Source: an uncultured Oscillospiraceae bacterium
GTDB lineage: Bacteria > Bacillota > Clostridia > Oscillospirales > Acutalibacteraceae
NCBI GenBank assembly: GCA_963931525.1
Contig: OZ007023.1
Location: 1,878,993-1,942,992 of the forward strand
DNA length: 64,000 nucleotides
Direction of reading: 5' to 3'
Shown here: positions 1-64,000 of the stretch, one piece after another
How the letters are laid out: every line of letters begins with the position of its first letter
Position numbering within the stretch: the first letter of the stretch is position 1
Notes under the pieces: model-generated
What the model was told of the DNA's origin: nothing
Database searches by the model: none
What the model saw: the letters and a program-made list of their open reading frames with translations, nothing else
Made by a program: the position numbers and the translations under genes

Positions 1-276
1 GTTTTCATCGCCCTCGTCGGCGCACTTAGACCAGTACACACCATTTACGGTATACGGGTCGCTTTCCTGACTCTGAATACTGAAATCTGCAGGCTTGCCT
101 TCTGCCGGCGCGTCTACCTCCAACTCGATTTTGTCAATCATCTGCGGCTCATAGGGGTCGGTTTCTTGGCTCCCCCCAACGAGCGGATCGTCTGCTGCGA
201 ACACCGCCGTCGGCAGTACGCTCAATACCATGCACAGGGAAAGCAGCAACGACGTCAGTTTCTTTTTTGCTTGCAT
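1..276 (-). CDS. Secreted protein, N-terminal part only (gene runs off the left edge)
   Basis: Minus-strand ATG at 274-276 is preceded by GGAGGAGAAACCAA. It translates MQAKKKLTSLLLSLCMVLSVLPTAVFA ADDPLVGG... and stays open to position 1. It is absent from the ORF track because no stop lies in the window. The leader resembles those of the two upstream surface-protein genes. Confidence 0.55.
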   Translation of the reverse strand, partial: MQAKKKLTSLLLSLCMVLSVLPTAVFAADDPLVGGSQETDPYEPQMIDKIELEVDAPAEGKPADFSIQSQESDPYTVNGVYWSKCADEGDEN

Positions 277-351
277 TTGGTTTCTCCTCCTTGTCAAATA
301 AGATTGCTTATCCTGATGAGATACCAAAGGATAGAAGGGATATCCCTTCTT

Positions 352-407
352 GAAAAGGATACCGGCTGCGCCGGGGCGGGCTGTGGGTTTTTGCACGAAG
401 CCCGCCC
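352..407 (-). terminator. Candidate intrinsic terminator after the repeat-protein gene
   Basis: GC hairpin GGGCGGGCT(374-382)/AGCCCGCCC(399-407) plus a small hairpin CCGGC-TGC-GCCGG (362-374). On the minus strand these are followed by ATCCTTTTC. Confidence 0.4.
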
Positions 408-444
408 GCAGGCGCTTTTGCCGGTTTTGTTTTGTCTCTCAGCC

Positions 445-2514
445 TTATTTCCCGGCCGCCGCCTTTTTCCGCCTGTAAAGCAGCATCCCCAGCACGCCGC
501 CGCAGGAGGCCAGCATCAGACCAATCCACAGCGCCATATCGCTGCTGTCCCCGGTCTGGGGGATTTCTGTTTGCTCAGAAGGCTTGCCCTGCTGTTCGGG
601 CTTGGCTGGATCGGTTGGCTCAGTCGAATCGGTTGGCTCTCCGGTTCCCGCTGCAGGGATGGCTTCAGTCTGCACATATGCACAGACCGTACAGGTGCGC
701 TCTCTGGAACCTTCTTCGGTCTCGGTAGCCTCTTTGGTTACTTTCCAATCGCCGTAGGTATGGGTGGCCAGATTCAGCTTTTCACCGCAGGAGCATTCCT
801 GCCAGTGCTGGGTTTTGTCATATTTCCACGTTTCATCATGGATGCCGTGCTCATGCCCGATCTCCGGGATGATTTCAACCTGCACGTATTCGCAGACCGT
901 ACAGCCGCGCTCTCTGGAACCCGCTTCGGTTTCAGTGGCCTCTTTGGTTACTTTCCAATCGCCGTAGATATGGTTTGCCACATTGAGCTTTTCACCGCAG
1001 GAGCATTCCTGCCAGTGCTGGGTTTTGTCATATTTCCACGTTTCATCATGGATGCCGTGCTCATGCCCGATCTCCGGGATGATTTCAACCTGCACATATT
1101 CACAGACCGCACAGCCGCGCTCTCTGGAACCCGCTTCAGTCTCGGTGGCCTCTTTGGTTACTTTCCAATCGCCGTAGGTATGGTTTGCCACATTCAGCCT
1201 TTCGCCGCAGGAGCATTCCTGCCAGTGCTGGGTTTCGTCATATTTCCATGCTTCATCGTGAACATCGTGCGTATGAACCGGCAGCGTCTCTGTCTGCGTA
1301 TATTTGCAGATGGAGCAGGTGCGTTCTCTGGAACCTGTTTCGGTTGTGGTAGGCTCCTTTGTTATCGTCCAATCATCGAAAGTATGGTTGCCCACTTCAG
1401 TTTTCTCGCCGCAGCGGCATTCCTTCCAGTGCTGGGTTTCATCCTTCTGCCAGTCGCCGTAGCTGTGCTCATGTTCAAGCATTGGAATGGTTTCGGTCTG
1501 CACATAGTCGCAGACCGTGCAGTCACGCTCTCTGGAACCAGCCTCGGTTTCGGTAGCCGGCTTCGTCTCTCTCCAATCGCCGTAGATATGGTTTGCCACA
1601 TTCAGCCTTTCGCCGCAGGAGCATTCCTGCCAGTGGTCGGTATCGTCATATTTCCATGCTTCATCATGGATGCTGTGTTCATGAACCGGAATCGTCTCTT
1701 CCTGCGTATATTTGCAGATGGAGCAGGTACGTTCTCTGGAACCTGTTTCGGTTGTGGTAGGCTCCTTTGTTATCGTCCAATCACCGAAAGTATGGTCGGC
1801 TACAGTATCTTGATTAACTTCTTTGCAGTAGTAGCATACCTTCCAGTGTGTAGTCGAACCGCTACTCCAGTCGTCGGTATAGTAATGTTGGTGTTCCCTG
1901 TATCTATCAATCTGCTCATAGCCGCAGGTAAGGCACCGCCTTTCACATACGTCATACTTCGTATTTACATCATAATAGATCAGCTCCCATTCGCCGAAGT
2001 TATGGGGGCTCTTTTCAGATATCTCTCCGCAGCTGCACTCCTTCCAGTGATTGGTACCATCATTCTTCCAGCCGCCGAAGCTGTGTTCATGGGGGGGAGT
2101 AGGCCCCTCTCCGCCGCCGGAGCCTTCAAGTGTAGCCCAGTCACCCCATTCTCCTGGGCTGGTAACGTATTCGTTGGGAAACTCTCCGACAATGATGCAG
2201 CTTCTCGCCCTTATTTCAACTGTGTAATTTTCGCGAGCCTCCGTCATCAGGCTGCCATTAAACAGATGATATCTCTGTACTGTCAAATCGGGACCGTCAA
2301 TTATTGTCTCGCCGAGCTTCAACCGAAGCTCGTATTGATACTGGCCGCCGCCCGAGGGCGCGTCCCACTGTACCATGCTTTTAGGGCTCTCTGCCCATCG
2401 TATGTTTTGGGGCATACCTGCGCCTGCCGCAAACACTGTCGCCGGCAGTATTCCTACCACCATGCATAAGGACAGCAGCAGCGCCAGCAAACTCTTTTTT
2501 CGAAACATCTTCAT
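445..2514 (-). CDS. Sortase-anchored cell-surface protein with an FN3-like N-terminal domain and seven Cys/His-rich repeats
   Basis: 689-aa ORF with RBS GGAGAAA upstream. Signal peptide is MKMFRKKSLLALLLSLCMVVGILPATVFA. There are seven repeats of about 66-70 aa with the pattern HEH..W...HW.EC.CG....NH.[FY]GDW...TE.GSRER.C..C.Y. The C-terminus is IPQTG + hydrophobic helix + RRKK tail. Confidence 0.85.
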   Translation of the reverse strand: MKMFRKKSLLALLLSLCMVVGILPATVFAAGAGMPQNIRWAESPKSMVQWDAPSGGGQYQYELRLKLGETIIDGPDLTVQRYHLFNGSLMTEARENYTVEIRARSCIIVGEFPNEYVTSPGEWGDWATLEGSGGGEGPTPPHEHSFGGWKNDGTNHWKECSCGEISEKSPHNFGEWELIYYDVNTKYDVCERRCLTCGYEQIDRYREHQHYYTDDWSSGSTTHWKVCYYCKEVNQDTVADHTFGDWTITKEPTTTETGSRERTCSICKYTQEETIPVHEHSIHDEAWKYDDTDHWQECSCGERLNVANHIYGDWRETKPATETEAGSRERDCTVCDYVQTETIPMLEHEHSYGDWQKDETQHWKECRCGEKTEVGNHTFDDWTITKEPTTTETGSRERTCSICKYTQTETLPVHTHDVHDEAWKYDETQHWQECSCGERLNVANHTYGDWKVTKEATETEAGSRERGCAVCEYVQVEIIPEIGHEHGIHDETWKYDKTQHWQECSCGEKLNVANHIYGDWKVTKEATETEAGSRERGCTVCEYVQVEIIPEIGHEHGIHDETWKYDKTQHWQECSCGEKLNLATHTYGDWKVTKEATETEEGSRERTCTVCAYVQTEAIPAAGTGEPTDSTEPTDPAKPEQQGKPSEQTEIPQTGDSSDMALWIGLMLASCGGVLGMLLYRRKKAAAGK
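655..2097 (-). repeat. Seven in-frame tandem coding repeats of about 204-210 bp
   Basis: The string ttc(a/g)ccgcaggagcattcctgccagtg recurs at 781, 991 and 1201 (period 210 bp). It recurs in diverged form near 1406, 1609, 1822 and 2025. The three copies nearest the C-terminus are nearly identical. Confidence 0.85.
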
Positions 2515-2534
2515 TTTCTCCTTTACAAGTAGAA

Positions 2535-3803
2535 TCAGTTTTTGGTATTTCCGCCGTCCGGTTCGGATGGATCCTTTCCTCCGGCTGGCGGGTTATCCTG
2601 TGCCTTCCGCTTTTTCCTGTATAAGAATACAAGCAGCAGCGCCAGCAGGACAGCCGCCGGTATCGCGGCCAACAGAACAATGTAGACGGCGTTTCCATCC
2701 TTTTCGTCTCCCGGCAACGGGTCGGGTTGGATGATTGCAGAAACGGAGAAGGGGGTATCGGAACCGAGTACGGCATACCGGCCCGGGCCGCCGGCTTCAA
2801 AGACCAGGCTGCCGTCTTCGGCCTTTGCCTCTATGCGCTCCGGCTCGCCGTCCACCCGCACCGCCTGGTAATGGGCGTAGCCCTCCAGATGGCTGTTCAT
2901 CGGGATGCGCACCGTCATGGCGCTGTCTTTGATTTCCACCGGCTCCCCGTTCTGGCGGATGCTGATCTCATACACCGACAGCAGGCCGTCCAGTTCTTCT
3001 TTCAGCTCCGGCTTCTCTTCAAGCAGGCTCTCCGCCTCCATGACGCCGGCGTACAGCTCCACACCCTCCGGAACCGCTTCGGACAGGGAGACGGAAACGC
3101 CGGTATTTTCATCGGTCAGTTCCGCGATGCCTTCGCCGCCGGAATCCTGCCCGTTATCCGTGGTTTCCCCGGTGGCTGACGTCTGCGCGGCGTCCCTTGT
3201 CTCGGCGTAGCCGCAGACGGTGCAGGTGCGGCTCTCTGTATTGCCATCCGCCGTCCATGCGCCGAAGCTGTGATCCGCCGCATCCTTTTTGTCGCCGCAG
3301 GAACACGCCTGCCAGTGCTGTGCCGCGTCGTGCTTTTGGGTATAGCTGTGCTCATGGGGCGGTTCGGCTTCTCCGCCGCCCGACCCCGCCTTGGTCGCCC
3401 AGGGGCCCCATTCGCCGACGTCCGCCACCATATACTGGCCGTCCGGGTCGCCCACGATCATGATCCATCTGGCACGCACCCGTATGGTGTACTCTTCCTG
3501 CGGCCGCGTCACCACGTCGTTTGTGAAAAACAAATAGGTGTCGATTTCCACTGCCTTGGACTCGACCACATCGTCGCCCAGCAGCAGCTGCGCCTCGTAT
3601 TCAAAGCTGTCGCCGGAGGCCGCTCCCGCCGGCCGATCCCACTGCACCTGGTTTTGGTAGCCCGACCAGCTGGGATTTCCCGGCACATATTCCCCCGCCG
3701 CCGAAACGGACAGGGGAAGGGCCGCGATCATCAGGCATACCGCCAGCAGCATACTGAAAAGCCGTGCGCCTTTTTGCCGCCCCGGCGGTTTTTCCCTGCG
3801 CAT
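2535..3803 (-). CDS. Membrane-anchored surface protein, paralogue of 445..2514, with one Cys/His repeat
   Basis: The same FN3-like N-terminal domain (QVQWD.P...Y....L, EY T[IV] R[VA]RA) and one HEHSY...HWQACSCG...HSFGAW...RTCTVCGY repeat. C-terminal TM helix followed by YRKKRK. Start trimmed to MRREKPPG (3803) because the longer ORF would overlap the upstream gene. Confidence 0.8.
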   Translation of the reverse strand: MRREKPPGRQKGARLFSMLLAVCLMIAALPLSVSAAGEYVPGNPSWSGYQNQVQWDRPAGAASGDSFEYEAQLLLGDDVVESKAVEIDTYLFFTNDVVTRPQEEYTIRVRARWIMIVGDPDGQYMVADVGEWGPWATKAGSGGGEAEPPHEHSYTQKHDAAQHWQACSCGDKKDAADHSFGAWTADGNTESRTCTVCGYAETRDAAQTSATGETTDNGQDSGGEGIAELTDENTGVSVSLSEAVPEGVELYAGVMEAESLLEEKPELKEELDGLLSVYEISIRQNGEPVEIKDSAMTVRIPMNSHLEGYAHYQAVRVDGEPERIEAKAEDGSLVFEAGGPGRYAVLGSDTPFSVSAIIQPDPLPGDEKDGNAVYIVLLAAIPAAVLLALLLVFLYRKKRKAQDNPPAGGKDPSEPDGGNTKN

Positions 3804-3819
3804 ACGCAATCTCCTCCCT

Positions 3820-4437
3820 TTATCGCACCGGAGCGCCCTGCGGGGAAAGCGGCGTTCCGCATGCTCCGCAGAAGCGGCTTCCGGGCGGTATCTCCGCCCC
3901 GCACTGGGGGCATTTGTTTTCCAGCTTCGCCCCGCAGTTGTTGCAGAATTTGGCGCCGGCCGCACACTGGGTTTTGCAGGCGGGGCAAACCACCATACCC
4001 GCGTTCAGTTCCGCCCCGGCGTTTCGCACCACCACCGAGCGGCCGCCGGAGACGATGCACTGCTCAATCACCTGGAAAATCTCTTCCGGCAGCTTTTTCT
4101 GCTTGTAGGCGCCCACACCGGCAGTCACCGCCAGCGGCCATGCGATAAACCATCCCAGCGCGCCGGCGCCGATCTTATCCGACCATTCGCCCTGACCCAC
4201 GGTGACGTTTAAGTTGTCATCCATTCGGATCATCTGCACCGTCGTAGCCATCCTCATGCCGGCAATGGTCTTCCAGCCGTCTTTTTCCTGACGGCCCTGC
4301 ACCACATAGCCTTCTGTGGTTTCGGCGCTCTGTACCTCCATCCCTTTGGCGGAGGACAGGAACGACGATACGGCGTTCGCCACTACCTGGGTACTCATAC
4401 CGGCGGGCAGCCGGAATACTCTCGATTCATTTGCCAT
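3820..4437 (-). CDS. Membrane protein with a C-terminal double zinc ribbon
   Basis: 205 aa with RBS TGGAGGG. Central hydrophobic segment GALGWFIAWPLAVTAGVGAY. The C-terminus is CPACKTQC..KFCNNCG...CPQCG...RFCGACG. Confidence 0.75.
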   Translation of the reverse strand: MANESRVFRLPAGMSTQVVANAVSSFLSSAKGMEVQSAETTEGYVVQGRQEKDGWKTIAGMRMATTVQMIRMDDNLNVTVGQGEWSDKIGAGALGWFIAWPLAVTAGVGAYKQKKLPEEIFQVIEQCIVSGGRSVVVRNAGAELNAGMVVCPACKTQCAAGAKFCNNCGAKLENKCPQCGAEIPPGSRFCGACGTPLSPQGAPVR

Positions 4438-4472
4438 AGATATCCCTCCAGATATTCAGATTCATTGTCTGT

Positions 4473-4667
4473 TTATTCGCTCTGCCGGGAGAGCGGCGCC
4501 CCGCATTCCGGACAGAATTTCACGCCCGGGGCAGCGGACGCGCCGCACGAGGGGCATACCGTACCGTCAGGCGCGGCCGGAGTTTGTGCAGCAGTCTGCG
4601 CAGCCTTGGCCGCTTCCGCTTCCGCACGGATCCGGCCGATTTCCGCCTGTGCCTGCGCCGCTGTTCC
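4473..4667 (-). other. Zinc-ribbon reading frame with no start codon, continuing in frame after the TAG of 4668..5012
   Basis: 64 sense codons follow directly after TAG (4668-4670) in the same frame: GTAAQAQAEIGRIRAEAEAAKAAQTAAQTPAAPDGTVCPSCGASAAPGVKFCPECGAPLSRQSE, ending at TAA (4473-4475). There is no in-frame ATG, GTG or TTG that would give a sensible start. Confidence 0.6.
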
Positions 4668-5012
4668 CTATACGGCATAATGCCGGTCCGGCACGAAACA
4701 GCGGCGGTTGATCATCAGCTCGTTCTCAAGGTACTGGGCAACCTTATCGGCTACGGCGGTCACCGCCCGTTCCTCTCCCTGGGCCGACAGGCCGGGACAG
4801 GGTTCACGCATGGAAACCGTCAGTCCGGTCCCCACATCCTGTATCTCTGTCGAAAGGCTGAAGGTGCTGACGTTCCCGTAAACCGAAAGCCGGGCGACCA
4901 CCGCGCCGCTTTCCTCTTTCCGGTATTCCGCCCCCTCCGCGTCCAGCACGTCGTAAACGGCCATCTGCACATACCGCCGGACATAGGGAAGGAGCCTTTT
5001 CACCTGACGCAT
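4668..5012 (-). CDS. Small cytoplasmic protein of unknown function (paralogue A)
   Basis: Start MRQVKRLLPYVRRYV sits behind AAGGAGGGAAACGGA. It is alignable by eye to 7331..7657 (LPYVR.[YF]V....Y.VL..EG, TGLTVS[ML]R.PC.G). Confidence 0.7.
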   Translation of the reverse strand: MRQVKRLLPYVRRYVQMAVYDVLDAEGAEYRKEESGAVVARLSVYGNVSTFSLSTEIQDVGTGLTVSMREPCPGLSAQGEERAVTAVADKVAQYLENELMINRRCFVPDRHYAV

Positions 5013-5064
5013 TCCGTTTCCCTCCTTGTCATGTATTCCTTGTTTGCGGTTTTCCGCCGCTTCC

Positions 5065-6201
5065 CTATTCGATGTAACCGCTGATGGGCTCTGCATACAT
5101 TTTGTTTTCAGTCACCGGCTTGTAGCGGTCACTGCCGGTGCTTTCATACCATCCGGCCTCCGCCCGGTAGATTTCGCCGGTCTGCGTGTCGTACACGCGC
5201 TCGTAGCCGCCGGTTTCGTCGCTCTGCATCTGGCTGGTGATGTCCTGCTCGACGTTCCGGTCCTCCCAGGCCGCCATGATGATTTCCAGCCTCTCGTTGG
5301 TGATGCGGCTGATTTCCTTTGACATCGCCACCTTTTCTTCACCGGCCTGCTCAGTGGCTTTTACGAAACTCTCAGAATAGGCGAGCGTTCCAAGGCATTT
5401 GGTGAGGACGCTCTCCCATTCGATGAAGGTATCCTTCGCGGCGGTGACCGCCATGACGTTGTATGCCATGTAGTAGCCGCCGTCCGCCCGGGGGATGATA
5501 TATCCTACCGGCAGTCCTGCGGCAATATCAACGCTTCCGAAGTCCACCACCGACGCGGCGAACATCCCCTCGCCTTCCTTGCCGTTTTCGGTAAAGGACG
5601 CCCGCAGCGTCTCTTCTCCCAGAGCATACGAGGACAGGAGGCTGGCCGAGGCAAAGCGGTCGGTCACGGCAAAGCCGTCAAACCGGGGGAAGGTATAGCC
5701 GGCATAGCTCGGCTCCCACTGCTCTACAAACGCCGCGTATTCCGAAAACAGCTTGAAAAAGTTTTCGGTGGAGGGGGTTGTCAGCACCGGCGCCTGGGAA
5801 AGCATCTGCGCCCATGTGTTCCCCATGGTGACGTTATACGCATAGGCGTCCTTTCCCTCCTGGCTGTGCAGCAGGCCCTCCGCCTTCAGCAGGACAAACA
5901 TCTGGTTGAGGGGCTGGCTGGGATCCTGCACCCGGATGGAATGGTACATGGCCGTACCGCCGCTGGTGACTGTCCAGCCCTTGGGGATCTGCAGGCTGAA
6001 ATCCGCCGTTTCATACAGCTCGGTTTCGATGGACCTGGCCGCTGTCTCAGTGATTTTTACGTCGTTTTCTTCTTTCGTGATGGTCCCGTCGCTGTTGACG
6101 ACAGGCTCCTTTCCGCCCGGCTGCCCCTGCCCGGCGCAACCGGCGAGGGAGAGCGCCAGCGCCGCCGCCAGCAGCAGGGATAATACGCTTTTCTTTTTCA
6201 T
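5065..6201 (-). CDS. Lipoprotein of unknown function
   Basis: 378 aa. Leader MKKKSVLSLLLAAALALSLAGC contains a lipobox (LAGC). I recognised no catalytic motif. Confidence 0.85.
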   Translation of the reverse strand: MKKKSVLSLLLAAALALSLAGCAGQGQPGGKEPVVNSDGTITKEENDVKITETAARSIETELYETADFSLQIPKGWTVTSGGTAMYHSIRVQDPSQPLNQMFVLLKAEGLLHSQEGKDAYAYNVTMGNTWAQMLSQAPVLTTPSTENFFKLFSEYAAFVEQWEPSYAGYTFPRFDGFAVTDRFASASLLSSYALGEETLRASFTENGKEGEGMFAASVVDFGSVDIAAGLPVGYIIPRADGGYYMAYNVMAVTAAKDTFIEWESVLTKCLGTLAYSESFVKATEQAGEEKVAMSKEISRITNERLEIIMAAWEDRNVEQDITSQMQSDETGGYERVYDTQTGEIYRAEAGWYESTGSDRYKPVTENKMYAEPISGYIE

Positions 6202-6234
6202 AGCAGAATGCCTCCTGATCGATTTTTATTAATT

Positions 6235-7296
6235 TCAATAGCCATCCAGAGCGAGGAGCTTCTCCATCACATCCGGCGGGTATGCGATGTAGCCCGATTC
6301 ATAGTCCTCGCCTATCGCCTCCGTGGCGGGGAGAAGCTTGTAGTCCGCCGTGATGATATAATCATGGGCGATGGTGAGCACGTCGCTGTAATACCGGCTC
6401 AGCAGCTCCAGCTTTACAAGCCGGTAGCGGTTGCCGCCGCCGAATTTTGGGAGATAGGCGGCGGGGGTGCCGTCGGCGTTGGTGGTCTTTTCCTCATAGC
6501 TCAGATCATTCTCGGAGATATCGTCGTACATGATCTGGTAAAACGCCTGATCGGTCGCCAGGATGTTCCCATTTAAGATGGCAACCGCTTTTTCTCCGTC
6601 CCCCACGGCCTCGTCCGCCACCTCGTAAACAATATAGCCGTCCTCACCGTCGTCAAAATAGTACCCGTCAGATGGGATTTTCCGTTCTGCCGCCGCCTCC
6701 AGCTTCCCGTCTGCGATCAGCAGATAGCTGCCTCCGACGTGCACAATCCGCTGGGCTCTGTCCCGCAGCCCGACGTCCTCGTCGCAGGTCAGTATGAGCG
6801 GTATTTTGGAATAGCTCTGGGTGTTGGACAGCATTTTACATACCTGCTGCCGGCTTTTCAGGTTGGGACGGCTGTATATCAGGCCGCCCACCGGCATATC
6901 AACAAGCGCCTGCCGTGTGGTTTCTCCGGCCGCTGTTACACCGGAAACGCCGGTGAGCAGTTCCGGGCTGAGAACCAGCATCTGGCATATCTTACCGCGC
7001 AGAGACATCCCTGCCAAAATATCGTCTATACTGCTCCAGGCGACAGAGGGCCTGCCGCTCTCCGGCGGCTTGCTCTGACTTTCAGGAACGCTTGACGACG
7101 GGGCGGACGGTTCGTACGCACTCTCCGCCATCTGAGATGGAGCCTGTGTCTCAGACGTTTCCTGCGACGCCGGTATGCCGGATTCCTGGGAAACAGAACT
7201 GCCCGAAGAAGTGCTGGGATTTGCACACCCGCCGGATATGGCGATGAAAGCGCAGCACAAGGCGGCGAGCATTCTCTTCCATTTTATCCCCGTCAT
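6235..7296 (-). CDS. Lipoprotein with a short GH3 (NagZ-like) N-terminal segment fused to an unrelated C-terminal region
   Basis: Lipobox AISGGC followed by a Ser/Pro-rich linker. The segment LRGKICQMLVL...VGGLIYSRPNL...Q....L......IPLILTCDEDVG resembles the first beta/alpha units of GH3. The DQEGG position reads DEDVG, and the rest of the GH3 fold is absent. Confidence 0.75.
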   Translation of the reverse strand: MTGIKWKRMLAALCCAFIAISGGCANPSTSSGSSVSQESGIPASQETSETQAPSQMAESAYEPSAPSSSVPESQSKPPESGRPSVAWSSIDDILAGMSLRGKICQMLVLSPELLTGVSGVTAAGETTRQALVDMPVGGLIYSRPNLKSRQQVCKMLSNTQSYSKIPLILTCDEDVGLRDRAQRIVHVGGSYLLIADGKLEAAAERKIPSDGYYFDDGEDGYIVYEVADEAVGDGEKAVAILNGNILATDQAFYQIMYDDISENDLSYEEKTTNADGTPAAYLPKFGGGNRYRLVKLELLSRYYSDVLTIAHDYIITADYKLLPATEAIGEDYESGYIAYPPDVMEKLLALDGY

Positions 7297-7330
7297 TTCT
7301 CACACCTCCTGTCCCCTGAAGCGGCGTTTT

Positions 7331-7657
7331 TTAAGCGTCTTCCTCCCCTTTCGTCATCAGGGTATTTTCCAAATGCCGGACGATCTGGTCCAGCATCTCC
7401 TGCAGAAGCCGGTACGCTCTCTGCTCCGGTATCCCGTCGCAGGGGCGGCGCAGCGAAACCGTCAGTTCGGTTCCAAACGCTTTTTCCTCCGCCGTTATGG
7501 AAAGGGAGACGTCTGTTCCGTCCTCTCTCCATTCGGCAATAACCCTTCCCGGCTCTTCCTCCCCAAAAGTAATCCCTTCCTGCCGCAGCACGCCGTACAC
7601 CGAGCGCAGGACAAAGGAGCGCACATAGGGAAGTTCTCTTTGAACGTATTCCATCAT
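7331..7657 (-). CDS. Small cytoplasmic protein of unknown function (paralogue B)
   Basis: 108 aa with RBS AGGAGGAGAA. It is a paralogue of 4668..5012 and has no zinc-ribbon tail. Confidence 0.75.
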   Translation of the reverse strand: MMEYVQRELPYVRSFVLRSVYGVLRQEGITFGEEEPGRVIAEWREDGTDVSLSITAEEKAFGTELTVSLRRPCDGIPEQRAYRLLQEMLDQIVRHLENTLMTKGEEDA

Positions 7658-7783
7658 TTCTTCTCCTCCTGAATTTTTGGGGAACCGCGGCAGACGCCGG
7701 GAAGTGGATTCTTACGCCCTCATTTTAGGTGAAAAGAGGCCGGATTGTCTATGCGTAAATCCCGCCAATCGTATCAAAACAGG

Positions 7784-7832
7784 TGGCGGTGAACCGCCAT
7801 TTTTCAAAAAACCGATGGCGGTCAACCGCCAT
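7784..7832. promoter_or_regulatory. Two related GC-rich inverted repeats, either operator candidates or tandem hairpin terminators
   Basis: TGGCGGT-ga-ACCGCCA (7784-7799) and ATGGCGGT-ca-ACCGCCAT (7815-7832), with centres about 32 bp apart. Both are flanked by T/A runs. They lie in the 420-bp gap between the LuxR-type gene and the downstream operon. Confidence 0.4.
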
Positions 7833-8020
7833 TTGTGCATATTATATAAATCAAAGCAACTATTTTGAGGCTTTATATATGCACAACTTCTAATCGTTCC
7901 AAATAGGGGTTGAGGTGTACTTTTCGTTCCTGATTTTTCCTTTCCCGGATGCCGAATGGCGTAAATTTCATTTTTCAAGTGGGGAAAACGATGTTTTTTA
8001 TCAGGACAATTCGTTACCGC

Positions 8021-8062
8021 ACACAAAAACACCCTGCCTCTCCTGAGAGAAAGCAGGGTGTT
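8021..8062 (-). terminator. Intrinsic terminator after the LuxR-type gene
   Basis: Stem AACACCCTGC (8028-8037)/GCAGGGTGTT (8053-8062), followed by TTTTTGTG on the minus strand. Confidence 0.6.
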
Positions 8063-8077
8063 CTTTTATCCTGTATG

Positions 8078-9493
8078 TTAATCGTTACGGTAAAGCAGGT
8101 ACATAGTGATGCGGGATTTTGCGCCCGTCTTTTCGTACAGGGCGGAGATATGCCGTTCCACCGTCCGCTTGGACAGGAACAGGCAGTCGGCGATCTCCTG
8201 GGCGCTGCTGTCCGAAGAAATCATCTGGGAAAATACATCCCATTCCCGTTCGGTCAGCCCGTATTTTGCGATGAACGCCTCCCTGCGCTCTTCGTCCGAC
8301 TTTTGGGAAGCAGGCGGCTCCTTGGGCTCCATGACGGCGTTCATGCGGGCGGTATACACGGCCATAGCAACGCTGACCGCCACGAACAGCACCAGGGCGA
8401 TGACAATGGCGGCCAGGCTGTTGCCAGTGGCCAGCAGCGCCACCGATCCGTTGGTGATCAGGGCGGCGCTCACGTTATTCATGGCGCGGCCCATGCCCGC
8501 CCACAGCGACGGCAGGCGCATATGCCGGGAAAGCTCCATAAAGCTCGCTGTAAAGAAGACAACGAAAAAGCCCGAGGACAGGTAAAAGACCACCAGTCCG
8601 ATCAGGAACGGAGCGCCCAGGTTCAGTACCACAATGGACAGAACCGACATCATCATCACGCAGTACATAATAAGCCCCATATACTTCCGCTTGCGGATAT
8701 CGAAGACAAAGCCTGCGGCGAGGCCGCTGAATGCCAGCAGCAGGCGGGGCCACTGCCCGATATCCGTCCCGCTCGCATGACGGAGAGTCACGGCATTGTC
8801 CAGTGTGCTGAACACGCAGGCCATCAGCACTACCAGCAGCGCCAGCATAATGCCCGCCGTCCGTTTTTTCCGGGTGAGGGAAATGTCTTCCGCAGGTTCC
8901 GAAGAGGCGCCCGCAGTCTCCGTCATTTCGATGCGGCTTTGGGCGGCCTGTCTCGTTCGGATGACCAGCAGGCTCAAAGCCGCCAGGAATACCGAAAGAA
9001 ACGCCGCCTCCGCAACCTCCAGGTTGACAAGGTTGTTGTTTGCATACTGGAGCAGAATTCCCAGGGCGTAGGCGATCCCCGCCAGCCGTGCCAATGCATT
9101 GTCGCCGTCTATGGTGACGGCAGCCAGATAGTGGACGGCGCTGCCGAAAACGCCCAGCAGCAGGAAGAGCACCATCCCTGCCGTCATGGTCGCCGCATAG
9201 GAGATATGCTGCTGGACAATGAAGGTACAGATAATCGCACCCAGCGCCAGGATAAAGGTCAGCGCGCTTTTATAGCGCCTTCCAACCCAGCGTTCCATGG
9301 CCGGATACAAGAAAAAGCCGACGGCGCTGGCGCCCAGCGCATAGTTCTGGGCAATGACGGTTTTCCCTTCCGTCACCGACAGGGAGATCATATTGACAAA
9401 CAGATATTCCGCACCTAAAAAGACAAAAGTGAAAATGCCGACCAAAAGGATAAAGTGAATCGCCGGCTTGTTAAAAACAAAATGATGTTTCAT
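8078..9493 (-). CDS. Polytopic membrane protein fused to a C-terminal LuxR/GerE-type HTH
   Basis: 471 aa with about 10-12 hydrophobic helices. The C-terminus is LTEREWDVFSQMISSDSSAQEIADCLFLSKRTVERHISALYEKTGAKSR, a LuxR-family HTH signature. Confidence 0.85.
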   Translation of the reverse strand: MKHHFVFNKPAIHFILLVGIFTFVFLGAEYLFVNMISLSVTEGKTVIAQNYALGASAVGFFLYPAMERWVGRRYKSALTFILALGAIICTFIVQQHISYAATMTAGMVLFLLLGVFGSAVHYLAAVTIDGDNALARLAGIAYALGILLQYANNNLVNLEVAEAAFLSVFLAALSLLVIRTRQAAQSRIEMTETAGASSEPAEDISLTRKKRTAGIMLALLVVLMACVFSTLDNAVTLRHASGTDIGQWPRLLLAFSGLAAGFVFDIRKRKYMGLIMYCVMMMSVLSIVVLNLGAPFLIGLVVFYLSSGFFVVFFTASFMELSRHMRLPSLWAGMGRAMNNVSAALITNGSVALLATGNSLAAIVIALVLFVAVSVAMAVYTARMNAVMEPKEPPASQKSDEERREAFIAKYGLTEREWDVFSQMISSDSSAQEIADCLFLSKRTVERHISALYEKTGAKSRITMYLLYRND

Positions 9494-9510
9494 ATGTTTT
9501 CACCCCCGTC

Positions 9511-9726
9511 CTAGGGTTCTTTTACGATCTCAACCACATCGCCGATGTCGCAATCCAGAGTCAGGCAGATCCGTTCCAGTACGGAAAGAGCCACATATTC
9601 ATCCCTGTCCAGCTTTGCTATCGTAGAGGAGGACACATCTGCCAACTCTGTCAGGGCGGATTTTTTCATCTTTTTATCAATCAGCAATTTCCACAGCCGG
9701 TTGTACTGGACAGCCATACGCTTCAT
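9511..9726 (-). CDS. XRE/Cro-type HTH transcriptional regulator
   Basis: 71 aa. NRLWKLLIDKKMKKSALTELADVSSSTIAKLDRDEYVALSVLERICLTLDCDIGDV is a typical Cro/C1 HTH. Confidence 0.85.
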   Translation of the reverse strand: MKRMAVQYNRLWKLLIDKKMKKSALTELADVSSSTIAKLDRDEYVALSVLERICLTLDCDIGDVVEIVKEP

Positions 9727-9776
9727 CTTCCGCCTTGTTTATGGAAGACAGTATAGCACAAAAATCGTGAAAAGTA

Positions 9777-9814
9777 AATGGATTTTATGAGAAAAGTCAA
9801 TGGATTTTATGAGA
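9777..9814. promoter_or_regulatory. Two exact 16-bp direct repeats overlapping the -35 region of the XRE gene promoter
   Basis: AATGGATTTTATGAGA occurs at 9777-9792 and 9799-9814 (22-bp period). On the minus strand the copies carry TTGACT and TTTACT, and the latter lies 17 nt upstream of TATACT. Confidence 0.5.
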
Positions 9815-9856
9815 TATCACATATTTTTACGAATGTTAAGCCAAAAGAAAGCAGCC

Positions 9857-9882
9857 GCTCCTTTTACAGGCTCCTTTTACAG
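9857..9882. repeat. Perfect tandem duplication of a 13-mer
   Basis: GCTCCTTTTACAG at 9857-9869 and again at 9870-9882. Confidence 0.7.
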
Positions 9883-9979
9883 CCATAGACATTTACCGCT
9901 TTTTATTTCCAACGAGGTGAAGAAGCTAAAATACAGGGGAAAGGAGTACGATTATTTTCTGTTTACTCTGCAATGTTTA

Positions 9980-10381
9980 TTACCTCGACACCTTTGCTCT
10001 TAGGATATCCAAACATTCGCCACAGTGTAAACCACCATAGTAATCGAGTAACCCAAATCGAATATCCATTCGGCCACTATCTTCATCGGTGACCATAGTA
10101 CCTTGTCTTTTCATAAGCTCCTTTCCGGAATCGTCAGAGGAGTTTTCCTCCAACTCCTTCTTGTATACCTTTCTTAAATATTCATCAAAAATAGTTCTTC
10201 GAATCAAGGCCTTCTTTCCAATTTTATAGACCGAACCGGCTTCACGTGCCATACGTGTAAACACCTTCAGGCCGAGTCCATAATAATCGGCGCCTTGATA
10301 TAGTGTTATAAAATCATGCTTCTGCATCTCGATATCTTCGTCGTCAAGCATATCTGAGAACATCCAAAGGTTTCCACTCAT
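9980..10381 (-). CDS. Excisionase/HTH_17-like small DNA-binding protein (low-GC islet)
   Basis: RBS GAGGAGG. The motif GADYYGLGLKVFTRMAREAGSVYKIGKKALIRRTIFDEYL matches the excisionase-type winged-helix pattern (.A..aGA.yk.g...LI.R..FeeYL). The family assignment was made by eye. Confidence 0.55.
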   Translation of the reverse strand: MSGNLWMFSDMLDDEDIEMQKHDFITLYQGADYYGLGLKVFTRMAREAGSVYKIGKKALIRRTIFDEYLRKVYKKELEENSSDDSGKELMKRQGTMVTDEDSGRMDIRFGLLDYYGGLHCGECLDILRAKVSR

Positions 10382-10650
10382 ACTGGTTCCTCCTCGGATT
10401 TCAAGGTGCTTGGCTCATGAAACCTTTCCAAGTATTCCTCGAAGATATCACGATTGATCAAAACAGTACCATCCATACGGTAAATGGCTCCGGCTGCACT
10501 GGCAAGTTCTAATATTTTTTTGTGTTGCAAACTATAGATGATTTCGGCATCTTTATATCGCAGGAACTGTCTGCGAATCCTTTTAGCACTCTCCCTTACA
10601 TCGTTACGTTTTTTCAGGTCATAATATGCTCTTGTCTCTTCACTAATCAT
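10378..10650 (-). CDS. Excisionase/HTH_17-like small DNA-binding protein, paralogue of 9980..10381
   Basis: YSLQHKKILELASAAGAIYRMDGTVLINRDIFEEYLERF. Start set at MISEE (10650) behind AAAGGAA, because the longer ORF start would fall inside the terminator at 10701-10747. There is an ATGA overlap with the next gene. Confidence 0.55.
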   Translation of the reverse strand: MISEETRAYYDLKKRNDVRESAKRIRRQFLRYKDAEIIYSLQHKKILELASAAGAIYRMDGTVLINRDIFEEYLERFHEPSTLKSEEEPV

Positions 10651-10700
10651 TGTCTTTGTTCCTTTCGGTTTTAATTTTGTCATGACACAAGCAGACCTAA

Positions 10701-10747
10701 CAAAAAAAGAGAACACCTTCTGAAATTACTTTCAAAAAGTGTTCTCT
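10701..10747 (-). terminator. Intrinsic terminator about 140 nt downstream of lysS
   Basis: On the minus strand: AGAGAACAC-loop-GTGTTCTCT followed by TTTTTTTG. Confidence 0.6.
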
Positions 10748-10889
10748 ATACAGCAAGTACTGTATTGTGTTTTATCCTTACAACAATTCATTCTGCTTCA
10801 CAATTCTTCAAAATTATATGAAAAATTGTTGTCAATTTGTTGTCAACTCGGATTTGAGATGCCGAAAACCCTTGATTTTACTGGATTTT

Positions 10890-12383
10890 TTAGTCCAGAG
10901 GCTTCATTGTGGGGAACAGCAGGACATCGCGGATCGCCGGGGAATCCGTCAAGAGCATGACCATACGGTCAATGCCGAAGCCGATGCCGCCTGTGGGGGG
11001 CATACCGACCTCCAGCGCATACAGGAAGTCCTCGTCCGTGTGGTTCGCTTCCTCATCGCCCTGTGCCAAAAGCTCCTCCTGCGCGGCAAAACGTGCACGC
11101 TGATCTACAGGGTCGTTGAGTTCGGAATAGGCGTTCGCCATCTCCCAGCCGTTCATAAAGAACTCAAAACGCTCAACATATTCGGGGTTCTCCGGCTTTT
11201 TCTTGGTCAGCGGGGAGATCTCGATGGGATGATCCATGACAAACGTGGGCTGCACAAGGTGTGCCTCCGCGTATTCTTCAAAGAACAGATTTAAAATATC
11301 GCCCTTCTTGTGGCGCTGTTCAAATTCTATATTGTGCGCTTTTGCCGCAGCGCGCGCTTCCTCAAGCGTGTGGATCTCATTAAAATCGACGCCGGCATAC
11401 TGCTTGACGGCATCCACCATGGTGATGCGCGCAAAGGGCTTACCGAGATCCATTTCCACGCCGTTATATACGATTTTGGTCGTGCCGAGCACCGTTTGCG
11501 CCACATGGCGGTACAGGTTCTCGGTCAAGTCCATCATACCGTGGTAATCGGTATATGCCTGATACAGCTCCATGAGTGTGAACTCGGGATTGTGGCGCGT
11601 ATCAAGGCCCTCGTTACGGAACACCCTGCCGATCTCATAAACGCGTTCCAGTCCGCCGACGATCAAGCGCTTTAAATAAAGCTCCAGCGAAATACGCAGC
11701 TTTACGTCGGTGTCAAGTGCATTGAAATGCGTTTCAAACGGTCTTGCCGCCGCACCGCCCGCATTGGAAACGAGCATCGGCGTTTCAACCTCCATAAAGC
11801 CTTGCGCATCCAAATACTGCCGGATGGCGCGGATAATCTGAGAGCGCTTGACAAAGGTGTCGCGCACCTCGCGGTTCATAATGAGGTCAATATAGCGCTG
11901 GCGATAGCGCGTATCGGTATCCGTAAGGCCGTGGAATTTTTCGGGCAGCACCTGCAGGCTTTTCGAAAGCAGCGTCACTTCGCTGGCATGGATGGAAATT
12001 TCGCCTGTTTTGGTCTTGAACACCGCGCCGCGAATGCCGACGATATCGCCGATATCGAGCTTTTTGAATGCCTTGTACGGCTCGTCGCCGAGGCTGTCGC
12101 GCGAGACATACGCCTGAATGGTACCCGCAAGATCCTGCACATTGCAGAACGATGCCTTGCCCATGATGCGTTTGGACATCATGCGGCCCGCAACGCTGAC
12201 AGTCTGCCCTTCGAGCTTGTCAAAATTTGCTTTGATCTCTTCGCTGTGGTGCGTTACGTCATATTTGGTGCGCAGAAACGGGTCTTCGCCCGCCGCCTGC
12301 AGCGCCTGTAGCTTTTCAAGCCGGATGCGGTGCTGCTCACTGACGTCCTGCTGCACGGCATTCTGTCTTGCTTCATCTGCCAT
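10890..12383 (-). CDS. lysS: Lysine--tRNA ligase (class II)
   Basis: 497 aa with an OB-fold N-terminus and a class II core. The C-terminus reads [31 protein letters not shown]. Confidence 0.97.
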
Positions 12384-12436
12384 AAGTTATTTCACTTCCT
12401 GCCTTTTCCGATTTCGGGGCGAGCCCCAAAACGCAT

Positions 12437-12907
12437 TTACCGGTCGATCGACACGATCTTGAAATCGAGCGTGCCGATGGGCGCTTCGACTGCGACCTTG
12501 TCGCCGACCTTGTGCCCGAGCAGCGCCTTGCCGACGGGAGACTCGTCCGAGATTTTCCCCTCGTCGGGGTTTGCCTGCGCAAAGCCGACGATCTGATAGG
12601 AAAATTTCTGGCGCTTATTGTTTTGAATGGTCACCTTGGAGCCGATGTGCACGATCTCGGTACTTACCGTGCTTTCATCGAACACCTTGGCGTTTTTGAT
12701 CATATTTTCGATCTCGTTGATGCGTGCTTCCAGCTTTGCCTGGTCGCTCATTGCTTCGTCATACTCGGCGTTTTCGGACAGGTCGCCGAAGCTGCGCGCC
12801 ACCTTGATCTTTTCCGCCGCCTCTTTTCTGCCGACGGTTTTCAGTTGTTCCAGCTCTTCTTCGAGTTCTTTGAGCCCTTCGGCGGTCAACAGCGTTTCCT
12901 GCAACAT
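12437..12907 (-). CDS. greA: Transcription elongation factor GreA
   Basis: MLQETLLTAEGLKELEEELEQLK...ARSFGDLSENAEYDEA. Start at 12907 behind AAAGGAG. The longer ORF is an upstream extension. Confidence 0.95.
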   Translation of the reverse strand: MLQETLLTAEGLKELEEELEQLKTVGRKEAAEKIKVARSFGDLSENAEYDEAMSDQAKLEARINEIENMIKNAKVFDESTVSTEIVHIGSKVTIQNNKRQKFSYQIVGFAQANPDEGKISDESPVGKALLGHKVGDKVAVEAPIGTLDFKIVSIDR

Positions 12908-12975
12908 TGCGGATAAACTCCTTTCGGTTTTTGCATTTACACAAATAGTTATTATACGAGAATTGCGGGGTCGTG

Positions 12976-13761
12976 TCAATAGATTTTCCCCGATTTTATC
13001 GGTCGCAGCGCATCGTAACAAAGCGTTTTCGGAAGCGGGACATTGCAAAGCTCATGCAGAGCCGAAACAAATTGCAGCGTGTTTGTATCGGGCGGGCGGC
13101 GCGCAGCCAATTCGTCCGGGAGCTTAAGTCCCGTGCCGGCATACACAGCACCCGTGGCAGTGCTTACGAGCTGCCCGGGGAAATACGGTGCGGCGTTCTC
13201 GGCAAACGGATGCAGCTGCACCGCGCAGGATCGAAGGGCAGCTTCGCTGTCCGATAAAATCAGCGGCAAACCCCGCCCGCAGAACACCTGCTCGCACACC
13301 GCTGCGTATCGCTGCGGGGCGGCCGTAAAAATACGGATATGCGCGGCAACATCCGCAAACGGCGGGATACAGTTTGCGAGCAGCCCGTTGCGGTCAGAGA
13401 TCCCCAGCAGCGGCAGAGGCGTGCCCTTCGTTTGCTTGCGAAGGTGCTGCAAGGCCGTTTGCAAAAAAAGATACGCGGGGAGAAAGCGCGGTCGGAAAAC
13501 CGCAAACGGTGCGGGCAGCGTTGGAAGCGTCCCGTTAGGAACGATGCGCTGTATGCAGCCGCCGAGCGGCAGCAGTAAGGAAAAATCCGTTTCGCCGTGT
13601 TTATCGGCATACAGCACGGCGGAATAGAAATACGCGCCGCCGCGCACGGCAACACGTGAAAGTTCAGGCGGCTTCGGTCTTTGGAACAGACGCACAAAGG
13701 GATTTCGCGCGCGGGAAAACGGTTCTGTTTTTAAGACAAGGAACATAAAAACACCCCACAT
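12976..13761 (-). CDS. Hypothetical protein
   Basis: 261-aa ORF co-directional with its neighbours. No motif recognised, and the start is uncertain (13761 or 13746). Confidence 0.55.
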   Translation of the reverse strand: MWGVFMFLVLKTEPFSRARNPFVRLFQRPKPPELSRVAVRGGAYFYSAVLYADKHGETDFSLLLPLGGCIQRIVPNGTLPTLPAPFAVFRPRFLPAYLFLQTALQHLRKQTKGTPLPLLGISDRNGLLANCIPPFADVAAHIRIFTAAPQRYAAVCEQVFCGRGLPLILSDSEAALRSCAVQLHPFAENAAPYFPGQLVSTATGAVYAGTGLKLPDELAARRPPDTNTLQFVSALHELCNVPLPKTLCYDALRPIKSGKIY

Positions 13762-13793
13762 ACAACCAATGTATGTGGGGCTGTGTCTAAAGA

Positions 13794-15017
13794 TTACGCC
13801 GCCGTGTCTTCTTCCGTCTCGCCGGTCAAAAGGCTGTATGCGCGCTGGTATTGGTCGTCGTCCGCCTGCTCGAGCAGCGGCAGCCGAACCGCCTTTTCAG
13901 AGGAAAGGACGACTTCTTCATCAGGAACGATTCCGACCTGATTGTAGCTTTCGCTGATGTAAGGATGGATCTCCGCTGTTGTGAGGATGATCGCACCGCC
14001 GTCGCTTAGCGCGAACACCTCTTGCAGGCAGCCATTGCCCGCCGTGGTCTCACCGATCAGGCGCGCCATGCCGTAGTCGCGCAAGTCGCAGGCGAACAGC
14101 TCCGCCGGGCCGGCTGTCTCACCGTTGACCAGCACCATCATCGACATGGAGACTGAGGAAGCCGCCGCCGTAAAGGTACGGCGGACAGAGCCATCCTTGG
14201 AATACGCGGTGGCAAGCGCGCCGCTGCCCTCGCTTGCTACGGGAACAAGCACATCCAACGTATTCGCGGCATATTCGATCGTCCCCGCCGAGCAGCCGCG
14301 CAAGTCAAAGATCAAGCTGGTCGCACCGTTCTCGGAAAGGGTTTCCACCGCCGCTTCCAGCTGACTTGCGGTGGTCGCGTAGAACGCGGTGATCTGCACA
14401 TAGCCGACTGTGCCGTTCAGACTTGTAAAAACCGTCTGCGCCGTATAGCCTTTGACCAGATTCACGGTCTGAGAAGCGCCGTCACGCGAAAACGTTACGG
14501 TCACGCTCGAAAGGCGGTCGCCTGTGAGGTTTTCCATAAGCTCGGTGTAATTATACGCTGTGACCGCTTCCTCGTTGATGCTGTCGATCCGATCACCTTT
14601 TTGCAATCCCGCAAGCGCCGCAGGAGAATTTTCGGACACTGCGGACACATAAAGCCCCGCATCCGTCGGGTCATAAAATACATTGGCACCGACGCCGACC
14701 ATCTGTCCCTGCATTTCGTCCAGATAGACCGCGTACTCCGCAGCGGTCATATAGTAACTGTATCGGTCGCCGATACCGCTGGCATAGCCTTCGGATAAAT
14801 CGGCGTTCAAAAGGCTGTCGTTGATCTCACCGAAATAGTTATTGCGGACGATATCGTCGATCTCGGAGACTGTGGAATACAGGCTCGTGCGGCTCGGCAG
14901 ATCCTTAATGATGGAATTGTAAACACGCATGGTCACAGCCGCCGTCACTGCGACTGAGCCGGCAATGGCAAGAAAAATGAGTGCCAGCGCAAGGCCCAAA
15001 GAAATTTTTCGGTTCAT
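13794..15017 (-). CDS. S41 (C-terminal processing peptidase) family protein with a PDZ domain; dyad positions appear substituted
   Basis: N-terminal TM anchor. PDZ segment GLYVSAVSENSPAALAGLQKGDRIDSINEEAV. S41 core blocks are LIFDLRGCSAGT, VLVNGETAGPAELFA (canonical VLVN.GSASASEIFA) and LIGETTAGNG (canonical GE.TFGKG). Confidence 0.85.
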   Translation of the reverse strand: MNRKISLGLALALIFLAIAGSVAVTAAVTMRVYNSIIKDLPSRTSLYSTVSEIDDIVRNNYFGEINDSLLNADLSEGYASGIGDRYSYYMTAAEYAVYLDEMQGQMVGVGANVFYDPTDAGLYVSAVSENSPAALAGLQKGDRIDSINEEAVTAYNYTELMENLTGDRLSSVTVTFSRDGASQTVNLVKGYTAQTVFTSLNGTVGYVQITAFYATTASQLEAAVETLSENGATSLIFDLRGCSAGTIEYAANTLDVLVPVASEGSGALATAYSKDGSVRRTFTAAASSVSMSMMVLVNGETAGPAELFACDLRDYGMARLIGETTAGNGCLQEVFALSDGGAIILTTAEIHPYISESYNQVGIVPDEEVVLSSEKAVRLPLLEQADDDQYQRAYSLLTGETEEDTAA

Positions 15018-15054
15018 AAAGGGTCCCCTTCCCGTTATTCGATATCCGATTCGA

Positions 15055-16281
15055 TCACGGGAGCCAGGGCTCGGGATTTACGCGCGTCCCGTTGACCCAC
15101 ACTTCAAAATGCAGGTGTGCGCCCGCATGGGGATTGGATGCAGACGGTCGGGGTGAAACGTTCCCCGTATTGCCGACATAGGCAATGATCTGCCCTTGTT
15201 TAACTGTCTGCCCTGCGGATACCACAATGCTGCTGCAGTGCGCATAGCGTGTATATACGCCGTCGCCGTGGTTGATATAAACGTTATTGCCCCAGCTGTA
15301 ATGGTATTCCGCAGAATACACGACGCCGTCCGCCGCCGCACGGATCGCCTTACCGTAGGTGTTGCCCGTGGCGCCGCGCGTGCAGAAATCGATGCCCTTA
15401 TGGTTGGCATAGCCGTACCAACCGGCGGAAACATATACGTTGGAATACTGCAGCGGGCAGATCATGCCTTTTGAGGAAACGGGGAACTCGGAAGGATCAG
15501 CATTGTCAACGGCTCCGCCGCTGCCGTTTTCCATGCCGTTCGCCTTATCATTGTCATAGGCTTCCATTGCCGCTTCCAATTCCGCCTGCAGTTCCTCGCT
15601 GTCTGTTATCTGCTGCTCAATATCATTTTGCTTGCTTTCCTGCAAGCTGCGCGCTTCCAGTTCTTCGGCACGGTCAGAGGCAAGCGCATCGCGTGCGGAC
15701 TGCTCCGCCGCCTGCTTTTGCTCAACCGCCGCCATATCTGCATCAAGCTGTGTCTTCGTCGTTTCCAGCTCGTTAATGTCCGCCTGCAGATCGGACACCA
15801 GGCTTGTATCGTATTCCGAAATGCGCCTTACCAGCTCCAAGCGCGTTAAAAACGTTTCAAAATCCTCGGCGCTCAAAAGCAGCTCCAGCGTGGAGGTAGA
15901 CCCGGCGACATAGGTCGCGTACAGCCGGTCGCCGAGCAGTTCATATGTATCGCTGATCTGCGCTTCCAGCTCAGTCTGGCGCTTTTCGGCTTCCTCGATT
16001 TTCGCTTCAAGCGAATCAATTTCAGACTGATACTGCGCAATAGCATCGTTGTACTCTGCGATTTGCGAATTGAGCTGCGTGATGCGGTCATTGATAACGT
16101 CCATTTCCGCCTGCAGATCATCCAAATCGCTGTTCAAAGAATCCTGCACCGCCTCCTGCTCGTCGATCTGAGACTGGAGCTCATCGCGATCCGTCGCCGC
16201 CGCAGGAGAAAGGCAGCAGCTTGCAAGCAGCACGAGTACCGCAAGCACGCCGACCATCCGTTTGGACCACAGCTTATTCAT
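15055..16281 (-). CDS. M23/LytM peptidase with a long N-terminal coiled coil (EnvC/PcsB-like FtsEX partner)
   Basis: Signal or anchor segment, then a heptad-rich Q/E/L/D region. The C-terminal LytM domain has HKGIDF (HxxxD) and HLHFE (HxH). Confidence 0.9.
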   Translation of the reverse strand: MNKLWSKRMVGVLAVLVLLASCCLSPAAATDRDELQSQIDEQEAVQDSLNSDLDDLQAEMDVINDRITQLNSQIAEYNDAIAQYQSEIDSLEAKIEEAEKRQTELEAQISDTYELLGDRLYATYVAGSTSTLELLLSAEDFETFLTRLELVRRISEYDTSLVSDLQADINELETTKTQLDADMAAVEQKQAAEQSARDALASDRAEELEARSLQESKQNDIEQQITDSEELQAELEAAMEAYDNDKANGMENGSGGAVDNADPSEFPVSSKGMICPLQYSNVYVSAGWYGYANHKGIDFCTRGATGNTYGKAIRAAADGVVYSAEYHYSWGNNVYINHGDGVYTRYAHCSSIVVSAGQTVKQGQIIAYVGNTGNVSPRPSASNPHAGAHLHFEVWVNGTRVNPEPWLP

Positions 16282-17188
16282 TGCTGACCACGCTCCTTTG
16301 CTCACGCAGGTATTTATTCATCGAAATCATACTGCCGACGCCGCCCGTGAATACGCCGATGGCGAGGAACACGCCGAACATTTGCAGCGCGTAATCCGCA
16401 AAGGGCACAAGCGTAAAGCCAAACGAACCGAACAGATCGGCAAACGAAACGGTAATGAGCTCATACAGCCCCCACAGCACGCCGAGGGAAACGATCGCCG
16501 AGATCACGCCGAGCAGGATACCTTCCACAAAGAAGGGCCAGCGGATAAACCCGTTCGTGGCACCGACGGCTTTCATGATATTGATCTCGAGCTTTCGGCT
16601 GAACATCGTGATGCGGATGGTGTTTGCAATAATGAACAGTGCCACCAGGAAAAGCAGCACCACGACGCCGACGCTTAAGATCGTGACCGCACGCCGCACG
16701 GATACAAGCCGGCTTGCAAGGTCGCTGTTCTCCCGGATCGTATCCACATGCTCGAGCGCGCGGATCTGCCCGACGGTCGTATCAAACTGGGATAGATCGG
16801 AAATCGTGACCTTGTAAGCGTCGGGCAGCGGATTGCCGCTCAAGCCCTCGAAAATGCTGCTGTCGCCGCCGAGGGAAGCCACCTGATCGGCAAACGCCTG
16901 GTCTTTCGGGACGAATTCACAGCTGCCGACATTGGGGAGCGCCTCAAGCGCCTCGCCCACGGAAGAAACCGTGGCTTCGTCGGCATTCATTTCAAGATAG
17001 ACCATGACGACGTTTTGCGCCTCGACACGGTCGAGAAGCGCGTTAATGTTGAAAAACGCCATGGCGCCTACGCCGATGATCACCAGACACGCGAGCAATA
17101 CGGTTACGGAGGCAAGCGACATCAGGCGGTTGACCCAAATATTGCGAAAGCCTTCGTGCGTTAAATATTTCAGACTTGCACCTTTCAT
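16274..17188 (-). CDS. ftsX: Cell-division ABC transporter permease FtsX
   Basis: 304 aa starting MKGASLKYLTHEGFRNIWVNRLMS. Four TM helices with a large first extracytoplasmic loop. It overlaps ftsE by 4 nt. Confidence 0.92.
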   Translation of the reverse strand: MKGASLKYLTHEGFRNIWVNRLMSLASVTVLLACLVIIGVGAMAFFNINALLDRVEAQNVVMVYLEMNADEATVSSVGEALEALPNVGSCEFVPKDQAFADQVASLGGDSSIFEGLSGNPLPDAYKVTISDLSQFDTTVGQIRALEHVDTIRENSDLASRLVSVRRAVTILSVGVVVLLFLVALFIIANTIRITMFSRKLEINIMKAVGATNGFIRWPFFVEGILLGVISAIVSLGVLWGLYELITVSFADLFGSFGFTLVPFADYALQMFGVFLAIGVFTGGVGSMISMNKYLREQRSVVSNE

Positions 17189-18129
17189 TTGCTCTCGCCT
17201 CCGTTCGTATCCGCCGCATCGTCCAGATACGCGGAATAATCGATATTGTCCTCGGCGAGATCCAAATCCTCCAGCCCGTAGTTCTGCATGAAATCCTCCA
17301 GATCCTTGTCCACATTCGGCTGGATGTAATAGGTGGATTTTGCAGGCTCAACGGTGGTGTCGGAAAGCACCGCTTTCTTGGTCGCGTCGTCCTTATCCGG
17401 TGAACCGTCGGGTGCTGTCGGATAATTCGCCTCAATGGTGGCGTAATCCTCGGGCAGCTTGTCCGTATCGCTGGTATCGGACACGACCGAACCGCTTTCA
17501 ATTGTGATGACGCGGTGGTGGAAATGGCGCACGAGGTTGTGCTCGTGCGTGACCATAACGACGGTCGTGCCGTTGGCGTTGATGTGGTTGAGCAGATCGA
17601 CGATCTCATATGACATTTCGGGGTCGATGTTCCCGGTCGGCTCGTCGGCGATAAGGATGCCCGCGTTATTGACCAGCGCACGGGCAAGCGCAACGCGCTG
17701 CTGCTCACCGCCCGAAAGCTGCGTGGGCATCTGCCGCGCCTTGGAGGTAAGCCCCACAAGGCTCAAAATATAGGGCACGCGCTTGCGGATCTCCTTTTCC
17801 TTCGCGCCGATGACGCGCATGGCAAACGCCACGTTGTCGAACACCGACATGGTCGGGATCAGGCGGAAATCCTGAAACACGATGCCCATGGTGCGGCGCA
17901 GCATCGGGATGTCGCGCTTGCGCATGGTCGTCAGGTCAAAGCCGTTGATATGCACCGTACCGCTGTTGGGCACCTCTTCGCGCATGATGATCTTCAAAAA
18001 CGTGCTTTTGCCCGCGCCGGAGGAGCCGACGATGAAAACAAACTCGCCGTCCTCGATGCGGATGTTGACATTTTTGAGCGCTTCGGTGCCGTTTTTATAT
18101 GTTTTGGAAACGTTCTTAAATTCAATCAC
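17185..18129 (-). CDS. ftsE: Cell-division ATP-binding protein FtsE with an acidic C-terminal extension of about 95 aa
   Basis: GTG start giving (M)IEFKNVSKTYKNG. Walker A is GSSGAGKST, the signature is LSGGEQQR, and Walker B is ILIADEP. The tail after ...ITIESGSVVSD is rich in D, E, T and P. Confidence 0.9.
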   Translation of the reverse strand: MIEFKNVSKTYKNGTEALKNVNIRIEDGEFVFIVGSSGAGKSTFLKIIMREEVPNSGTVHINGFDLTTMRKRDIPMLRRTMGIVFQDFRLIPTMSVFDNVAFAMRVIGAKEKEIRKRVPYILSLVGLTSKARQMPTQLSGGEQQRVALARALVNNAGILIADEPTGNIDPEMSYEIVDLLNHINANGTTVVMVTHEHNLVRHFHHRVITIESGSVVSDTSDTDKLPEDYATIEANYPTAPDGSPDKDDATKKAVLSDTTVEPAKSTYYIQPNVDKDLEDFMQNYGLEDLDLAEDNIDYSAYLDDAADTNGGESK

Positions 18130-18380
18130 TGCAAGATACCTACCTCGATAATCTGTCCGAATCAGAATATAAAGCAAGGGCGGCACGGCGTTTGCTGCGC
18201 AAAACCCCATACCACCCATATAGTATAGCATAAATCCGTCGTTTTTGTAACCGTTTTGTAACCGCTTTTCAAAGATTCTGTATTATTCCACAAAATATGC
18301 GTCACAGGCTGTGCAACATTCACAGAAAAAATCCTACATTTTGTGAACAAATGCAAAATCAACCGGCCATTTGGTAGAAA

Positions 18381-19466
18381 TCAATACTTGACGGGGCTGG
18401 AATCCAAATATTTTTTGACCATCAGCGCCACCTTGAACACAATGGCATCATCGAACTCGCGCAAATCGAGCCCCGTGAGCTTTTTGATCTTTTCAAGGCG
18501 GTACACCAGCGTGTTGCGGTGCACAAACAGCTTGCGCGACGTCTCGGAAACGTTCAGGTTGTTTTCAAAGAACTTCTGAATGGTAAAGAGCGTCTCCTGA
18601 TCGAGCGATTCGATCGAGCCGCGTTTAAAAACCTCTTTGAGGAACATCTCGCACAGCGTCGTAGGCAGCTGATAGATCAGACGGGCGATGCCGAGATTGT
18701 CGTAGCTGACGATCGTCTTTTCGGTGTCGAACACCTTGCCGACCTCCAGCGCCACCTGCGCTTCGCGGAAGGAGCGCGCCAGATCCTTGATGCCCTCGAC
18801 CGTAGTGCCGATACCGACGAGCACATGGGAATAATACTCCGCGCCGAGGCTGTCCGCGATAGAACGGGCGAGCTTTTCGAGGTCGCGCGGGTCAACGTTG
18901 GGCTTGACCTCTTTAATGAGCGCGATATCCGTTTCATTGAGGTTGATGACGAAATCCTTGTTCTTATCGGGGAACAGGTTTTGGATAACGTCGAACACGG
19001 AGATGTCCACATGCTCGGTGATACGAATAAGGATCACGACGCGCGTGACCTCATTATTGAAGCGCAGTTCGCGCGCCTTGAGGTAAATATCACCGGGCAG
19101 AATATTATCCAGGATCACATTTTTGATAAAATTACCGCGGTCATATTTTTCGTCATAATACTGCTTGATACTTGAAAGCGAGACCGCCAGCACCGCCGCG
19201 TATTTTTGGGCAAGCTCATCGTCACCCTCCACAAATACGGCGTATTCGGGATGCATATGCGTACCGAAGGACTTGTAGACATAACCGTCCGCCACGACAG
19301 GGTCGCTGGTTTGGAACACGGCGTTGAGTTCGGGCGAAAGCACCTCGCCCACCCTGCCGAGCTCGCTGCAGGAGATCACGGTACCCGTTTCATCCAAAAC
19401 GCCGAGCGTACGCTCGACTGCCTCTGTCATCTGATGCACGACAGCCTGAAAGAGCCTGTTCGACAT
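18381..19466 (-). CDS. PucR/CdaR-family transcriptional regulator
   Basis: 361 aa. C-terminal HTH is NLNVSETSRKLFVHRNTLVYRLEKIKKLTGLDLREFDDA. Confidence 0.85.
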   Translation of the reverse strand: MSNRLFQAVVHQMTEAVERTLGVLDETGTVISCSELGRVGEVLSPELNAVFQTSDPVVADGYVYKSFGTHMHPEYAVFVEGDDELAQKYAAVLAVSLSSIKQYYDEKYDRGNFIKNVILDNILPGDIYLKARELRFNNEVTRVVILIRITEHVDISVFDVIQNLFPDKNKDFVINLNETDIALIKEVKPNVDPRDLEKLARSIADSLGAEYYSHVLVGIGTTVEGIKDLARSFREAQVALEVGKVFDTEKTIVSYDNLGIARLIYQLPTTLCEMFLKEVFKRGSIESLDQETLFTIQKFFENNLNVSETSRKLFVHRNTLVYRLEKIKKLTGLDLREFDDAIVFKVALMVKKYLDSSPVKY

Positions 19467-19702
19467 AAGAGGATCCCTCCAAAACTATGTATTATACAAA
19501 TACGACAAACTCGTTACTATGTATTTTACACAATGATAGGAATTTTTGCAAGGGATTTTTTTGATATTTTCAAAATTTCATTTGCATTTTGCCCAAAAAA
19601 GATATTTTTTTTTGGTAATTCGGTAGATTACATCGGGATTTTTCATCGTTTTTCGGCGCTGAAAAATTGGGCAAAATTACCATAGCCGCTTGCCGCGTAC
19701 AC

Positions 19703-19729
19703 AAAAAAGCCGCAGTATACCCGCGGCTT
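19703..19729 (-). terminator. Intrinsic terminator
   Basis: On the minus strand: AAGCCGC-GGGTATACT-GCGGCTT followed by TTTTTG. Confidence 0.5.
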
Positions 19730-19749
19730 CGGCATAAGTCGGCAACCGG

Positions 19750-20166
19750 CTATCCGCAGCAGACGCTGCAATACGTATAGCCGTCCGCAAGCAAATCCGG
19801 GATCTGCGTTTCACCCGCTTCGGCGCGGTTCTCCGCCTTGAGAGACGCGGCGTAACGGCAGTCTGCCTTGTGGATCTTTTTGGAATTTGTATTCACAACA
19901 TACTCCGCTGCGGCGGGTTCGGTCTCAATGCTCCGCACGGGCGATTGTGTGGTGGCGGCAGGCACCGTGGTCTGCTCGTCATACCAATGGATCGACGGCA
20001 GCGTTTCTTCTTCGGCGTTTGTAAGTTTCGCCTGTACAGTACGGTTCAGCAGCACCTGATTGCCAAGGAGCGCGGCGCCGAGCACCGCGCAGATCAGTGC
20101 ACAGGAGGCGAGTATGAGCGGACGGTCTCTAAGAAAATCCGCAAGTTTTTCAAGCCCCTTTTTCAT
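19750..20166 (-). CDS. Membrane-anchored protein with a C-terminal Ada-like H/Cys zinc motif
   Basis: Start MKKGLEK (ATGA overlap with the upstream gene) and one TM helix. The C-terminus is VVNTNSKKIHKADCRYAASLKAENR...LLADGYTYCSVCCG. Confidence 0.7.
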   Translation of the reverse strand: MKKGLEKLADFLRDRPLILASCALICAVLGAALLGNQVLLNRTVQAKLTNAEEETLPSIHWYDEQTTVPAATTQSPVRSIETEPAAAEYVVNTNSKKIHKADCRYAASLKAENRAEAGETQIPDLLADGYTYCSVCCG

Positions 20167-20687
20167 TGAACATACCCCTCGCAGTGCGCGCACATGGAAT
20201 AGCCGTTCGCCAAATATTCCTCGAGCTGCCCGGCGGAGATCTCCTCGCGGTTTTCTTCTTTCATATTCCGCACATACGAGCAGTCCGGGCTGTGGATCTT
20301 TTTAGAATTGGTATTGACAACGAGCACCTCGGAAAGCTGCGTGGACTTTTCGGTAGTGGTCGCCGCCTGCCGGCGGGTCGTTTCCGTGCGCACCGCTGCA
20401 GTGCGGCTGCGCGATGTCGTCTGCCCGGACGTCTCTGTCTGTTCCGCTATCGAAGCCGCTGGTTGCGTCTGTGTCAGAACGAGTGACGCCTCATTCGGTG
20501 CATCCGCAGACGCGAGGGTTTCAGCCGGATCAGCAGTCGTTTGAGCTTCCTGCGCTGCGGGAAGCGCGTCGAGCGTAGTGCGCAAAGACAGCTGCATTCC
20601 AAGCGTGCAGCCGAGCAGCACGAACGCCAGCAAAAAGAAAGCGGCGGTGAACAGGAGCGCGTTCCGTTTCCCGTCCATCGCCGTCAC
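20163..20687 (-). CDS. Paralogue of 19750..20166
   Basis: One TM helix and a T/A/Q-rich linker. The C-terminus is VVNTNSKKIHSPDCSYVRNMKEENR...YLANGYSMCAHCEGY. Confidence 0.7.
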   Translation of the reverse strand: MTAMDGKRNALLFTAAFFLLAFVLLGCTLGMQLSLRTTLDALPAAQEAQTTADPAETLASADAPNEASLVLTQTQPAASIAEQTETSGQTTSRSRTAAVRTETTRRQAATTTEKSTQLSEVLVVNTNSKKIHSPDCSYVRNMKEENREEISAGQLEEYLANGYSMCAHCEGYVQ

Positions 20688-20774
20688 ATCCTTTTGGTAA
20701 AAATTTCCAAAACGAAAGAATACGACAATATATTACACAATTTTTTCGGTCTTGTCACAAAACGTGCCGCATTA

Positions 20775-21353
20775 TCACAGCTCGGCAGGGCTGCCGTGCA
20801 GCTCAAGCACCTCGGCGCCGAGGCTTTGTGCTTCACGCGGATCATGTGTCACAAACAGCACGGGGCGACGCTGTGCCTCGGTTTTAAGCAGCGGCAAAAG
20901 CGACGCGCGCAAGCTCTCGTCCAGCCCCCCGAACGGCTCGTCCAGCAACAGAAATTCGCTGCTGTGCGCCAGGGCGCGCGCCAATGCTGCACGGCGGCGC
21001 ATCCCGCCGCTCAAGGCTGCAGGTTTCGTGTGCAGTTCTTCACCAAGCCCTACTTTTTCCAAAGCCGTGCGCGCCGATGCCTCGTCGCTTGCGAGTGCGA
21101 CGTTTTGCAGGGTATCAAGCCACGGCAAGAGGCGGTTTTCCTGAAACAGGTAGGTAAAACGCGCCGGAAAGCCCTCGACCGTACCGCTCTGCGGTTTTTC
21201 AAGCCCGCATAAGATACGCAGGAAAGTGGTCTTGCCCACGCCTGACGCACCCATCAGCGCCGTAACGCCCGCAAAGGAAAGGGTCTGCGTAAAGTGCGAA
21301 AAGACCGCTTTTTCACCGTAACGAACGGTGACATCCCGAAAGGTCACATTCAT
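20775..21353 (-). CDS. ABC transporter ATP-binding protein (NitT/TauT-like)
   Basis: Walker A GASGVGKTT, signature LSGGMRRR, Walker B LLLDEPFGGLD, H-loop VTHD. Confidence 0.9.
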   Translation of the reverse strand: MNVTFRDVTVRYGEKAVFSHFTQTLSFAGVTALMGASGVGKTTFLRILCGLEKPQSGTVEGFPARFTYLFQENRLLPWLDTLQNVALASDEASARTALEKVGLGEELHTKPAALSGGMRRRAALARALAHSSEFLLLDEPFGGLDESLRASLLPLLKTEAQRRPVLFVTHDPREAQSLGAEVLELHGSPAEL

Positions 21354-22141
21354 ACAGCGCCCTCCTTTGCTGCATAAGCGGATATTTTCCCCACGAGAAA
21401 CACGATCAGCCGCTCAAACGCCATACTCAGCAGGATAACGACCAATGTCCATGCAAACAGGTCCGCTGTTTCCAAATATACCTTGGCGTTGTTGAGCTGC
21501 GCGCCGATGGAATCGCGCGGGGTGCTGATCACCTCGGCGGCAATGCCCGCCTTCCACGCAAAGCCGATCGCAGTTGTCAAGGCGGTCAGCAAAGACGGCA
21601 GGGCGCTCGGAAAATACACATACCGCAGGATTTTATGTTTGGTAAGCCCATACACGCGCGCCATTTCCAAAAGCTGCGGGTCGGTTTCGGCGATCCCCGT
21701 TGCGAGATTTGCCCAAATGATCGGCAAAACCATCAAAAAGGAAATAAAGATCGGTACGCTTTCCTTTTGCAGCCAGACGAGCGCCAGAATGATGAACGAA
21801 ACGACGGGGGTGGTCTTGATGACCGTGAGCATCGGCTTGAATACGGCATAGAGCCACTCGGAGCACGCCGTGAGCACGGCGAGCAGGACACCGCCGCATA
21901 TGCCGAGCAGGTACCCTTCGGTGATCCCTAAAAGCGAACGCAGCGTTTTCAGCCAAAAATCCCCCGTGCCGAGCAGGGAGAACAGGCGCGTAAACGTCGC
22001 GTACGGCGACGCAAACAGCACCTCTTTGCCGACAACGCTGCTCAACACCTGCCAGGCGGCAAGCCACACGCACGCCGAAAGGACAATGCGTGCAGCTTTT
22101 TTGCCGATCTCTTTTTGCCGGCTGCCGCGCTCAGACGCCAT
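21350..22141 (-). CDS. ABC transporter permease (NitT/TauT-like)
   Basis: Six hydrophobic helices and the EAA-like loop MARVYGLTKHKILRYVYFPSALPS. The start was trimmed so that it only minimally overlaps the SBP gene. Confidence 0.85.
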   Translation of the reverse strand: MASERGSRQKEIGKKAARIVLSACVWLAAWQVLSSVVGKEVLFASPYATFTRLFSLLGTGDFWLKTLRSLLGITEGYLLGICGGVLLAVLTACSEWLYAVFKPMLTVIKTTPVVSFIILALVWLQKESVPIFISFLMVLPIIWANLATGIAETDPQLLEMARVYGLTKHKILRYVYFPSALPSLLTALTTAIGFAWKAGIAAEVISTPRDSIGAQLNNAKVYLETADLFAWTLVVILLSMAFERLIVFLVGKISAYAAKEGAV

Positions 22142-23120
22142 ACCAGAAATCATCGCCGGGCAGGCTGCCGCCGACGGACTGCGCGTTTGCCTCATACAGC
22201 ACCGTCAGGTTTGCCGTAGCAATATCGCGCATGGCCGTACCGCTTTGGAACGTGATGCTGCAGCGCGGGATCGCCTGCTTTGCAACTGCGGCTTTCGGGA
22301 TCACGCCGTAGGTCTCGCAAAGCGCTGCCGTTTCATCCAGATTGGTCTGCGTGTATTCGACAGACGCCTGATATTCCGTAAGGAAGGCGTCCACGGTCTC
22401 TTTGTTCTGTTCTACATAATCCTTGCGTGCCACGATACAGCCCATAGCGAGCGCTACGCCGCTGGCTTCTTCAAAAGCGTCGGAAAGGTCAAGAACGGTT
22501 TGCAGTGCTTCGTTTTGCGACAGTGCGGAGGTCACATTCGGCTCGGGCAGCAGATACAGCGTATTGTCCCCCGTAGTCGCCGCAGCGGCAAGCGTAGCGA
22601 CCTCGGCATGCTCGGAGCGGTATTCCACCGTAACACTGTCGGTAAGGCCGTTTTGTTCCAAAAGATAATTGAGCACATATTCGGGCGTAGCCCCCTGCCC
22701 CGCCGAAATCACGGTCTTGCCCGCGAGATCCGCGATGCTTTCCAACGGCTGCGCGGAAAGCAGATACAGCGTGCCGAGCGTATTGATGGCGAGCATCTGG
22801 ATATTGCCTTCCAGCTTGTTATACAGTACCGAAGCCATGTTCAGCGGGCATGCGGCGATGTCGTAATTGCCGGCAATCATGCCTGCGGAGATCTCCGTAG
22901 GATCGGTGGAAAGCGTGATGGTGTAGTCGTTGGCGGCAGTGCCTGCGTCGTCATCCGACCAGAGCTTCACGGTGCCGACACCCGTCGGGCCCATGAGGGT
23001 GCCAAGGCGCACGACTGCCTTTTGCGCCGGTGTGTCATCTGTGGTCGTATCGCTGCTGCCGCAGGCGGCAAGCGAGAATACCATCAGGAGACTTAACAGC
23101 AATGCGATGGTTTTTTTCAT
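22131..23120 (-). CDS. ABC transporter substrate-binding lipoprotein (NMT1/sulfonate-nitrate type)
   Basis: Leader MKKTIALLLSLLMVFSLAACGSS with a lipobox. The family call rests on operon context and overall resemblance only. Confidence 0.8.
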   Translation of the reverse strand: MKKTIALLLSLLMVFSLAACGSSDTTTDDTPAQKAVVRLGTLMGPTGVGTVKLWSDDDAGTAANDYTITLSTDPTEISAGMIAGNYDIAACPLNMASVLYNKLEGNIQMLAINTLGTLYLLSAQPLESIADLAGKTVISAGQGATPEYVLNYLLEQNGLTDSVTVEYRSEHAEVATLAAAATTGDNTLYLLPEPNVTSALSQNEALQTVLDLSDAFEEASGVALAMGCIVARKDYVEQNKETVDAFLTEYQASVEYTQTNLDETAALCETYGVIPKAAVAKQAIPRCSITFQSGTAMRDIATANLTVLYEANAQSVGGSLPGDDFWYGV

Positions 23121-23156
23121 ATGGATCTTCCTTTCACGGCGACGAAAAAGCGACGC

Positions 23157-23798
23157 CTAAACATTTGTGAGTGTGATGGTTTTTCCGGCATACCGCAGCT
23201 TACCCTCTTCAGAGAGGCTTTCCAGCGCACGGTAAACACCCGCACGGCTGACGTTGATCTGGCGGGATAGCTCGGTGACGTTGACATTGCAAAGTGTACC
23301 GTCATCGCCGCAGACGCTTTGCAGATGCGCGAACAGGCGTTCCTCTGCGCTCGGGGCGGTATATGCCTCGATCTTGCGGTTCAGGAAATAAATGCGCTCC
23401 GAAAGATACGTGATATACGCCACGGCAAAATCACGGCTTTGCGCCATCAATGCATCCACGCCCGGTTTTTCGAGAAACAGCACCCGGCAGGCGGTTTTTG
23501 CAACGATCGAATTCACGAACTCCTCGGCGCGGTTATACAGCGTGACTGTACCGAACTGCCCGCCGCGTTTCAAAACGCTGACGGTCACATGGTCCTTCAT
23601 CACCCGTGCTTCTCCCCGCAGCAGCACACCGATGCAGCGCGCACGGCTTTCGCGGGAAAAAATCAAGTCGTCTTTTTTGTAAGTATGGACAGATGCGGCG
23701 CTTTCTAACAACGTGTCAAGCCGGTCGGGCGTCAGCACGGAAAAAATGTCCGCGCACAAAAGCGCAGCCGTACATTCTTTTTTCAACGCTTCCGTCAT
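23157..23798 (-). CDS. Crp/Fnr-family transcriptional regulator
   Basis: 213 aa with a cNMP-binding-like N-terminus. C-terminal HTH is VTELSRQINVSRAGVYRALESL. Confidence 0.85.
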   Translation of the reverse strand: MTEALKKECTAALLCADIFSVLTPDRLDTLLESAASVHTYKKDDLIFSRESRARCIGVLLRGEARVMKDHVTVSVLKRGGQFGTVTLYNRAEEFVNSIVAKTACRVLFLEKPGVDALMAQSRDFAVAYITYLSERIYFLNRKIEAYTAPSAEERLFAHLQSVCGDDGTLCNVNVTELSRQINVSRAGVYRALESLSEEGKLRYAGKTITLTNV

Positions 23799-23957
23799 AC
23801 TTCCGCCTCATTTCTGTCTCATATGATACAGTATTTGGAGTATACTATATTTTTATAACGTCGTCAAGACAGCAACAGGACTTTATTTCACCCATAGGAA
23901 ATTTTCGGAAAAGTTCATAAAATGTTTGCAAAATCCCCTTGTTTTTTCTCGACAGGT

Positions 23958-23975
23958 TTGATAAAATTTTAACGT
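23958..23975. promoter_or_regulatory. Candidate Rex operator upstream of the Fe-ADH gene
   Basis: TTGATAAAATTTTAACGT compared with the clostridial Rex consensus TTGTTAA-N4-TTAACAA gives 3 mismatches. It lies about 55-70 bp upstream of the ATG at 24030. Confidence 0.35.
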
Positions 23976-24029
23976 AAGCTGCGGGGAAATTACCCGCGCG
24001 GCAATAACTGAATCAAAGGAGTGTCCTAT

Positions 24030-25178
24030 ATGGCAAATCGGTTTATTCTCAACGAAACCTCTTATCACGGTAAAGGCGCGATCCAGAGCATTGCAGATGA
24101 GGCGATCGCCCGTGGCTTCAAAAAAGCCTTTCTCTGCTCCGACCCCGATCTTCTGAAGTTCGGCGTTACGAAAAAGGTCACCGATATTCTGGACGCAAAA
24201 GGGCTCGCGTATGAGATCTATTCCGACATTAAGCCCAATCCCACCATTGAAAACTGCCAGCACGGCGTAGACGCGTTCAAGGCATCAGGTGCGGATTATC
24301 TGATTGCCATCGGCGGCGGCAGCTCGATGGATACGGCGAAAGCCATCGGCATTGTGGCGGCAAACCCCGAATTCTATGATATCCGCAGCTTGGAGGGCGT
24401 CGCGCCCACCAAGAACAAGGCGGTGCCGATCATTGCGGTGCCCACCACGGCCGGCACGGCGGCGGAAGTCACGATCAACTACGTCATCACCGATGCGGAG
24501 AAAAACCGCAAAATGGTCTGCGTAGACGTACATGACATCCCCGTAGTCGCCGTTGTTGACCCGGATATGATGTCGAGCATGCCCAAGGGCTTGACAGCCG
24601 CTACCGGCATGGATGCGCTCACCCACGCGATTGAAGGTTATATCACGAAAGGTGCATGGGCGCTTTCCGATATGTTCCACTTAAAGGCTATTGAGATCAT
24701 CTCGAAATTCCTGCGCGGCGCGGTGGAAAACACGGACGAAGGACGCGAAGGCATGGCGCTCGGTCAGTACATCGCGGGCATGGGCTTCTCGAACGTGGGT
24801 CTTGGCATCGTGCACTCCATGGCGCACCCGCTCGGCGCGCTGTATGATACCCCGCACGGCGTGGCAAACGCGATCATCCTGCCGACGGTCATGGCGTACA
24901 ACGCCCCCGCGACCGGTGAGAAATATCGTGACATCGCAAAAGCCATGGGCGTTGCGGGCGTGGATGAAATGTCCTTGGAGGATGCGCGCCAGGCGGCGAT
25001 CGATGCGGTGCGGCAGCTCTCGCAGGATGTGGGCATCCCCGCCGATCTCAAGAAGATCGTCAAGCCCGAGGATCTGGACTTCTTGGCGCAGTCCGCTTAT
25101 GACGATGCGTGCCGTCCCGGCAACCCGAGAGACACAAGCGTTGCGGAGATCAAGGCGCTGTACGAATCGCTGATCTGA
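24030..25178 (+). CDS. Iron-containing alcohol dehydrogenase (lactaldehyde/1,2-propanediol oxidoreductase-like)
   Basis: Start MANRFILNETSYHGKGA behind AAAGGAG. GGGSSMDTAK motif and His cluster HSMAHPLG...HG.ANA. The FucO-type assignment is tentative. Confidence 0.9.
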   Translation: MANRFILNETSYHGKGAIQSIADEAIARGFKKAFLCSDPDLLKFGVTKKVTDILDAKGLAYEIYSDIKPNPTIENCQHGVDAFKASGADYLIAIGGGSSMDTAKAIGIVAANPEFYDIRSLEGVAPTKNKAVPIIAVPTTAGTAAEVTINYVITDAEKNRKMVCVDVHDIPVVAVVDPDMMSSMPKGLTAATGMDALTHAIEGYITKGAWALSDMFHLKAIEIISKFLRGAVENTDEGREGMALGQYIAGMGFSNVGLGIVHSMAHPLGALYDTPHGVANAIILPTVMAYNAPATGEKYRDIAKAMGVAGVDEMSLEDARQAAIDAVRQLSQDVGIPADLKKIVKPEDLDFLAQSAYDDACRPGNPRDTSVAEIKALYESLI

Positions 25179-25193
25179 CCGAAATACAGTATA

Positions 25194-25231
25194 CAAAAAG
25201 CGGTATCGCGTTTGCGATACCGCTTTCTTTA
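25194..25231. terminator. Bidirectional intrinsic terminator
   Basis: AGCGGTATCGC-gttt-GCGATACCGCT, flanked by CAAAAA and TTCTTTA, between convergent genes. Confidence 0.65.
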
Positions 25232-25244
25232 TGCCCGGTAAATT

Positions 25245-26135
25245 TTACGCGCCGCGCTCGTCGCCGAAGAAGAACAGGGCAACCGTGCCGGGGCCTGTGT
25301 GTGCGCCGATGACCGTGCCGATGCTGTTGATCATCACCTTGCCGTCAAGGTTCGGGAAAGTCGCTTCCACACGGTCGGCGACCGCACGGGCATCCGCTTC
25401 GCAGGCGGAATGCGAGATAAAGCATTTGCCGCTGTAATCGCGCCCGCCCTCGGCGTGTTCCACCATTTTGGAGACGATCTCGTCGATCGCTTTCACCTTA
25501 CCGCGGCATTTCTGGCGCGGGATGAGCTTACCCTCGTTGTTGACATTCAACAGCGGGCAGATCTTGAGCACCGTGCCGAAGAAGCCCGCCACGGGCGTGA
25601 CGCGCCCACCGCGAATATAGCTGGTCAAATCCGTCGAGAAGAACCAATGGTGCAGACGCAGCTTATTTTGCTCCAGATAATCGCAGACTTCCTCGGCGGA
25701 TTTCCCGCTGTCGCGCAGATCGGCGGCTTTGTCCACCAAAAGCCCGTACCCCGAAGAAGCCGCAAGGGAATCGACGATATACAGCTTCGCGTCCGGATAC
25801 TTTTCCGTAAGCGTTTCCCGCGCGATGCGCGCCGAGTTTGCAGAGCCCGAAAGCCCGCTCGAAAACGCGATGTGCAGCACTTCCCTGCCCGCTTTCAAAA
25901 ATGGCTCGAAGTATTCCACATACTGCTGGACATTGATCTGCGAGGTGGTCGGCTGCGCGCCGTCGGCGATGCGCCGGTAAAACTCGTCAAAGGGAATGGA
26001 CTGCCCGAGGTCGTCGAGGTATTCCTTGCCGCCCATTTGAAAATGGAAGCAGGTAAAGTGAATATCGCGTTCCTCAAAATACGACAGCGGCAGATCCGCC
26101 GTCGAGCAGCAAGATAAAATAAAATCAGATCGCAT
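25245..26135 (-). CDS. DegV-family fatty-acid-binding protein
   Basis: 296 aa with the DegV-type layout (ILSCCSTADLP..., SSGLSGS, ...VDSLAASSGYG). Confidence 0.88.
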   Translation of the reverse strand: MRSDFILSCCSTADLPLSYFEERDIHFTCFHFQMGGKEYLDDLGQSIPFDEFYRRIADGAQPTTSQINVQQYVEYFEPFLKAGREVLHIAFSSGLSGSANSARIARETLTEKYPDAKLYIVDSLAASSGYGLLVDKAADLRDSGKSAEEVCDYLEQNKLRLHHWFFSTDLTSYIRGGRVTPVAGFFGTVLKICPLLNVNNEGKLIPRQKCRGKVKAIDEIVSKMVEHAEGGRDYSGKCFISHSACEADARAVADRVEATFPNLDGKVMINSIGTVIGAHTGPGTVALFFFGDERGA

Positions 26136-26156
26136 GGTTTTGTCTCCCGTTTTGTT

Positions 26157-27743
26157 TTATGTATTTTCTTTCGCGGCGCGGAGCTGTTCGCTGATTCGGA
26201 ACTCCTTGCCGTCGGCACCGAGGTGATAGAGCGGAACGCGTTTGACGTTCCATTTGCGTTTTTCAAGCCGGGAGTAGTACACGCCCGTCTTGCGCCAATA
26301 GGTCTTGAGCCAATCGAGCCGCTTATGGAAATCCTTGTAGCGGCGCAATTCAGGCTTTGTCCACGCGACCTCCGCGACGGCGGCGATGCGCGGGAACATG
26401 GCGAACTGCAGCGCCTGCTCGGAATCGAGCCACTCCGACCAATGCGTACACTCTATGCCGCGCACGCGCTGGTTCGGCTTGCTGAAACCGACCTTGGATG
26501 GCTTAAAGCTGTATGTCTTTTTCAGCGGGATGTTCGCATAAGAAATATCCAGATAGAAAAAGGCGTCCGGCGACAAAATGAAGTCGCGCTTATAGGATTG
26601 CGCACGCACCGCGCTGCGGTTGAACGGGTGCCAGAACTGGCAGATGATGCTTTCGTCAAAGCCGTCGCCGATGCAGTCGTTCCACGCGATGGTGGTTTTT
26701 CCGTATTTCTTGACGATCTCGTTGACGCGGCTCATAAACAGCCCCTGCAGCGCCTTGCCGTCCTTTAAGCCGTTCTCCTCCATAAGCGCGCGGCACTTCG
26801 GGCATTTTTCCCAGACCTTATGTCCCTTCGACGCCTCGTCGCCGCCGATGTGGAAATATTTGCCGGGAAACAGCGCGCAAAGCTCGCCGAACAGGGTATC
26901 TAAGAAGGCATAGACCTCGTCGTTCCCGGCGCAGAGGATCGTGTCGAAGATCCCGTTCTCACAAGCGACCTCCACCGATTCGCCGAAGCAGGAAAGCTGC
27001 GGATACGCCGCAAGGATCGCCGTGGTGTGCCCGGGGATGTCGAATTCGGGGATCACGTCGATGTGCAGCGACGCGGCGTAAGCCACGACCTCGCGGATCT
27101 CCTCTTGCGTATAGTAGTGGAAATATTCCCCGCCGCGGTGCTCCAGCCCGCAGCCTTCAAAGCCCGCGTATTTGCGCTTCGCGCCGACAGACGTAAGCTC
27201 GGGGAACAGCTTGCTTTCCACGCGGAAGCCCTGGTCGTCGGAAAGGTGCCAGTGCAGCGTGTTGAGCTTGAGCATCGCCATGGAATCGAGCACGCGCTTC
27301 ACAATATCCTTGCCGAAGAAATGGCGCGCGTCGTCGATCTGTACCCCACGGTATTTATAAAGCGGCGCATCCTCAATGAAAAGCCCTTCCACGGTCGCTT
27401 TGCCGTTCTGCTTTTTTGCCTGCATCAAAATCGTGCGCAGCGTCACAGCACCGTAAAACGCACCCGACGGGTCGGAGGCCTCAATCAAAATGCCCTCATT
27501 CGAAACGCGCAGGCGGTAGCTTTCCGCTGCCATCCCCTCCGCCTTTTTGATCTTGATCGCGCCCTCGTCCTCACGCGGCTTGGTCTTCAGATAAGCGGTC
27601 AAATAATTCCCTGCATCCAAAAATTCCTTTGCACAAAGCACCTGTGTGCCCGACGACACGGTATAGCTGCCCGGCTCCTTCGTATAGCGGTTGGGCTTGG
27701 GCACGATATTATATTTCAGCACAACAATTCCTCCCGGAAGCAT
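26157..27743 (-). CDS. Beta-N-acetylhexosaminidase (GH20)
   Basis: LNTLHWHLSDDQGFRVES and FHIGGDE catalytic blocks. The start is approximate (MLPGG or the nearby VLKYNIVPKP). Confidence 0.9.
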   Translation of the reverse strand: MLPGGIVVLKYNIVPKPNRYTKEPGSYTVSSGTQVLCAKEFLDAGNYLTAYLKTKPREDEGAIKIKKAEGMAAESYRLRVSNEGILIEASDPSGAFYGAVTLRTILMQAKKQNGKATVEGLFIEDAPLYKYRGVQIDDARHFFGKDIVKRVLDSMAMLKLNTLHWHLSDDQGFRVESKLFPELTSVGAKRKYAGFEGCGLEHRGGEYFHYYTQEEIREVVAYAASLHIDVIPEFDIPGHTTAILAAYPQLSCFGESVEVACENGIFDTILCAGNDEVYAFLDTLFGELCALFPGKYFHIGGDEASKGHKVWEKCPKCRALMEENGLKDGKALQGLFMSRVNEIVKKYGKTTIAWNDCIGDGFDESIICQFWHPFNRSAVRAQSYKRDFILSPDAFFYLDISYANIPLKKTYSFKPSKVGFSKPNQRVRGIECTHWSEWLDSEQALQFAMFPRIAAVAEVAWTKPELRRYKDFHKRLDWLKTYWRKTGVYYSRLEKRKWNVKRVPLYHLGADGKEFRISEQLRAAKENT

Positions 27744-27829
27744 GCGGATCCCCGCGCGAAAATATCCCGTGCACCGACATACAGCGCACAAAGACATTAT
27801 GACAAATCACGCGGGGTTTTGCAAGCCTT

Positions 27830-28468
27830 TTATCGGATTTTCTCGGCGATTTTTTCAAAGAGCTCCACGATCTTAAAACGCGCTTCAAACCGGGGGCTGC
27901 GCGTCACGACGTCCTCCTCTTCATCGGTCAGCGCATCGTCGAGCGTCACCTCGCCCTCGGCGGCAGGCAGGCAAAGCGGCGGGAACATCACGCACCACCA
28001 ATTTTGTCCCTCGCCGTTTCCGAGGATGACCCGCACCGCCGTGTAAACGCCCGCGGGCAGCGTTACCGCGTCGTCATAGGTACGCGTTGCAAAAAAGTCC
28101 TGCCCGATCTCGACCGTGACGCCGTAATCCATACCGTTTTCCGCGAGCACGTCCTCTGCCGCTTTTTGCAGATGGTCGATATCGCTTTGCAGCACCTGCT
28201 GCGCGTCCTCGACGGTCATCGTTCCGTCGAACAGCGCGCCGCCCGCTTCCAGCACCGCGTCGCGCACTTTGAGCTTGACCGCCTGGTCTGCTTCGCTGTC
28301 GGAATTGGCGATAACATGCATGCGAAGCACATCCTCTCGCACTTGCCCGCATACCGCACCGAACGACGTGACGCTCAGCAATGCGGCGATCAGGAAGCCG
28401 CAGAGTACGGACAGCTCCGCTTTGCGGCGGGTCTCTTTGGTCAGGCGGAATTTTCGTTTTGTCTGCAT
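27830..28468 (-). CDS. spoIIR: Stage II sporulation protein R
   Basis: LRMHVIANSDSEADQAVKLKVRDAVL and WWCVMFPPLC signatures, with an N-terminal TM helix. Start at MQTKRKF. Confidence 0.88.
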   Translation of the reverse strand: MQTKRKFRLTKETRRKAELSVLCGFLIAALLSVTSFGAVCGQVREDVLRMHVIANSDSEADQAVKLKVRDAVLEAGGALFDGTMTVEDAQQVLQSDIDHLQKAAEDVLAENGMDYGVTVEIGQDFFATRTYDDAVTLPAGVYTAVRVILGNGEGQNWWCVMFPPLCLPAAEGEVTLDDALTDEEEDVVTRSPRFEARFKIVELFEKIAEKIR

Positions 28469-28542
28469 ATATGTTTCAATCCTTTCGTTTTGAAAAGCGG
28501 TTTTGCTTCTCGCAACAAAAGGATTGACGGGATTCAAACGAT

Positions 28543-28986
28543 TTATACAATATTTTCCTGTTCCCGCCGCCAGCGCATCCACAATTCGGGTTCTCCTGTA
28601 TTTTCATCCGTCGATATACACTGCAAAGCAAAGCCCTCGCGCCCGTAAAATGCGGCGGCACGTGTGTTCTTTTGGTAGACACAGAGCGTAAGAACAGGAT
28701 ACTTTGTCTTAGCAAAGTCCAAAAGCGCTTTGCCGATCCCCTGTCCGCGGCAGGTTTCATCTACAAAAAGCCCTTCGATATGCCCGTCGCAAAGCCCGAT
28801 AAACCCACGCACAAGATCGTTTTCCTTAGCTGTGTATACCTCGCTTTGCGGCAGCTGATTTTCCACAGCGGGCAGGTTGCTTTCCCAATACGTTTTTGGG
28901 ATAAAGGCGTGCGCCTGTAAATTTCCGGAAAGCCAGATCCGCAAAACCGCCTGTAAATCGGCGGTGTGCAGACGTTCAATATGCAT
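28543..28986 (-). CDS. GNAT-family N-acetyltransferase
   Basis: Start MHIERLHTADL. Acetyl-CoA loop is LFVDETCRGQGIGKALLDFA. Confidence 0.85.
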   Translation of the reverse strand: MHIERLHTADLQAVLRIWLSGNLQAHAFIPKTYWESNLPAVENQLPQSEVYTAKENDLVRGFIGLCDGHIEGLFVDETCRGQGIGKALLDFAKTKYPVLTLCVYQKNTRAAAFYGREGFALQCISTDENTGEPELWMRWRREQENIV

Positions 28987-29041
28987 AGGTTTATTCCCTT
29001 CAAAAAAGGCGGCAGGATTTCCCGCCGCCTTTGCAAAATCG

Positions 29042-30490
29042 TTATTTGAGCACGCTGATGGCGTCGGTGATGGTTTTTTCCATCGCCTCGCGGCCGTATT
29101 TGTCGACCTCATTCTTGTCGCGCGCTTCATGTGTTAAGCAGCCTGCGCCGCCGATACACCCGCCGACGCACGCCATACCCTCGATAAAGTTGTTCGGGAG
29201 CACGCCTTTCGACGCTTTAAGAAGCGCCAGACGGCATTCCTCAATGCCGTCGCAGGCGATCGGCTTATAGTCAAAGTCAATATTCTGCTCTTTCAGCGCC
29301 TGCTCCACCGCGTCGCGAAGTCCGCCGCTGCGCGCGAAAATACGTCCGAAATACGAAGCATTGTCGAGCGCCTCCTCGGGCAGTGCGGAAAAGTCGATGT
29401 CGCGGCTGTCAAACAGCGCCTGCAATTCCTCGAAGGTCAAAACGGAATCTACGATGGGCTTGACGCGATCGAGCTGGATCTCCATCTTCTTCGCCGTGCA
29501 GGGCCCGATAAAGACGATCTTGCAGTCCGGCTCACGATCGCGGATATATTTTGCGATCGTCGCCATGGGCGAAAGGTTATGGGAGATGTTGTCCGCGAGC
29601 TTCGGGAAGCTCTTGCGGATATAATCTACGAACGCAGGACAGCATGAGCTTGTTAAAAAGCCCTTTTCCGCAAGCTCCTGCGCTTCGGTATAGGACACCA
29701 TATCCGCGCCGAGCGCCGCTTCGATGACGCTGTAAAAGCCGAGCTTTTTGATCGCGGCAATGACCTGCCCGAGCTTGGCATAGGTAAATTGGCTCGCGAT
29801 AGAGGGCGCGACGATGGCATAGGTCTTATATGCCGTATTGTTTTGGCTCTTTTTAAGCATGCTGATAACATCCAGAATATAGGATTTATCGGCAATCGCG
29901 CCGAACGGGCACATATATTCGCACGCGCCGCAGGAAATGCACTTATCGTTGTCAATGTGTGCGGCGCGCATCTCGTCGTTTTTCATGGAGATCGCCTTGA
30001 CCTTACAGGCGCGCTCACACGGGCGAACATAATTGGTGATCGCCGAATACGGGCAGACCTTGGCGCATGCGCCGCAGTTGACGCACTTGGTTTTGTCGAT
30101 GTGCGCCTTCTGGTTCTCGTCAAAGGTGATCGCGTCTTTCGGGCAGACATCCTCACAGCGGTGCGCGATGCAGCCGCGGCAGTCCTGCGAGACCTGATAG
30201 CCGCTGGCTGGGCATTCGTCGCAGGCGATCTCAATGACCTCAATGACATTGGGGTTGGTCTTATCCCCGCCGCATGCCATTTTGATACGCTCGGCAATGA
30301 CGGCGCGCTCTTTGTAAACACAGCAGCGCATGGTGGCTTTCGGACCGGGCGCCACGACCTTTGCAATATCGTTGAAGCTGTTGGCGAGCTGGAATTCGTC
30401 GCCGTCAAAAGCAATGCGCGCCACCTCACGCAGCACCTTGTATTTCAGGTACTGCACCTTGGTATCAAATTTGCGTCCTTCTTTTCCCAT
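29042..30490 (-). CDS. [FeFe]-hydrogenase catalytic subunit with N-terminal [4Fe-4S] ferredoxin-like domains (HfsD/HydA2-like)
   Basis: H-cluster motifs TSSCCPAF (L1), GPCTAKKME (L2) and EGMACVGGCIGG (L3). Several CxxCxxCxxxCP clusters are present. Confidence 0.9.
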   Translation of the reverse strand: MGKEGRKFDTKVQYLKYKVLREVARIAFDGDEFQLANSFNDIAKVVAPGPKATMRCCVYKERAVIAERIKMACGGDKTNPNVIEVIEIACDECPASGYQVSQDCRGCIAHRCEDVCPKDAITFDENQKAHIDKTKCVNCGACAKVCPYSAITNYVRPCERACKVKAISMKNDEMRAAHIDNDKCISCGACEYMCPFGAIADKSYILDVISMLKKSQNNTAYKTYAIVAPSIASQFTYAKLGQVIAAIKKLGFYSVIEAALGADMVSYTEAQELAEKGFLTSSCCPAFVDYIRKSFPKLADNISHNLSPMATIAKYIRDREPDCKIVFIGPCTAKKMEIQLDRVKPIVDSVLTFEELQALFDSRDIDFSALPEEALDNASYFGRIFARSGGLRDAVEQALKEQNIDFDYKPIACDGIEECRLALLKASKGVLPNNFIEGMACVGGCIGGAGCLTHEARDKNEVDKYGREAMEKTITDAISVLK

Positions 30491-30503
30491 TCCGGTTTCT
30501 CCT

Positions 30504-31676
30504 CTAAAAATAGCTGACCTTCACGCGCTTGCCAAGCGATTTCAGCCGCTCGGAAAGTTCTTCCACCAAATGCATTTTGATGTTGAAGTTGATCGGAAGG
30601 TCGGGATTCTGATGCGCGGGGTTGACCGCCGTACCGACGAAGAAATTGACATCGGTCGCCTCTTCCAAAAGCAGCCGCGCTATACGCGAAGCGCCGTCCT
30701 CCTTGACGCTCCAATCCGCATAAATGCTGTCCGCCTCGCCGTAGCTGTTGGCATATTCCAGCACGCGGCTCATGGTGATGACACCCTCGGTGACCAGATC
30801 GACGCCCTCGATCTTTGCGATGGGCGGGATGTCGGGGTCGAGGTAGTCGAGCTGCGTTTCCACAGGCTTGCCTAAGAATTCCCCCGCAAGCGTGGAGGTC
30901 GTACCGCCGCTGACGATGTGCTTGCCCTCTTTTGCAAAGAACAGGGTCATCATCTTATTGACATCCTTGGGGTCGCGCGGCGGCCCGAACAGCAGATTGA
31001 CGGATTTGCGCCGACGGATCTTGACGGTGCAAACGGTGGTGTCATCCCCCGGTTTTCCGCCGTACAATCGGCAGCACTCGTCCAGAAGCAGAGACGAAAC
31101 AGTCTTTGCGGTGAAATCCGGACGAACCATTTTTTCAAGGAATTCTACAATCTCCTCGCGCTGCCAGCCGAAGTTCATCGTTGTGCCGACGCCCGCCCAG
31201 ATCGCGCCGTCGCTGGTAAATACCAGAAAATCGTTTTCGTGCAGATCGATTTTTGTTTTATAAATCGTCTTGCCGTCGATCTTCGTCTCGGTCTGGGGAT
31301 AGTCAAAGCTTTTGCCGTCGCGCAGCAATATGAGCTTCGGGTTATCATATTGTATAATTTCTGCCTCGCGGTTGTCAATAGTTCTGACGATGGTAAATGT
31401 AGAATATGCAACTTTTCGCACTTCGCAGATAGGCAAGGTGGCGGCGATGGTATCGACGCATGATTCAAGGCTCATGCCGTTGGCAACCATGGTGGAAATG
31501 ATCGTCGAGGTCAGCGTAGACAAAATGCTCGCTTTCACCCCGCTGCCGAGACCGTCCGCCAAGACCACCACATGGCTGTCGTCGCTTTGGTCGATGACCT
31601 CCACATGGTCCCCGCAGAGCTGCTCGCCGAATTTGTTGACGCTCATAAAGCCGATGTCTGTACAAAGGTCATTCAT
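30504..31676 (-). CDS. PP2C/SpoIIE-family serine phosphatase with an extra C-terminal domain (HfsC-like)
   Basis: FGEQLCGDHVEV...VVLADGLGSGVKASI...FTSDG...GDDTTV are SpoIIE-type phosphatase blocks. It overlaps the end of hydS by 8 nt. Confidence 0.88.
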   Translation of the reverse strand: MNDLCTDIGFMSVNKFGEQLCGDHVEVIDQSDDSHVVVLADGLGSGVKASILSTLTSTIISTMVANGMSLESCVDTIAATLPICEVRKVAYSTFTIVRTIDNREAEIIQYDNPKLILLRDGKSFDYPQTETKIDGKTIYKTKIDLHENDFLVFTSDGAIWAGVGTTMNFGWQREEIVEFLEKMVRPDFTAKTVSSLLLDECCRLYGGKPGDDTTVCTVKIRRRKSVNLLFGPPRDPKDVNKMMTLFFAKEGKHIVSGGTTSTLAGEFLGKPVETQLDYLDPDIPPIAKIEGVDLVTEGVITMSRVLEYANSYGEADSIYADWSVKEDGASRIARLLLEEATDVNFFVGTAVNPAHQNPDLPINFNIKMHLVEELSERLKSLGKRVKVSYF

Positions 31677-33357
31677 CTTTGAGAGACTCCTTCAGATTGG
31701 TCAGAGCAATTTTGGTTTCCGCCGTGGTCTCGCCCAAGAGCGAGGCGATCTCCTGCACGATACGCATCTGCTTTTCGATCACCTTATCCGTGACCTCGAT
31801 GGTATGGCGGCTGATCTCCTCTTTTTTCGCCTTTTCCTTTTCCTCTTCCGTAATGTCGCGCATGATGCACATAAGGATGTGGTACAGGCGGTCGTAAATA
31901 ATGGTCTCCTCAACGTATTTGTCGTACTCCGCAAGATAGACGCGCTTGTCGTGGATGCCCACCCCGCCCGAAAGGACTTCGATGAAATCAAACGGTTCGA
32001 GAATGCGCACGACCGGCTCGCCGAGAACATCGTTCTGATTGCGGATATTGAGGATCTGCCGTGCGGCGGCGTTGATCTGCTGCACTTCCATATCCTCGTT
32101 GAGGATCAAAATGCCGTTGGGCGTATTCTGAATGATGGTATCGGAGAAGGTCTCCGCCTTTTCTTTAAGGAACGGCAGGCACATGGAAAGCTCCGCCTTG
32201 CCGTCGAGCACTGCCTGCGCCTTTTCACGGCAGGTGTTGTAGCCGCACGAGCCGCAGTTGAGCTCATCCTCAGGGCGCACCTTGCCCATTTTGCGCAAGA
32301 TCTCCTCAATAGCGCGGCTGCCCGCGCGCGGTTTTTCTTTTTTGAGATAGATCAGGTTTTTCGCAAGCTCCGCGCTCTCGGGCTGTTCGACGGGAAAATC
32401 CGCACCTTCTGCTTTTTTAGCATATTTCTCCACCGCAAGGTAACCCTGCACGGGCGCACGGTGCGACCGGCGCATGGTAGGCCCCCCGATGCAGCTGCCG
32501 GGGCACGCGGACATTTCGATAAAGCAGTTGTGTACGTTCCCGTTGATGACGTCCTGGATCGCGTTGATACACGCCGACATACCGTCCACTGCAAGGTAGC
32601 TGTATTTCGGGCTGTCGCAGCGCATGGATTTGAGGATGCCGCCGGCCGTCGGGAAAAAGCGCGCCTTGCCCGCAGGCTCATCGTCCTCCGGGACTGGCTC
32701 AGGCGTGATCCCCGCTTCGGCGAACCACTCGTCCAGTTCTTCAAAGGTGAGCACGCAGTCCACGATGCCGGGGTAGTCCTCGCCCTCCGCTTTTTTGGAG
32801 ATGCACGGCCCGATAAAGAGTGTCTTGGCGCCCGGATGCTCTTTTTTGAGAAGCGAGCAGTGCGCCTGCATGGGCGACTGCACCTTGGCAAGACAGGGAA
32901 GCGCCTCGGTAAAATGCTTTTGTATGAGCAAATTGACCGTATGGCAGCAAGTGGCGATGATGACGTCCTGCGTCCCCTCGTCTGCCATGCGGTCATATTC
33001 GTTTTTCACCATGGTCGCGCCGACGGCAGTCTCCTGCGCATCAGCAAATCCAAGCTGCATGAGCGCTTTGCGCATACCCGCAATGCCGACGCCCTCGTAG
33101 TTTGCGGCAAACGAGGGCGCCAGACTTACATATACGGGCGCGTCGCCCGCGAGCAGCGCCTTCGCAGATGATAAATCATTGCGAATTTCCTTGGCGTTCT
33201 GCGGGCAGGCGACAAAGCACATTCCGCAAAGGACGCATTCGTCCTCGATGATCTGCGCCTGCGAACCCGAAAAGCTGATGGATTTCACCGGGCAGTTGCG
33301 GATACATTTGTAGCAGTTTTTGCAGTTGGACTTTTTCAGGTTGATATAGTTGGACAT
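31669..33357 (-). CDS. Sensory-type [FeFe]-hydrogenase homologue with a C-terminal PAS domain (HydS/HfsB-like)
   Basis: Two N-terminal 4Fe-4S motifs. H-domain motifs ATCCHTV, GPCISKKAE and EMSACPGSCIGG, plus an extra CGSCGYNTC motif. This is followed by a PAS-like segment (IIQNTPNGILILNEDMEVQQINAAARQIL) and a coiled tail. Confidence 0.88.
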   Translation of the reverse strand: MSNYINLKKSNCKNCYKCIRNCPVKSISFSGSQAQIIEDECVLCGMCFVACPQNAKEIRNDLSSAKALLAGDAPVYVSLAPSFAANYEGVGIAGMRKALMQLGFADAQETAVGATMVKNEYDRMADEGTQDVIIATCCHTVNLLIQKHFTEALPCLAKVQSPMQAHCSLLKKEHPGAKTLFIGPCISKKAEGEDYPGIVDCVLTFEELDEWFAEAGITPEPVPEDDEPAGKARFFPTAGGILKSMRCDSPKYSYLAVDGMSACINAIQDVINGNVHNCFIEMSACPGSCIGGPTMRRSHRAPVQGYLAVEKYAKKAEGADFPVEQPESAELAKNLIYLKKEKPRAGSRAIEEILRKMGKVRPEDELNCGSCGYNTCREKAQAVLDGKAELSMCLPFLKEKAETFSDTIIQNTPNGILILNEDMEVQQINAAARQILNIRNQNDVLGEPVVRILEPFDFIEVLSGGVGIHDKRVYLAEYDKYVEETIIYDRLYHILMCIMRDITEEEKEKAKKEEISRHTIEVTDKVIEKQMRIVQEIASLLGETTAETKIALTNLKESLKDE

Positions 33358-33398
33358 ATCGATCCCCCGATTCCGTCTGCAAGTGTTCTGTTATTTTG

Positions 33399-33638
33399 TT
33401 ACAGCTTCGCAAGCACGTTCTGCTTGAAGAAATCATCGACCGTTTCGGGAGAAACCGAGAACAGCTCGTCATCCACGGTCACGGAAACGCCGTTGCGGCA
33501 GTTGCCCATGCAGAATTTCCCGCTGAGCTCCACACGGTCTTTGAGGTCGTTCTCCGCCACAAGCTGCTGCAGCCGCTCGACCACGGCGCGCGAGCCCTTC
33601 AGATGGCAGGAGCTTCCGATACAGACAGTCACTTTCAT
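33399..33638 (-). CDS. Thioredoxin-like [2Fe-2S] ferredoxin (NuoE/HydC-type; HfsA-like)
   Basis: 79 aa. Cys pattern CIGSSC ... CMGNC. Confidence 0.8.
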   Translation of the reverse strand: MKVTVCIGSSCHLKGSRAVVERLQQLVAENDLKDRVELSGKFCMGNCRNGVSVTVDDELFSVSPETVDDFFKQNVLAKL

Positions 33639-33671
33639 CGCTGATTCTCCTTTATACAGTGCTGCGGACGC

Positions 33672-34421
33672 TTATTCGTAGTCCACAACGTCCAGCCACT
33701 TCATAAGCAGCTCTTTTTCCTCCGGGTTACGCTTGACGCTTTGGGAGGCGGCGACGATCGGCAGCCATTTCTGGACATACTGCTTTGCCGTATCGCTCTT
33801 TTTGCAGAACAGGTTAAGATACTTTTCCGCCAACTCCGTCTCGCCCTTCAAATAGAAGACCAAATAGGTGCGCGCTGCGTCCGCAGAGGCGTTGCCCTGT
33901 GTGACATGCGCCCAGTCAATGATATAGTTGACGCCGTCATCCCCGACGATGACGTTGCTCGGGCGGAAATCGCCGTGGCAGACCTTGTTGTGCTTGGGCA
34001 TGCCCTCCAAGCGCGTATGCAGCTCATAGCGCGTGGTGGCATCAAGGTCGGTCTCGTTGATCTTGCGGTTCATCTTATCCTTGAGCTTATTGAGCAGCGG
34101 CGCTTTCTGGTTGTGGATGCGCAGCTGGATGTCCACGAACAGCTCCAGATATTCATCGACCTTTTCCGGATGTTCGTCCATGAGCTGACCGAGGGTCTTG
34201 CCCTCGATGTATTCGGACGCGATCGCCCATTTGCCGTCTACAACGCCGACTTCCAGCAGCTTCGGCACGGGCAGACCCGTTTCCTCGGCGCGCGCCTGAT
34301 TGAGCGCTTCATTGAGGATATCGGACTTTTTGTAGTCCTCGTCGAACACTTTGACGGCACGGTTGCCGTCACGATAAACGGTTTTCGCGGTACGGACCGC
34401 AATGACCTTTTCGAGTTTCAT
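33672..34421 (-). CDS. Protein-kinase-fold phosphotransferase (APH/choline-kinase-like)
   Basis: 249 aa. Catalytic loop is HGDFRPSNVIV and the metal-binding motif is IIDWAHV. Confidence 0.8.
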   Translation of the reverse strand: MKLEKVIAVRTAKTVYRDGNRAVKVFDEDYKKSDILNEALNQARAEETGLPVPKLLEVGVVDGKWAIASEYIEGKTLGQLMDEHPEKVDEYLELFVDIQLRIHNQKAPLLNKLKDKMNRKINETDLDATTRYELHTRLEGMPKHNKVCHGDFRPSNVIVGDDGVNYIIDWAHVTQGNASADAARTYLVFYLKGETELAEKYLNLFCKKSDTAKQYVQKWLPIVAASQSVKRNPEEKELLMKWLDVVDYE

Positions 34422-34433
34422 ATATGCTCCTCC

Positions 34434-37043
34434 TTATTCGCCGTAATATGCCTTGAGATACATCTCTTTGATCTCGCTCATCAGCGGATAGCGCGGGTTC
34501 GCGCCGGTGCACTGGTCGTTGAACGCCTGCTCGACCATTTCGTCGAGGGTGTCAAGGAAGTATTTCTCATCCACGCCGTATTCGCGGATCGTCTTTTTCA
34601 CGCCGCAGTGTTCTTTCAGGGCGTCGATCTTAGCGATAAGACCTTCGAGCTTTGCTTCGTCCGTCTTGCCCTGTACACCCAGCGCGTCGGCGACCTCTGC
34701 ATAACGCGCAAGCGTATGCGGGTGGTCATACTGCGGGAAGGTGCCCATCTTGGTGGGAACTTCTGCCGCGTTGAAGCGCAGGACGTTGTCGATCAGCAGC
34801 GCGTTTGCAATACCGTGCGGCAGATGATGGAACGCACCGAGCTTGTGCGCCATGGAGTGGCAGACGCCAAGGAATGCATTTGCGAACGCCATACCTGCCA
34901 TGGTGGCGGCGTTGCCCATCTTTTCACGCGCAACGGGGTCGTTTTGTCCGTTATCATAAGCACGCGGCAGATACCGGAAGATCATTTGCAGCGCACGGAT
35001 CGCAAGGCCGTCGGTATAATCGGTCGCCATAACGGAGGCATACGCTTCAAGCGCATGCGTTACGGCGTCGATACCGGAGGCCGCAGTCAAGCCCTTCGGC
35101 GCGCTCATCATCAGGTCTGCGTCCACAATCGCCATATTCGGCATCAGCTGATAGTCTGCAAGGGGCCACTTTACGCCGGTCTCGGCATCGGTGATGATCG
35201 CAAACGGCGTGACCTCAGAACCCGTACCGGCCGAAGTCGGGATCGCGATGAAATACGCCTTTTCGCCCATCTTCGGGAAGGTATAGACACGCTTGCGGAT
35301 ATCCATGAAGTCCATTGCCATGTCGGAGAAGTCCACGTCCGGATGCTCATACATCACCCACATGATCTTCGCGGCGTCCATGGCCGAACCGCCGCCGATG
35401 GCGATGATGGTATCCGGCTCAAACTGGCGCATCTGGTCGGTACCCTTTTCGGCGCACTGGAGCGTCGGGTCGGGCGCAACTTCGTAGAAGCAGGTGTGGC
35501 GGATGCCCATTTCGTCGAGCTTGTCTTCGATCGGCTTGGTGTAGCCGTTATTATACAGGAAGGAGTCCGTAACAATGAATGCCTTTTTCTTGCCGAGCAC
35601 ATTTTTGAGTTCGTCAAGCGCAACGGGCAGGCAGCCCTTTTTGAAGTACACCTTTTCGGGCGCGCGGAACCACAGCATATTTTCCCTTCTCTCTGCAACG
35701 GTTTTGATATTCAGCAGATGCTTGACGCCGACGTTCTCGGAAACCGAGTTGCCGCCCCAGGAGCCGCAGCCAAGCGTCAGAGAGGGTGCAAGCTTGAAGT
35801 TGTAAAGGTCGCCGATGCCGCCCTGCGAGGATGGCGTATTGACAAGGATGCGGCAGGTCTTCATGCGCTCGCCGAAGCGTGCGAGTTTATCCTGCTCGGT
35901 CACGGCGTTGAGGTACACGGAAGAGGTATGACCGTAGCCGCCGTCCGCGATGAGGTGCTCCGCTTTATCCATGGCCTCGTCGAAGTCCTTGGCCTTATAC
36001 ATGGCAAGCACGGGAGACAGCTTTTCGTGTGCGAATTCCTCGGAAATATCCACGCTCTCGACCTCGCCGATGAGGATCTTTGTGGTCTCGGGGACGCTCA
36101 CGCCCGCAAGCTCTGCGATCTTATGGGCGGGCTGACCGACGATCTTCGCATTGAGCGCGCCGTTGATGATGATGGTCTTGCGAACCTTTTCGATCTCCGC
36201 TTTCTTGAGGAAATAGCAGCCGCGCGCGGTGAATTCGTCCTTGACTTTCTTATAGACCTTGTCGAGCACGATGACCGACTGTTCGGAAGCGCAGATCATG
36301 CCGTTGTCGAAGGTCTTGGAGTGGATGATGGAGTTGACGGCAAGCAGGATGTCGGCGGTGTCGTCGATGATCGCCGGCGTATTGCCTGCGCCGACGCCCA
36401 GTGCCGGTTTGCCGGAGGAATATGCGGATTTGACCATGCCGGGGCCGCCCGTAGCAAGAATGATGTCCGCCTCTTTCATCAGAAGCGTGGTCATCTCCAG
36501 AGACGGGATGTCGATCCAGCCGATGATATCCTCAGGCGCACCCGCTGCCACAGCGGCTTCGAGCACGACCTTTGCCGCAGCAATGGTGGATTTCTTCGCA
36601 CGCGGGTGGGGGCTGATGATAATGCCGTTGCGGGTCTTTAAGGAAATGAGCGTCTTAAAGATCGCGGTCGAGGTGGGGTTCGTGGTCGGGATGACCGCCG
36701 CGATAACACCGATGGGCTCAGCGACACGCTTGATGCCGAACGCGGGATCCTCCTCTACAACGCCACAGGTTTTTGTGTTTTTATAGGCGTTATAGATATA
36801 TTCGGCGGCGTAGTGGTTCTTGATGACCTTATCTTCCACAACACCCATGCCGGTTTCTTCCACCGCCATTTTGGCGAGCGGGATACGCTGCTTATTGGCA
36901 GCGATGGCAGCGGCACGGAAGATCTTATCCACCTGCTCCTGGGTATAGGTCGCAAAGGTCTCCTGCGCCTTGCGGACCCGTTTGAGCGTCTGTTCGAGCT
37001 TCTCAACCGAATCCACGATCTCGTAAGTTTTGGTCTTTTCCAT
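34434..37043 (-). CDS. adhE: Bifunctional acetaldehyde-CoA/alcohol dehydrogenase
   Basis: 869 aa from MEKTKTYEIV behind AAAGGAG. N-terminal ALDH domain and C-terminal Fe-ADH domain (GGGSAMDAAK, HSMAHKLG). The ORF-track start at 37280 is an upstream extension into rex. Confidence 0.96.
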   Translation of the reverse strand: MEKTKTYEIVDSVEKLEQTLKRVRKAQETFATYTQEQVDKIFRAAAIAANKQRIPLAKMAVEETGMGVVEDKVIKNHYAAEYIYNAYKNTKTCGVVEEDPAFGIKRVAEPIGVIAAVIPTTNPTSTAIFKTLISLKTRNGIIISPHPRAKKSTIAAAKVVLEAAVAAGAPEDIIGWIDIPSLEMTTLLMKEADIILATGGPGMVKSAYSSGKPALGVGAGNTPAIIDDTADILLAVNSIIHSKTFDNGMICASEQSVIVLDKVYKKVKDEFTARGCYFLKKAEIEKVRKTIIINGALNAKIVGQPAHKIAELAGVSVPETTKILIGEVESVDISEEFAHEKLSPVLAMYKAKDFDEAMDKAEHLIADGGYGHTSSVYLNAVTEQDKLARFGERMKTCRILVNTPSSQGGIGDLYNFKLAPSLTLGCGSWGGNSVSENVGVKHLLNIKTVAERRENMLWFRAPEKVYFKKGCLPVALDELKNVLGKKKAFIVTDSFLYNNGYTKPIEDKLDEMGIRHTCFYEVAPDPTLQCAEKGTDQMRQFEPDTIIAIGGGSAMDAAKIMWVMYEHPDVDFSDMAMDFMDIRKRVYTFPKMGEKAYFIAIPTSAGTGSEVTPFAIITDAETGVKWPLADYQLMPNMAIVDADLMMSAPKGLTAASGIDAVTHALEAYASVMATDYTDGLAIRALQMIFRYLPRAYDNGQNDPVAREKMGNAATMAGMAFANAFLGVCHSMAHKLGAFHHLPHGIANALLIDNVLRFNAAEVPTKMGTFPQYDHPHTLARYAEVADALGVQGKTDEAKLEGLIAKIDALKEHCGVKKTIREYGVDEKYFLDTLDEMVEQAFNDQCTGANPRYPLMSEIKEMYLKAYYGE

Positions 37044-37069
37044 TGTACCGTACTCCTTTATCGTCGTGA

Positions 37070-37720
37070 TTACATGGACTGCTTTAGATGGGCGGACAGC
37101 ACTGCGAGAGACGAGGCGATATTCTCGTTTTGCAACAGCACCCCTTCGGGGACACGCAGATGCGTCGGCGCGAAGTTCCAGATCGCGCGCACCCCGCCGG
37201 ACACCAGAAGGTCGCAGACCTCCTGCGCACTTTCGGCGGGAACGGTAATGATCCCGATATGGATGCCCATGCGCCGGCAAAGGTCGGTGAGCTTTTCCAT
37301 GGGGAGGATCATCGGCGCATCCTTGCCGTACATCGCCGCCGCGTCGGCATTGCGGTCGAATGCCGCGACCAGACGGATGCCGAACTGCGCAAAGCCTTCA
37401 TAGCCGAGCAGCGCGCGGCCGAGCTTGCCTGCGCCCACGAGCACCGCTTCGTTGACGCTGTCGTAGCCGAGGAAGGCTTCGATATCCCGGATGAGCCGGT
37501 CGGTCTCGAAGCCGGTTTTCGGCTTGCCCGCACAAGAACTGACGGCGGCGATGTCTTTGCGCACCTGCACCTCATTAAGCCCCAAGGCTGCGGCGATCTT
37601 CGGCGCGGAAATGTGCGCCGCCTCTTCGCCTTGCAGACGTTTGAGGTAATCGAGATACATGGGAAGCCGCAGAAGCGTTTGTCTGGAGATGCTCCGAACG
37701 CCCGTTTGCGCGCTGCACAT
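37070..37720 (-). CDS. rex: Redox-sensing transcriptional repressor Rex
   Basis: ISRQTLLRLPMYLDYL..., Rossmann motif VLVGAGKLGRAL, and ...IWNFAP. The start at 37720 is consistent with the promoter at 37760-37788. Confidence 0.92.
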   Translation of the reverse strand: MCSAQTGVRSISRQTLLRLPMYLDYLKRLQGEEAAHISAPKIAAALGLNEVQVRKDIAAVSSCAGKPKTGFETDRLIRDIEAFLGYDSVNEAVLVGAGKLGRALLGYEGFAQFGIRLVAAFDRNADAAAMYGKDAPMILPMEKLTDLCRRMGIHIGIITVPAESAQEVCDLLVSGGVRAIWNFAPTHLRVPEGVLLQNENIASSLAVLSAHLKQSM

Positions 37721-37759
37721 AAGCCCTATCGCCCCAATCAGTATTCTTGTATTGGTTTC

Positions 37760-37788
37760 ATGATAGCGCAAGAAATCCCGCTTGTCAA
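37760..37788 (-). promoter_or_regulatory. Sigma-A-type promoter for rex-adhE
   Basis: On the minus strand: TTGACA (37783-37788), a 17-nt spacer, then TATCAT (37760-37765). Confidence 0.5.
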
Positions 37789-37795
37789 TGGAAAT

Positions 37796-37813
37796 TTGTT
37801 AATTTTTTAACAT
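37796..37813. promoter_or_regulatory. Rex operator (box 1)
   Basis: TTGTTAATTTTTTAACAT matches the clostridial Rex consensus TTGTTAA-N4-TTAACAA at 17 of 18 positions. Confidence 0.65.
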
Positions 37814-37822
37814 CTGTTTCCC

Positions 37823-37840
37823 TTGACAATTTTTTAACAG
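37823..37840. promoter_or_regulatory. Rex operator-like site (box 2)
   Basis: TTGACAATTTTTTAACAG has the same architecture with 3 mismatches. It lies 27 bp from box 1. Confidence 0.45.
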
Positions 37841-37912
37841 GACGCGCGTGCGTTTTGTGCAGATTTACGGCAGAAAAATGGGATGGAAGACTGTTAGGAA
37901 GGCAAAAAGGAA

Positions 37913-37954
37913 GGACGGCTCTGTGTTCTTTGAGACACAGAACCGTCCTCTGTC
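37913..37954. repeat. Left terminal hairpin repeat of the low-GC cassette; also a terminator for 37965..38531
   Basis: GGACGGCTCTGTGT...ACACAGAACCGTCC followed by TCTGTC. The 26 nt TTTGAGACACAGAACCGTCCTCTGTC are identical to the reverse complement of 40616-40641. On the minus strand the hairpin is followed by TTCCTTTTTGCC. Confidence 0.7.
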
Positions 37955-37964
37955 TTTGTATTGA

Positions 37965-38531
37965 TTAGTCTAAAATATATATAATATTTCCAGAAGCAAC
38001 CATATAGCAAACCATAAAATATACAACGGGAATATATGTAAAACAAATACCTTTAAGAAGTTGTTCGCCGCCAATCGACAGTTTTTCAGATAACCTAAAA
38101 CGGAGAAGCAACGGCCATAGACCGATTATATAAGTAATAATACATACGATAATCAAGGCCACAATAATCAATATTGGAACAATAAAAAAAATTACCCTTA
38201 ACACCAGATCCATTCTCTCGTGCAAATAATTAACGGCATGTATCACCTGAAAAATATTATAGATGGTTGGGGCGGAAAGTGCCGCTGTATAAGGAATAGC
38301 CCAAAAAAAACGCCGCGCTTTTGTCTCCTCCCCTTCAGGAACAAAATCAATACCGCACAAAATAAAAGAAAATACAAAAAATACTGCTGTGCATATTAAA
38401 ATTACTTTTTCGGGATTGTTGGTCAGGATTGTAGCAAGGCCCTCAACGCCCATATTGTATCCAATAATTACCAAAGCGGCAATAACTGCAAATATGATAG
38501 CAACCAATCCTGCGTTAAAAAAAACGACCAA
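37965..38531 (-). CDS. Polytopic membrane protein of unknown function (low-GC cassette)
   Basis: 188 aa with about 5-6 hydrophobic helices and AT-rich codon usage unlike the flanking genes. Confidence 0.7.
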   Translation of the reverse strand: MVVFFNAGLVAIIFAVIAALVIIGYNMGVEGLATILTNNPEKVILICTAVFFVFSFILCGIDFVPEGEETKARRFFWAIPYTAALSAPTIYNIFQVIHAVNYLHERMDLVLRVIFFIVPILIIVALIIVCIITYIIGLWPLLLRFRLSEKLSIGGEQLLKGICFTYIPVVYFMVCYMVASGNIIYILD

Positions 38532-38621
38532 GATATCATCCCCTTCAAAAGGCAGGTTTGACTCAATAAACAGGTAACTTTTTAGCCATGGGTTTTCTGC
38601 AAGATTTCTGTCCCAAAGCGA

Positions 38622-39044
38622 TCACACATATATATCCGATTCAGACAAATCAACTGCACTGTAGTAGATCGGCATTTCGCCTGAAAACTCCAGCACAAGC
38701 ATATCACCGTCAATTTCAAAGTGATAGGTGTGTGGAAAAACAAGCGCATTCCCATCTAAAATCAAAGAATCCCCTTCGATTCTGTAATTAAACTCGTCCT
38801 CGCCGCTGGCAAGTGTCCCGTCCTCAAAAAATGTGATATATTCACTTTCAGGGTAGTAATCAAAATCAGCATTTTCCGCGCTGTATTCGGTTACTTGCCA
38901 AGTACCCAAAATCTTTTTTTCAGAGGTTCCCGCGTTGCTCGCAACAGCAACGGTGATAAACACAAGAACAAGGGCAGCGCACGCGGCAACTATCCATTTG
39001 CGCGGCACGGTTTTCAGAGTTTGTCCTAACGCTCCATTTCCCAT
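38622..39044 (-). CDS. Membrane-anchored lipocalin-like protein (low-GC cassette)
   Basis: 140 aa with an N-terminal TM helix. The remainder is GTWQVTEY...ITFFEDGTL...Y.IEGDSLIL...FEIDGDMLVL, a pattern typical of small lipocalin-like domains. Confidence 0.6.
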   Translation of the reverse strand: MGNGALGQTLKTVPRKWIVAACAALVLVFITVAVASNAGTSEKKILGTWQVTEYSAENADFDYYPESEYITFFEDGTLASGEDEFNYRIEGDSLILDGNALVFPHTYHFEIDGDMLVLEFSGEMPIYYSAVDLSESDIYV

Positions 39045-39169
39045 ATGTAAAACGTCTCCTAAATCATTTTCATTCGCTGTACTATTTTATTCTTGTCGCC
39101 GCATGTACAATACAGCGCTCGCAAAGTGTACAAAAGTTCGCGATTCGATTTTGGTATGCAAAGTCAAAA

Positions 39170-40156
39170 TTACGTTTTAGCGGGTAAAAGATCCGTATAT
39201 TTCAGATTTCCGGTTTGTTCATCCACTCTGACAGAGAAAGACCCGATCAGCGTTAAATCGTTAAAGTTTTCGATATTGTCGATGTCGTCCGTACCCGTCA
39301 AAAATCCTTTCAACCCCTCGCGTGCAAACAAGGTACGTAAGGTGGAAAGATTAGAAATGAGATAGGTAGAGTCAAGCGCAGAAGCAGAATCGTAATCTGC
39401 TTGTTCAAGTAACAATTCATCCGCTATCAAATCGTAACATTCAAGCGAGCCGTCCGGATACAGAACGGAATAGTACCCGCAAACAGAAGCATCCCCCTCC
39501 CGTATACTGCCCGCAGTACAAACCTGTTCGGATGTTTCCGGGGCAACAACTTTGGAAACAAACGCATAAATTCCGGACTGGCTATGTCTGTAAATATAAT
39601 AATCTGCGGAGAAACGGGGGGAAATGGAACACCGCGTATCCCGAAAATCATAGGTATTCGTTATATACGATCCACCCGCCTTTTCAACAATGTTCAGCTT
39701 TGGATATATCTCAATATTATCGTTGCTCTCCTGCTCAAGCGAAATTTGAATAAGTTCCTCTTCACCATCTGCATCGATATCAAAGATCTGATTTGATATC
39801 GAAATGTTTTGACTTTCCTGTTTACGTAAAAATTCGGAAAGAGGATTTTCATTAACAGAATAGGTGATAGAACGAGCATCGACTTGAATGGGGTTAGCAT
39901 CAAGATAGTTGTCCCAAACATGATTAGCTTGATAGGTAAAATACACGATAACTAAAACGCTTAGAATAACGGCTGCCGTTAGCACGATTGCAAAGATACG
40001 AATTGTTTTCTTTCCATTAGAATCAGGTACAGCGGATGTATCCTCGTACAGCGACTTTTCTAAATCATTTTGTGGTTCCCGGCTGAGTGCTTGTCTACGA
40101 GAAGAACGGCATGTTTGTGGTTCATTCGACTTGTCTCCGCGACGGTTACAAAACAT
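39170..40156 (-). CDS. Single-pass membrane protein with an extracytoplasmic domain of about 250 aa, function unknown (low-GC cassette)
   Basis: 328 aa. Basic N-terminus, TM helix IRIFAIVLTAAVILSVLVIVYF, and no recognised motif. Confidence 0.65.
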   Translation of the reverse strand: MFCNRRGDKSNEPQTCRSSRRQALSREPQNDLEKSLYEDTSAVPDSNGKKTIRIFAIVLTAAVILSVLVIVYFTYQANHVWDNYLDANPIQVDARSITYSVNENPLSEFLRKQESQNISISNQIFDIDADGEEELIQISLEQESNDNIEIYPKLNIVEKAGGSYITNTYDFRDTRCSISPRFSADYYIYRHSQSGIYAFVSKVVAPETSEQVCTAGSIREGDASVCGYYSVLYPDGSLECYDLIADELLLEQADYDSASALDSTYLISNLSTLRTLFAREGLKGFLTGTDDIDNIENFNDLTLIGSFSVRVDEQTGNLKYTDLLPAKT

Positions 40157-40180
40157 TTACACACACCCTTATATGTTTGA

Positions 40181-40293
40181 TTAGTGATATATCACTAATA
40201 TTATAGCTACAGAACTTTTCGTTGTCAATATAAAGTTTCAAAAACTTAGTGATTTATAACTAACAGTCGTATGCATTAGTGATTTATCATCAT
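40181..40293. promoter_or_regulatory. Three operator-like TTAGTGAT boxes in the divergent promoter region
   Basis: The perfect 18-bp palindrome TTAGTGATATATCACTAA lies at 40181-40198. TTAGTGATTTATAACTAA lies at 40246-40263 and TTAGTGATTTATCATCAT at 40276-40293. Confidence 0.55.
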
Positions 40294-40319
40294 AGCAAAT
40301 ACTTGCTGCGAGGAAGCCT

Positions 40320-40562
40320 ATGTGTATCCATGAGTTTGTTGTTAATCGAATTTATCAGCTGTGTCGGGAAAGAGATATAACGCCAAATGCGTTAAGCTAT
40401 TTAGCCGGTGTTTCGCAGTCGACAATTAAGAGCATCTTAAATGGGGAAAGTAAAAATCCCGGTATTTCTACGCTCAAAAAAATTTGTGATGGATTGGATA
40501 TTACTTTGATTCAGTTTTTTGATGTTCCGGAATATAAGGCGTTGGAACAAGAACTAAAATGA
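40320..40562 (+). CDS. XRE/Cro-type HTH transcriptional regulator (low-GC cassette)
   Basis: 80 aa: RIYQLCRERDITPNALSYLAGVSQSTIKSILNGESKNPGISTLKKICDGLDITLIQFF. Confidence 0.85.
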   Translation: MCIHEFVVNRIYQLCRERDITPNALSYLAGVSQSTIKSILNGESKNPGISTLKKICDGLDITLIQFFDVPEYKALEQELK

Positions 40563-40615
40563 TTGCTTATCGCAAATTTCTCTTTTAAAAAAGCAGACAA
40601 GCACTTTGCTTAAAA

Positions 40616-40659
40616 GACAGAGGACGGTTCTGTGTCTCAAAAAAGACACAGAACCGTCC
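40616..40659. repeat. Right terminal hairpin repeat of the low-GC cassette
   Basis: GACAGA followed by GGACGGTTCTGTGTCT-caaaaa-AGACACAGAACCGTCC. It is the inverted copy of 37913-37954, and the non-palindromic tail faces the cassette interior at both ends. Confidence 0.7.
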
Positions 40660-40836
40660 CCTTATCCTACTCTATTGGTTTTTTGACAGGCGTGGAAATC
40701 TGCCACTATGCGGTAAAATTTTGTTTTCTGCGCAGCCGTCGGTTTTTTCTTGTCGCGCTTTGCGCGGGCGGGCACGGAGACCCGCCCCTACCGGGTTGTG
40801 CAGATTTGTGGGGTTGCACGCATTTTCTTGTGCCAC

Positions 40837-40871
40837 TTCTGACTTCTGATTTCTGATTGCTGAATTCTGGA
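40837..40871. repeat. Five tandem heptamers
   Basis: TTCTGAC TTCTGAT TTCTGAT TGCTGAA TTCTGGA, lying 10 nt 3' of the mgtE stop. Confidence 0.6.
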
Positions 40872-40880
40872 CGCTGCGCT

Positions 40881-42215
40881 CTAAAAGGGCAGCAACAGCG
40901 TTGCGACCTGGAAGTAAATGAGCAAAGACAGCGCATCCACGATGGTCGAGATAAACGGGTTTGCCATGACCGCGGGGTCAAGGTGTACTTTTTTGGCAAG
41001 AATGGGCAGCAGGCAGCCGATGAACTTCGCCAAAATGATCGTCAGGATCATGGAAAGGCTTACGATGGCTGCTACGAGTACAGACACCTCATCCATCAGC
41101 AAAAGCCTGCCAAAGTTCACGGCGGCGAGCGTGATCCCGCAGAAGAAGGCTACGCGAAATTCCTTCCAGACCACTTTAAACGTATCACGGAAAGCGATTT
41201 CTCCCAAAGAAAGGCCGCGGATGATGGTCGTGGAGGACTGCGCGCCGCAGTTGCCGCCCGTGCCCATCAGCATCGGGATGTACGCCGTGAGCACGACGTA
41301 TGCTTGCAGCGCCGATTCGAAATTCTGGATGATCCGTCCCGTAAAGGTAGCGGAGACCATCAGCAGCAAAAGCCACGGAAAACGCTTTTTCCAAATCTCA
41401 AACACGCTCATTTTGAGGTATGGCTTGTCCGTGGGCGTGATCGCCGCCATTTTTTCGATGTCCTCGGTGTTCTCGTCCTGCAAGACATCCATGGCGTCGT
41501 CGATGGTGATGATCCCCACCAGGCGGTTTTCCCGATCGACCACGGGCAGCGCCAAAAGGTCGTATTTGCGGAACTTTTCGGCGACAACCTCTTTATCCTC
41601 CAGCGTGGTCGTAGATATGATATTGGTATCCATGATCTCAAAGATCTTGTCGGTCTGGTCGGACAAAAGCAGATCTTTGACGGTCACGATCCCGAGGAGC
41701 TTTCGATTTTCATCTGTGACGTAGCAAATATAAATGGTCTCTTTGTCCACGCCCGTGCGGCGGATGCGCGTGAAAGCGTCCGCCACGGTCATGTATTTTT
41801 TCAAATCGACATATTCGGTCGTCATCAGGCTCCCGGCGGAGTCTTCAGGGTATTGCAGGATCTCGTTGATGCTTTTGCGCATCTCGGGATCGGTATGCTG
41901 GAGGATGCGCTTGACGACGGTGGCGGGCATTTCCTCAATAACGTCCACCGCGTCGTCCACATACATCTCGTCCAACACCTCGCGCAGCTCATTATCGCTG
42001 AACGCTCGGATCAGGAACTCCTGGTCATCGGAGTCCATGTTGACGAACACCTCCGCCGCAAGCTCTTTGGGGAGTATGCGATAGAGAAGCGGCAGCTTTT
42101 CCTGCGGCAGCTCTTTGAGCACGGTGGCGATGTCCGCTTCGTTCATGTCGGACAAAATTTCCTTGAGCTGCGGGTAATCCTTTTTCTCCAGCAGCTCGGT
42201 GACTTTTTCGTACAC
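40881..42215 (-). CDS. mgtE: Magnesium transporter MgtE
   Basis: N-domain, a CBS pair and a five-helix TM domain (...GNCGAQSSTTIIRGL...). Probable GTG start (VYEKVTELL) behind GGGAGGG. Confidence 0.93.
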   Translation of the reverse strand: MYEKVTELLEKKDYPQLKEILSDMNEADIATVLKELPQEKLPLLYRILPKELAAEVFVNMDSDDQEFLIRAFSDNELREVLDEMYVDDAVDVIEEMPATVVKRILQHTDPEMRKSINEILQYPEDSAGSLMTTEYVDLKKYMTVADAFTRIRRTGVDKETIYICYVTDENRKLLGIVTVKDLLLSDQTDKIFEIMDTNIISTTTLEDKEVVAEKFRKYDLLALPVVDRENRLVGIITIDDAMDVLQDENTEDIEKMAAITPTDKPYLKMSVFEIWKKRFPWLLLLMVSATFTGRIIQNFESALQAYVVLTAYIPMLMGTGGNCGAQSSTTIIRGLSLGEIAFRDTFKVVWKEFRVAFFCGITLAAVNFGRLLLMDEVSVLVAAIVSLSMILTIILAKFIGCLLPILAKKVHLDPAVMANPFISTIVDALSLLIYFQVATLLLPF

Positions 42216-42430
42216 TTTGTTTCCCTCCCGTGGATCATATGTTTGCGTAATCAGGAAACAAAGCACAAGACCTTTAGGGGCAGCGGATCAGATCCGCTGC
42301 CGTATTTCCGAAACGGCGGCACGAAAAGCAGCCGCTTCCCTCCGCTTACTTCGCGGTGGTTTCGGGTCTGTGCCTTTGGTGCTTCCCGTGTCCATTCGTT
42401 TCACCTCACAAAAATCAAAATTCGTCTGCA

Positions 42431-42471
42431 AAAAAAGCGCATACCGCCGAACGAAAATAAGACGGTATGCG
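42431..42471 (-). terminator. M-box expression-platform terminator
   Basis: On the minus strand: GCGCATACCG-loop-CGGTATGCGC followed by TTTTTTT. Confidence 0.7.
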
Positions 42472-42475
42472 CACT

Positions 42476-42625
42476 ATGTTTTCGTTCAAGCTTTAGCTTC
42501 AGAGGGCGATGAAACTGCGTTAAAGCACACCTTCGCTTTCGATGTGCCCTGTTGACCTGCTGACGGTGTCTCCACCGTTTCGCGGCAGCAGCCCGTATCC
42601 CTGTGGGAGCCTTACCTACCGATAT
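42476..42625 (-). ncRNA. M-box (ykoK leader) Mg2+ riboswitch
   Basis: The minus-strand RNA carries GGUAGGUAAGGCUCC, GCUGCUGCCGCGAAACGGUGGAGACACCGUCAGCAGGUCAACAGGGCAC, CGAAGGUGUGC and UUUAACGC. These match the conserved M-box cores and lie upstream of mgtE. Confidence 0.8.
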
Positions 42626-42642
42626 TGTTTTTTGCAAAGGAT

Positions 42643-42671
42643 ATTATGAACCAAAAAAATGCCGTTGTCAA
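42643..42671 (-). promoter_or_regulatory. Promoter of the M-box/mgtE transcript
   Basis: On the minus strand: TTGACA (42666-42671), a 17-nt spacer, then CATAAT (42643-42648). Confidence 0.5.
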
Positions 42672-42691
42672 GATTTGACGACAAATTCCGG

Positions 42692-43030
42692 TCATGCTTC
42701 GTACTTTTTCACACAGTCTTCAATAGTTTCCAAAAATGATTCCTCGCCGATGGTGTTCCACTTAAAGAACATCCCCGTACTGCCGCCGGAGGTGATCACG
42801 CACAAATCAGACGATGTGTCATCCCCGAACAGCGTGACGGTCATGCTCACACGGTTGCCGCCTGAGTAGCTGTACCGCTCGAAAACCCCGGTATAGCACC
42901 GTACGCCGTTTTTGTCATACAAGACCGAATCCTCTTTGGACGCGGAAACGCTGCCCTGCATGACGGCGTTTTCCAGATCCGAAACGATTGCCTGAAAATC
43001 CCCGTGCAGTGTTGCTTCGAGTTTTGCCAT
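42692..43030 (-). CDS. Hypothetical protein
   Basis: 112-aa ORF with host-like composition and no recognised motif. Confidence 0.65.
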   Translation of the reverse strand: MAKLEATLHGDFQAIVSDLENAVMQGSVSASKEDSVLYDKNGVRCYTGVFERYSYSGGNRVSMTVTLFGDDTSSDLCVITSGGSTGMFFKWNTIGEESFLETIEDCVKKYEA

Positions 43031-43051
43031 AGCCTTTCCCCCGCTTTTTAC

Positions 43052-43303
43052 TCAGCCCTTTAAGCCGCGCTCCTGCCTGTCCATATCCTCGACAACGATA
43101 TCATAGATCTCGCCGAGCGTCGAGCAGTATTCCAGCACCTTCCACGGTTCGTTGGTGTGGAAATGGATCTTGATAAGATCCTCGTCGCCCACGGCAAGCA
43201 GGCAGTCGCCCTTAAAATGTTCTAAAAAGTAGTCGTGAATTTCGTCCTCATCAAGATCCTCGCCCTCGATGAGCAGCTGGGTATCATAACGGTATTCCAA
43301 CAT
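43052..43303 (-). CDS. Small protein resembling the central domain of FakA/YloV (DAK2-associated)
   Basis: The pattern Y.T..LIEGEDLDEDEI......GD.LLAVGDEDLIKIHFHTNEPWKVLE....GEI.DI.VEDM matches the segment that follows the DhaL domain in fatty-acid kinase subunits. Confidence 0.6.
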   Translation of the reverse strand: MLEYRYDTQLLIEGEDLDEDEIHDYFLEHFKGDCLLAVGDEDLIKIHFHTNEPWKVLEYCSTLGEIYDIVVEDMDRQERGLKG

Positions 43304-43355
43304 ATGCGTTTCTCCTTTTTTGTTTCGTTGTTAGGATACCACGGCTTCTGTAAAA

Positions 43356-44075
43356 TTACAAGCCGCTGTTCGCCATTTTTTCAACTGCGCAGACCGTAAG
43401 CGTTTTGCCGTATACCGTAAATCGGATCTCAAAGCCTGCGAACGGAAAGCCGTATACCCGCTCTCCATCCTCCTGCCGGTATCCCGGTCGCGGATCCTGC
43501 GCGAGCACGTCGATCAGCGTTTCACGTTTTTCTTCGGGCAGCTTTTCCAAAAGCGCTTGCGGGAAATCCACCTGCAAATGCACTTCCGCGGGCGGTACGG
43601 CAAAGCCGCCGCGGGCCTTTGGACGCGCGTCCGTATACGGTACATAGGGCTTGATGTCGAAGATCGGCGTGTTGTCGGTCATATCCGCGCCCGTCACAAC
43701 CAGTATGGGCCCGTTCGGTGTATGCAATTCCACTTTTTCAAGCCGCACGCAGGAAAGCCCCAGCGGGTTCGGACGGAACGGCGAACGGGTGGCGAACACA
43801 CCCATGCGCCGGTTGCCGCCGAGCTTCGGCGGGCGGACGGTGGGCGACCACGGCTTTTGCGGATTTTCGGAGAACTGCCACAATAGCCACAGGTGCGAAA
43901 AACCGTCTATCCCGCGCAGCGCGTCCGCATTGCGGAATTCCGGCTCGAACACGATTTTTCCCCGCAGCGTTTCAACTATGCCGCTTTGGCGCGGCACGCC
44001 GAACTTTTCGGGAAAATCCGTTCGAATATGTGCGATGATGCGCATGGGGACGGTGTTTTCTGTCTGCGCGGTCAT
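43356..44075 (-). CDS. trmO: tRNA (m6t6A37) methyltransferase TrmO (TsaA/YaeB family)
   Basis: IAHIRTDFPEKFGVPRQ...FSHLWLLW.F...FATRSPFRPNPLGLS...DNTPIFDIKPY. Confidence 0.88.
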   Translation of the reverse strand: MTAQTENTVPMRIIAHIRTDFPEKFGVPRQSGIVETLRGKIVFEPEFRNADALRGIDGFSHLWLLWQFSENPQKPWSPTVRPPKLGGNRRMGVFATRSPFRPNPLGLSCVRLEKVELHTPNGPILVVTGADMTDNTPIFDIKPYVPYTDARPKARGGFAVPPAEVHLQVDFPQALLEKLPEEKRETLIDVLAQDPRPGYRQEDGERVYGFPFAGFEIRFTVYGKTLTVCAVEKMANSGL

Positions 44076-45415
44076 TTCGTATCCTTTTTGCCGCCCTTGC
44101 TTTCGCGCTCACGGATGATGTAGCGCGTGGGCGTGCCCTCAAGCCCGAACACCTCGCGGATGCGGTTGTCAATATATCGCTGATAGCTGTAATGGAACAG
44201 GTCTTTGCGGTTGACAAAGCACACAAATGTAGGCGGACGCGTGGAAGCCTGGGTCATATAATAGATTTTCAAACGCCTGCCCTTATCGGTGGGGGGCTGC
44301 ACGCGCAGGGTCGCGTCGGCAAGCACCTCGTTGAGCTTGCCCGTGGAAATGCGCATGGCGTTTTGCGTATCAACAAATTTGATAAGCTCCAAAAGGCGGT
44401 CGAGCCGCTGGCCCGTTTTTGCGGAGATGAAAATGATCGGGGCATAGCTCATGAACGCAAAATCGTTCATCAGCTTTTTGCGCTCGCGATCCATGGTCGC
44501 GCCGTCTTTCGCAACGGCGTCCCACTTGTTGACGGCGATGATGCACGCCTTGCCCATTTCGTGCGCAATACCTGCGACCTTGGAGTCCTGCTCGGTAAAG
44601 CCTTCGGTCGCGTCAATGAGAATGACGCACACGTCGGCGCGTTCGACCGCCATTTGCGCGCGCAGGACGGAATATTTTTCGATCTTGTCCTCCACCTTGC
44701 TTTTGCGGCGAAGCCCGGCGGTGTCGATAAGCACGAATCTGCCATGCTCGTTTTCAAGCCGTGTATCCGTCGCATCGCGCGTGGTGCCCGCGATATTGGA
44801 GACGATTGCACGGTTCTCGCCCGTCAGGGCGTTGACCAGCGATGATTTGCCGACGTTGGGCTTACCGATCACGGCGACACGCACGGTATCGTCGTCTTCC
44901 TCCTCCCCTGCCTCGGCGGGCAGGAGCGCCAGCACGGCGTCGAGCAGGTCGCCCGTGCCGTGTCCATGTACGGAGGAAACCGCGACCGGGTCGCCGAGCC
45001 CTAAATTATAGAACTCGTAAAACTCGGCGGGCACTTCGCCGACGGTATCGCATTTGTTGACGCAAAGCACGATGGGCTTGCCGCTTTTTTGCAGCATGGC
45101 GGCAACGTCCTCATCCGTTGCGGTAACGCCCGTGCGCAGATCGGTGACCAGCACGATGACGTCCGCGCTCTCGACGGCAAGCTGCGCCTGTGTGCGCATT
45201 TGCGAAAGGATCACGTCATCGGAATACGGCTCGATACCGCCCGTATCCACAAGCAGCATATGATGCCCAAGCCACTCGCAGTCGCCGAAAATACGGTCGC
45301 GCGTGACGCCGGGCGTATCGTCCACGATGGACAGCCGTTTACCGACCAATTTGTTGAACAGAGTGCTCTTGCCGACATTGGGTCTGCCGACGATCGCAAC
45401 CACGGGACGTGCCAT
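44072..45415 (-). CDS. der: Ribosome-associated GTPase Der (EngA)
   Basis: Two G domains (GRPNVGKST and GKPNVGKSS) and a KH-like C-terminus. Start at MARPVVAIVG. Confidence 0.96.
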   Translation of the reverse strand: MARPVVAIVGRPNVGKSTLFNKLVGKRLSIVDDTPGVTRDRIFGDCEWLGHHMLLVDTGGIEPYSDDVILSQMRTQAQLAVESADVIVLVTDLRTGVTATDEDVAAMLQKSGKPIVLCVNKCDTVGEVPAEFYEFYNLGLGDPVAVSSVHGHGTGDLLDAVLALLPAEAGEEEDDDTVRVAVIGKPNVGKSSLVNALTGENRAIVSNIAGTTRDATDTRLENEHGRFVLIDTAGLRRKSKVEDKIEKYSVLRAQMAVERADVCVILIDATEGFTEQDSKVAGIAHEMGKACIIAVNKWDAVAKDGATMDRERKKLMNDFAFMSYAPIIFISAKTGQRLDRLLELIKFVDTQNAMRISTGKLNEVLADATLRVQPPTDKGRRLKIYYMTQASTRPPTFVCFVNRKDLFHYSYQRYIDNRIREVFGLEGTPTRYIIRERESKGGKKDTK

Positions 45416-45419
45416 AGCC

Positions 45420-46748
45420 TCACTCTCCCAAAAGATTTTGAAGCAGCTCCTGCCCGTTATTGCCCGTCGGGATAACGGGCACGCCAAGGCGGGCTTCGGC
45501 TTCTTTTACGGTTATATCGTCTAAAAATTTGTTGTTCTCGGTAGGACGGGACGTGTAGTCGATCGTCATCACGAGCGGGATGAGCAGCGCTTCTCCCAAT
45601 TCCACACCCGCAAGTTGTTCGAGCAGATCCTGCCCCGTAAGCAGGCCTGCGACGGTGATATGCTCGCCGAAAAAGCGGTTTTCAATCGCAACAACCTGAA
45701 TCGCACAGCCGATTTTTTCGGCGGCGGCGGTGCAAAGCTCCTGCATGAGCGGGTAAGCGGCTTTCCCTGTTGCTAAGGTGAGTTTTGAATATTTTGAAAC
45801 AGCTGTGCATGCACACAACGCTTCGTAAAATTCCTCGCGCAGCGAAGTCCAAAGCCCTACGCCGTTATCGAGCTGCGGATAGCCGTCATAATAGTCGCCG
45901 CCGGGCATCGGACGGCGGGCTTTGAGAAAAAACTCGTCCGCCGGGTAGCAAAGCCGCACGCCGTGGCGCGCTTTGAAATCCGACGAAAAGCGTTCGACCG
46001 TATCGATCACTTGCCCCGCCGTCTCTTCGGTGTACGGTCGGAGCGGGAAAAGCCCTTCACGGTAGCGCGTCAGCCCCACGGGCACGGCGGCGATGCTTTG
46101 CACCGCCGGATAGAGCCGGCCGAGCTCTTGAAGGCTGTATTCGAGTTCCTTCCCGTCATTGATGCCGGGGCACAGCACAAGCTGGGTATTCATTTGAATG
46201 CCCGCCTTGGCGAACCGTGAAAGAACCGAGAGCGCTTCGCCCGCATGGGGGTTGCCCATCATTTTGACGCGAAGTTCCGGGTTCATGGTATGCACAGAAA
46301 TGTTGACGGGGCTGATGCGCATGGCGATGATACGTTCGATCTCGTGTTCGGAAATGTTCGTCAGCGTGATGTAGTTGCCGAACAGGAAGGAAAGGCGTGA
46401 GTCGTCATCCTTAAAATACAGGCTTTCGCGCATACCGGGCGGGAGCTGGTCGATAAAGCAGAAAATGCACTTGTTTTTACAGTGCTGCTGCTTGTCCATG
46501 AGATAGGTTTCAAAGGATAACCCGGTGTCTGCCGTTGGCATATGCACGCGCCGCGTCTTGCCGCCGCGGCAGGAGAATTCCATGGTGACGGGTGCGAAGC
46601 TCATATAGAAATCATAATCCAAAATATCTTCAATTTCCTTGCCGTCCACGGTCAGGAGCCTGTCCCCCGCGCGAACGCCTGCAAGCCAGCAGCGGGAAAA
46701 CCGCCGCACCGCTTGAATTTGAACCGCCATACTGCCGCTCCCTTTCAC
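45420..46748 (-). CDS. PDZ plus radical-SAM-like DUF512 protein
   Basis: PDZ-like N-terminus (AGVRAGDRLLTVDGKEI), a CKNKCIFCF cluster and FGNYITLTN. This gene commonly sits upstream of der in Clostridia. Confidence 0.82.
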   Translation of the reverse strand: MKGSGSMAVQIQAVRRFSRCWLAGVRAGDRLLTVDGKEIEDILDYDFYMSFAPVTMEFSCRGGKTRRVHMPTADTGLSFETYLMDKQQHCKNKCIFCFIDQLPPGMRESLYFKDDDSRLSFLFGNYITLTNISEHEIERIIAMRISPVNISVHTMNPELRVKMMGNPHAGEALSVLSRFAKAGIQMNTQLVLCPGINDGKELEYSLQELGRLYPAVQSIAAVPVGLTRYREGLFPLRPYTEETAGQVIDTVERFSSDFKARHGVRLCYPADEFFLKARRPMPGGDYYDGYPQLDNGVGLWTSLREEFYEALCACTAVSKYSKLTLATGKAAYPLMQELCTAAAEKIGCAIQVVAIENRFFGEHITVAGLLTGQDLLEQLAGVELGEALLIPLVMTIDYTSRPTENNKFLDDITVKEAEARLGVPVIPTGNNGQELLQNLLGE

Positions 46749-46752
46749 ACAC

Positions 46753-46786
46753 GAGAAAAAGGCGGGGAAGACTGCACTTCTCCGCC
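46753..46786 (-). terminator. Intrinsic terminator after rpmF
   Basis: On the minus strand: GGCGGAGAAG-tgcagt-CTTCCCCGCC followed by TTTTTCTC. Confidence 0.5.
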
Positions 46787-46817
46787 CTTTTGACTTTTAC
46801 GCGAATTTTGCCGCAGT

Positions 46818-47003
46818 TTAAGCCTCTTCCTTGACGACGACCTGACGGCCGTTGTAATAGCCGCAGGCAGCGCAGACTCTGTGCGTCCTTTTGTATTCGC
46901 CGCAATGCGGGCACTTCTGAAGCTCAGGCGCGGTCATTCTCCAAACATTGGAACGTCTCTTGTCGCGTCTCGCCTTGGAAACTCTTCTCTTCGGTACTGC
47001 CAT
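46818..47003 (-). CDS. rpmF: 50S ribosomal protein L32
   Basis: MAVPKRRVSKARRDKRRS...CPHCGEYKRTHRVCAACGYY. Confidence 0.95.
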   Translation of the reverse strand: MAVPKRRVSKARRDKRRSNVWRMTAPELQKCPHCGEYKRTHRVCAACGYYNGRQVVVKEEA

Positions 47004-47025
47004 AGTAAGCTCTCCTTATCTTGAT

Positions 47026-47511
47026 CTACGAAATTTCATCTGTCAGCAGCTGCTGCAAAACCGCAAGCCGTGGATCCACAGGCTTTTTGCAGCTGCACGC
47101 CGTTTCGTTCAAGTCGGCGCCGCACATAGGGCAAAGCCCTTTGCAGTCCGGCTTGCAAAGCGTTTTGGGCTCGAGCGCGAGCAAAATATCCTCCCGCAGA
47201 AGCGAATCCAAATCAAAGTGCAGATCCCGCACCTCGATGAACTCGTCGTCATCCTCGTCCGCAAGCGTTTGCACGAGCACATGGGAAAACTGTTTTTGAA
47301 AAGGCACCTGTAAAGGCTTTAAGCAGCGGTCACACACCGTCTCATGGGTAAAAGAGACCGACGCAGAAAGCGTTACGATGCCCGCGCGGTTTTCCACCGC
47401 GCCCGAAACCTCGACGGATTCGGAAATGCCGCTGTCGGCAGGCACGAACGCATACGCGAACGGCAGCCGCGCCCCGATGTTGTTAAAAACAGGCTCTAAA
47501 TCCAAAAACAT
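47026..47511 (-). CDS. YceD/DUF177-family protein
   Basis: It sits in the typical position upstream of rpmF. C-terminal motif is CKPDCKGLCPMCGADLN...C.C. Start at MFLDLEP. Confidence 0.85.
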   Translation of the reverse strand: MFLDLEPVFNNIGARLPFAYAFVPADSGISESVEVSGAVENRAGIVTLSASVSFTHETVCDRCLKPLQVPFQKQFSHVLVQTLADEDDDEFIEVRDLHFDLDSLLREDILLALEPKTLCKPDCKGLCPMCGADLNETACSCKKPVDPRLAVLQQLLTDEIS

Positions 47512-47631
47512 ACCATACCTCGTCTTAGCGCAACAAATATTATATAGGCTCGGGTTCGGTTTGTCAACAAAAAGTTTCTGTTTTTCGGAAAATCCGCGGG
47601 CACTCTCCGCACGGCATCGCCGCTTTCCGCA

Positions 47632-47670
47632 CAAAAAGGCGCATGAAACCCCCTTGGAGGCTCCATGCGC
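47632..47670 (-). terminator. Intrinsic terminator
   Basis: On the minus strand: GCGCATG...CATGCGC followed by CTTTTTG. Confidence 0.45.
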
Positions 47671-47693
47671 TTAAAAACGTTCGTATTACGCTT

Positions 47694-48113
47694 TCAGTTG
47701 ATCTTCTCGCAATATGCGAACATGCGCTCCGGGAGATTCTCCAGATCCGTAGAAACGGTGAAGCAGAATCTGGTGCCCGCCATTTTGGAAAGGTCGTCCA
47801 CCTTTTTCAGGAAATCCGCAAGCTGTTCATAGTCTCTGCCGCCGATGCGGAAGGTGGCATCCACAAAGATATCGGTGATGTCATGGTCCCCTGCGCAAAG
47901 CCCGCTTAAGAAGCCGTAAAACGCGTCAAAGCCCGACACAAAATAGCTGTCGGTCGCAACAAGCCGCGCGCGGTAGTTGACGTCGTATGTAAGCTTTGTC
48001 TCCTTTTCCACGCAGATGACATGCCCGTCGGATTTTTCGATCGCGGCGTTGACCTTGTCCACCAGCAGTTTTGTTTTTCCCGAGCCTTTGTGCCCAATGA
48101 TAAGAGATACCAT
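47694..48113 (-). CDS. Small P-loop (Walker A) protein of unknown function
   Basis: 139 aa starting MVSLIIGHKGSGKTKLLVDK. I did not recognise a clear Walker B or any other domain. Confidence 0.6.
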   Translation of the reverse strand: MVSLIIGHKGSGKTKLLVDKVNAAIEKSDGHVICVEKETKLTYDVNYRARLVATDSYFVSGFDAFYGFLSGLCAGDHDITDIFVDATFRIGGRDYEQLADFLKKVDDLSKMAGTRFCFTVSTDLENLPERMFAYCEKIN

Positions 48114-48170
48114 AGAATCTCCTCCTGTAAATTTATATGTACTCCGCAAAATGCGGAAAACGGAACAAAA

Positions 48171-49511
48171 TCAACCGCGCAAACGCGCTTCGAGCGCCTT
48201 GGTTTTTTCTTCGTAACCGGGCTTGCCCAGCAGCGCGAACATATTGCTCTTGTAGCTTTCAACGCCGGGCTGGTCAAAGGGGTTGACCCCGAGCATATAA
48301 CCCGAAACGGCGCACGCGGTTTCCAGGAAATAGACGAGATACCCGAAAGTATACGCGTTCATCTCAGGAAGCTCCAACACAAGATTCGGCACACCGCCGT
48401 CCACATGCGCGAGCACCGTGCCCTCAAACGCCTTGCGGTTGACGAAGCTCACGGTCTTGCCCGCCAGGAAGTTGAGCCCGTCGGCGTTTTCAGCCTCTTC
48501 GGTAATGGTAAGATCGGTTTTCGGCTTTTCGAAAATGACCGCCGTTTCAAACAGCAGACGCTCGCCCTCTTGGATATACTGCCCCATGGAGTGCAGATCC
48601 GTGGAAAACACAGCGGAAGCGGGGAACAGCCCCTTGCCGTCTTTCCCCTCGGACTCGCCGAACAACTGCTTGAACCACTCGTTCATCATGGTGTAATCCG
48701 GTTCGTAGGCAACCATCATTTCCACGCGCTTGCCCTTGCGATACAAGAGGTTGCGCGCCGCCGCATACTTGCAGCAGTCGTTTTTAGTAAGGTCGTCGCT
48801 CGAATACGCTTCGCGCGCGTCGCGCGCGCCCTGCATCATACTTTCAATATCAATACCGGCCGCGGCGATCGGCAAAAGCCCGACCGCTGTGAGCACGGAA
48901 TACCTGCCGCCGACATCGTCGGGCACGACAAAAGTTTCATACCCTTCGCGGTCGGCAAGCGCTTTAAGCGTACCTTTCGCCTTATCGGTGGTGACATAGA
49001 TCCGCTTTGCGGCTTCCTGTTTACCGTACTTTTTCTCCAGCAGCTCGCGGAACACGCGGAACGCCACTGCCGGCTCCGTAGTCGTGCCGGACTTGGAGAT
49101 CACGTTCACGGAAAAGTCCTTGCCCTCGCAAAGCGAGACGATCTCGTTGAGCGTAGAAGCGCTGATGGAATTGCCGGAGAAAAAGATCTGCGGGGTGTCC
49201 TTACACACAAGGTTGTAGTTTTGTGAAGTGCAATACTCGATTGCGGCGCGCGCGCCGAGATAGCTGCCGCCGATGCCGATGACGACAAGCACTTTTGAGT
49301 CAGAGCGGATCTTTTCGGCCGCCTTTTGGATGCGAACGAACTCTTCCTTATCGTAATTTACCGGCAGATCGACCCAGCCGAGGAAGTCGTTGCCCTTGCC
49401 GCTTTTTTCGCGGACCGCTTTATGCGCTGCGGCAGCCTCAGCGGCGACCGCATCAAAATCGCTTTCGGAAAGAAAGCCGTTTACGTATTTTGTGTCAAAT
49501 CGAATGGTCAT
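48171..49511 (-). CDS. pgi: Glucose-6-phosphate isomerase
   Basis: Firmicute-type PGI of about 446 aa ([11 protein letters not shown], ...SKSGTTTEP..., [11 protein letters not shown]). Start at MTIRFD. Confidence 0.95.
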
Positions 49512-49660
49512 GTGCTTGGTTTTCCCTTTCACTGCCGCACCGCGCGGCAAAAATCCATAAATTTTATGTTCTTATTCTATCCTAAAACGCGTCTGTTTTC
49601 AATACGAAATTATGAATTTTTTAGAAAATCTTACTTTCCCCCGGCAACACGGCAGGCGTT

Positions 49661-50833
49661 TTAAGAGCAAAGCGCAAGCAAAACGCGGCGAAACGCTTCT
49701 AAGAGCGTGAGCTTTGGGATCTCCTCGGCGCAAAGCAGGTCGCAGGTATACACGGTTTCGCCGTCTAACTTGAAATGCACGCGACCGAGCAGCTGGCCTT
49801 TCTCGACAGGCGCCGCCACCTCAGCCGCCATGTCGATCTCCTGCGTGATCTCCTGCGACGTACCTTTTTTGAGCACCACGCTTTGTGCTTCGGGGATAAC
49901 GGGCATGACGGACGGCACCGTGCCGCCGAGCACGCCGACAGCAGGGATGCGCGTTTTGTCCACGGAAAGCGCCTGCGCCGCGTAATTGGCAAAGCCCCAG
50001 TCGAGCATGGCGCGCGCGCCGTTAAAACGGTCGTCGCTCGTGTCGCTGCCGAGCACGACCGCGATAAGCTCCAGCCCGTCGCGTTCGGCGGTCGCGGAAA
50101 CACAGCAGCCCGCTTTTGAGGTCGTACCGGTCTTTAACCCTGTGATTCCATCGTAAAAGCGCACCAGGCGGTTGGTGTTGACCAGCTCCGTTTCCCCGCC
50201 GCGCAGGGAATCCATCCAGATCGTAGAATACTCGCGGATCAACGAATGCTTTAAAAGCTCGCGCGACATCAGCGCGATGTCATACGCGCTGGTTTTGTGG
50301 GTGTCCGTCGTATCGTCCAGCCCCGTGCAGTTCTCAAAATTCGTGTCCAGCATCCCAAGCTGCCGCGCGCGCTCGTTCATCAGCTTTACAAACGCCGTGC
50401 TGCTGCCCGCGACAAATTCGCCGAGTGCCTCGCATGCATCGTTGGCACTGGCGACCGCAGCCGCCTTGATGAGCTCATCCACGGTCATCTGCTCGCCTTC
50501 CTCAAGCCAGATCTGCGAGCCGCCCTTGCTGACCGCTTCGGCGCTGGCGGTGACGGTGTCGGTAAGGGCGATCTGTCCGCTTTCGACCGCTTCCATAACG
50601 AGAAGGAGCGTCATGATTTTGGTGACGGAGGCAGGGAAAAGCTGCTCATGCGCATTGCTTGCCATGAGCACGCTGCCGGTATTCGCCTCCATAAGCACGG
50701 CGGCCTTGGCATTGACCTCGACCTGCATTTCGGGAAACGTCTCGGTATTTGCCGACATTTCTTCTGCTCCCACCGGTACGGCGGCGCACCAAAGCAGCAA
50801 TCCGCAAAGCAGCACAACCAAAAATCTCTTCAT
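49661..50833 (-). CDS. D-alanyl-D-alanine carboxypeptidase (S11, PBP5/DacB-like)
   Basis: Signal peptide. SxxK is ASVTK, SxN is SAN, and KTG is LKTGTT. Confidence 0.9.
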   Translation of the reverse strand: MKRFLVVLLCGLLLWCAAVPVGAEEMSANTETFPEMQVEVNAKAAVLMEANTGSVLMASNAHEQLFPASVTKIMTLLLVMEAVESGQIALTDTVTASAEAVSKGGSQIWLEEGEQMTVDELIKAAAVASANDACEALGEFVAGSSTAFVKLMNERARQLGMLDTNFENCTGLDDTTDTHKTSAYDIALMSRELLKHSLIREYSTIWMDSLRGGETELVNTNRLVRFYDGITGLKTGTTSKAGCCVSATAERDGLELIAVVLGSDTSDDRFNGARAMLDWGFANYAAQALSVDKTRIPAVGVLGGTVPSVMPVIPEAQSVVLKKGTSQEITQEIDMAAEVAAPVEKGQLLGRVHFKLDGETVYTCDLLCAEEIPKLTLLEAFRRVLLALCS

Positions 50834-50916
50834 GGAATTTACCCCTCTTCACACGCTTTTTCTACCATTCTATATGCGCACGGGTGTTGTAAAATTCGAT
50901 TTTTATGTTACAATAA

Positions 50917-52947
<2,031 letters not shown>

Positions 52948-52981
52948 ACCAATTTTGAATTAAACATTTTCACTGTTTCCG

Positions 52982-53020
52982 CCGTCTATGGGGGTTTTCT
53001 CCTGTAGACGGTTCTTTTTT
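52982..53020 (+). terminator. Intrinsic terminator after ligA
   Basis: CCGTCTA-loop-TAGACGG followed by TTCTTTTTT. Confidence 0.7.
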
Positions 53021-53077
53021 ATACTCTAAGTCCACAATTTGTTCATAATTAGACACAAAATGTTTTTATTTTCAGTA

Positions 53078-53106
53078 TTGATTTTTATTATTTCCCCTGT
53101 TATACT
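53078..53106 (+). promoter_or_regulatory. Sigma-A-type promoter
   Basis: TTGATT (53078-53083), a 17-nt spacer, then TATACT (53101-53106). Confidence 0.5.
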
Positions 53107-53124
53107 TAACAGGTACCATGTGAG

Positions 53125-54462
53125 GTGTTGAATTTGGCTTGGCAGGAAATTTACAAAAACAAACAAAAAGACGTATTGGACGCCATTGCGCTGATCCGCG
53201 ACGGCGACACGGTCGTGACCGGCTTCGCCTGCGGGGAACCGTTCGGCATCGAGGACGCCATGGTGGAGCACTACGAACAGTTCCACGACGTGACCATCGT
53301 CAATATGCTGACGATGGGGGATTCGCCCTGGATCCGTGCGGAGATGAAAGGTCATTTTCGCCTCAACTGCATGTTTGCCTCCGCCAGCAACCGGCAGGCG
53401 GTCTCAAGCGGCATCGCGGATTTCACGACCTGTCATTTTTATGAGATCCCGGAGATGCTGCGCGTCTACATCCGGCCGCGCGTAGCGATCGTCATGCTTT
53501 CGCCCCCGGATGAGCACGGATACTGCTCCTTCGGCACCAATGTGGATTACATCAAAGGTGTCTGCGACCATGCCGAAGTTATTATCGCACAAATCAACAA
53601 ATATGTGCCGCGCACGTTCGGCAATGCCAACATCCATGTGCGCGACATCACGGCGTTTGTCGAGATCGACCGTCCCCTGCCGCAGCTGCCGGACGCACCT
53701 GTCGGCGAGGTGGAAATGCAGATCGGGAAATACTGCGCGGACCTCGTCCGCGACGGCGACACGCTGCAGCTCGGTATCGGCGCGCTGCCCAACGCCGTTT
53801 GCCGGCAGCTTTGGGACAAAAAGGATCTGGGGCTGCACAGCGAATTGGTCGGCGACGGCGTTGTCGATCTTTTGGAAGCGGGCGTCATCAACAATAAGAA
53901 AAAGTCCATCAACCGTGGGCGCAGCATTCTCGGCGCAACGTTCGGCTCGGACAAGATCAACCGCTACATAAACAACAACCCGGCGGTGGAGCTACACCCC
54001 ATTGATTACGTCAACAACCCGCTGGTCATCGCACAGAACGACAATATGGTCTCGATCAACTCGTGCTTACAGATCGACCTGCTCGGACAGATCGTTTCGG
54101 ACACCATCGGCTTGCGGCAGTTCAGCGCCGTGGGCGGGCAGGTGGATTTTGTACGCGGCGCGACCATGAGCCGTGGCGGCCGTTCCATCATCGCGATGTG
54201 CTCGACGGCGAAGGGCGGCAATATTTCGCGCGTCGTGCCGCTCATCACGGAAGGTTCCGCCGTCACAACCCCGCGCAATGACGTGAACTTTGTCGTGACG
54301 GAATACGGCGTAGCACAGCTCAAGGGCAGAACGCTGAAAGAACGCGCAGCGGCGCTCATTCGCATTGCGCACCCGGATTTCCGTCAAGAACTTGCGGAGG
54401 AATACCGCCGCCGTTTCGGGGAAGACCCGCCGACTACGGCCGGAATGCCGCATGTCAGCTAA
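53125..54462 (+). CDS. 4-hydroxybutyrate / butyryl-CoA:acetate CoA-transferase family enzyme
   Basis: Close resemblance along the full length to Cat2/AbfT-type CoA-transferases (WQEIYKNK..., GYCSFG, LQLGIGALPNAV, NNPLVIAQNDNMVSINSCLQIDL, GGQVDF, VVTEYGVAQLKG). The start is ambiguous among GTG 53125, TTG 53128 and TTG 53134. Confidence 0.92.
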   Translation: MLNLAWQEIYKNKQKDVLDAIALIRDGDTVVTGFACGEPFGIEDAMVEHYEQFHDVTIVNMLTMGDSPWIRAEMKGHFRLNCMFASASNRQAVSSGIADFTTCHFYEIPEMLRVYIRPRVAIVMLSPPDEHGYCSFGTNVDYIKGVCDHAEVIIAQINKYVPRTFGNANIHVRDITAFVEIDRPLPQLPDAPVGEVEMQIGKYCADLVRDGDTLQLGIGALPNAVCRQLWDKKDLGLHSELVGDGVVDLLEAGVINNKKKSINRGRSILGATFGSDKINRYINNNPAVELHPIDYVNNPLVIAQNDNMVSINSCLQIDLLGQIVSDTIGLRQFSAVGGQVDFVRGATMSRGGRSIIAMCSTAKGGNISRVVPLITEGSAVTTPRNDVNFVVTEYGVAQLKGRTLKERAAALIRIAHPDFRQELAEEYRRRFGEDPPTTAGMPHVS

Positions 54463-54506
54463 TTTGTTTATTCTAAAAAATAAAATAAAAGTAAAGGAAT
54501 CAAAAC

Positions 54507-55424
54507 ATGGCAGTCACAAAATCCATCCACTTTGACATTCAGAGAAAGATCGTTTCCAACATGACCTCGGAAAGCTGGGAAACGATCCCGCATTCCTCTT
54601 TCATCTATGACGCAGACGTCACGGATTTTATGAAAGAGCTCAAAGCGCTCAACGCCGAGCGCGCCAAAGAGGATCGTTTCACCGTCAACACCGTCATGCT
54701 CAAGGTCATCGTGGAGGGCTTAAAGGCGGCGCCGATGCTCAACTCCACCATTGAATTCAACCGGAAGCTTGTGCGCGGGCGGCTGGATCTGCACGACGAC
54801 ATCAACATCTCGATGCCGATGATTTTACCGAACGGCAAGATGATGACGATCAACCTGCACAACTTTGAAAACAAGTCGCTTACGGAAATGACGGAATACA
54901 TTCAGGACGTCGTGCGCCGCGCGAACAACACGGATCTCACGGAGGTCATGTTTGAAGTCTCGATGGACAATACCCTCAAAGCCCTGCGCAAAGGCCATAT
55001 CGCAACGGTCATCAACCGCCTGATCGGTTCCAAGACCGGCAAGCACAAGGTAAAGACCCTTACGGGCAAGGCAAAGCGCGAATATTACGCGATCCCCGAA
55101 AAGGACCGCCTGACCTTCCGCGACATCGAGCAGGGCACCGTAACGGTCACGAACGTCGGCTCGGTGTATCGCTATCAAAAAGGGCAGGTCTCCCTGCTGG
55201 AGATCATCCCGCCGCAGGTCGGTGCATTCTGCATCGGCGGCATTCAGGAACGCGCCGGCGTCAAGACCGATGAAAACGGGAACAAGGTGTTTGACGCGCG
55301 GCAGATTTTGCCGATCTGCATGGCGTTTGACCACCGTGCCGTGGACTTCGGCGAGGTCGCGCCGTTCTTAGTGAAATGCGACGAGATCTTTGCAAACCCG
55401 AGTGTGATCCGCGAGTGGGTCTGA
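54507..55424 (+). CDS. Stand-alone 2-oxoacid dehydrogenase E2-type acyltransferase catalytic domain
   Basis: 305 aa. The E2 core begins at residue 1, with no lipoyl or subunit-binding domain. The active-site block FDHRAVDFGE is present. An insert of about 45 aa (NTDLTEV...AIPEKDRL) is absent from canonical E2 cores as I remember them. Confidence 0.78.
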   Translation: MAVTKSIHFDIQRKIVSNMTSESWETIPHSSFIYDADVTDFMKELKALNAERAKEDRFTVNTVMLKVIVEGLKAAPMLNSTIEFNRKLVRGRLDLHDDINISMPMILPNGKMMTINLHNFENKSLTEMTEYIQDVVRRANNTDLTEVMFEVSMDNTLKALRKGHIATVINRLIGSKTGKHKVKTLTGKAKREYYAIPEKDRLTFRDIEQGTVTVTNVGSVYRYQKGQVSLLEIIPPQVGAFCIGGIQERAGVKTDENGNKVFDARQILPICMAFDHRAVDFGEVAPFLVKCDEIFANPSVIREWV

Positions 55425-55449
55425 TTTACATCACATACAAATACAAATT

Positions 55450-55485
55450 TGCCGCCGTCCCGACATGGGGCGGCGGCATTTCGTT
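55450..55485. terminator. Intrinsic terminator between convergent genes
   Basis: TGCCGCCG-loop-CGGCGGCA followed by TTTCGTT. Confidence 0.6.
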
Positions 55486-55537
55486 ATATCCCGGTCTTTT
55501 GCAGGTCGCTTCTCCCCTGCTGTGCCGCTTTTGCCTT

Positions 55538-57787
55538 TTACAGCGTGAGCTGCTCGCCCGCATCCTCAGCAGAAAGCAATGCGCCCGCAGCAGGCAGAGA
55601 GCGGGTACGGTAGCGCGCGGGCTTTTGGAATTCGCCCTCGCGGTAGTCGCGCACGCCGGCGACGCGATGTCCTTTTTTGAGTGTCATCACTGCGACGCCC
55701 TGTGTGTCCTTTGTGGTCTTTGGCGCAACGGCACCCGTATTGAGCAGCAGGATGCGCCCCGCCGTAGACTGCACCACGAGTTCGCAGTCCTCGGCAATTT
55801 GACGGGCGGCGGCAAGCGGGAACTTATCGCAATACGCCTTAATGAGCTTTTTACGGTTGGTTTTGGTCGCATACGCGGACAGATCGACCTTTGCGAGCTT
55901 GCCGTTTTCAAAGAAAAACAGCATATACCCCTTGTAATCGGTCGTGACCGCCATATAAACGGCGGACTCCCCGGCGTCCATATGCAGCTTGGAGGGAACG
56001 TAATCGCCCAAAGCGCTTGCCTTGGTGTCCTCAAAATCCGCCGCTTTCGCCTTATATACCTGGCAGCGGTCAGTGAAGAACAGCAGGTCTGTGCTGTTGG
56101 TTGCCTCCACAGTCAAAAGCAGGCTGTCGCCGTCTTTGAGCTTTTGATCACCGCTCATACGCAGCGACTGCGGCGTGATCTTTTTGAAATACCCCTCTTT
56201 TGTAAAGAACAGGTGTACGGGGTAATCGGGGATTTCTTCGAGTGCTTCGTCGTCCGACTCGGCATCTGCGAAAATGATCTCGCTGCGGCGCGGCATGGCG
56301 TATTTTTCCACAACGCTTTTCAGCTCCGAGACGATGATCTTTTTGACGCGCGCACGGCTCGCGAGAATATCCTCCATATCCTCGATACGCTCACGCAGCT
56401 CGGCTATGTCAGCGGTACGCTTAAGGATGTATTCCCGGTTCAAGTGGCGCAGCTTGATCTCGGCGACATATTCCGCCTGCACTTTGTCGATGCCGAAGCC
56501 GATCATCAAATTCGGCACGACCTCAGCTTCTTCATCTGTGGAACGGATGATACGGATCGCCTTGTCAATGTCCAAAAGGATCTTTTGCAGGCCCTCCAAA
56601 AGATGCAGGCGGTCCTTTGCGCGGTTGAGATCGAAATAGGTGCGGCGGCGCACGCATTCCGAACGGAACGCGATCCACTCGAGCAGCAGGTCGCGCACGC
56701 CGAGCACGCGCGGCACGCCCGCAATGAGCACATTGAAGTTGCAGGCAAAGGAATCCTCCAGCGGTGTGGACTTATACAGCTTTTTCATCAGCTTGTCGGG
56801 GTCGGTGCCGCGTTTATAGTCGATCGTGATCTTTAAGCCTTTTTTATCCGTTTCGTCGCGCACGTCGGCGATCTCACGCGCCGCGCCGCTTTTGACCTTT
56901 TCAATGATCTTTTCGATGATCGCTTCTGCCGTGGTGGTTGGTGGGATCTGCGTGATGTCGATGCAGTGGTTGGCTTTATCGACCGTATATTTTGAGCGCA
57001 CCTTGAACGAGCCGCGTCCCGTGCGGAAGATCTCGCGCATCTGCGCCTCGTCATAGACGATCTGCCCGCCGCCGACGAAATCGGGCGCTTTGATGATCTC
57101 GTTTATATCAAAGTCCGCATCCTTGATGAGCGCCTCGGTCGCCTCGCAGACTTCGCGCAGGTTAAACGAGCAGATCGAAGACGCCATACCGACAGCGATG
57201 CCCGTATTCGCGTTGACGAGTACAGACGGGAACGTCACGGGGAAGAGCGTCGGTTCCTTCATGGTGTTGTCGTAGTTGTCTACGAAATCCACCGTATCCT
57301 TGTCGATGTCGGCAAACAGTTCGGCGGCGATAGGCTCAAGCTTTGCCTCCGTATAACGGGAGGCGGCACACTGCATATTGCGCGAATACGCCTTACCGAA
57401 GTTCCCCTTGGACTGGATGTACGGGTGCAAAAGCGCTTCGTTGCCGCGGGTCAAGCGCACCATGGTCTCATAGATCGGGCCGTCGCCGTGGGGGTTGAGC
57501 TGCATGGTGCGGCCGACGATATTGGCGGACTTGATGGTGCCGCCCGAGAGCAGCCCCATTTTATACATCGTATATAACAGCTTGCGGTGCGAGGGCTTAA
57601 AGCCGTCGATCTCAGGGATGGCACGCGAGAGGATGACGCTCATGGCATAGGGCATATAGTTCGTTTCGAGCGTTTCGGTGATATATTGCTCGACGACCTC
57701 CCCCGCGCCCAAAATATGGGCGTTCGGCTGCGCCGTTTCATCGCGCTGCGCTGTTTTTTGCTTTGGTTTTCTCGGCATTCTGTTCAC
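55538..57787 (-). CDS. parC: Type IIA topoisomerase subunit A (ParC-like; no GyrA box seen)
   Basis: 749 aa with active-site block AASRYTEAKL. I did not see a QRRGGKG-type GyrA box in the C-terminal domain. The parC versus gyrA call is tentative. Confidence 0.85.
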   Translation of the reverse strand: MNRMPRKPKQKTAQRDETAQPNAHILGAGEVVEQYITETLETNYMPYAMSVILSRAIPEIDGFKPSHRKLLYTMYKMGLLSGGTIKSANIVGRTMQLNPHGDGPIYETMVRLTRGNEALLHPYIQSKGNFGKAYSRNMQCAASRYTEAKLEPIAAELFADIDKDTVDFVDNYDNTMKEPTLFPVTFPSVLVNANTGIAVGMASSICSFNLREVCEATEALIKDADFDINEIIKAPDFVGGGQIVYDEAQMREIFRTGRGSFKVRSKYTVDKANHCIDITQIPPTTTAEAIIEKIIEKVKSGAAREIADVRDETDKKGLKITIDYKRGTDPDKLMKKLYKSTPLEDSFACNFNVLIAGVPRVLGVRDLLLEWIAFRSECVRRRTYFDLNRAKDRLHLLEGLQKILLDIDKAIRIIRSTDEEAEVVPNLMIGFGIDKVQAEYVAEIKLRHLNREYILKRTADIAELRERIEDMEDILASRARVKKIIVSELKSVVEKYAMPRRSEIIFADAESDDEALEEIPDYPVHLFFTKEGYFKKITPQSLRMSGDQKLKDGDSLLLTVEATNSTDLLFFTDRCQVYKAKAADFEDTKASALGDYVPSKLHMDAGESAVYMAVTTDYKGYMLFFFENGKLAKVDLSAYATKTNRKKLIKAYCDKFPLAAARQIAEDCELVVQSTAGRILLLNTGAVAPKTTKDTQGVAVMTLKKGHRVAGVRDYREGEFQKPARYRTRSLPAAGALLSAEDAGEQLTL

Positions 57788-57804
57788 TCCCTTTCGCGCT
57801 CACC

Positions 57805-59790
57805 TTACGAGATGTCCGCAAGTTCCAGATACATGTGCCCATTTTCGGCGATGTGCTCTTTGCGGCCTTGCAAATTATCACCCAAAAGCAGGTCAAATTT
57901 TGCGGAGACCGCCTCGGGCGAATAGTCGGGCTCTACTTTAATCAGGCGGCGGGTCTTGGGATTCATGGTGGTCAGCCACATCATGTCCGCTTCGTTTTCG
58001 CCAAGTCCCTTCGAACGCTGGATGGTAAATTTGCGGTCGCCGATCTCGCTTAGCACTTCCTGTTTTTCCTTTTCGGTATAGCAGAACCAGGTTTCATCCT
58101 TGGAATTGATCTCATACAGCGGGGATTCGGCGATATAAACTTTGCCCGCGCGGATGAGCGTCGGCATCAGCCGATAGATCATGGTGAGGATCAGCGTGCG
58201 GATCTGAAAGCCGTCTACGTCGGCATCGGTACAGATGATGACCTTGCTCCAGCGCAGGTTGTCGAGATTAAAGGAGGAAAGCTCCTTGCTCGCCTTGCCC
58301 GTGACCTCCACCCCGCAGCCAAGGACTTTAATGAGGTCGACGATAATATCGCTTTTGAAAATTTTGTTGTACTCCGCTTTCAGGCAGTTGAGGATCTTGC
58401 CGCGCACGGGGATGATCGCCTGAAAGGCGCTGTCGCGCGCCTGCTTGCACGCGCCGAGCGCCGAATCGCCCTCCACGATAAAGATTTCACGCTCGCTGAC
58501 ATCTTTCGAACGGCAGTCCACGAATTTCTCAACGCGGCTGGTGAGATCATTTCCGGTCTGAAACGTCTTTTTGAAATTGATGCGCGTGTTTTCCGCCTTA
58601 ACGCGCGAGCGCATATTGATCAGCACCTGATTGCCGATCTTTTCCGCCTCCAGCGGATTTTCGATAAAATAAATCTCAAGCTGATGGCGGAAAAACTCGG
58701 TCATCGCTTCCTGAATGAATTTGTTGGTTATGGATTTTTTCGTTTGGTTTTCGTAGGATGTCTGTGTGGAAAACGAAGAAACGACCAGCACCAGACAATC
58801 CTCCACATCCTGAAAGCTGATTTTGCCGTCGGTCTTTAAATACTTGCCGTTGGTTTTCAGATAGGCATCGATCTGCGAAACGAACGCGCTTCTGACCGCT
58901 TTGTCGGGCGCGCCGCCATGCTCTAAGAAGCTCGAATTGTGGTAATACTCTTTCATCTGCTTTTTGTTGGAAAAGCAGAGCACGGCGTTGATCTTGACTT
59001 TATATTCGGGCTTGTCCGCACGGTCGCGCCCCTTGCGCTCGGTCTGCCAGACCTGCACATCGGAAAGTGCGTCGTCGCCGACAAACTCCTTGACGTAATC
59101 CACAATACCGTTTGCGTATTGATATTCATAGGTGTCAAAGCTGTTGGGCCCGATCTGGTCGCGCAGGATAAAGCGCACGCCTGCATTGACAACAGACTGA
59201 CGGTGCAGCGTGTCTTGATAATAGGAAAGCGGAATGTCAATGTCGGTAAATACTTTCAAATCAGGCTTCCAGCGGATGCGCGTGCCCGTGTCGCGCTTAT
59301 GGTACGGCTCACGCTGCAATTCGCCGTCGGGCTCCCCCGCTTTGAAGTGCATGACGTACTTGGTGCCGTTTTTGTGGATCTCCGCTTCCATATATTCCGA
59401 GGCGTACTGCGTGGAGCACAGGCCCAAGCCGTTAAGACCTAAGGAATACTCATAGCTGCCGCCGTCGTTGGTGTTGTATTTACCGCCGGCATACAGCTCG
59501 CAAAATACGAGTTCCCAATTGTAGCGCTTCTCCTTTTCGTTGTATTCCATAGGGATGCCGCGCCCGAAGTCCTGCACCTCAATAGACTTGTCCAGATAGC
59601 GGGTAACAATGATCTTGTCGCCAAACCCTTCCCGTGCCTCATCAATGGAGTTGGACAAGATCTCAAACATCGCGTGCTGGCAGCCGTCAATGCCGTCCGA
59701 GCCGAAAATGACGCCCGGACGCAGGCGCACGCGGTCCGCGCCTTTTAATTGTGAGATGCTTTCTTCCGTATATGCCGCTTTTTTTGCCAT
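57805..59790 (-). CDS. parE: Type IIA topoisomerase subunit B (ParE-like)
   Basis: 661 aa with a GHKL ATPase N-terminus (GLGLCSTQYAS, LHHL-type blocks) and Toprim blocks EGDSA and PVRGKILN. Confidence 0.88.
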   Translation of the reverse strand: MAKKAAYTEESISQLKGADRVRLRPGVIFGSDGIDGCQHAMFEILSNSIDEAREGFGDKIIVTRYLDKSIEVQDFGRGIPMEYNEKEKRYNWELVFCELYAGGKYNTNDGGSYEYSLGLNGLGLCSTQYASEYMEAEIHKNGTKYVMHFKAGEPDGELQREPYHKRDTGTRIRWKPDLKVFTDIDIPLSYYQDTLHRQSVVNAGVRFILRDQIGPNSFDTYEYQYANGIVDYVKEFVGDDALSDVQVWQTERKGRDRADKPEYKVKINAVLCFSNKKQMKEYYHNSSFLEHGGAPDKAVRSAFVSQIDAYLKTNGKYLKTDGKISFQDVEDCLVLVVSSFSTQTSYENQTKKSITNKFIQEAMTEFFRHQLEIYFIENPLEAEKIGNQVLINMRSRVKAENTRINFKKTFQTGNDLTSRVEKFVDCRSKDVSEREIFIVEGDSALGACKQARDSAFQAIIPVRGKILNCLKAEYNKIFKSDIIVDLIKVLGCGVEVTGKASKELSSFNLDNLRWSKVIICTDADVDGFQIRTLILTMIYRLMPTLIRAGKVYIAESPLYEINSKDETWFCYTEKEKQEVLSEIGDRKFTIQRSKGLGENEADMMWLTTMNPKTRRLIKVEPDYSPEAVSAKFDLLLGDNLQGRKEHIAENGHMYLELADIS

Positions 59791-59917
59791 ACTATGCCTT
59801 CCGTTCTTTATATTCCCGATACTTCCAAAATTCCGCAGTATATTTTACACGATATATGGGGGATTCGTCAAGTTTATTCAAGCGTATTTTGTGTTTCCGG
59901 AGTCTGCAAATTCATGC

Positions 59918-59970
59918 TTGACAATGTTTTTAAATTGTGATATAGTCCCTACTCAGTACGATTTCGTACT
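59918..59970 (+). promoter_or_regulatory. marR promoter with a palindromic operator
   Basis: TTGACA (59918-59923), a 17-nt spacer, then TATAGT (59941-59946). The palindrome AGTACGA-TT-TCGTACT (59955-59970) lies between the -10 box and the RBS. Confidence 0.55.
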
Positions 59971-59984
59971 AAAGGAGTGTGTTT

Positions 59985-60464
59985 ATGCAAAAGGATTTTC
60001 AGAACATCCGGCGTTTGACGCTCGCTGCAACCAAAAACGACGGTGCATATTATTATTTCGCGCGGCGGCTTCATATCAACGAAAACACGCTGACGCTGCT
60101 CTATGCACTGGGCGACGGGCAGGCACATTCGCAAAAGCAGGTCTGCGACGACTGGCTTCTCCCTAAAACCACCGTGAGCACGAATGTGCGCGAGCTGCGG
60201 GAAGCGGGCTATCTGGAATTGGAGCCGATCGAAAACACGCGGGAAAAGGCGCTCATTCTGACGGAAGCCGGAAAAGCCTTTGCCGAAACCGTTTTGCAGC
60301 CGCTCTACCGCGCCGAGCAGGCGGCTATGGAAAAGACGCTGGCACGCTTCTCCCCTGAATTCATAGACGCATTCCAATATTTTGCCGCCTGCTTCCAAAC
60401 GGAAATATTCTCACAGGCGGGTACAGACGAAGAACAGAAGAAAAAAGGAAAAAAGAAATTATGA
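59985..60464 (+). CDS. MarR-family transcriptional regulator
   Basis: ATG behind AAAGGAG. Winged-HTH segment is QKQVCDDWLLPKTTVSTNVRELREAGYLEL. It overlaps the MATE gene by 4 nt. Confidence 0.85.
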   Translation: MQKDFQNIRRLTLAATKNDGAYYYFARRLHINENTLTLLYALGDGQAHSQKQVCDDWLLPKTTVSTNVRELREAGYLELEPIENTREKALILTEAGKAFAETVLQPLYRAEQAAMEKTLARFSPEFIDAFQYFAACFQTEIFSQAGTDEEQKKKGKKKL

Positions 60465-61816
60465 CCGCTTACACATTATACACTGAAACACCGATCACAA
60501 GGCTGTTTTTCCGTGCAGCACTGCCCGGCGCTGTGAGCATGCTTGCGTCGGCTCTCTACCAGCTTTTTGACGGCATATTCGTCGGACAGTTTTTGGGCGA
60601 AACGCCGTTTGCAGCACTCAATCTTGCCATGCCGTTCGTCATCATCAACTTTGCGGTGGCGGATCTCGTCGGCGTGGGCTCGTCCGTACCGATTTCGATT
60701 TGTCTCGGCAAAAGAGAGGACAAGGAAGCCAACAACATCTTTTCCGCCGCATGCATACTGATCGTCGCATCAGGCGCAGCACTCGGCGCGATCCTGTTTC
60801 TCAGCGCGCCGCTGCTCATCCGCCTGATGGGCGCCGAGGGCGAATTCGCCGGGCTTGCCGTGCAATACTTGCGCGTATACGCTCTCTGCTCGCCTGTGAC
60901 CACCATCGTGTTCGCCATGGACAATTATCTGCGCATTTGCGGCAAAGTGCGCGGCAGCATGTTTTTGAATATTTTTATGTCGGTGCTCATTTGCATTTTG
61001 GAATTTCTGTTTTTATATGTATTCCGCTGGGGCATTTGGGCGGCGGCGCTTGCGACCTGCCTCGGGATGGGTCTGTGTGCCGTGATCGCGCTGTGCTGCT
61101 TTGCCTTTGGAAACATGCAGCTGCGCTTTTGCCGTCCGCATTTTTCGGGCACAATGCTGCGGCAGATCGTCACGGCGGGCAGCCCGAACTTTTTAAACAA
61201 CATTGCGGGACGGCTGACCTCTATTATCATGAATATTTTTCTCGTGCGTTTCGGCGGCGAATCTGCGGTTTCCATATATGGTGTTCTGATGTACGCAGAA
61301 GGGTTCATCCTACCGCTTCTCTATGGTATGTGCGACTCTTTGCAGCCCGCTGTGGGCTGCAACTGGGGCGCAAACAAGTTTGCGCGCGTGCGTGCGATCG
61401 AAAAACGCTGCTTTACCGCGACCGGTGTGCTTTCCCTTTGTTCCGCAGCCGTTTTGTTCCTGTTCCCCGCGCAGATCGGCGCTCTTTTCCTGGGGACAGC
61501 AAACGCCGCACTGTTGCAGGAGACCGCCTATGCGCTGCGGCTGTTTGCGCTCGCGTTCATTACACGCTGGTTTTCGTTCGCCGCACAGAGCTTCATGCTG
61601 GCAATCGAAAAACCGGGCTATGCTTGTGCGATCTCGGTCTCGACGGCGTTTTTCTTTCCCGTGCTGCTCATCGCCTTGCTTTGGAAGCTGGAGCTGACGG
61701 GGCTTTGGCTGAATCCTGCGGGGACGGCACTGCTCGCCGGCATTTTAGCCGCCATCCTTTTGGCACATTTCCGCAAGCACAGCCCGCAGGTGTTTGAAAA
61801 AGCGGAAAAGGTGTAA
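60461..61816 (+). CDS. MATE-family efflux transporter
   Basis: 451 aa with 12 predicted helices and a typical MATE N-terminus (LFFRAALPGAVSMLASALYQLFDGIFVGQ). Confidence 0.9.
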   Translation: MTAYTLYTETPITRLFFRAALPGAVSMLASALYQLFDGIFVGQFLGETPFAALNLAMPFVIINFAVADLVGVGSSVPISICLGKREDKEANNIFSAACILIVASGAALGAILFLSAPLLIRLMGAEGEFAGLAVQYLRVYALCSPVTTIVFAMDNYLRICGKVRGSMFLNIFMSVLICILEFLFLYVFRWGIWAAALATCLGMGLCAVIALCCFAFGNMQLRFCRPHFSGTMLRQIVTAGSPNFLNNIAGRLTSIIMNIFLVRFGGESAVSIYGVLMYAEGFILPLLYGMCDSLQPAVGCNWGANKFARVRAIEKRCFTATGVLSLCSAAVLFLFPAQIGALFLGTANAALLQETAYALRLFALAFITRWFSFAAQSFMLAIEKPGYACAISVSTAFFFPVLLIALLWKLELTGLWLNPAGTALLAGILAAILLAHFRKHSPQVFEKAEKV

Positions 61817-61840
61817 GGGTAATACGTCCAAAAATTACAA

Positions 61841-61887
61841 TACGGCAACGGTCATAGAACGTCTCTTGACCGTTGCCGTACTTTTTG
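61841..61887. terminator. Bidirectional intrinsic terminator
   Basis: TACGGCAACGGTC-loop-GACCGTTGCCGTA followed by CTTTTTG, and preceded by AAAAATT. Confidence 0.65.
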
Positions 61888-61907
61888 ATTTAGAGCAGGA
61901 ATTCGGC

Positions 61908-62429
61908 TTATTTTACGTATCGGATGTAGCCTTCTTTGCGCGGTTTTGCGGCAGGCGCTTCGCCGTCGGCATAGCCGAGCACCAGATTACCGATACCCTC
62001 ATATTCGCCCTCTACGCCGAGTTCTTCAAGGATTGCTTTGCCCTCGTCGCTCTCAAACACTTCTTTGGCGCGGTGGATCCAGCAGCTCCCGAGTCCCAGC
62101 GCGTGGGCGGCAAGCATCATGTTGCCCATGACCAAACTGCCGTCGTAAATGCGCGTCGGGCGGGCTTTATCGGCAAGCACCACGAGCACGGCGGGCGCGC
62201 CGTAAAACGGATCGCCGCTGCCGCCTAAGACTGCGGCATTCAGCGCGGAAAGGCGGTCGCGCAGCGCCTTGTTTGTTACGGCAAGGATGATCGGCGACTG
62301 CGCGTTCATCCCCGATGCGGCATAGGTACCCGCCTCTGCCACCTGCTCAATGAGCGCCTGTTCGGGCAAATCGGGCTTATACTTTTTGATGCTTCTGCGG
62401 GTGCGGATAGCTTCCAAAACTTCGTTCAT
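61908..62429 (-). CDS. Nitroreductase-family flavoprotein
   Basis: Start MNEVLEAIRTRRSIKKY. Typical nitroreductase blocks are present (ASGMNAQ, ...LAAHALGLGSCWI). Confidence 0.88.
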   Translation of the reverse strand: MNEVLEAIRTRRSIKKYKPDLPEQALIEQVAEAGTYAASGMNAQSPIILAVTNKALRDRLSALNAAVLGGSGDPFYGAPAVLVVLADKARPTRIYDGSLVMGNMMLAAHALGLGSCWIHRAKEVFESDEGKAILEELGVEGEYEGIGNLVLGYADGEAPAAKPRKEGYIRYVK

Positions 62430-62500
62430 GCAAAATCTTCCTTTCAAAATCCGTCTTTCCGAAAACGCAGCCGGATCCCAAGGGATCCGGCTTTTGTTCA

Positions 62501-64000
62501 TTATGCATTCGGGTTGTCAGCACCGCTGTCAGGCGTTGCAGGATCGTCCTGCTCAGCTTGCTGCGCGGGCGTTTCTTCTTCGTTCTGTGCGGGCTGTTCG
62601 CTCGGCACGGCCTCGCCTTGCGCGGGCGCATCGGCGGACTGTGCCTGCGTTTCGGCGTTTTGTGCCTCCGGCTGTGCATTTTCGTCATCCGCCGGTTTTT
62701 CGTCCGTTTTCGGCTCAACGCTTTGCAGCGGGGGCAGCTCCTTGCCGTCCATCAGCGCGTAGAACTCGTTTGCATCGATCTTTTCGCGTTCTACAAGCGC
62801 CTTTGCAACAACGTGCAGCTTATCGATATGCTCTTGCAGGATGCTCTCCGTGCGCTTATACGCCGCAAGGACGATGGATTCAACCTCTTCATCGATCTCG
62901 GAGGCAACGGCCTCGGAGTAATTGCGCATATGGTTGTAATCGCGGCCCAAGAACACCTCGTCGTTATCCTTGCCGAAGGCGATGGGGCCGAGCTTTTCGC
63001 TCATACCGTATTTGGTGACCATTTTACGCGCGATGTCCGAAGCGCGTTCGATGTCGTTGGAGGCGCCTGTAGATATATCGTTGAAAATGATCTGCTCGGC
63101 TACACGGCCGCCCAAAAGCCCGACGATGTCGTCAAGCATGCGCGAACGCATCAGGTGCATTTCATCCTTTTCGGGCTGGTACATCGTAAACCCGCCCGCC
63201 ATACCGCGCGGCACGATGGAAATATGCGTCACGGGGTCTTTATGATCCAGATAGTAGGACGTGACCGCATGCCCCGCCTCGTGATAAGCGGTGATCTGTT
63301 TGTCGCGCTCGGTGATGCGGTGGGATTTCTTTTCCGTACCGACGAGCACCTTCATGGTCGCTTCTTCGATCTCCGCCATGGTAATGGCCTTTTTCTTGCG
63401 GCGTGCGGCAAGCAGTGCTGCTTCGTTCAAAAGATTTTCCAGATCCGCACCCGTAAAGCCCACCGTCGCGCCTGCGATGCTGCCGAGGTTGACGTCCGGA
63501 CCCAAAGGCTTGCCTCTGGCGTGGACCTTGAGGATATCCTCTCTGCCGCGCAGGTCGGGATAATTCACGGTGACCTGACGGTCAAAGCGCCCGGGACGCA
63601 GCAGCGCCGGGTCAAGGATATCGGGGCGGTTGGTCGCCGCAATGACGATGACGCCCTCATTGGCGCCGAAGCCGTCCATTTCCACAAGCAGCTGGTTAAG
63701 CGTCTGCTCACGCTCATCGTGTCCGCCGCCCATGCCCGCGCCGCGGTGACGGCCGACGGCGTCGATCTCATCAATAAAGATGATCGCGGGGGAATTCTTT
63801 TTCGCCTGGTCAAATAAGTCGCGCACACGCGACGCGCCGACGCCGACATACATTTCCACGAAATCGGAACCGGAAATCGAGAAGAACGGAACATCCGCTT
63901 CACCCGCGACCGCGCGCGCCAGCAGTGTTTTACCTGTACCGGGCGGGCCGACGAGCAGCACGCCCTTCGGGATACGCGCACCCAGCGCACTGAACGCCTG
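62501..64000 (-). CDS. ftsH: ATP-dependent zinc metalloprotease FtsH (C-terminal approximately two-thirds; the N-terminus lies beyond the right edge)
   Basis: Walker A GPPGTGKT, the SRH region and Zn motif HEAGHAV, with a Pro/Glu/Ala/Gln-rich tail. The reading frame stays open to position 64000. Confidence 0.95.

Follow-up and report, generated by a model that had tools for sequence, protein, structure and literature searches.

A conserved, probable rex-to-[FeFe]-hydrogenase operon with a putative HydS-PP2C signalling pair in an uncultured Oscillospiraceae bacterium

The locus described here joins a redox-sensing repressor, an alcohol dehydrogenase and two [FeFe]-hydrogenases to a kinase-fold protein and a phosphatase, which raises the question of how these genes act together and whether the last two form a phospho-relay with the hydrogenase that carries a PAS domain. 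It lies within a stretch of 64,000 nucleotides (64 kb) from an uncultured Oscillospiraceae bacterium, hereafter called the window. The DNA is assigned to Candidatus Fimenecus stercoravium or a close relative of it. Judged by its sequence, the seven-gene cluster from rex to the last [FeFe]-hydrogenase gene is probably one operon, with a single promoter and a single terminator bracketing the genes (Table 1). An earlier note on this DNA, made without database searches, had listed seven co-directional open reading frames, all of which were recovered on the minus strand, and its domain calls for the seven proteins agree with Pfam and NCBIfam. The gaps that it had given were likewise borne out by the coordinates and by start-codon checks. 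They amount to 26 nt between rex and adhE, 12 nt between adhE and the kinase gene, 33 nt from there to the [2Fe-2S] gene, 41 nt between this gene and hydS, -8 nt between hydS and pp2c, where the pp2c start overlaps the hydS stop, and 13 nt between pp2c and the last hydrogenase gene (hydB). Six of the seven genes are preceded by a clear Shine-Dalgarno sequence, rex by a weaker G-rich stretch only. Both flanking terminators were absent from the earlier note. Since a kinase protein identical to that of the window was found on contigs of up to 2.27 Mb, a chromosomal location of the cluster is suggested.

Table 1. Features of the rex-to-hydrogenase region, in the direction of transcription (positions in the window; Rex boxes in plus-strand letters)
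Feature	Positions	Strand	Evidence
Intrinsic terminator that ends the preceding gene (37965-38531); 5' limit of the transcription unit	37911-37950	-	16-bp stem, 8 G-C pairs, T-run
Conserved upstream block GTAAATCTGCACAAAAC, TTGTGCA half-site on the other strand	37852-37868	-	Conserved in L001/L002 alignment
Weak Rex box TTGACAATTTTTTAACAG	37823-37840		3 mismatches to the clostridial Rex consensus
Strong Rex box TTGTTAATTTTTTAACAT	37796-37813		1 mismatch; lies 7 nt ahead of the -35 hexamer
Sigma-70-type promoter TTGACA-17-TATCAT	37760-37788	-	11/12 match; -35 and -10 hexamers conserved in L001 and L002
rex, redox-sensing repressor, 216 aa from ATG	37070-37720	-	NF003994 263.7 bits (cut-off 130); Pfam Put_DNA-bind_N and CoA_binding
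adhE, bifunctional acetaldehyde-CoA/alcohol dehydrogenase, 869 aa	34434-37043	-	NF010378 1414 bits (cut-off 951); 78% to R. albus 7 AdhE
APH/choline-kinase-fold phosphotransferase, 249 aa	33672-34421	-	PF01636 61.7 bits (cut-off 23.2)
Thioredoxin-like [2Fe-2S] ferredoxin (fdx), 79 aa, paralog type 1	33399-33638	-	PF01257 33.5 bits
hydS, HydS/HfsB-type putative sensory [FeFe]-hydrogenase, 562 aa	31669-33357	-	Fe_hyd_lg_C 152 bits, FeS 40.9, PAS 24
pp2c, SpoIIE/PP2C phosphatase, 390 aa	30504-31676	-	PF07228 55.7 bits (cut-off 25), residues 32-220
hydB, monomeric ferredoxin-type [FeFe]-hydrogenase, 482 aa	29042-30490	-	TIGR04105 563 bits (cut-off 450)
Intrinsic terminator right after the last stop codon	29002-29032	-	12-bp stem, 4-nt loop, T-run, -22.5 kcal/mol

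The upstream region was aligned with those of the two closest relatives, L001 and L002, in a phylogenetic footprint. The promoter proposed in the earlier note proved to be the best promoter-like site of the region. Of the two Rex boxes claimed ahead of it, the one next to the promoter is near-consensus as stated, but the match at 17 of 18 positions counted the four free Ns of the clostridial consensus used (TTGTTAAN4TTAACAA), and of the specified bases 13 of 14 agree. It is the sole site with at most one mismatch in the 64 kb, and none of 100 shuffles gave one. Its palindrome is kept in L002, while in L001 it is kept by changes in both arms. The second box is weak. At its stringency of three mismatches five sites are present in the window against 1.5 expected, so that this box, taken singly, hardly exceeds chance. 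Its right half is shared by both relatives. Among 80 related loci (1.33 Mb), 17 of 27 core Rex-box matches lie in the 320 nt that precede the first cluster gene, a zone that makes up 1.8% of the scanned sequence. In contrast to the window with its consensus-type operator, no Rex box with three or fewer mismatches was detected in the 15.7 kb inspected of Ruminococcus albus 7, and control by Rex through this operator would therefore be lineage-specific.

Three of the proteins are assigned with little difficulty: the profile matches of Rex, AdhE and the catalytic hydrogenase place each of them firmly in its family. For Rex, the match to an equivalog model coincides with the palindromic operator at the promoter. 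R. albus HydA2 and HfsD are the orthologues of HydB, which matches over its full length and above the curated cut-off the model TIGR04105 (named 'monomeric [FeFe] hydrogenase' and 'B1'), on which R. albus HydA2 scores 577 bits. The group names conflict, as the R. albus orthologue was labelled 'group A1' (PMC6776011) while the model says 'B1' and later literature group B. Aligned to the hydrogenase CpI, HydB keeps the proton pathway residues E279, E282, S319 and C299. Its H-cluster motifs had been described as canonical throughout, which applies to L1 (TSCCP) and L3 (EGMACVGGC) but not to L2 (GPCTAKK), where GPC replaces MPC (M353G).

The 562-aa protein HydS is composed of two [4Fe-4S] motifs, an H-domain, a Cx2Cx4Cx16C motif, a PAS domain and a C-terminal helix that hardly varies; the cysteines read from its sequence are C12/15/18/22, C41/44/47/51 and C368/371/376/393. 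The HydS-type architecture ascribed to it, H-cluster motifs plus a C-terminal PAS domain, is upheld by Pfam and by an alignment that comprised five members of the family and residues 122-521 of CpI, the PAS match being marginal (24.0 bits at a Pfam threshold of 22.6). The earlier note had named the H-cluster cysteines as the point at which its reading might fail. All four ligands (C300, C355, C499 and C503 in CpI numbering) are kept and are invariant in this alignment. Changes of the sensory type relative to CpI are S319A, M353G and M497S, and the positions of E279 and E282 are not conserved. The same domain order is found in the biochemically characterized group C enzyme HydS of Thermotoga maritima (TmHydS), which shares the glycine at M353, the serine at M497 and the disruption of the canonical proton pathway with the window protein and has A131, G177 and S267 at the corresponding positions (PMC10055695). 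By contrast, TmHydS has an alanine at position 299, where the window protein and its whole family have a cysteine, a residue present in only 17% of sensory sequences (PMC10055695). Because Cys299 is kept, unlike in TmHydS, the catalytic incompetence of HydS is less certain.

Cys299, the proton relay of catalytic enzymes, also bears on the alternative that HydS reads the redox state of the ferredoxin or NADH pool instead of H2, for which its four accessory FeS clusters would serve together with the [2Fe-2S] partner, or that it is a slow catalyst of physiological relevance. The additional FeS motifs of HydS, the [2Fe-2S] gene, which neighbours hydS in 55 of 56 loci, and the suggestion in a 2026 paper that HfsABC is possibly a functional hydrogenase without HfsD (PMC13277313) agree with such a role. 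The substitutions at S319, M353 and M497 and the loss of the two glutamates, on the other hand, fit sensory enzymes, deletion of hfsB in Thermoanaerobacterium raises hydrogenase activity instead of lowering it (PMC5707799), and in R. albus expression of the cluster drops 111-fold once a partner organism removes H2 (Greening et al. 2019, PMC6776011). A pure redox sensor or slow catalyst thus appears unlikely, while H2 sensing is itself putative for any enzyme of group C3. The subtypes of group C differ in HydDB by their partner, which is a histidine kinase, a chemotaxis protein or a phosphatase (PMC5037454). With the adjacent PF07228 phosphatase gene overlapping the hydS stop codon, the window protein would fall into the phosphatase-linked subtype C3. 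In the small ferredoxin encoded ahead of HydS, C6, C11, C43 and C47 are invariant in all three paralog types.

How tightly these genes belong together was assessed with 80 species-level genomes or loci, in which the core fdx-hydS-pp2c-hydB appears nearly universal, the set having been fetched with two HydS peptide patterns and being biased towards conserved HydS proteins. In loci with enough flanking sequence, pp2c was present in 66 of 66 and hydB in 59 of 66 cases; adhE (34/56), rex (30/56) and the kinase gene (41/56) are also part of the syntenic neighbourhood. The 15 of 56 clusters that lack the kinase gene still hold hydS, pp2c and hydB. Moreover, the overlap of 8 nt between hydS and pp2c is kept in 78 of 79 loci. 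The last 30 residues of HydS are nearly invariant, and their motif VQEIASLLGET.AETKIAL is unchanged whether a kinase gene is present or not, indicating that it tracks the phosphatase. From these comparisons, the obligate partner of the sensor is the phosphatase and not the kinase. The commonest form of the cluster has eight genes; the window as well as L001 and L002 miss one of two fdx paralogs.

The PP2C phosphatase itself reveals the motifs GD, DGLGSG, SDG and GDDT, whose conservation reaches 90% or more across 40 sequences. Its conserved C-terminal alpha/beta domain (residues 221-390, 170 aa; AF2 pLDDT 87.7) gave neither a significant fold match in the PDB nor a Pfam match, but contains an invariant GGTT(S) loop and weakly resembles the phospho-ligand-binding methylglyoxal-synthase and SIS folds. 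In partner-switching modules, a phosphatase of the SpoIIE/RsbU type (PF07228) is controlled by an adjacent sensor. The window cluster is similar in that a PF07228 phosphatase gene lies beside a sensor gene, the opposing kinase, if there is one, being of the APH fold. A module of this kind (STAS protein, GHKL kinase and PP2C) was rejected as an interpretation because Pfam and NCBIfam gave no STAS-domain substrate and no anti-sigma kinase of the GHKL type among the seven proteins.

Regarding the kinase-fold protein, which is 100% identical to a protein of Ca. Fimenecus stercoravium, the analysis supports only a part of the proposed kinase/phosphatase relay. Both folds are present, but a relay between proteins is an assumption, since the nearest relatives of the kinase phosphorylate small molecules. 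APH is its best Pfam family, and no Pkinase hit was obtained at E<=0.01. Profile searches against the PDB gave LicA choline kinase as best match (E=1e-6), with hygromycin kinase also near, and Foldseek gave APH(3')-Ia (E=8e-8; mean pLDDT of the model 68.8). K24, E38, G150, D151, N156 and D169 are invariant and H149 is nearly so. A Hanks-type Ser/Thr protein kinase was rejected: the catalytic loop HGDFRPSN and the metal-binding motif IDW stand in place of HRDxKxxN and DFG, and Hanks kinases ranked below APH and choline kinases in sequence and fold searches alike. None of the named NCBIfam equivalogs was matched above its cut-off (best TIGR02172, 66.6 versus 228 bits), and NCBI calls the protein simply 'phosphotransferase'.

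These data lead to the alternative that the protein acts on small molecules, as kinases of the aminoglycoside, choline or sugar type do, with no role in signalling or one exerted through a phosphorylated metabolite instead of a phospho-protein, so that the signalling pair would consist of HydS and PP2C alone. The earlier note had conceded that its relay would fall with a kinase of this sort, and this objection is only half averted by an enzyme of the APH/choline-kinase type. The loop without the protein-kinase lysine, the presence of the APH-type QGNxxADxA motif, the clusters that do without the gene and the HydS tail that does not depend on it all point in this direction. However, where the kinase gene is present, it is always placed directly upstream of the type-1 ferredoxin gene and hydS across many families of Clostridia, which points to a function connected with the sensor. 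Protein substrates are known for some atypical kinases that have the APH fold or are related to it, and the window kinase shows weak similarity to RIO and Bud32. In addition, the structural model is no more than moderate in quality, its pLDDT falling below 50 at residues 111-150, just ahead of the catalytic loop. The reading as a small-molecule kinase is somewhat doubtful, but as the protein belongs to a family in which small-molecule kinases predominate and is missing from about one quarter of the clusters, it perhaps stands outside the core relay. A further idea, put forward as speculation with rather poor prospects, links the APH-like kinase to the private alpha/beta domain of PP2C: either a phosphorylated metabolite would gate the phosphatase, or an atypical protein kinase would act on a target that belongs to none of the signalling families known from bacteria. 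If true, H2 would be coupled to phosphorylation without a characterized precedent.

The gene set as such is not new. The cluster of R. albus 7 is reportedly to be traced to Zheng et al. 2014. In this strain, plasmid pRUMAL01 (RUMAL_RS17350-17385) carries rex, adhE, a phosphotransferase gene, two fdx genes, hydS, a SpoIIE phosphatase gene and hydA2 in the order and orientation seen in the window. The resemblance, pointed out in the earlier note, held in tblastn comparisons at 48 to 78% protein identity (Rex 48%, AdhE 78%, kinase 68%, ferredoxin 63% or, for the second one, 47%, HydS 58%, PP2C 62%, hydrogenase 70%). The hydS/pp2c overlap and the kinase length of 249 aa are also shared. Differences concern the plasmid-borne state of the R. 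albus cluster and its two small ferredoxins, giving eight genes, compared to one ferredoxin (type 1) and seven genes in the window. By gene content, order and identity, the window cluster is an orthologue of the R. albus 7 cluster, real and well conserved, and together with hfsABCD this type has already been described (PMC6776011, PMC5707799, PMC11837493, PMC13277313).

The likeness to hfsABCD, also pointed out there, was examined through published descriptions and is confirmed by them in that the hfsABCD core is contained in the cluster. Thermoanaerobacterium saccharolyticum and T. thermosaccharolyticum share the small FeS protein, the PAS hydrogenase, the Ser/Thr phosphatase and the ferredoxin-linked hydrogenase, as well as a regulatory link to adhE (PMC5707799, PMC11837493). 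There, hfs is an operon of four genes with rex and adhE separate, whereas in the window both are joined with the kinase gene in one unit. The original naming in Thermoanaerobacterium and the very tight co-occurrence of the four genes would suit a single multimeric 'Hfs' hydrogenase with Fdx, HydS, PP2C and HydB as subunits instead of a sensor and a separate enzyme. Yet HydB matches a family model named for monomeric enzymes, and phosphatases are not known as subunits of hydrogenases. Furthermore, hfsD by itself complements the phenotype of a whole-operon deletion (PMC11837493), and the single genes differ in opposite ways when deleted, in that loss of hfsA or hfsB increases ethanol yield and adhE transcripts but loss of hfsC or hfsD does not (PMC5707799). 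A multimeric complex is therefore very improbable. On the signalling, the earlier view that the mechanism is unresolved agrees with the literature as of 2026, according to which 'the exact mechanism ... is still not known' (PMC13277313).

Taken together, the locus is probably one operon that switches fermentation towards ethanol and ferredoxin-driven H2 formation at high reducing pressure, with signalling by HydS and PP2C. By analogy with the systems compared, Rex would keep the whole operon, rex itself included, repressed while NADH/NAD+ is low and would be released when NADH rises. HydS may hold an H-cluster but be a poor catalyst, its proton pathway being broken at S319A and M353G and M497S resembling TmHydS, and may use the small [2Fe-2S] protein as redox partner. 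Its PAS domain and C-terminal helix would pass the level of H2 or reductant on to PP2C, whose translation is probably coupled to that of HydS. PP2C would then set the phosphorylation state of a putative target, with the APH-fold kinase working against it in clusters that have one, and this target might in turn act back on AdhE and the hydrogenase, at the level of either expression or activity. As outputs, AdhE would act as sink for NADH and the monomeric hydrogenase as sink for reduced ferredoxin.

The window copy takes the signalling question no further than R. albus and Thermoanaerobacterium, both of them tractable models, already do, but the comparison sharpens the targets for work on them, namely the phosphatase as obligate partner, the APH-like kinase, the conserved PP2C domain and the last 30 residues of HydS. 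Clusters of this type decide between ethanol and acetate plus H2 in gut and rumen Clostridia, a choice that matters for hydrogen transfer between species, for methane output and for the engineering of biofuel strains.

At the positions that the earlier note had assigned to a redox- and hydrogen-sensing cluster, the ORF listing and the translations confirmed seven co-directional genes on the minus strand. The table gives their coordinates, with start codons set by frame checks, and the family assignments of their products. The intergenic distances calculated from these coordinates (26, 12, 33, 41, -8 and 13 nt) are those originally claimed. Six of the seven genes possess a clear Shine-Dalgarno sequence; in front of rex, there is only a weaker stretch rich in G.

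Genes of the cluster, their positions in the window and the assignment of their products
Gene	Position	Strand	Assignment
rex	37720-37070	minus	NCBIfam NF003994, 264 bits (cut-off 130)
adhE	37043-34434	minus	NF010378, 1414 bits (cut-off 951)
Kinase-fold gene	34421-33672	minus	APH-family phosphotransferase, PF01636, 61.7 bits
[2Fe-2S] gene (fdx), 79 aa	33638-33399	minus	Thioredoxin-like [2Fe-2S] protein, PF01257
PAS-hydrogenase gene (hydS), 562 aa	33357-31669	minus	Fe_hyd_lg_C, FeS (PF04060, 'Putative Fe-S cluster') and PAS
PP2C phosphatase gene (pp2c), 390 aa	31676-30504	minus	SpoIIE/PP2C domain at residues 32-220
Hydrogenase gene (hydB), 482 aa	30490-29042	minus	TIGR04105 'monomeric [FeFe] hydrogenase', 563 bits (cut-off 450)

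By consensus scan, the TTGACA-17-TATCAT sequence proposed as promoter (37788-37760) was the top promoter-like site, and the upstream gene ends in a strong terminator at 37950-37911. The last stop codon of the cluster is followed by a 12-bp hairpin and a T-run (-22.5 kcal/mol). Due to the promoter and the upstream terminator on one side and the hairpin with its T-run on the other, the gene unit is bounded on both sides. An Rfam scan revealed no elements within 28-39 kb of the window. A second promoter-like site (TTGACA-18-TACAAT, 31378-31349, minus strand) matching at 11 of 12 positions lies inside pp2c. Since it is present in L001, one of the two closest related loci, but absent from the other (L002) and from Ruminococcus albus 7, it is probably a by-product of the coding sequence. 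Immediately upstream of the cluster, a low-GC stretch (38001-40200; 0.41 compared to about 0.55 elsewhere) contains ORFs of 188 and 328 aa without Pfam match and a gene for a small protein with a lipocalin-like domain; this stretch may be acquired DNA. The downstream neighbours (25245-28986, minus strand) encode a GNAT acetyltransferase, SpoIIR (sporulation signalling), a GH20 hexosaminidase and a DegV protein, which have no obvious tie to the cluster.

Two Rex boxes had been claimed upstream of rex, of which one was substantiated. The box at 37796-37813 contains a single mismatch and is the sole such site in the 64 kb, and none of 100 shuffled sequences yielded one. Three mismatches occur in the second box (37823-37840), which, taken alone, is near chance. 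Further Rex-like sites at 10171, 10829 and 23958, each with three mismatches, are at chance level. Within the related loci (1.33 Mb), 17 of the 27 core Rex-box matches lie in the 320 nt preceding the first gene of the cluster. An alignment of the upstream regions of the window, L001 and L002 demonstrated conservation of the strong box and of both promoter hexamers (-35 and -10). In L001, both arms of the box have changed in such a way that the palindrome is preserved (ATGTGCAAAATCGCACAA). Also conserved in both relatives is a block upstream of the Rex boxes (GTAAATCTGCACAAAAC, 37852-37868, minus strand), whose opposite strand carries a TTGTGCA half-site; this block may represent a degenerate third Rex site or be bound by a different regulator. 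L001 and L002 possess an additional Rex-like box that starts at or overlaps the -35 hexamer (TTGACAATTTTTTAACAA, TTGACAAACATTTAACAA); in the window (37770-37788), this box has lost its right arm (TTGACAAGCGGGATTTCT). In R. albus 7 (L081), no site resembling TTGTTAAN4TTAACAA with up to three mismatches was found in 15.7 kb (136637-152298). Thus, the Rex operator of the window type is lineage-specific and not universal.

The similarity to R. albus 7 and to the hfsABCD operon, which the earlier note had stated, held for both systems. By tblastn of plasmid records, the R. albus 7 copy was located on pRUMAL01, where rex, adhE, a phosphotransferase gene, two genes for (2Fe-2S) ferredoxin-domain proteins and those for a hydrogenase, a SpoIIE phosphatase and a 4Fe-4S dicluster protein lie on one strand. 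In gene order, the products of the window are 48, 78, 68, 63 (second ferredoxin 47), 58, 62 and 70% identical to their R. albus 7 counterparts. The annotation of pRUMAL01 names the hydS product '[Fe-Fe] hydrogenase C-terminal-domain protein' and the last gene '4Fe-4S dicluster'; the latter matches TIGR04105 with 577 bits. While R. albus 7 possesses two ferredoxins, one paralog has been lost in the window. The plasmid has a size of 421 kb and was typed as mobilizable, and a gene for a LysR-family regulator lies directly upstream of rex. The pRUMAL01 cluster is the 'putative eight-gene cluster' of Greening et al., whose expression dropped 111-fold in co-culture with a hydrogen consumer (PMC6776011). 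The authors explained this drop by the putative sensory hydrogenase, which is co-transcribed, together with its phosphatase (PMC6776011), and HydDB lists the subtype as C3, 'phosphatase-linked (putative)' (PMC5037454). In Thermoanaerobacterium, the core corresponds to hfsABCD (PMC5707799, PMC11837493). Deletion of hfsA or hfsB raised ethanol yield and adhE transcripts, while deletion of hfsC or hfsD did not (PMC5707799), and hfsD complements by itself (PMC11837493). According to a paper of May 2026, the mechanism is still not known (PMC13277313).

To this comparison, 80 species-level loci from a genome-collection scan with HydS alignment were added, onto which the seven proteins of the window were mapped. 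They originate from Oscillospiraceae, Ruminococcaceae, Lachnospiraceae, Christensenellaceae and other groups; since they were retrieved by two HydS peptide patterns, conservation of HydS was somewhat selected for. The commonest architecture, rex-adhE-kin-fdx-fdx-hydS-pp2c-hydB, occurred in 19 loci. Cultivable relatives that share the architecture of the window include R. albus 7, R. bicirculans and Monoglobus pectinilyticus. Where enough flanking sequence was available, hydS was followed by pp2c in 66 of 66 and by hydB in 59 of 66 loci, and preceded by fdx (55/56), the kinase gene (41/56), adhE (34/56) and rex (30/56). The 8-nt overlap of hydS and pp2c is preserved in 78 of 79 loci. Only the type-1 ferredoxin is present in the window, likewise in L001 and L002. 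A third [2Fe-2S] subtype, 39-47% identical to that of the window, belongs to kinase-less four-gene clusters (L004, L006, L009, L013, L023, L056, L061 and L074), and all three subtypes have kept four cysteines. In several of these kinase-less clusters, fdx is directly preceded by a perfect or near-perfect Rex box.

The kinase-fold protein is 100% identical to a 'phosphotransferase' of Candidatus Fimenecus stercoravium, a lineage of Clostridia that is known through metagenome-assembled genomes. Sixteen orthologues have K24, E38, G150-D151...N156, D169-W170 and QGNxxADxA in common, and H149 is nearly invariant. In a profile search against PDB sequences, LicA choline kinase ranked first (E=1e-6), followed by hygromycin kinase, Bud32 and APH enzymes; Hanks kinases ranked lower. 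The AlphaFold2 model, whose alignment was limited to close homologues (at least 88% identical), resembled APH(3') enzymes most, but the fold ranking is of limited weight due to the mediocre quality of the model (pLDDT 68.8, residues 111-150 below 50). The protein does not belong to the Hanks-type kinases. Although small molecules are the substrates of its nearest relatives, its placement beside fdx-hydS is conserved.

In the phosphatase, the catalytic aspartate motifs of PP2C are conserved. Residues 221-390 (30504-31016) form a confidently modelled alpha/beta domain of about 170 aa (pLDDT 87.7) with the invariant loops GGTT(S) and NPAHQNP, for which no Pfam match at E<=10 was obtained. Against PDB sequences, a profile of the domain had no significant hits (SIS phosphoheptose isomerase, E=0.09), and Foldseek against the PDB retrieved no structure at E<=0.001. 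The best Foldseek matches were methylglyoxal synthases (TM 0.4-0.5, E about 1e-2), a similarity which, being non-significant, is a lead and not a result. When 1.84 billion representative proteins were searched exhaustively, about 1000 clusters with the domain were found. Most of these proteins have 385-395 aa with the domain at the same position, while some of 160-170 aa consist of the domain alone, indicating an autonomous module.

CpI residues 120-521 were recovered from PDB alignments; the alignment with both hydrogenases of the window and five family members used residues 122-521 (CpI numbering below). The PAS protein indeed has the H-cluster cysteines C300, C355, C499 and C503. Gly and Ser replace M353 and M497, being the exact counterparts of G177 and S267 in Thermotoga maritima HydS (PMC10055695). 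Ala occupies the S319 position, and E279 and E282 are not conserved. Cys299 (C137 of HydS), which occurs in only 17% of sensory sequences (PMC10055695), is retained. In HydS numbering, the cysteine motifs C12/15/18/22, C41/44/47/51 and C368-x2-C-x4-C-x16-C393 are present. The C-terminal helix (residues about 530-562; 31669-31770) contains the final 30 residues (VQEIASLLGET.AETKIAL...), a stretch nearly invariant among 13 diverse homologues and across distant Clostridia families. A role of this tail as kinase target was rejected, as clusters with the kinase gene (55) and without it (20) show the same degree of invariance. The tail may instead be an interface for the phosphatase, which is always present and would be a more probable partner of the helix than the kinase.

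In the 482-aa enzyme, E279, E282, S319 and C299 are retained, and R286 is replaced by Lys. Its L2 motif, however, is not canonical as had been stated, since M353 is replaced by Gly (GPC instead of MPC). A PDB sequence search revealed no solved structures of close relatives for either hydrogenase; the best matches of both were HydA subunits of bifurcating hydrogenases and prototypical enzymes such as CpI. The group label of the HydA2-type enzyme is inconsistent between sources: R. albus HydA2 was labelled 'group A1' (PMC6776011), while this protein and its orthologue in the window both score above the cut-off for NCBIfam TIGR04105 (FeFe_hydrog_B1).

The cluster described in the earlier note is real and its interpretation correct. 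Clusters of this type are very widespread in gut Clostridia, and genetic and transcriptomic work on two model systems has already characterised them. What the present analysis adds is the assignment of the kinase to the APH type, the orphan domain in the phosphatase, the retained Cys299, an invariant sensor tail that tracks the phosphatase, the loss of one ferredoxin paralog and the lineage-specific architecture of the Rex operator.

Follow-up and report, generated by a model that had tools for sequence, protein, structure and literature searches.

Gene Content and Composition of the mgtE-rex Spacer

In Candidatus Fimenecus stercoravium, a species of chicken-gut Clostridia, the spacer between mgtE and the rex promoter is occupied by a small islet in which a gene for an XRE-family regulator faces a three-gene operon encoding membrane proteins, the whole being enclosed by two inverted hairpins (Table 1). 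The window referred to below is the whole 64-kb stretch of DNA that was analyzed. A reading made from the sequence alone had described a low-GC segment bounded by inverted hairpin copies, and the repeat, the fall in GC, and the gene content were all confirmed. The GC content is 0.393 in the cassette versus 0.551 in the remaining window and, measured along 400-nt windows, drops from 0.55-0.63 outside to 0.34-0.45 within. The contrast is stronger at third codon positions, with a GC3 of 0.32-0.44 for the cassette genes versus 0.74-0.75 for mgtE, rex, and adhE. Because the genome as a whole has a GC3 of 0.74, the islet is taken to have been acquired at some point, which bears out the horizontal acquisition proposed earlier; by its composition, the islet DNA appears to be foreign. 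No recombinase was found inside the cassette or among the genes called within ~10 kb on either side, and blastn of the cassette DNA against phage and plasmid collections gave zero matches.

Table 1. Features of the islet and its borders (positions in the window)
Feature	Position	Strand	Description
Islet	between 37913-37954 and 40616-40659		2661 bp, four genes, in the mgtE-rex spacer
Hairpin B	37913-37954		Terminator-palindrome copy on the rex side; terminator-like call, 16 pairs
188-aa protein gene	37965-38531	-	Polytopic membrane protein, ~4-5 TM segments by hydropathy
140-aa protein gene	38622-39044	-	N-terminal TM anchor and lipocalin-like beta-barrel domain
328-aa protein gene	39170-40156	-	Single-pass membrane protein, no Pfam match
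Putative operator region	40181-40292	.	Palindromes and a half-site
Sigma-70 promoter	40200-40228	-	TTGACA-17-TATAAT, 12/12 consensus positions; predicted to drive the three-gene operon
XRE regulator gene	40320-40562	+	80-aa XRE/HTH_26 putative repressor, divergent from the three-gene operon
Hairpin A	40616-40659		Terminator-palindrome copy on the mgtE side; terminator-like call, 20 pairs

The hairpins largely coincide with the arms of an inverted repeat (37919-37957 and 40613-40651; 39 nt, 92% complementary, 2655 nt apart). Each strand of the 64 kb has one exact match to the 21-mer GACACAGAACCGTCCTCTGTC, two in all where chance would give 0.01, and the inner 26 nt (GACAGAGGACGGTTCTGTGTCTCAAA) are identical between hairpins A and B, with the tails pointing into the cassette. 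Both copies fold into very stable RNA structures, with dG between -28 and -40 kcal/mol and z-scores between -4.9 and -8.8; the dG is -32.3 kcal/mol for hairpin B on the minus strand and -40.3 and -31.0 for hairpin A on the minus and plus strands, respectively. Each is flagged as an intrinsic terminator on the minus strand, and by sequence and folding each has a stable GC-rich stem-loop and a T-rich tract close past a stop codon. Read on the minus strand, hairpin B lies 10 nt past the stop of the 188-aa gene and is followed by the tail TTCCTTTTTGCC; it is predicted to close the three-gene operon, so that the rex promoter would be insulated. Hairpin A is the predicted terminator of mgtE on the minus strand and, on the plus strand, comes after the XRE gene.

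Empty and Occupied Alleles

An empty site with one hairpin, which the sequence-only reading had suggested looking for in the rex-mgtE interval of relatives, was found. In three such loci (L011, L013, and L016), a single hairpin followed by TTGCTTTTTATTTTT stands directly between mgtE and the rex promoter, the MgtE protein is 100% identical to that of the window, and the flanks are 97.7-99.2% identical. Since empty single-hairpin sites occur in strains with identical MgtE, the segment is an accessory islet. Two further loci, L112 and L138, are likewise empty; a metagenome scan with a conserved 28-mer of the rex promoter recovered one locus, the second of these empty alleles of L112 type. All 14 contigs carrying the exact Rex protein of the window are occupied. 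The position and orientation of the cassette are constant across >40 assembled contigs, none of which contains an excised, inverted, or relocated form, and neither a circular junction nor insertion at a second site was observed. This bears on the idea that the 39-nt inverted repeats, with promoters in between, make the 2.66-kb segment an invertible switch. Such an inverton is scarcely credible here, because an invertase is absent nearby, all assembled contigs show a single orientation, and the segment contains complete transcription units whose inversion would leave expression unchanged.

The two occupied lineages share 96.2% identity in the islet and 94.6% and 97.0% in its flanks, all four genes are intact, and the dN/dS of the three cargo genes is 0.16-0.35; the similar divergence of islet and flanks, together with these dN/dS values, argues that the islet is old and functional. 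Its insertion appears to predate the split of the two lineages, which differ by 3-5%, and the islet seems now to segregate as a presence/absence polymorphism.

The junctions were examined by comparing alleles. Outside hairpin A, the flank shares homology with the sequence to the left of the lone hairpin in empty L011. Outside hairpin B, occupied L133 has a flank identical to the one right of the hairpin in empty L112, and the 99.3% identity between L112 and L133 sets in with the first nucleotide of hairpin B. The two copies in L133 form direct repeats that comprise the hairpin together with TCTGTCTT, and in L004 (contig coverage of 0.95x), an exact inverted copy of B stands in place of hairpin A, a replacement consistent with gene conversion. 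In empty L011, the stems read GGAGGG and the right flank has diverged, and in empty L112, the left spacer is rearranged; neither is simply derived from an occupied allele, so that these alleles alone do not polarize insertion versus deletion. The flanks of the window are closer to empty L011 (97.7% and 98.9%) than to occupied L133 (the 94.6% and 97.0% given above), which requires later loss or allele exchange by recombination. These flank relationships, and the divergence of the cassette tracking that of its flanks, would also be expected if the cassette were ancestral at mgtE-rex and the empty alleles had arisen by deletion, through recombination or slippage between hairpins that, being palindromes, also serve as direct repeats. 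The direct repeats of L133 fit such a course, and slippage does occur at the locus, as the window allele lacks 15 nt that are present between GCCGTCC repeats in L133 and L112. An ancestral cassette is nevertheless unlikely, because the GC3 contrast marks acquired DNA, the diverged hairpin and flank sequences of the empty alleles are not obtainable by deletion from either occupied allele, and the uniform occupancy of the exact-Rex contigs means that no recent precise loss is seen. This scheme would also be compatible with an insertion long ago and occasional losses since.

A Dispersed Terminator-Like Palindrome

The hairpin has relatives elsewhere. A family with the consensus GACAGGGGACGGTTCTGTGTC-loop-GACACAGAACCGTCCCCTGTC was represented by 104 matches in 108 loci from ~35 Clostridia genomes, and its tails are conserved although they were absent from the search pattern. 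The copies lie at a median of ~20 nt past the nearest gene 3' end, and 13 of the 104 fall inside ORFs under crude ORF calling. Copies matching the strict pattern number ~18 in Lachnospiraceae RUG14268, ~13 and 9 in two Coprococcus metagenome-assembled genomes (MAGs), and 3 in the Ca. F. stercoravium reference MAG, with 2 within the 64-kb window. Sequence comparison assigns the putative mgtE terminator to a REP-like family of dispersed palindromes. The earlier view that the hairpin is a terminal repeat specific to a mobilizable cassette was not supported: the same palindrome is the resident, predicted mgtE terminator at empty sites, it stands at two unrelated gene ends within the species (L028 and L070) and in ~35 other Clostridia genomes, and it is never linked to relatives of the cassette genes, tblastn of all four cassette proteins against all hairpin loci giving no match. 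Of the two observations that had been named as speaking against acquisition, recurrence of the hairpin at unrelated loci was made, and a cassette shared by all relatives was not, since some of them lack it. A sequence-conserved terminator palindrome common to several Clostridia families had no match in Rfam (a scan of 37600-41000 at E <= 5 returned chance matches only) or in a full-text literature search, and the hairpin pattern gave zero matches in the 2.9 M viral contigs of IMG/VR.

A multi-copy family with genome-specific subtypes is what proliferating elements produce, and the hairpins could be terminal inverted repeats belonging to the cassette itself, which would then be a non-autonomous mobile element (MITE-, PATE-, or REPtron-like) moved in trans by a RAYT, an IS200/IS605 TnpA, or an IS110-type enzyme. 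The 39-nt inverted repeat with its inner tails facing the cassette would suit such an element, as would the joining of the cassette ends, which recreates a perfectly palindromic sequence (AAAGACAGAGGACGGTTCTGTGTC; stem of 24 bp), and inverted REPs are the classical flanks of RAYT genes (PMC3733652). We regard this as decidedly unlikely, given that the cassette is found at one locus in one orientation, that no direct repeat indicative of a target-site duplication was found outside the hairpins, and that empty sites already have a resident hairpin. When 685 ORFs around the 108 hairpin loci were clustered, in a survey of 8-kb pieces around the matches, the recurrent families were all common housekeeping or transporter ones, with no transposase among them, and the palindrome does not flank XRE relatives that have other cargo. 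A cassette as diverged as its flanks has, moreover, not moved recently.

Origin of the Islet

Taken together, these data make it probable that recombination at the resident mgtE terminator palindrome brought in foreign DNA, giving an accessory islet that would work as a single XRE-repressed regulatory unit. An insertion that duplicated a pre-existing terminator, the second alternative of the sequence-only reading, is the one of its proposals that fits best. The incoming DNA probably brought its own copy of the palindrome and may have recombined inside the resident hairpin in a Campbell-like or homology-facilitated manner, which would leave resident flank, hairpin, and islet on one side and islet, hairpin, and resident flank on the other. 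Gene conversion between the hairpin copies could then have held the inner 26 nt identical. The product would provide a terminator for mgtE, for the XRE gene, and for the incoming operon and would leave the rex promoter insulated, and homologous recombination between core flanks would spread the presence/absence alleles. A model in which the DNA entered the loop of the hairpin was rejected because it would leave the tails outside, yet the observed tails face inward.

The two hairpins might instead be independent of each other, a cassette from a low-GC Clostridia donor having carried a palindrome-family terminator at both ends and landed beside, or replaced, the resident terminator without any duplication. 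The family is abundant in the lower-GC Lachnospiraceae and Coprococcus, where full AAGACAGG...CCTGTCTT tails, resembling the inner tails here, are present on almost all copies. On the other hand, the outer half and left flank of A resemble L011 and the outer half and right flank of B resemble L112, so at least one copy was resident, and the inspected relatives of the XRE family all lack the palindrome, which makes independent hairpins very doubtful. Capture at the resident terminator could also be one instance of something wider, the GACAGGGGACGGTTCTGTGTC palindrome being a clade-wide, recombinogenic, portable attachment site in several Clostridia families. We offer this as a speculation with little probability. 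If true, DNA with one copy of the palindrome would integrate at any resident copy, hairpin to hairpin, by means of a host or unlinked enzyme, and the mgtE-rex islet would be one cassette captured in a recombinase-less, loosely attC-like fashion. The palindrome rebuilt by end joining, the breakpoints lying exactly on the hairpin, and a 3.9-kb lower-GC segment enclosed by two identical palindrome copies in RUG12894 (L055) are compatible with a portable site.

Regulator and Cargo

The regulator matches Pfam HTH_26 (E = 9e-12; 45.4 bits, cut-off 22) and HTH_3 (35.6 bits, cut-off 23), and has >1000 relatives at 75-89% identity, nearly all of 80 aa; between the occupied lineages, its gene differs by a single nonsynonymous change and nothing else. 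The perfect palindrome TTAGTGATATATCACTAA (40181-40198) lies immediately downstream of the -10 element of the operon promoter, a second palindrome, TTAGTGATTTATAACTAA, at 40246-40263, and a half-site, ATTAGTGATTTATCA, at 40275-40289. The XRE protein may bind these three TTAGTGAT..ATCACTAA operators, which overlap the consensus promoter, and would thereby keep the three-gene, membrane-anchored envelope operon off until some signal is received. The same operator motifs and layout adjoin XRE relatives in L139, L144, L155, and L158 with differing cargo; across the family, the cargo includes orphan membrane proteins, small Cys-rich lipoproteins, and a dynamin-like operon, and no hairpin of the palindrome family stood beside the relatives inspected. 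A highly conserved 80-aa XRE switch opposite interchangeable envelope cargo points to a shared regulatory chassis by which gut Oscillospirales may control accessory surface functions.

The cargo is poorly represented elsewhere. Among 5.8e9 proteins, the 188-aa protein matched only its own 97% variant (dN/dS ~0.16 versus the L133 allele). The 140-aa protein (dN/dS ~0.35) has a TM segment at residues 12-41 and a match above cut-off to Pfam Lipocalin_4 (E = 1e-5); its weak match to the BSAP-5i immunity family was disregarded (E = 0.007, 16.5 bits versus a cut-off of 150). In the 328-aa protein (dN/dS 0.22), a cytoplasmic tail of ~48 aa, which is a truncated zinc ribbon, is followed by a TM helix (49-77) and then by an ectodomain of ~250 aa, mostly beta, that includes a DIDxDGxxE motif. 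The protein has 8 relatives among 1.84e9 representative proteins, and relatives carry an N-terminal CxxC...CxxC; it had no match in IMG/VR. Its AF2 model (pLDDT 66.8) gave no Foldseek match in the PDB at E < 0.05, only a vague beta-propeller-like similarity. PDB sequence searches returned no match for any of the three cargo proteins, and PADLOC, PHROGs, and NCBIfam nothing significant. Our guess is that they act in the envelope or at the surface, possibly in exclusion or immunity. As near-orphans under purifying selection, they are candidates for strain-specific surface biology in this chicken-gut commensal.

Comparison with Known Systems

The transposon-like feature proves to be a small accessory islet at a terminator, with the core mgtE and rex-adhE units still insulated; it is ordinary in kind and does not overturn current understanding. 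Like other small genomic islets in core spacers, it occupies one fixed core locus, varies in presence/absence, is foreign in composition, lacks mobility genes, and has diverged in step with its flanks; unlike them, its junctions lie exactly on a palindromic terminator that is present on both sides in occupied alleles. The regulator resembles the C-proteins of restriction-modification systems and CapH-type regulators, as an ~80-aa HTH-only protein facing an operon across promoter-overlapping palindromic operators, and for this reason PADLOC returned generic HTH matches only. In contrast to such systems, the cargo is of membrane and envelope type without match to a defense family, and there is no partner protease or anti-repressor. 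As with an integron cassette, the islet is delimited by palindromes and has no recombinase, and a circular form would carry one hairpin. That class was rejected, however, since the islet has its own consensus promoter and regulator, there is no IntI, attI, or cassette array and no integrase among the genes called within ~10 kb on either side, and the stem is perfect, without the extrahelical bases of attC. MITE or IS elements were discarded too, since the cassette, despite its inverted repeat, was found at a single locus and without a target-site duplication; an inverton was discarded on the grounds given above.

The hairpins themselves share with intrinsic terminators, among them the bidirectional kind that separates convergent genes, a strong GC-rich stem, a U-rich tract, and a position a few to tens of nt past stops, and the single hairpin of the empty site with its TTGCTTTTTATTTTT tract is a textbook mgtE terminator. 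To our knowledge, however, the sequence of ordinary terminators is not conserved between loci or taxa, whereas an identical arm of ~21 nt is kept here at many loci in many genomes. The family was also compared with repetitive extragenic palindromes (REPs). REPs number tens to hundreds of copies per genome, and with only 3 strict-pattern copies found in the species, the REP-like label rests on other genomes. The palindrome is short, GC-rich, and extragenic, lies at gene 3' ends, and is multi-copy with genome-specific subtypes, as in REP/BIME elements, and an inverted pair of copies brackets a gene set, as in REPtrons, in which RAYT genes are flanked by inverted REPs (PMC3733652, PMC2817692). 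The bracketed genes here are not RAYTs, and no RAYT association was seen in the 8-kb pieces around the matches. The arms of 21-24 nt fall within the range of extragenic palindromes of 20-40 bp but form stems somewhat longer than those of classical REPs, and the core sequence, unlike that of REPs, is common to several Clostridia families. A GTAG or CGTC head is not general, the bases upstream being mostly AAA or GGG across the family. The mgtE-rex hairpin is itself preceded by GTAGGA, and another repeat in the same spacer, GTAGGGGCGGG...CCCGCCC, carries a GTAG head.

Occupied and empty alleles of the mgtE–rex spacer

The low-GC cassette between mgtE and rex is a strain-variable islet at a resident terminator palindrome, which is present in one copy in empty alleles (spacers without the cassette) and in two copies in occupied ones. 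Islets of this kind are already known, as small accessory islets in core intergenic spacers; most worth recording here are the clade-wide terminator palindrome and a conserved XRE switch with interchangeable cargo. The cassette was noticed in a sequence-only reading as a low-GC segment bracketed by a pair of inverted hairpins, and the repeat search, GC profile, and gene calls agree with that description. The hairpins (see table below) enclose 2661 bp, with rex-adhE to one side and mgtE to the other; these flanking genes are all read from the - strand. The 26 innermost nt are the same at both cassette ends, and the 21-mer GACACAGAACCGTCCTCTGTC has exactly two matches in the 64 kb, one per strand, against 0.01 expected. 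Across the cassette, GC drops from ~0.56 to 0.34-0.45 (0.393 overall versus 0.551 in the remaining window), and third-position GC is 0.32-0.44 in its four genes versus 0.74-0.75 in mgtE, rex, and adhE, showing that the islet is foreign in composition.

Features of the islet and its borders (window coordinates)
Feature	Position	Strand	Description
Hairpin B (rex side)	37913-37954		reverse complement at 40616-40659
Inverted-repeat arms	37919-37957 / 40613-40651		39 nt, 92% complementary (repeat search of the window)
188-aa protein	37965-38531	-	polytopic
140-aa protein	38622-39044	-	TM anchor and Lipocalin_4
328-aa protein	39170-40156	-	one TM at 49-77, no Pfam match
Candidate operator 1	40181-40198		perfect palindrome TTAGTGATATATCACTAA, directly downstream of the -10
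Sigma-70 promoter	40228..40200	-	perfect TTGACA-17-TATAAT; precedes the three-gene operon (predicted driver)
Candidate operator 2	40246-40263
Candidate operator 3	40275-40289		half-site
XRE protein	40320-40562	+	80 aa, HTH_26 regulator
Hairpin A (mgtE side)	40616-40659		inverted copy of hairpin B

A contig of Candidatus Fimenecus stercoravium (Clostridia), a chicken-gut MAG, matches the window at 97.8% identity over 7 kb, and alleles gathered by exact-protein look-up in public assemblies fall into four types at the mgtE–rex spacer. The occupied window type occurs on many contigs, with spacers 99.8-100% identical, and a second occupied lineage (loci L132-L136) carries a cassette 96.2% identical to that of the window between flanks of 94.6% and 97.0% identity. 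Empty type I (L011, L013, and L016) encodes the same MgtE protein as the window, has flanks 97.7-99.2% identical, and contains one hairpin, GGAGGGTTCTGTGTC-TTTTTTAA-GACGCAGAACCCTCC, followed by TTGCTTTTTATTTTT and the rex promoter. Empty type II (L112, the reference MAG of the species, and L138) likewise has one hairpin, GGACGGTTCTGTGTC-TCAAAA-GACACAGAACCGTCC, followed by TCTGTCTTGCCGTCCTTCC. The empty site with a single hairpin, which the sequence-only reading had proposed to look for in related strains, is therefore found in L011, L013, L016, L112, and L138. Contigs with the exact MgtE of the window are occupied in 17 of 22 cases and empty in 5 of 22, and every one of the 14 contigs that encode its exact Rex has the cassette. 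Because occupied and empty contigs share an exact MgtE, the cassette is a presence/absence polymorphism within one species, with a single hairpin at the empty site.

Junction anatomy

The outer, mgtE-side flank of hairpin A (...CCAATAGAGTAGGATAAGG) and the left flank of the L011 hairpin are homologous. Past hairpin B, the second occupied lineage continues with TCTGTCTTGCCGTCCTTCCTTTTTGCCTTTCGAACAG, the same sequence as that past the single hairpin of L112, and L112 and L133 (of that lineage) are 99.3% identical starting from the first base of hairpin B. From these comparisons with L011, L112, and L133, the occupied allele therefore reads as the empty site plus the cassette and one additional palindrome copy, with no further duplication. 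Hairpins A and B of the second occupied lineage also form direct repeats (hairpin plus TCTGTCTT). Compared with L133 (10255-10275) and L112 (1021-1040), the window allele (37900-37913) is missing the 15 nt TCTGTCTTGCCGTCC that separate two direct GCCGTCC repeats. This slippage deletion took away the outer tail of hairpin B in the window allele, and because of this loss the TCTGTC tail had been seen on the inner sides only. Joining the inner cassette ends, AAAGACAGA... and ...TCTGTCTTT, would lengthen the stem to a perfect 24 bp, and a hypothetical circularised cassette would read ...ATACAAAGACAGA-hairpin-TCTGTCTTTTAAGC... at its junction.

These junctions probably arose when incoming DNA that carried its own copy of the palindrome recombined within the resident copy, with gene conversion then keeping the two copies alike. 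One low-coverage contig (L004 9490-9540, corresponding to window 40616-40665) has, in place of hairpin A, an exact inverted B together with 2 nt of the outer flank of B. Either gene conversion between A and B or a chimeric assembly could explain this; conversion, if real, would account for the identical inner halves of A and B.

A family of terminator palindromes in Clostridia

A scan with a strict stem pattern over 185,579 genomes, one per species, returned 108 loci (L019-L126) in ~35 genomes. The hosts are all Clostridia but one (Lachnospiraceae, Coprococcus, Blautia, Oscillospiraceae, Faecousia, Clostridiaceae, and Mogibacterium), the lone exception, in Streptomyces, presumably being a chance match. 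The consensus is (A/G)GACAGGGGACGGTTCTGTGTC-loop-GACACAGAACCGTCCCCTGTC(T/C), and conservation extends to bases outside the search pattern; the loop-proximal bases differ by genome (GGG/CCC in Coprococcus, AA/TT elsewhere), and the tails often hold partial arm repeats. By the strict pattern, the Lachnospiraceae MAG RUG14268 has ~18 copies, two Coprococcus MAGs have 13 and 9, and the Fimenecus reference has 3. Of the Fimenecus copies, two (L028 and L070) stand at the ends of unrelated genes, with T-runs after them. Over all loci, the palindrome lies mostly 2-60 nt past a gene 3' end, in co-directional (41), convergent (26), or divergent (9) contexts, and no protein family recurs beside it among the 108 loci. 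It had no match among the 2.9 million viral contigs of IMG/VR, no family in Rfam, and no mention in the searchable literature.

At the mgtE–rex locus, the copies have a predicted RNA folding energy of -28 to -40 kcal/mol, and both window hairpins qualify on the - strand in a terminator scan. We conclude that the hairpin is the predicted resident terminator of mgtE and a member of a REP-like, sequence-conserved family of terminator palindromes. It differs from REPs in that the family is without the general GTAG/CGTC head (PMC3733652). By the strict pattern, its copy number in Candidatus Fimenecus stercoravium is low. That the hairpin might be a terminal repeat of the cassette itself was rejected, as the same palindrome stands at empty sites and at unrelated gene ends. 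The sequence-only reading had considered both a mobilisable or acquired cassette and an insertion that duplicated a pre-existing terminator; the acquired, strain-variable cassette stands, but its hairpins come from duplication of the resident terminator and do not mark the ends of a mobile element.

In a Lachnospiraceae MAG (RUG12894; L055 2425-6385), two identical palindromes in the same orientation surround 3.9 kb with a GC of 0.45 versus 0.57 outside, encoding a MazE/MazF-like pair, an EamA transporter, and an ABC transporter; this segment may be another islet bounded by the palindrome.

A second repeat family, which looks like a classical REP and has a GTAG head (ccccGTAGGGGCGGG-n7-CCCGCCCg and variants), occupies the spacer between mgtE and the hairpin, with one copy in the window (40766-40791, - strand) and ~5 in the second occupied lineage (L133 6940-7400), so that this spacer is 411 nt longer in the latter. 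Directly past the mgtE stop codon lies a 7-nt tandem repeat, ACTTCTG x5 (40835-40869; CAGAAGT on the mgtE strand), and the L112 spacer holds a related motif, cagaaatcagaa, in rearranged form. Upstream of rex are two 17-nt palindrome-like boxes 27 nt apart, TTGTTAATTTTTTAACA (37796-37812) and TTGACAATTTTTTAACA (37823-37839), which are kept in empty alleles and presumably serve as operators at which Rex autoregulates rex-adhE.

Age and maintenance of the islet

The cassettes of the two occupied lineages diverge by 3.8% and their flanks by 3.0-5.4%, and all four genes are intact in both. Their dN/dS ratios come to 0.22 (328-aa gene), ~0.35 (140-aa gene), and ~0.16 (188-aa gene), values that indicate purifying selection on the cassette genes; the XRE gene shows one change between lineages, a nonsynonymous one. 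From the flank-like divergence, intact genes, and low dN/dS, the islet is judged to be old and maintained despite its foreign composition. The window flanks are nearer to those of empty L011 than to those of occupied L133, so the polymorphism must, on these comparisons, have been reshuffled, either through homologous recombination or through occasional loss. The empty alleles were rejected as recent deletions of either occupied allele, their hairpin and adjoining spacer being too diverged, and no evidence of present-day cassette movement was found among the public contigs compared at this locus. On one long-read-style contig (L014 8060-8905, corresponding to window 39170-40156), a 1-nt deletion shortens the 328-aa gene to 281 aa, either through a sequencing error or in a genuine pseudogene allele.

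A conserved XRE switch with variable cargo

Between the divergent genes, the control region holds three related candidate operators, where the XRE protein would bind over the promoter and repress the operon. This control region is common to a large XRE family: more than 1000 relatives (clusters) at 75-89% identity are nearly all exactly 80 aa, and the inspected loci (L139 and L144-L164) have the same three-operator/promoter layout and a divergent gene or operon, with cargo that varies. For example, a five-gene operon encoding two dynamin-like GTPases and a double zinc-ribbon protein lies opposite the relative in L139, and at one fixed locus in an Acutalibacteraceae species, a Cys-rich lipoprotein of 66 or 119 aa is swapped between strains. 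The GGACGG palindrome is absent from all inspected loci of XRE relatives. Elsewhere in the window, a distant second XRE-like ORF (9553-9814; 37% identical over 52 aa to the cassette protein) adjoins a 22-nt direct repeat, GAAAAGTAAATGGATTTTATGA x2.1, and a tandem repeat of 210-nt period (656-1796; ~5 copies, 78% matches) presumably encodes 70-aa protein repeats.

The cargo proteins of the cassette are near-orphans. A search of 1.84 billion representative proteins gave 8 relatives for the 328-aa protein. In these, a zinc ribbon at the N-terminus precedes a TM helix and an ectodomain that matches that of the window copy, DIDxDGxxE motif included; the ribbon of the window copy is missing its first half. 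The AF2 model of the 328-aa protein (pLDDT 66.8) has a mostly-beta ectodomain, and neither model nor sequence gave a significant PDB match. For the 188-aa protein, no relative was found aside from its own allele, and PADLOC, PHROGs, and NCBIfam returned nothing for the three cargo proteins, whose operon may have an envelope or surface role. The word-indexed search gave a single distant relative of the 328-aa protein, 40% identical (L127 1-16951, GCA_048389785.1), in a cluster of 36% GC with many paralogues of the zinc ribbon, TM helix, and ectodomain type, together with LRR/lectin proteins, M4 and S8 peptidases, and an adjoining divergent HTH_3 regulator.
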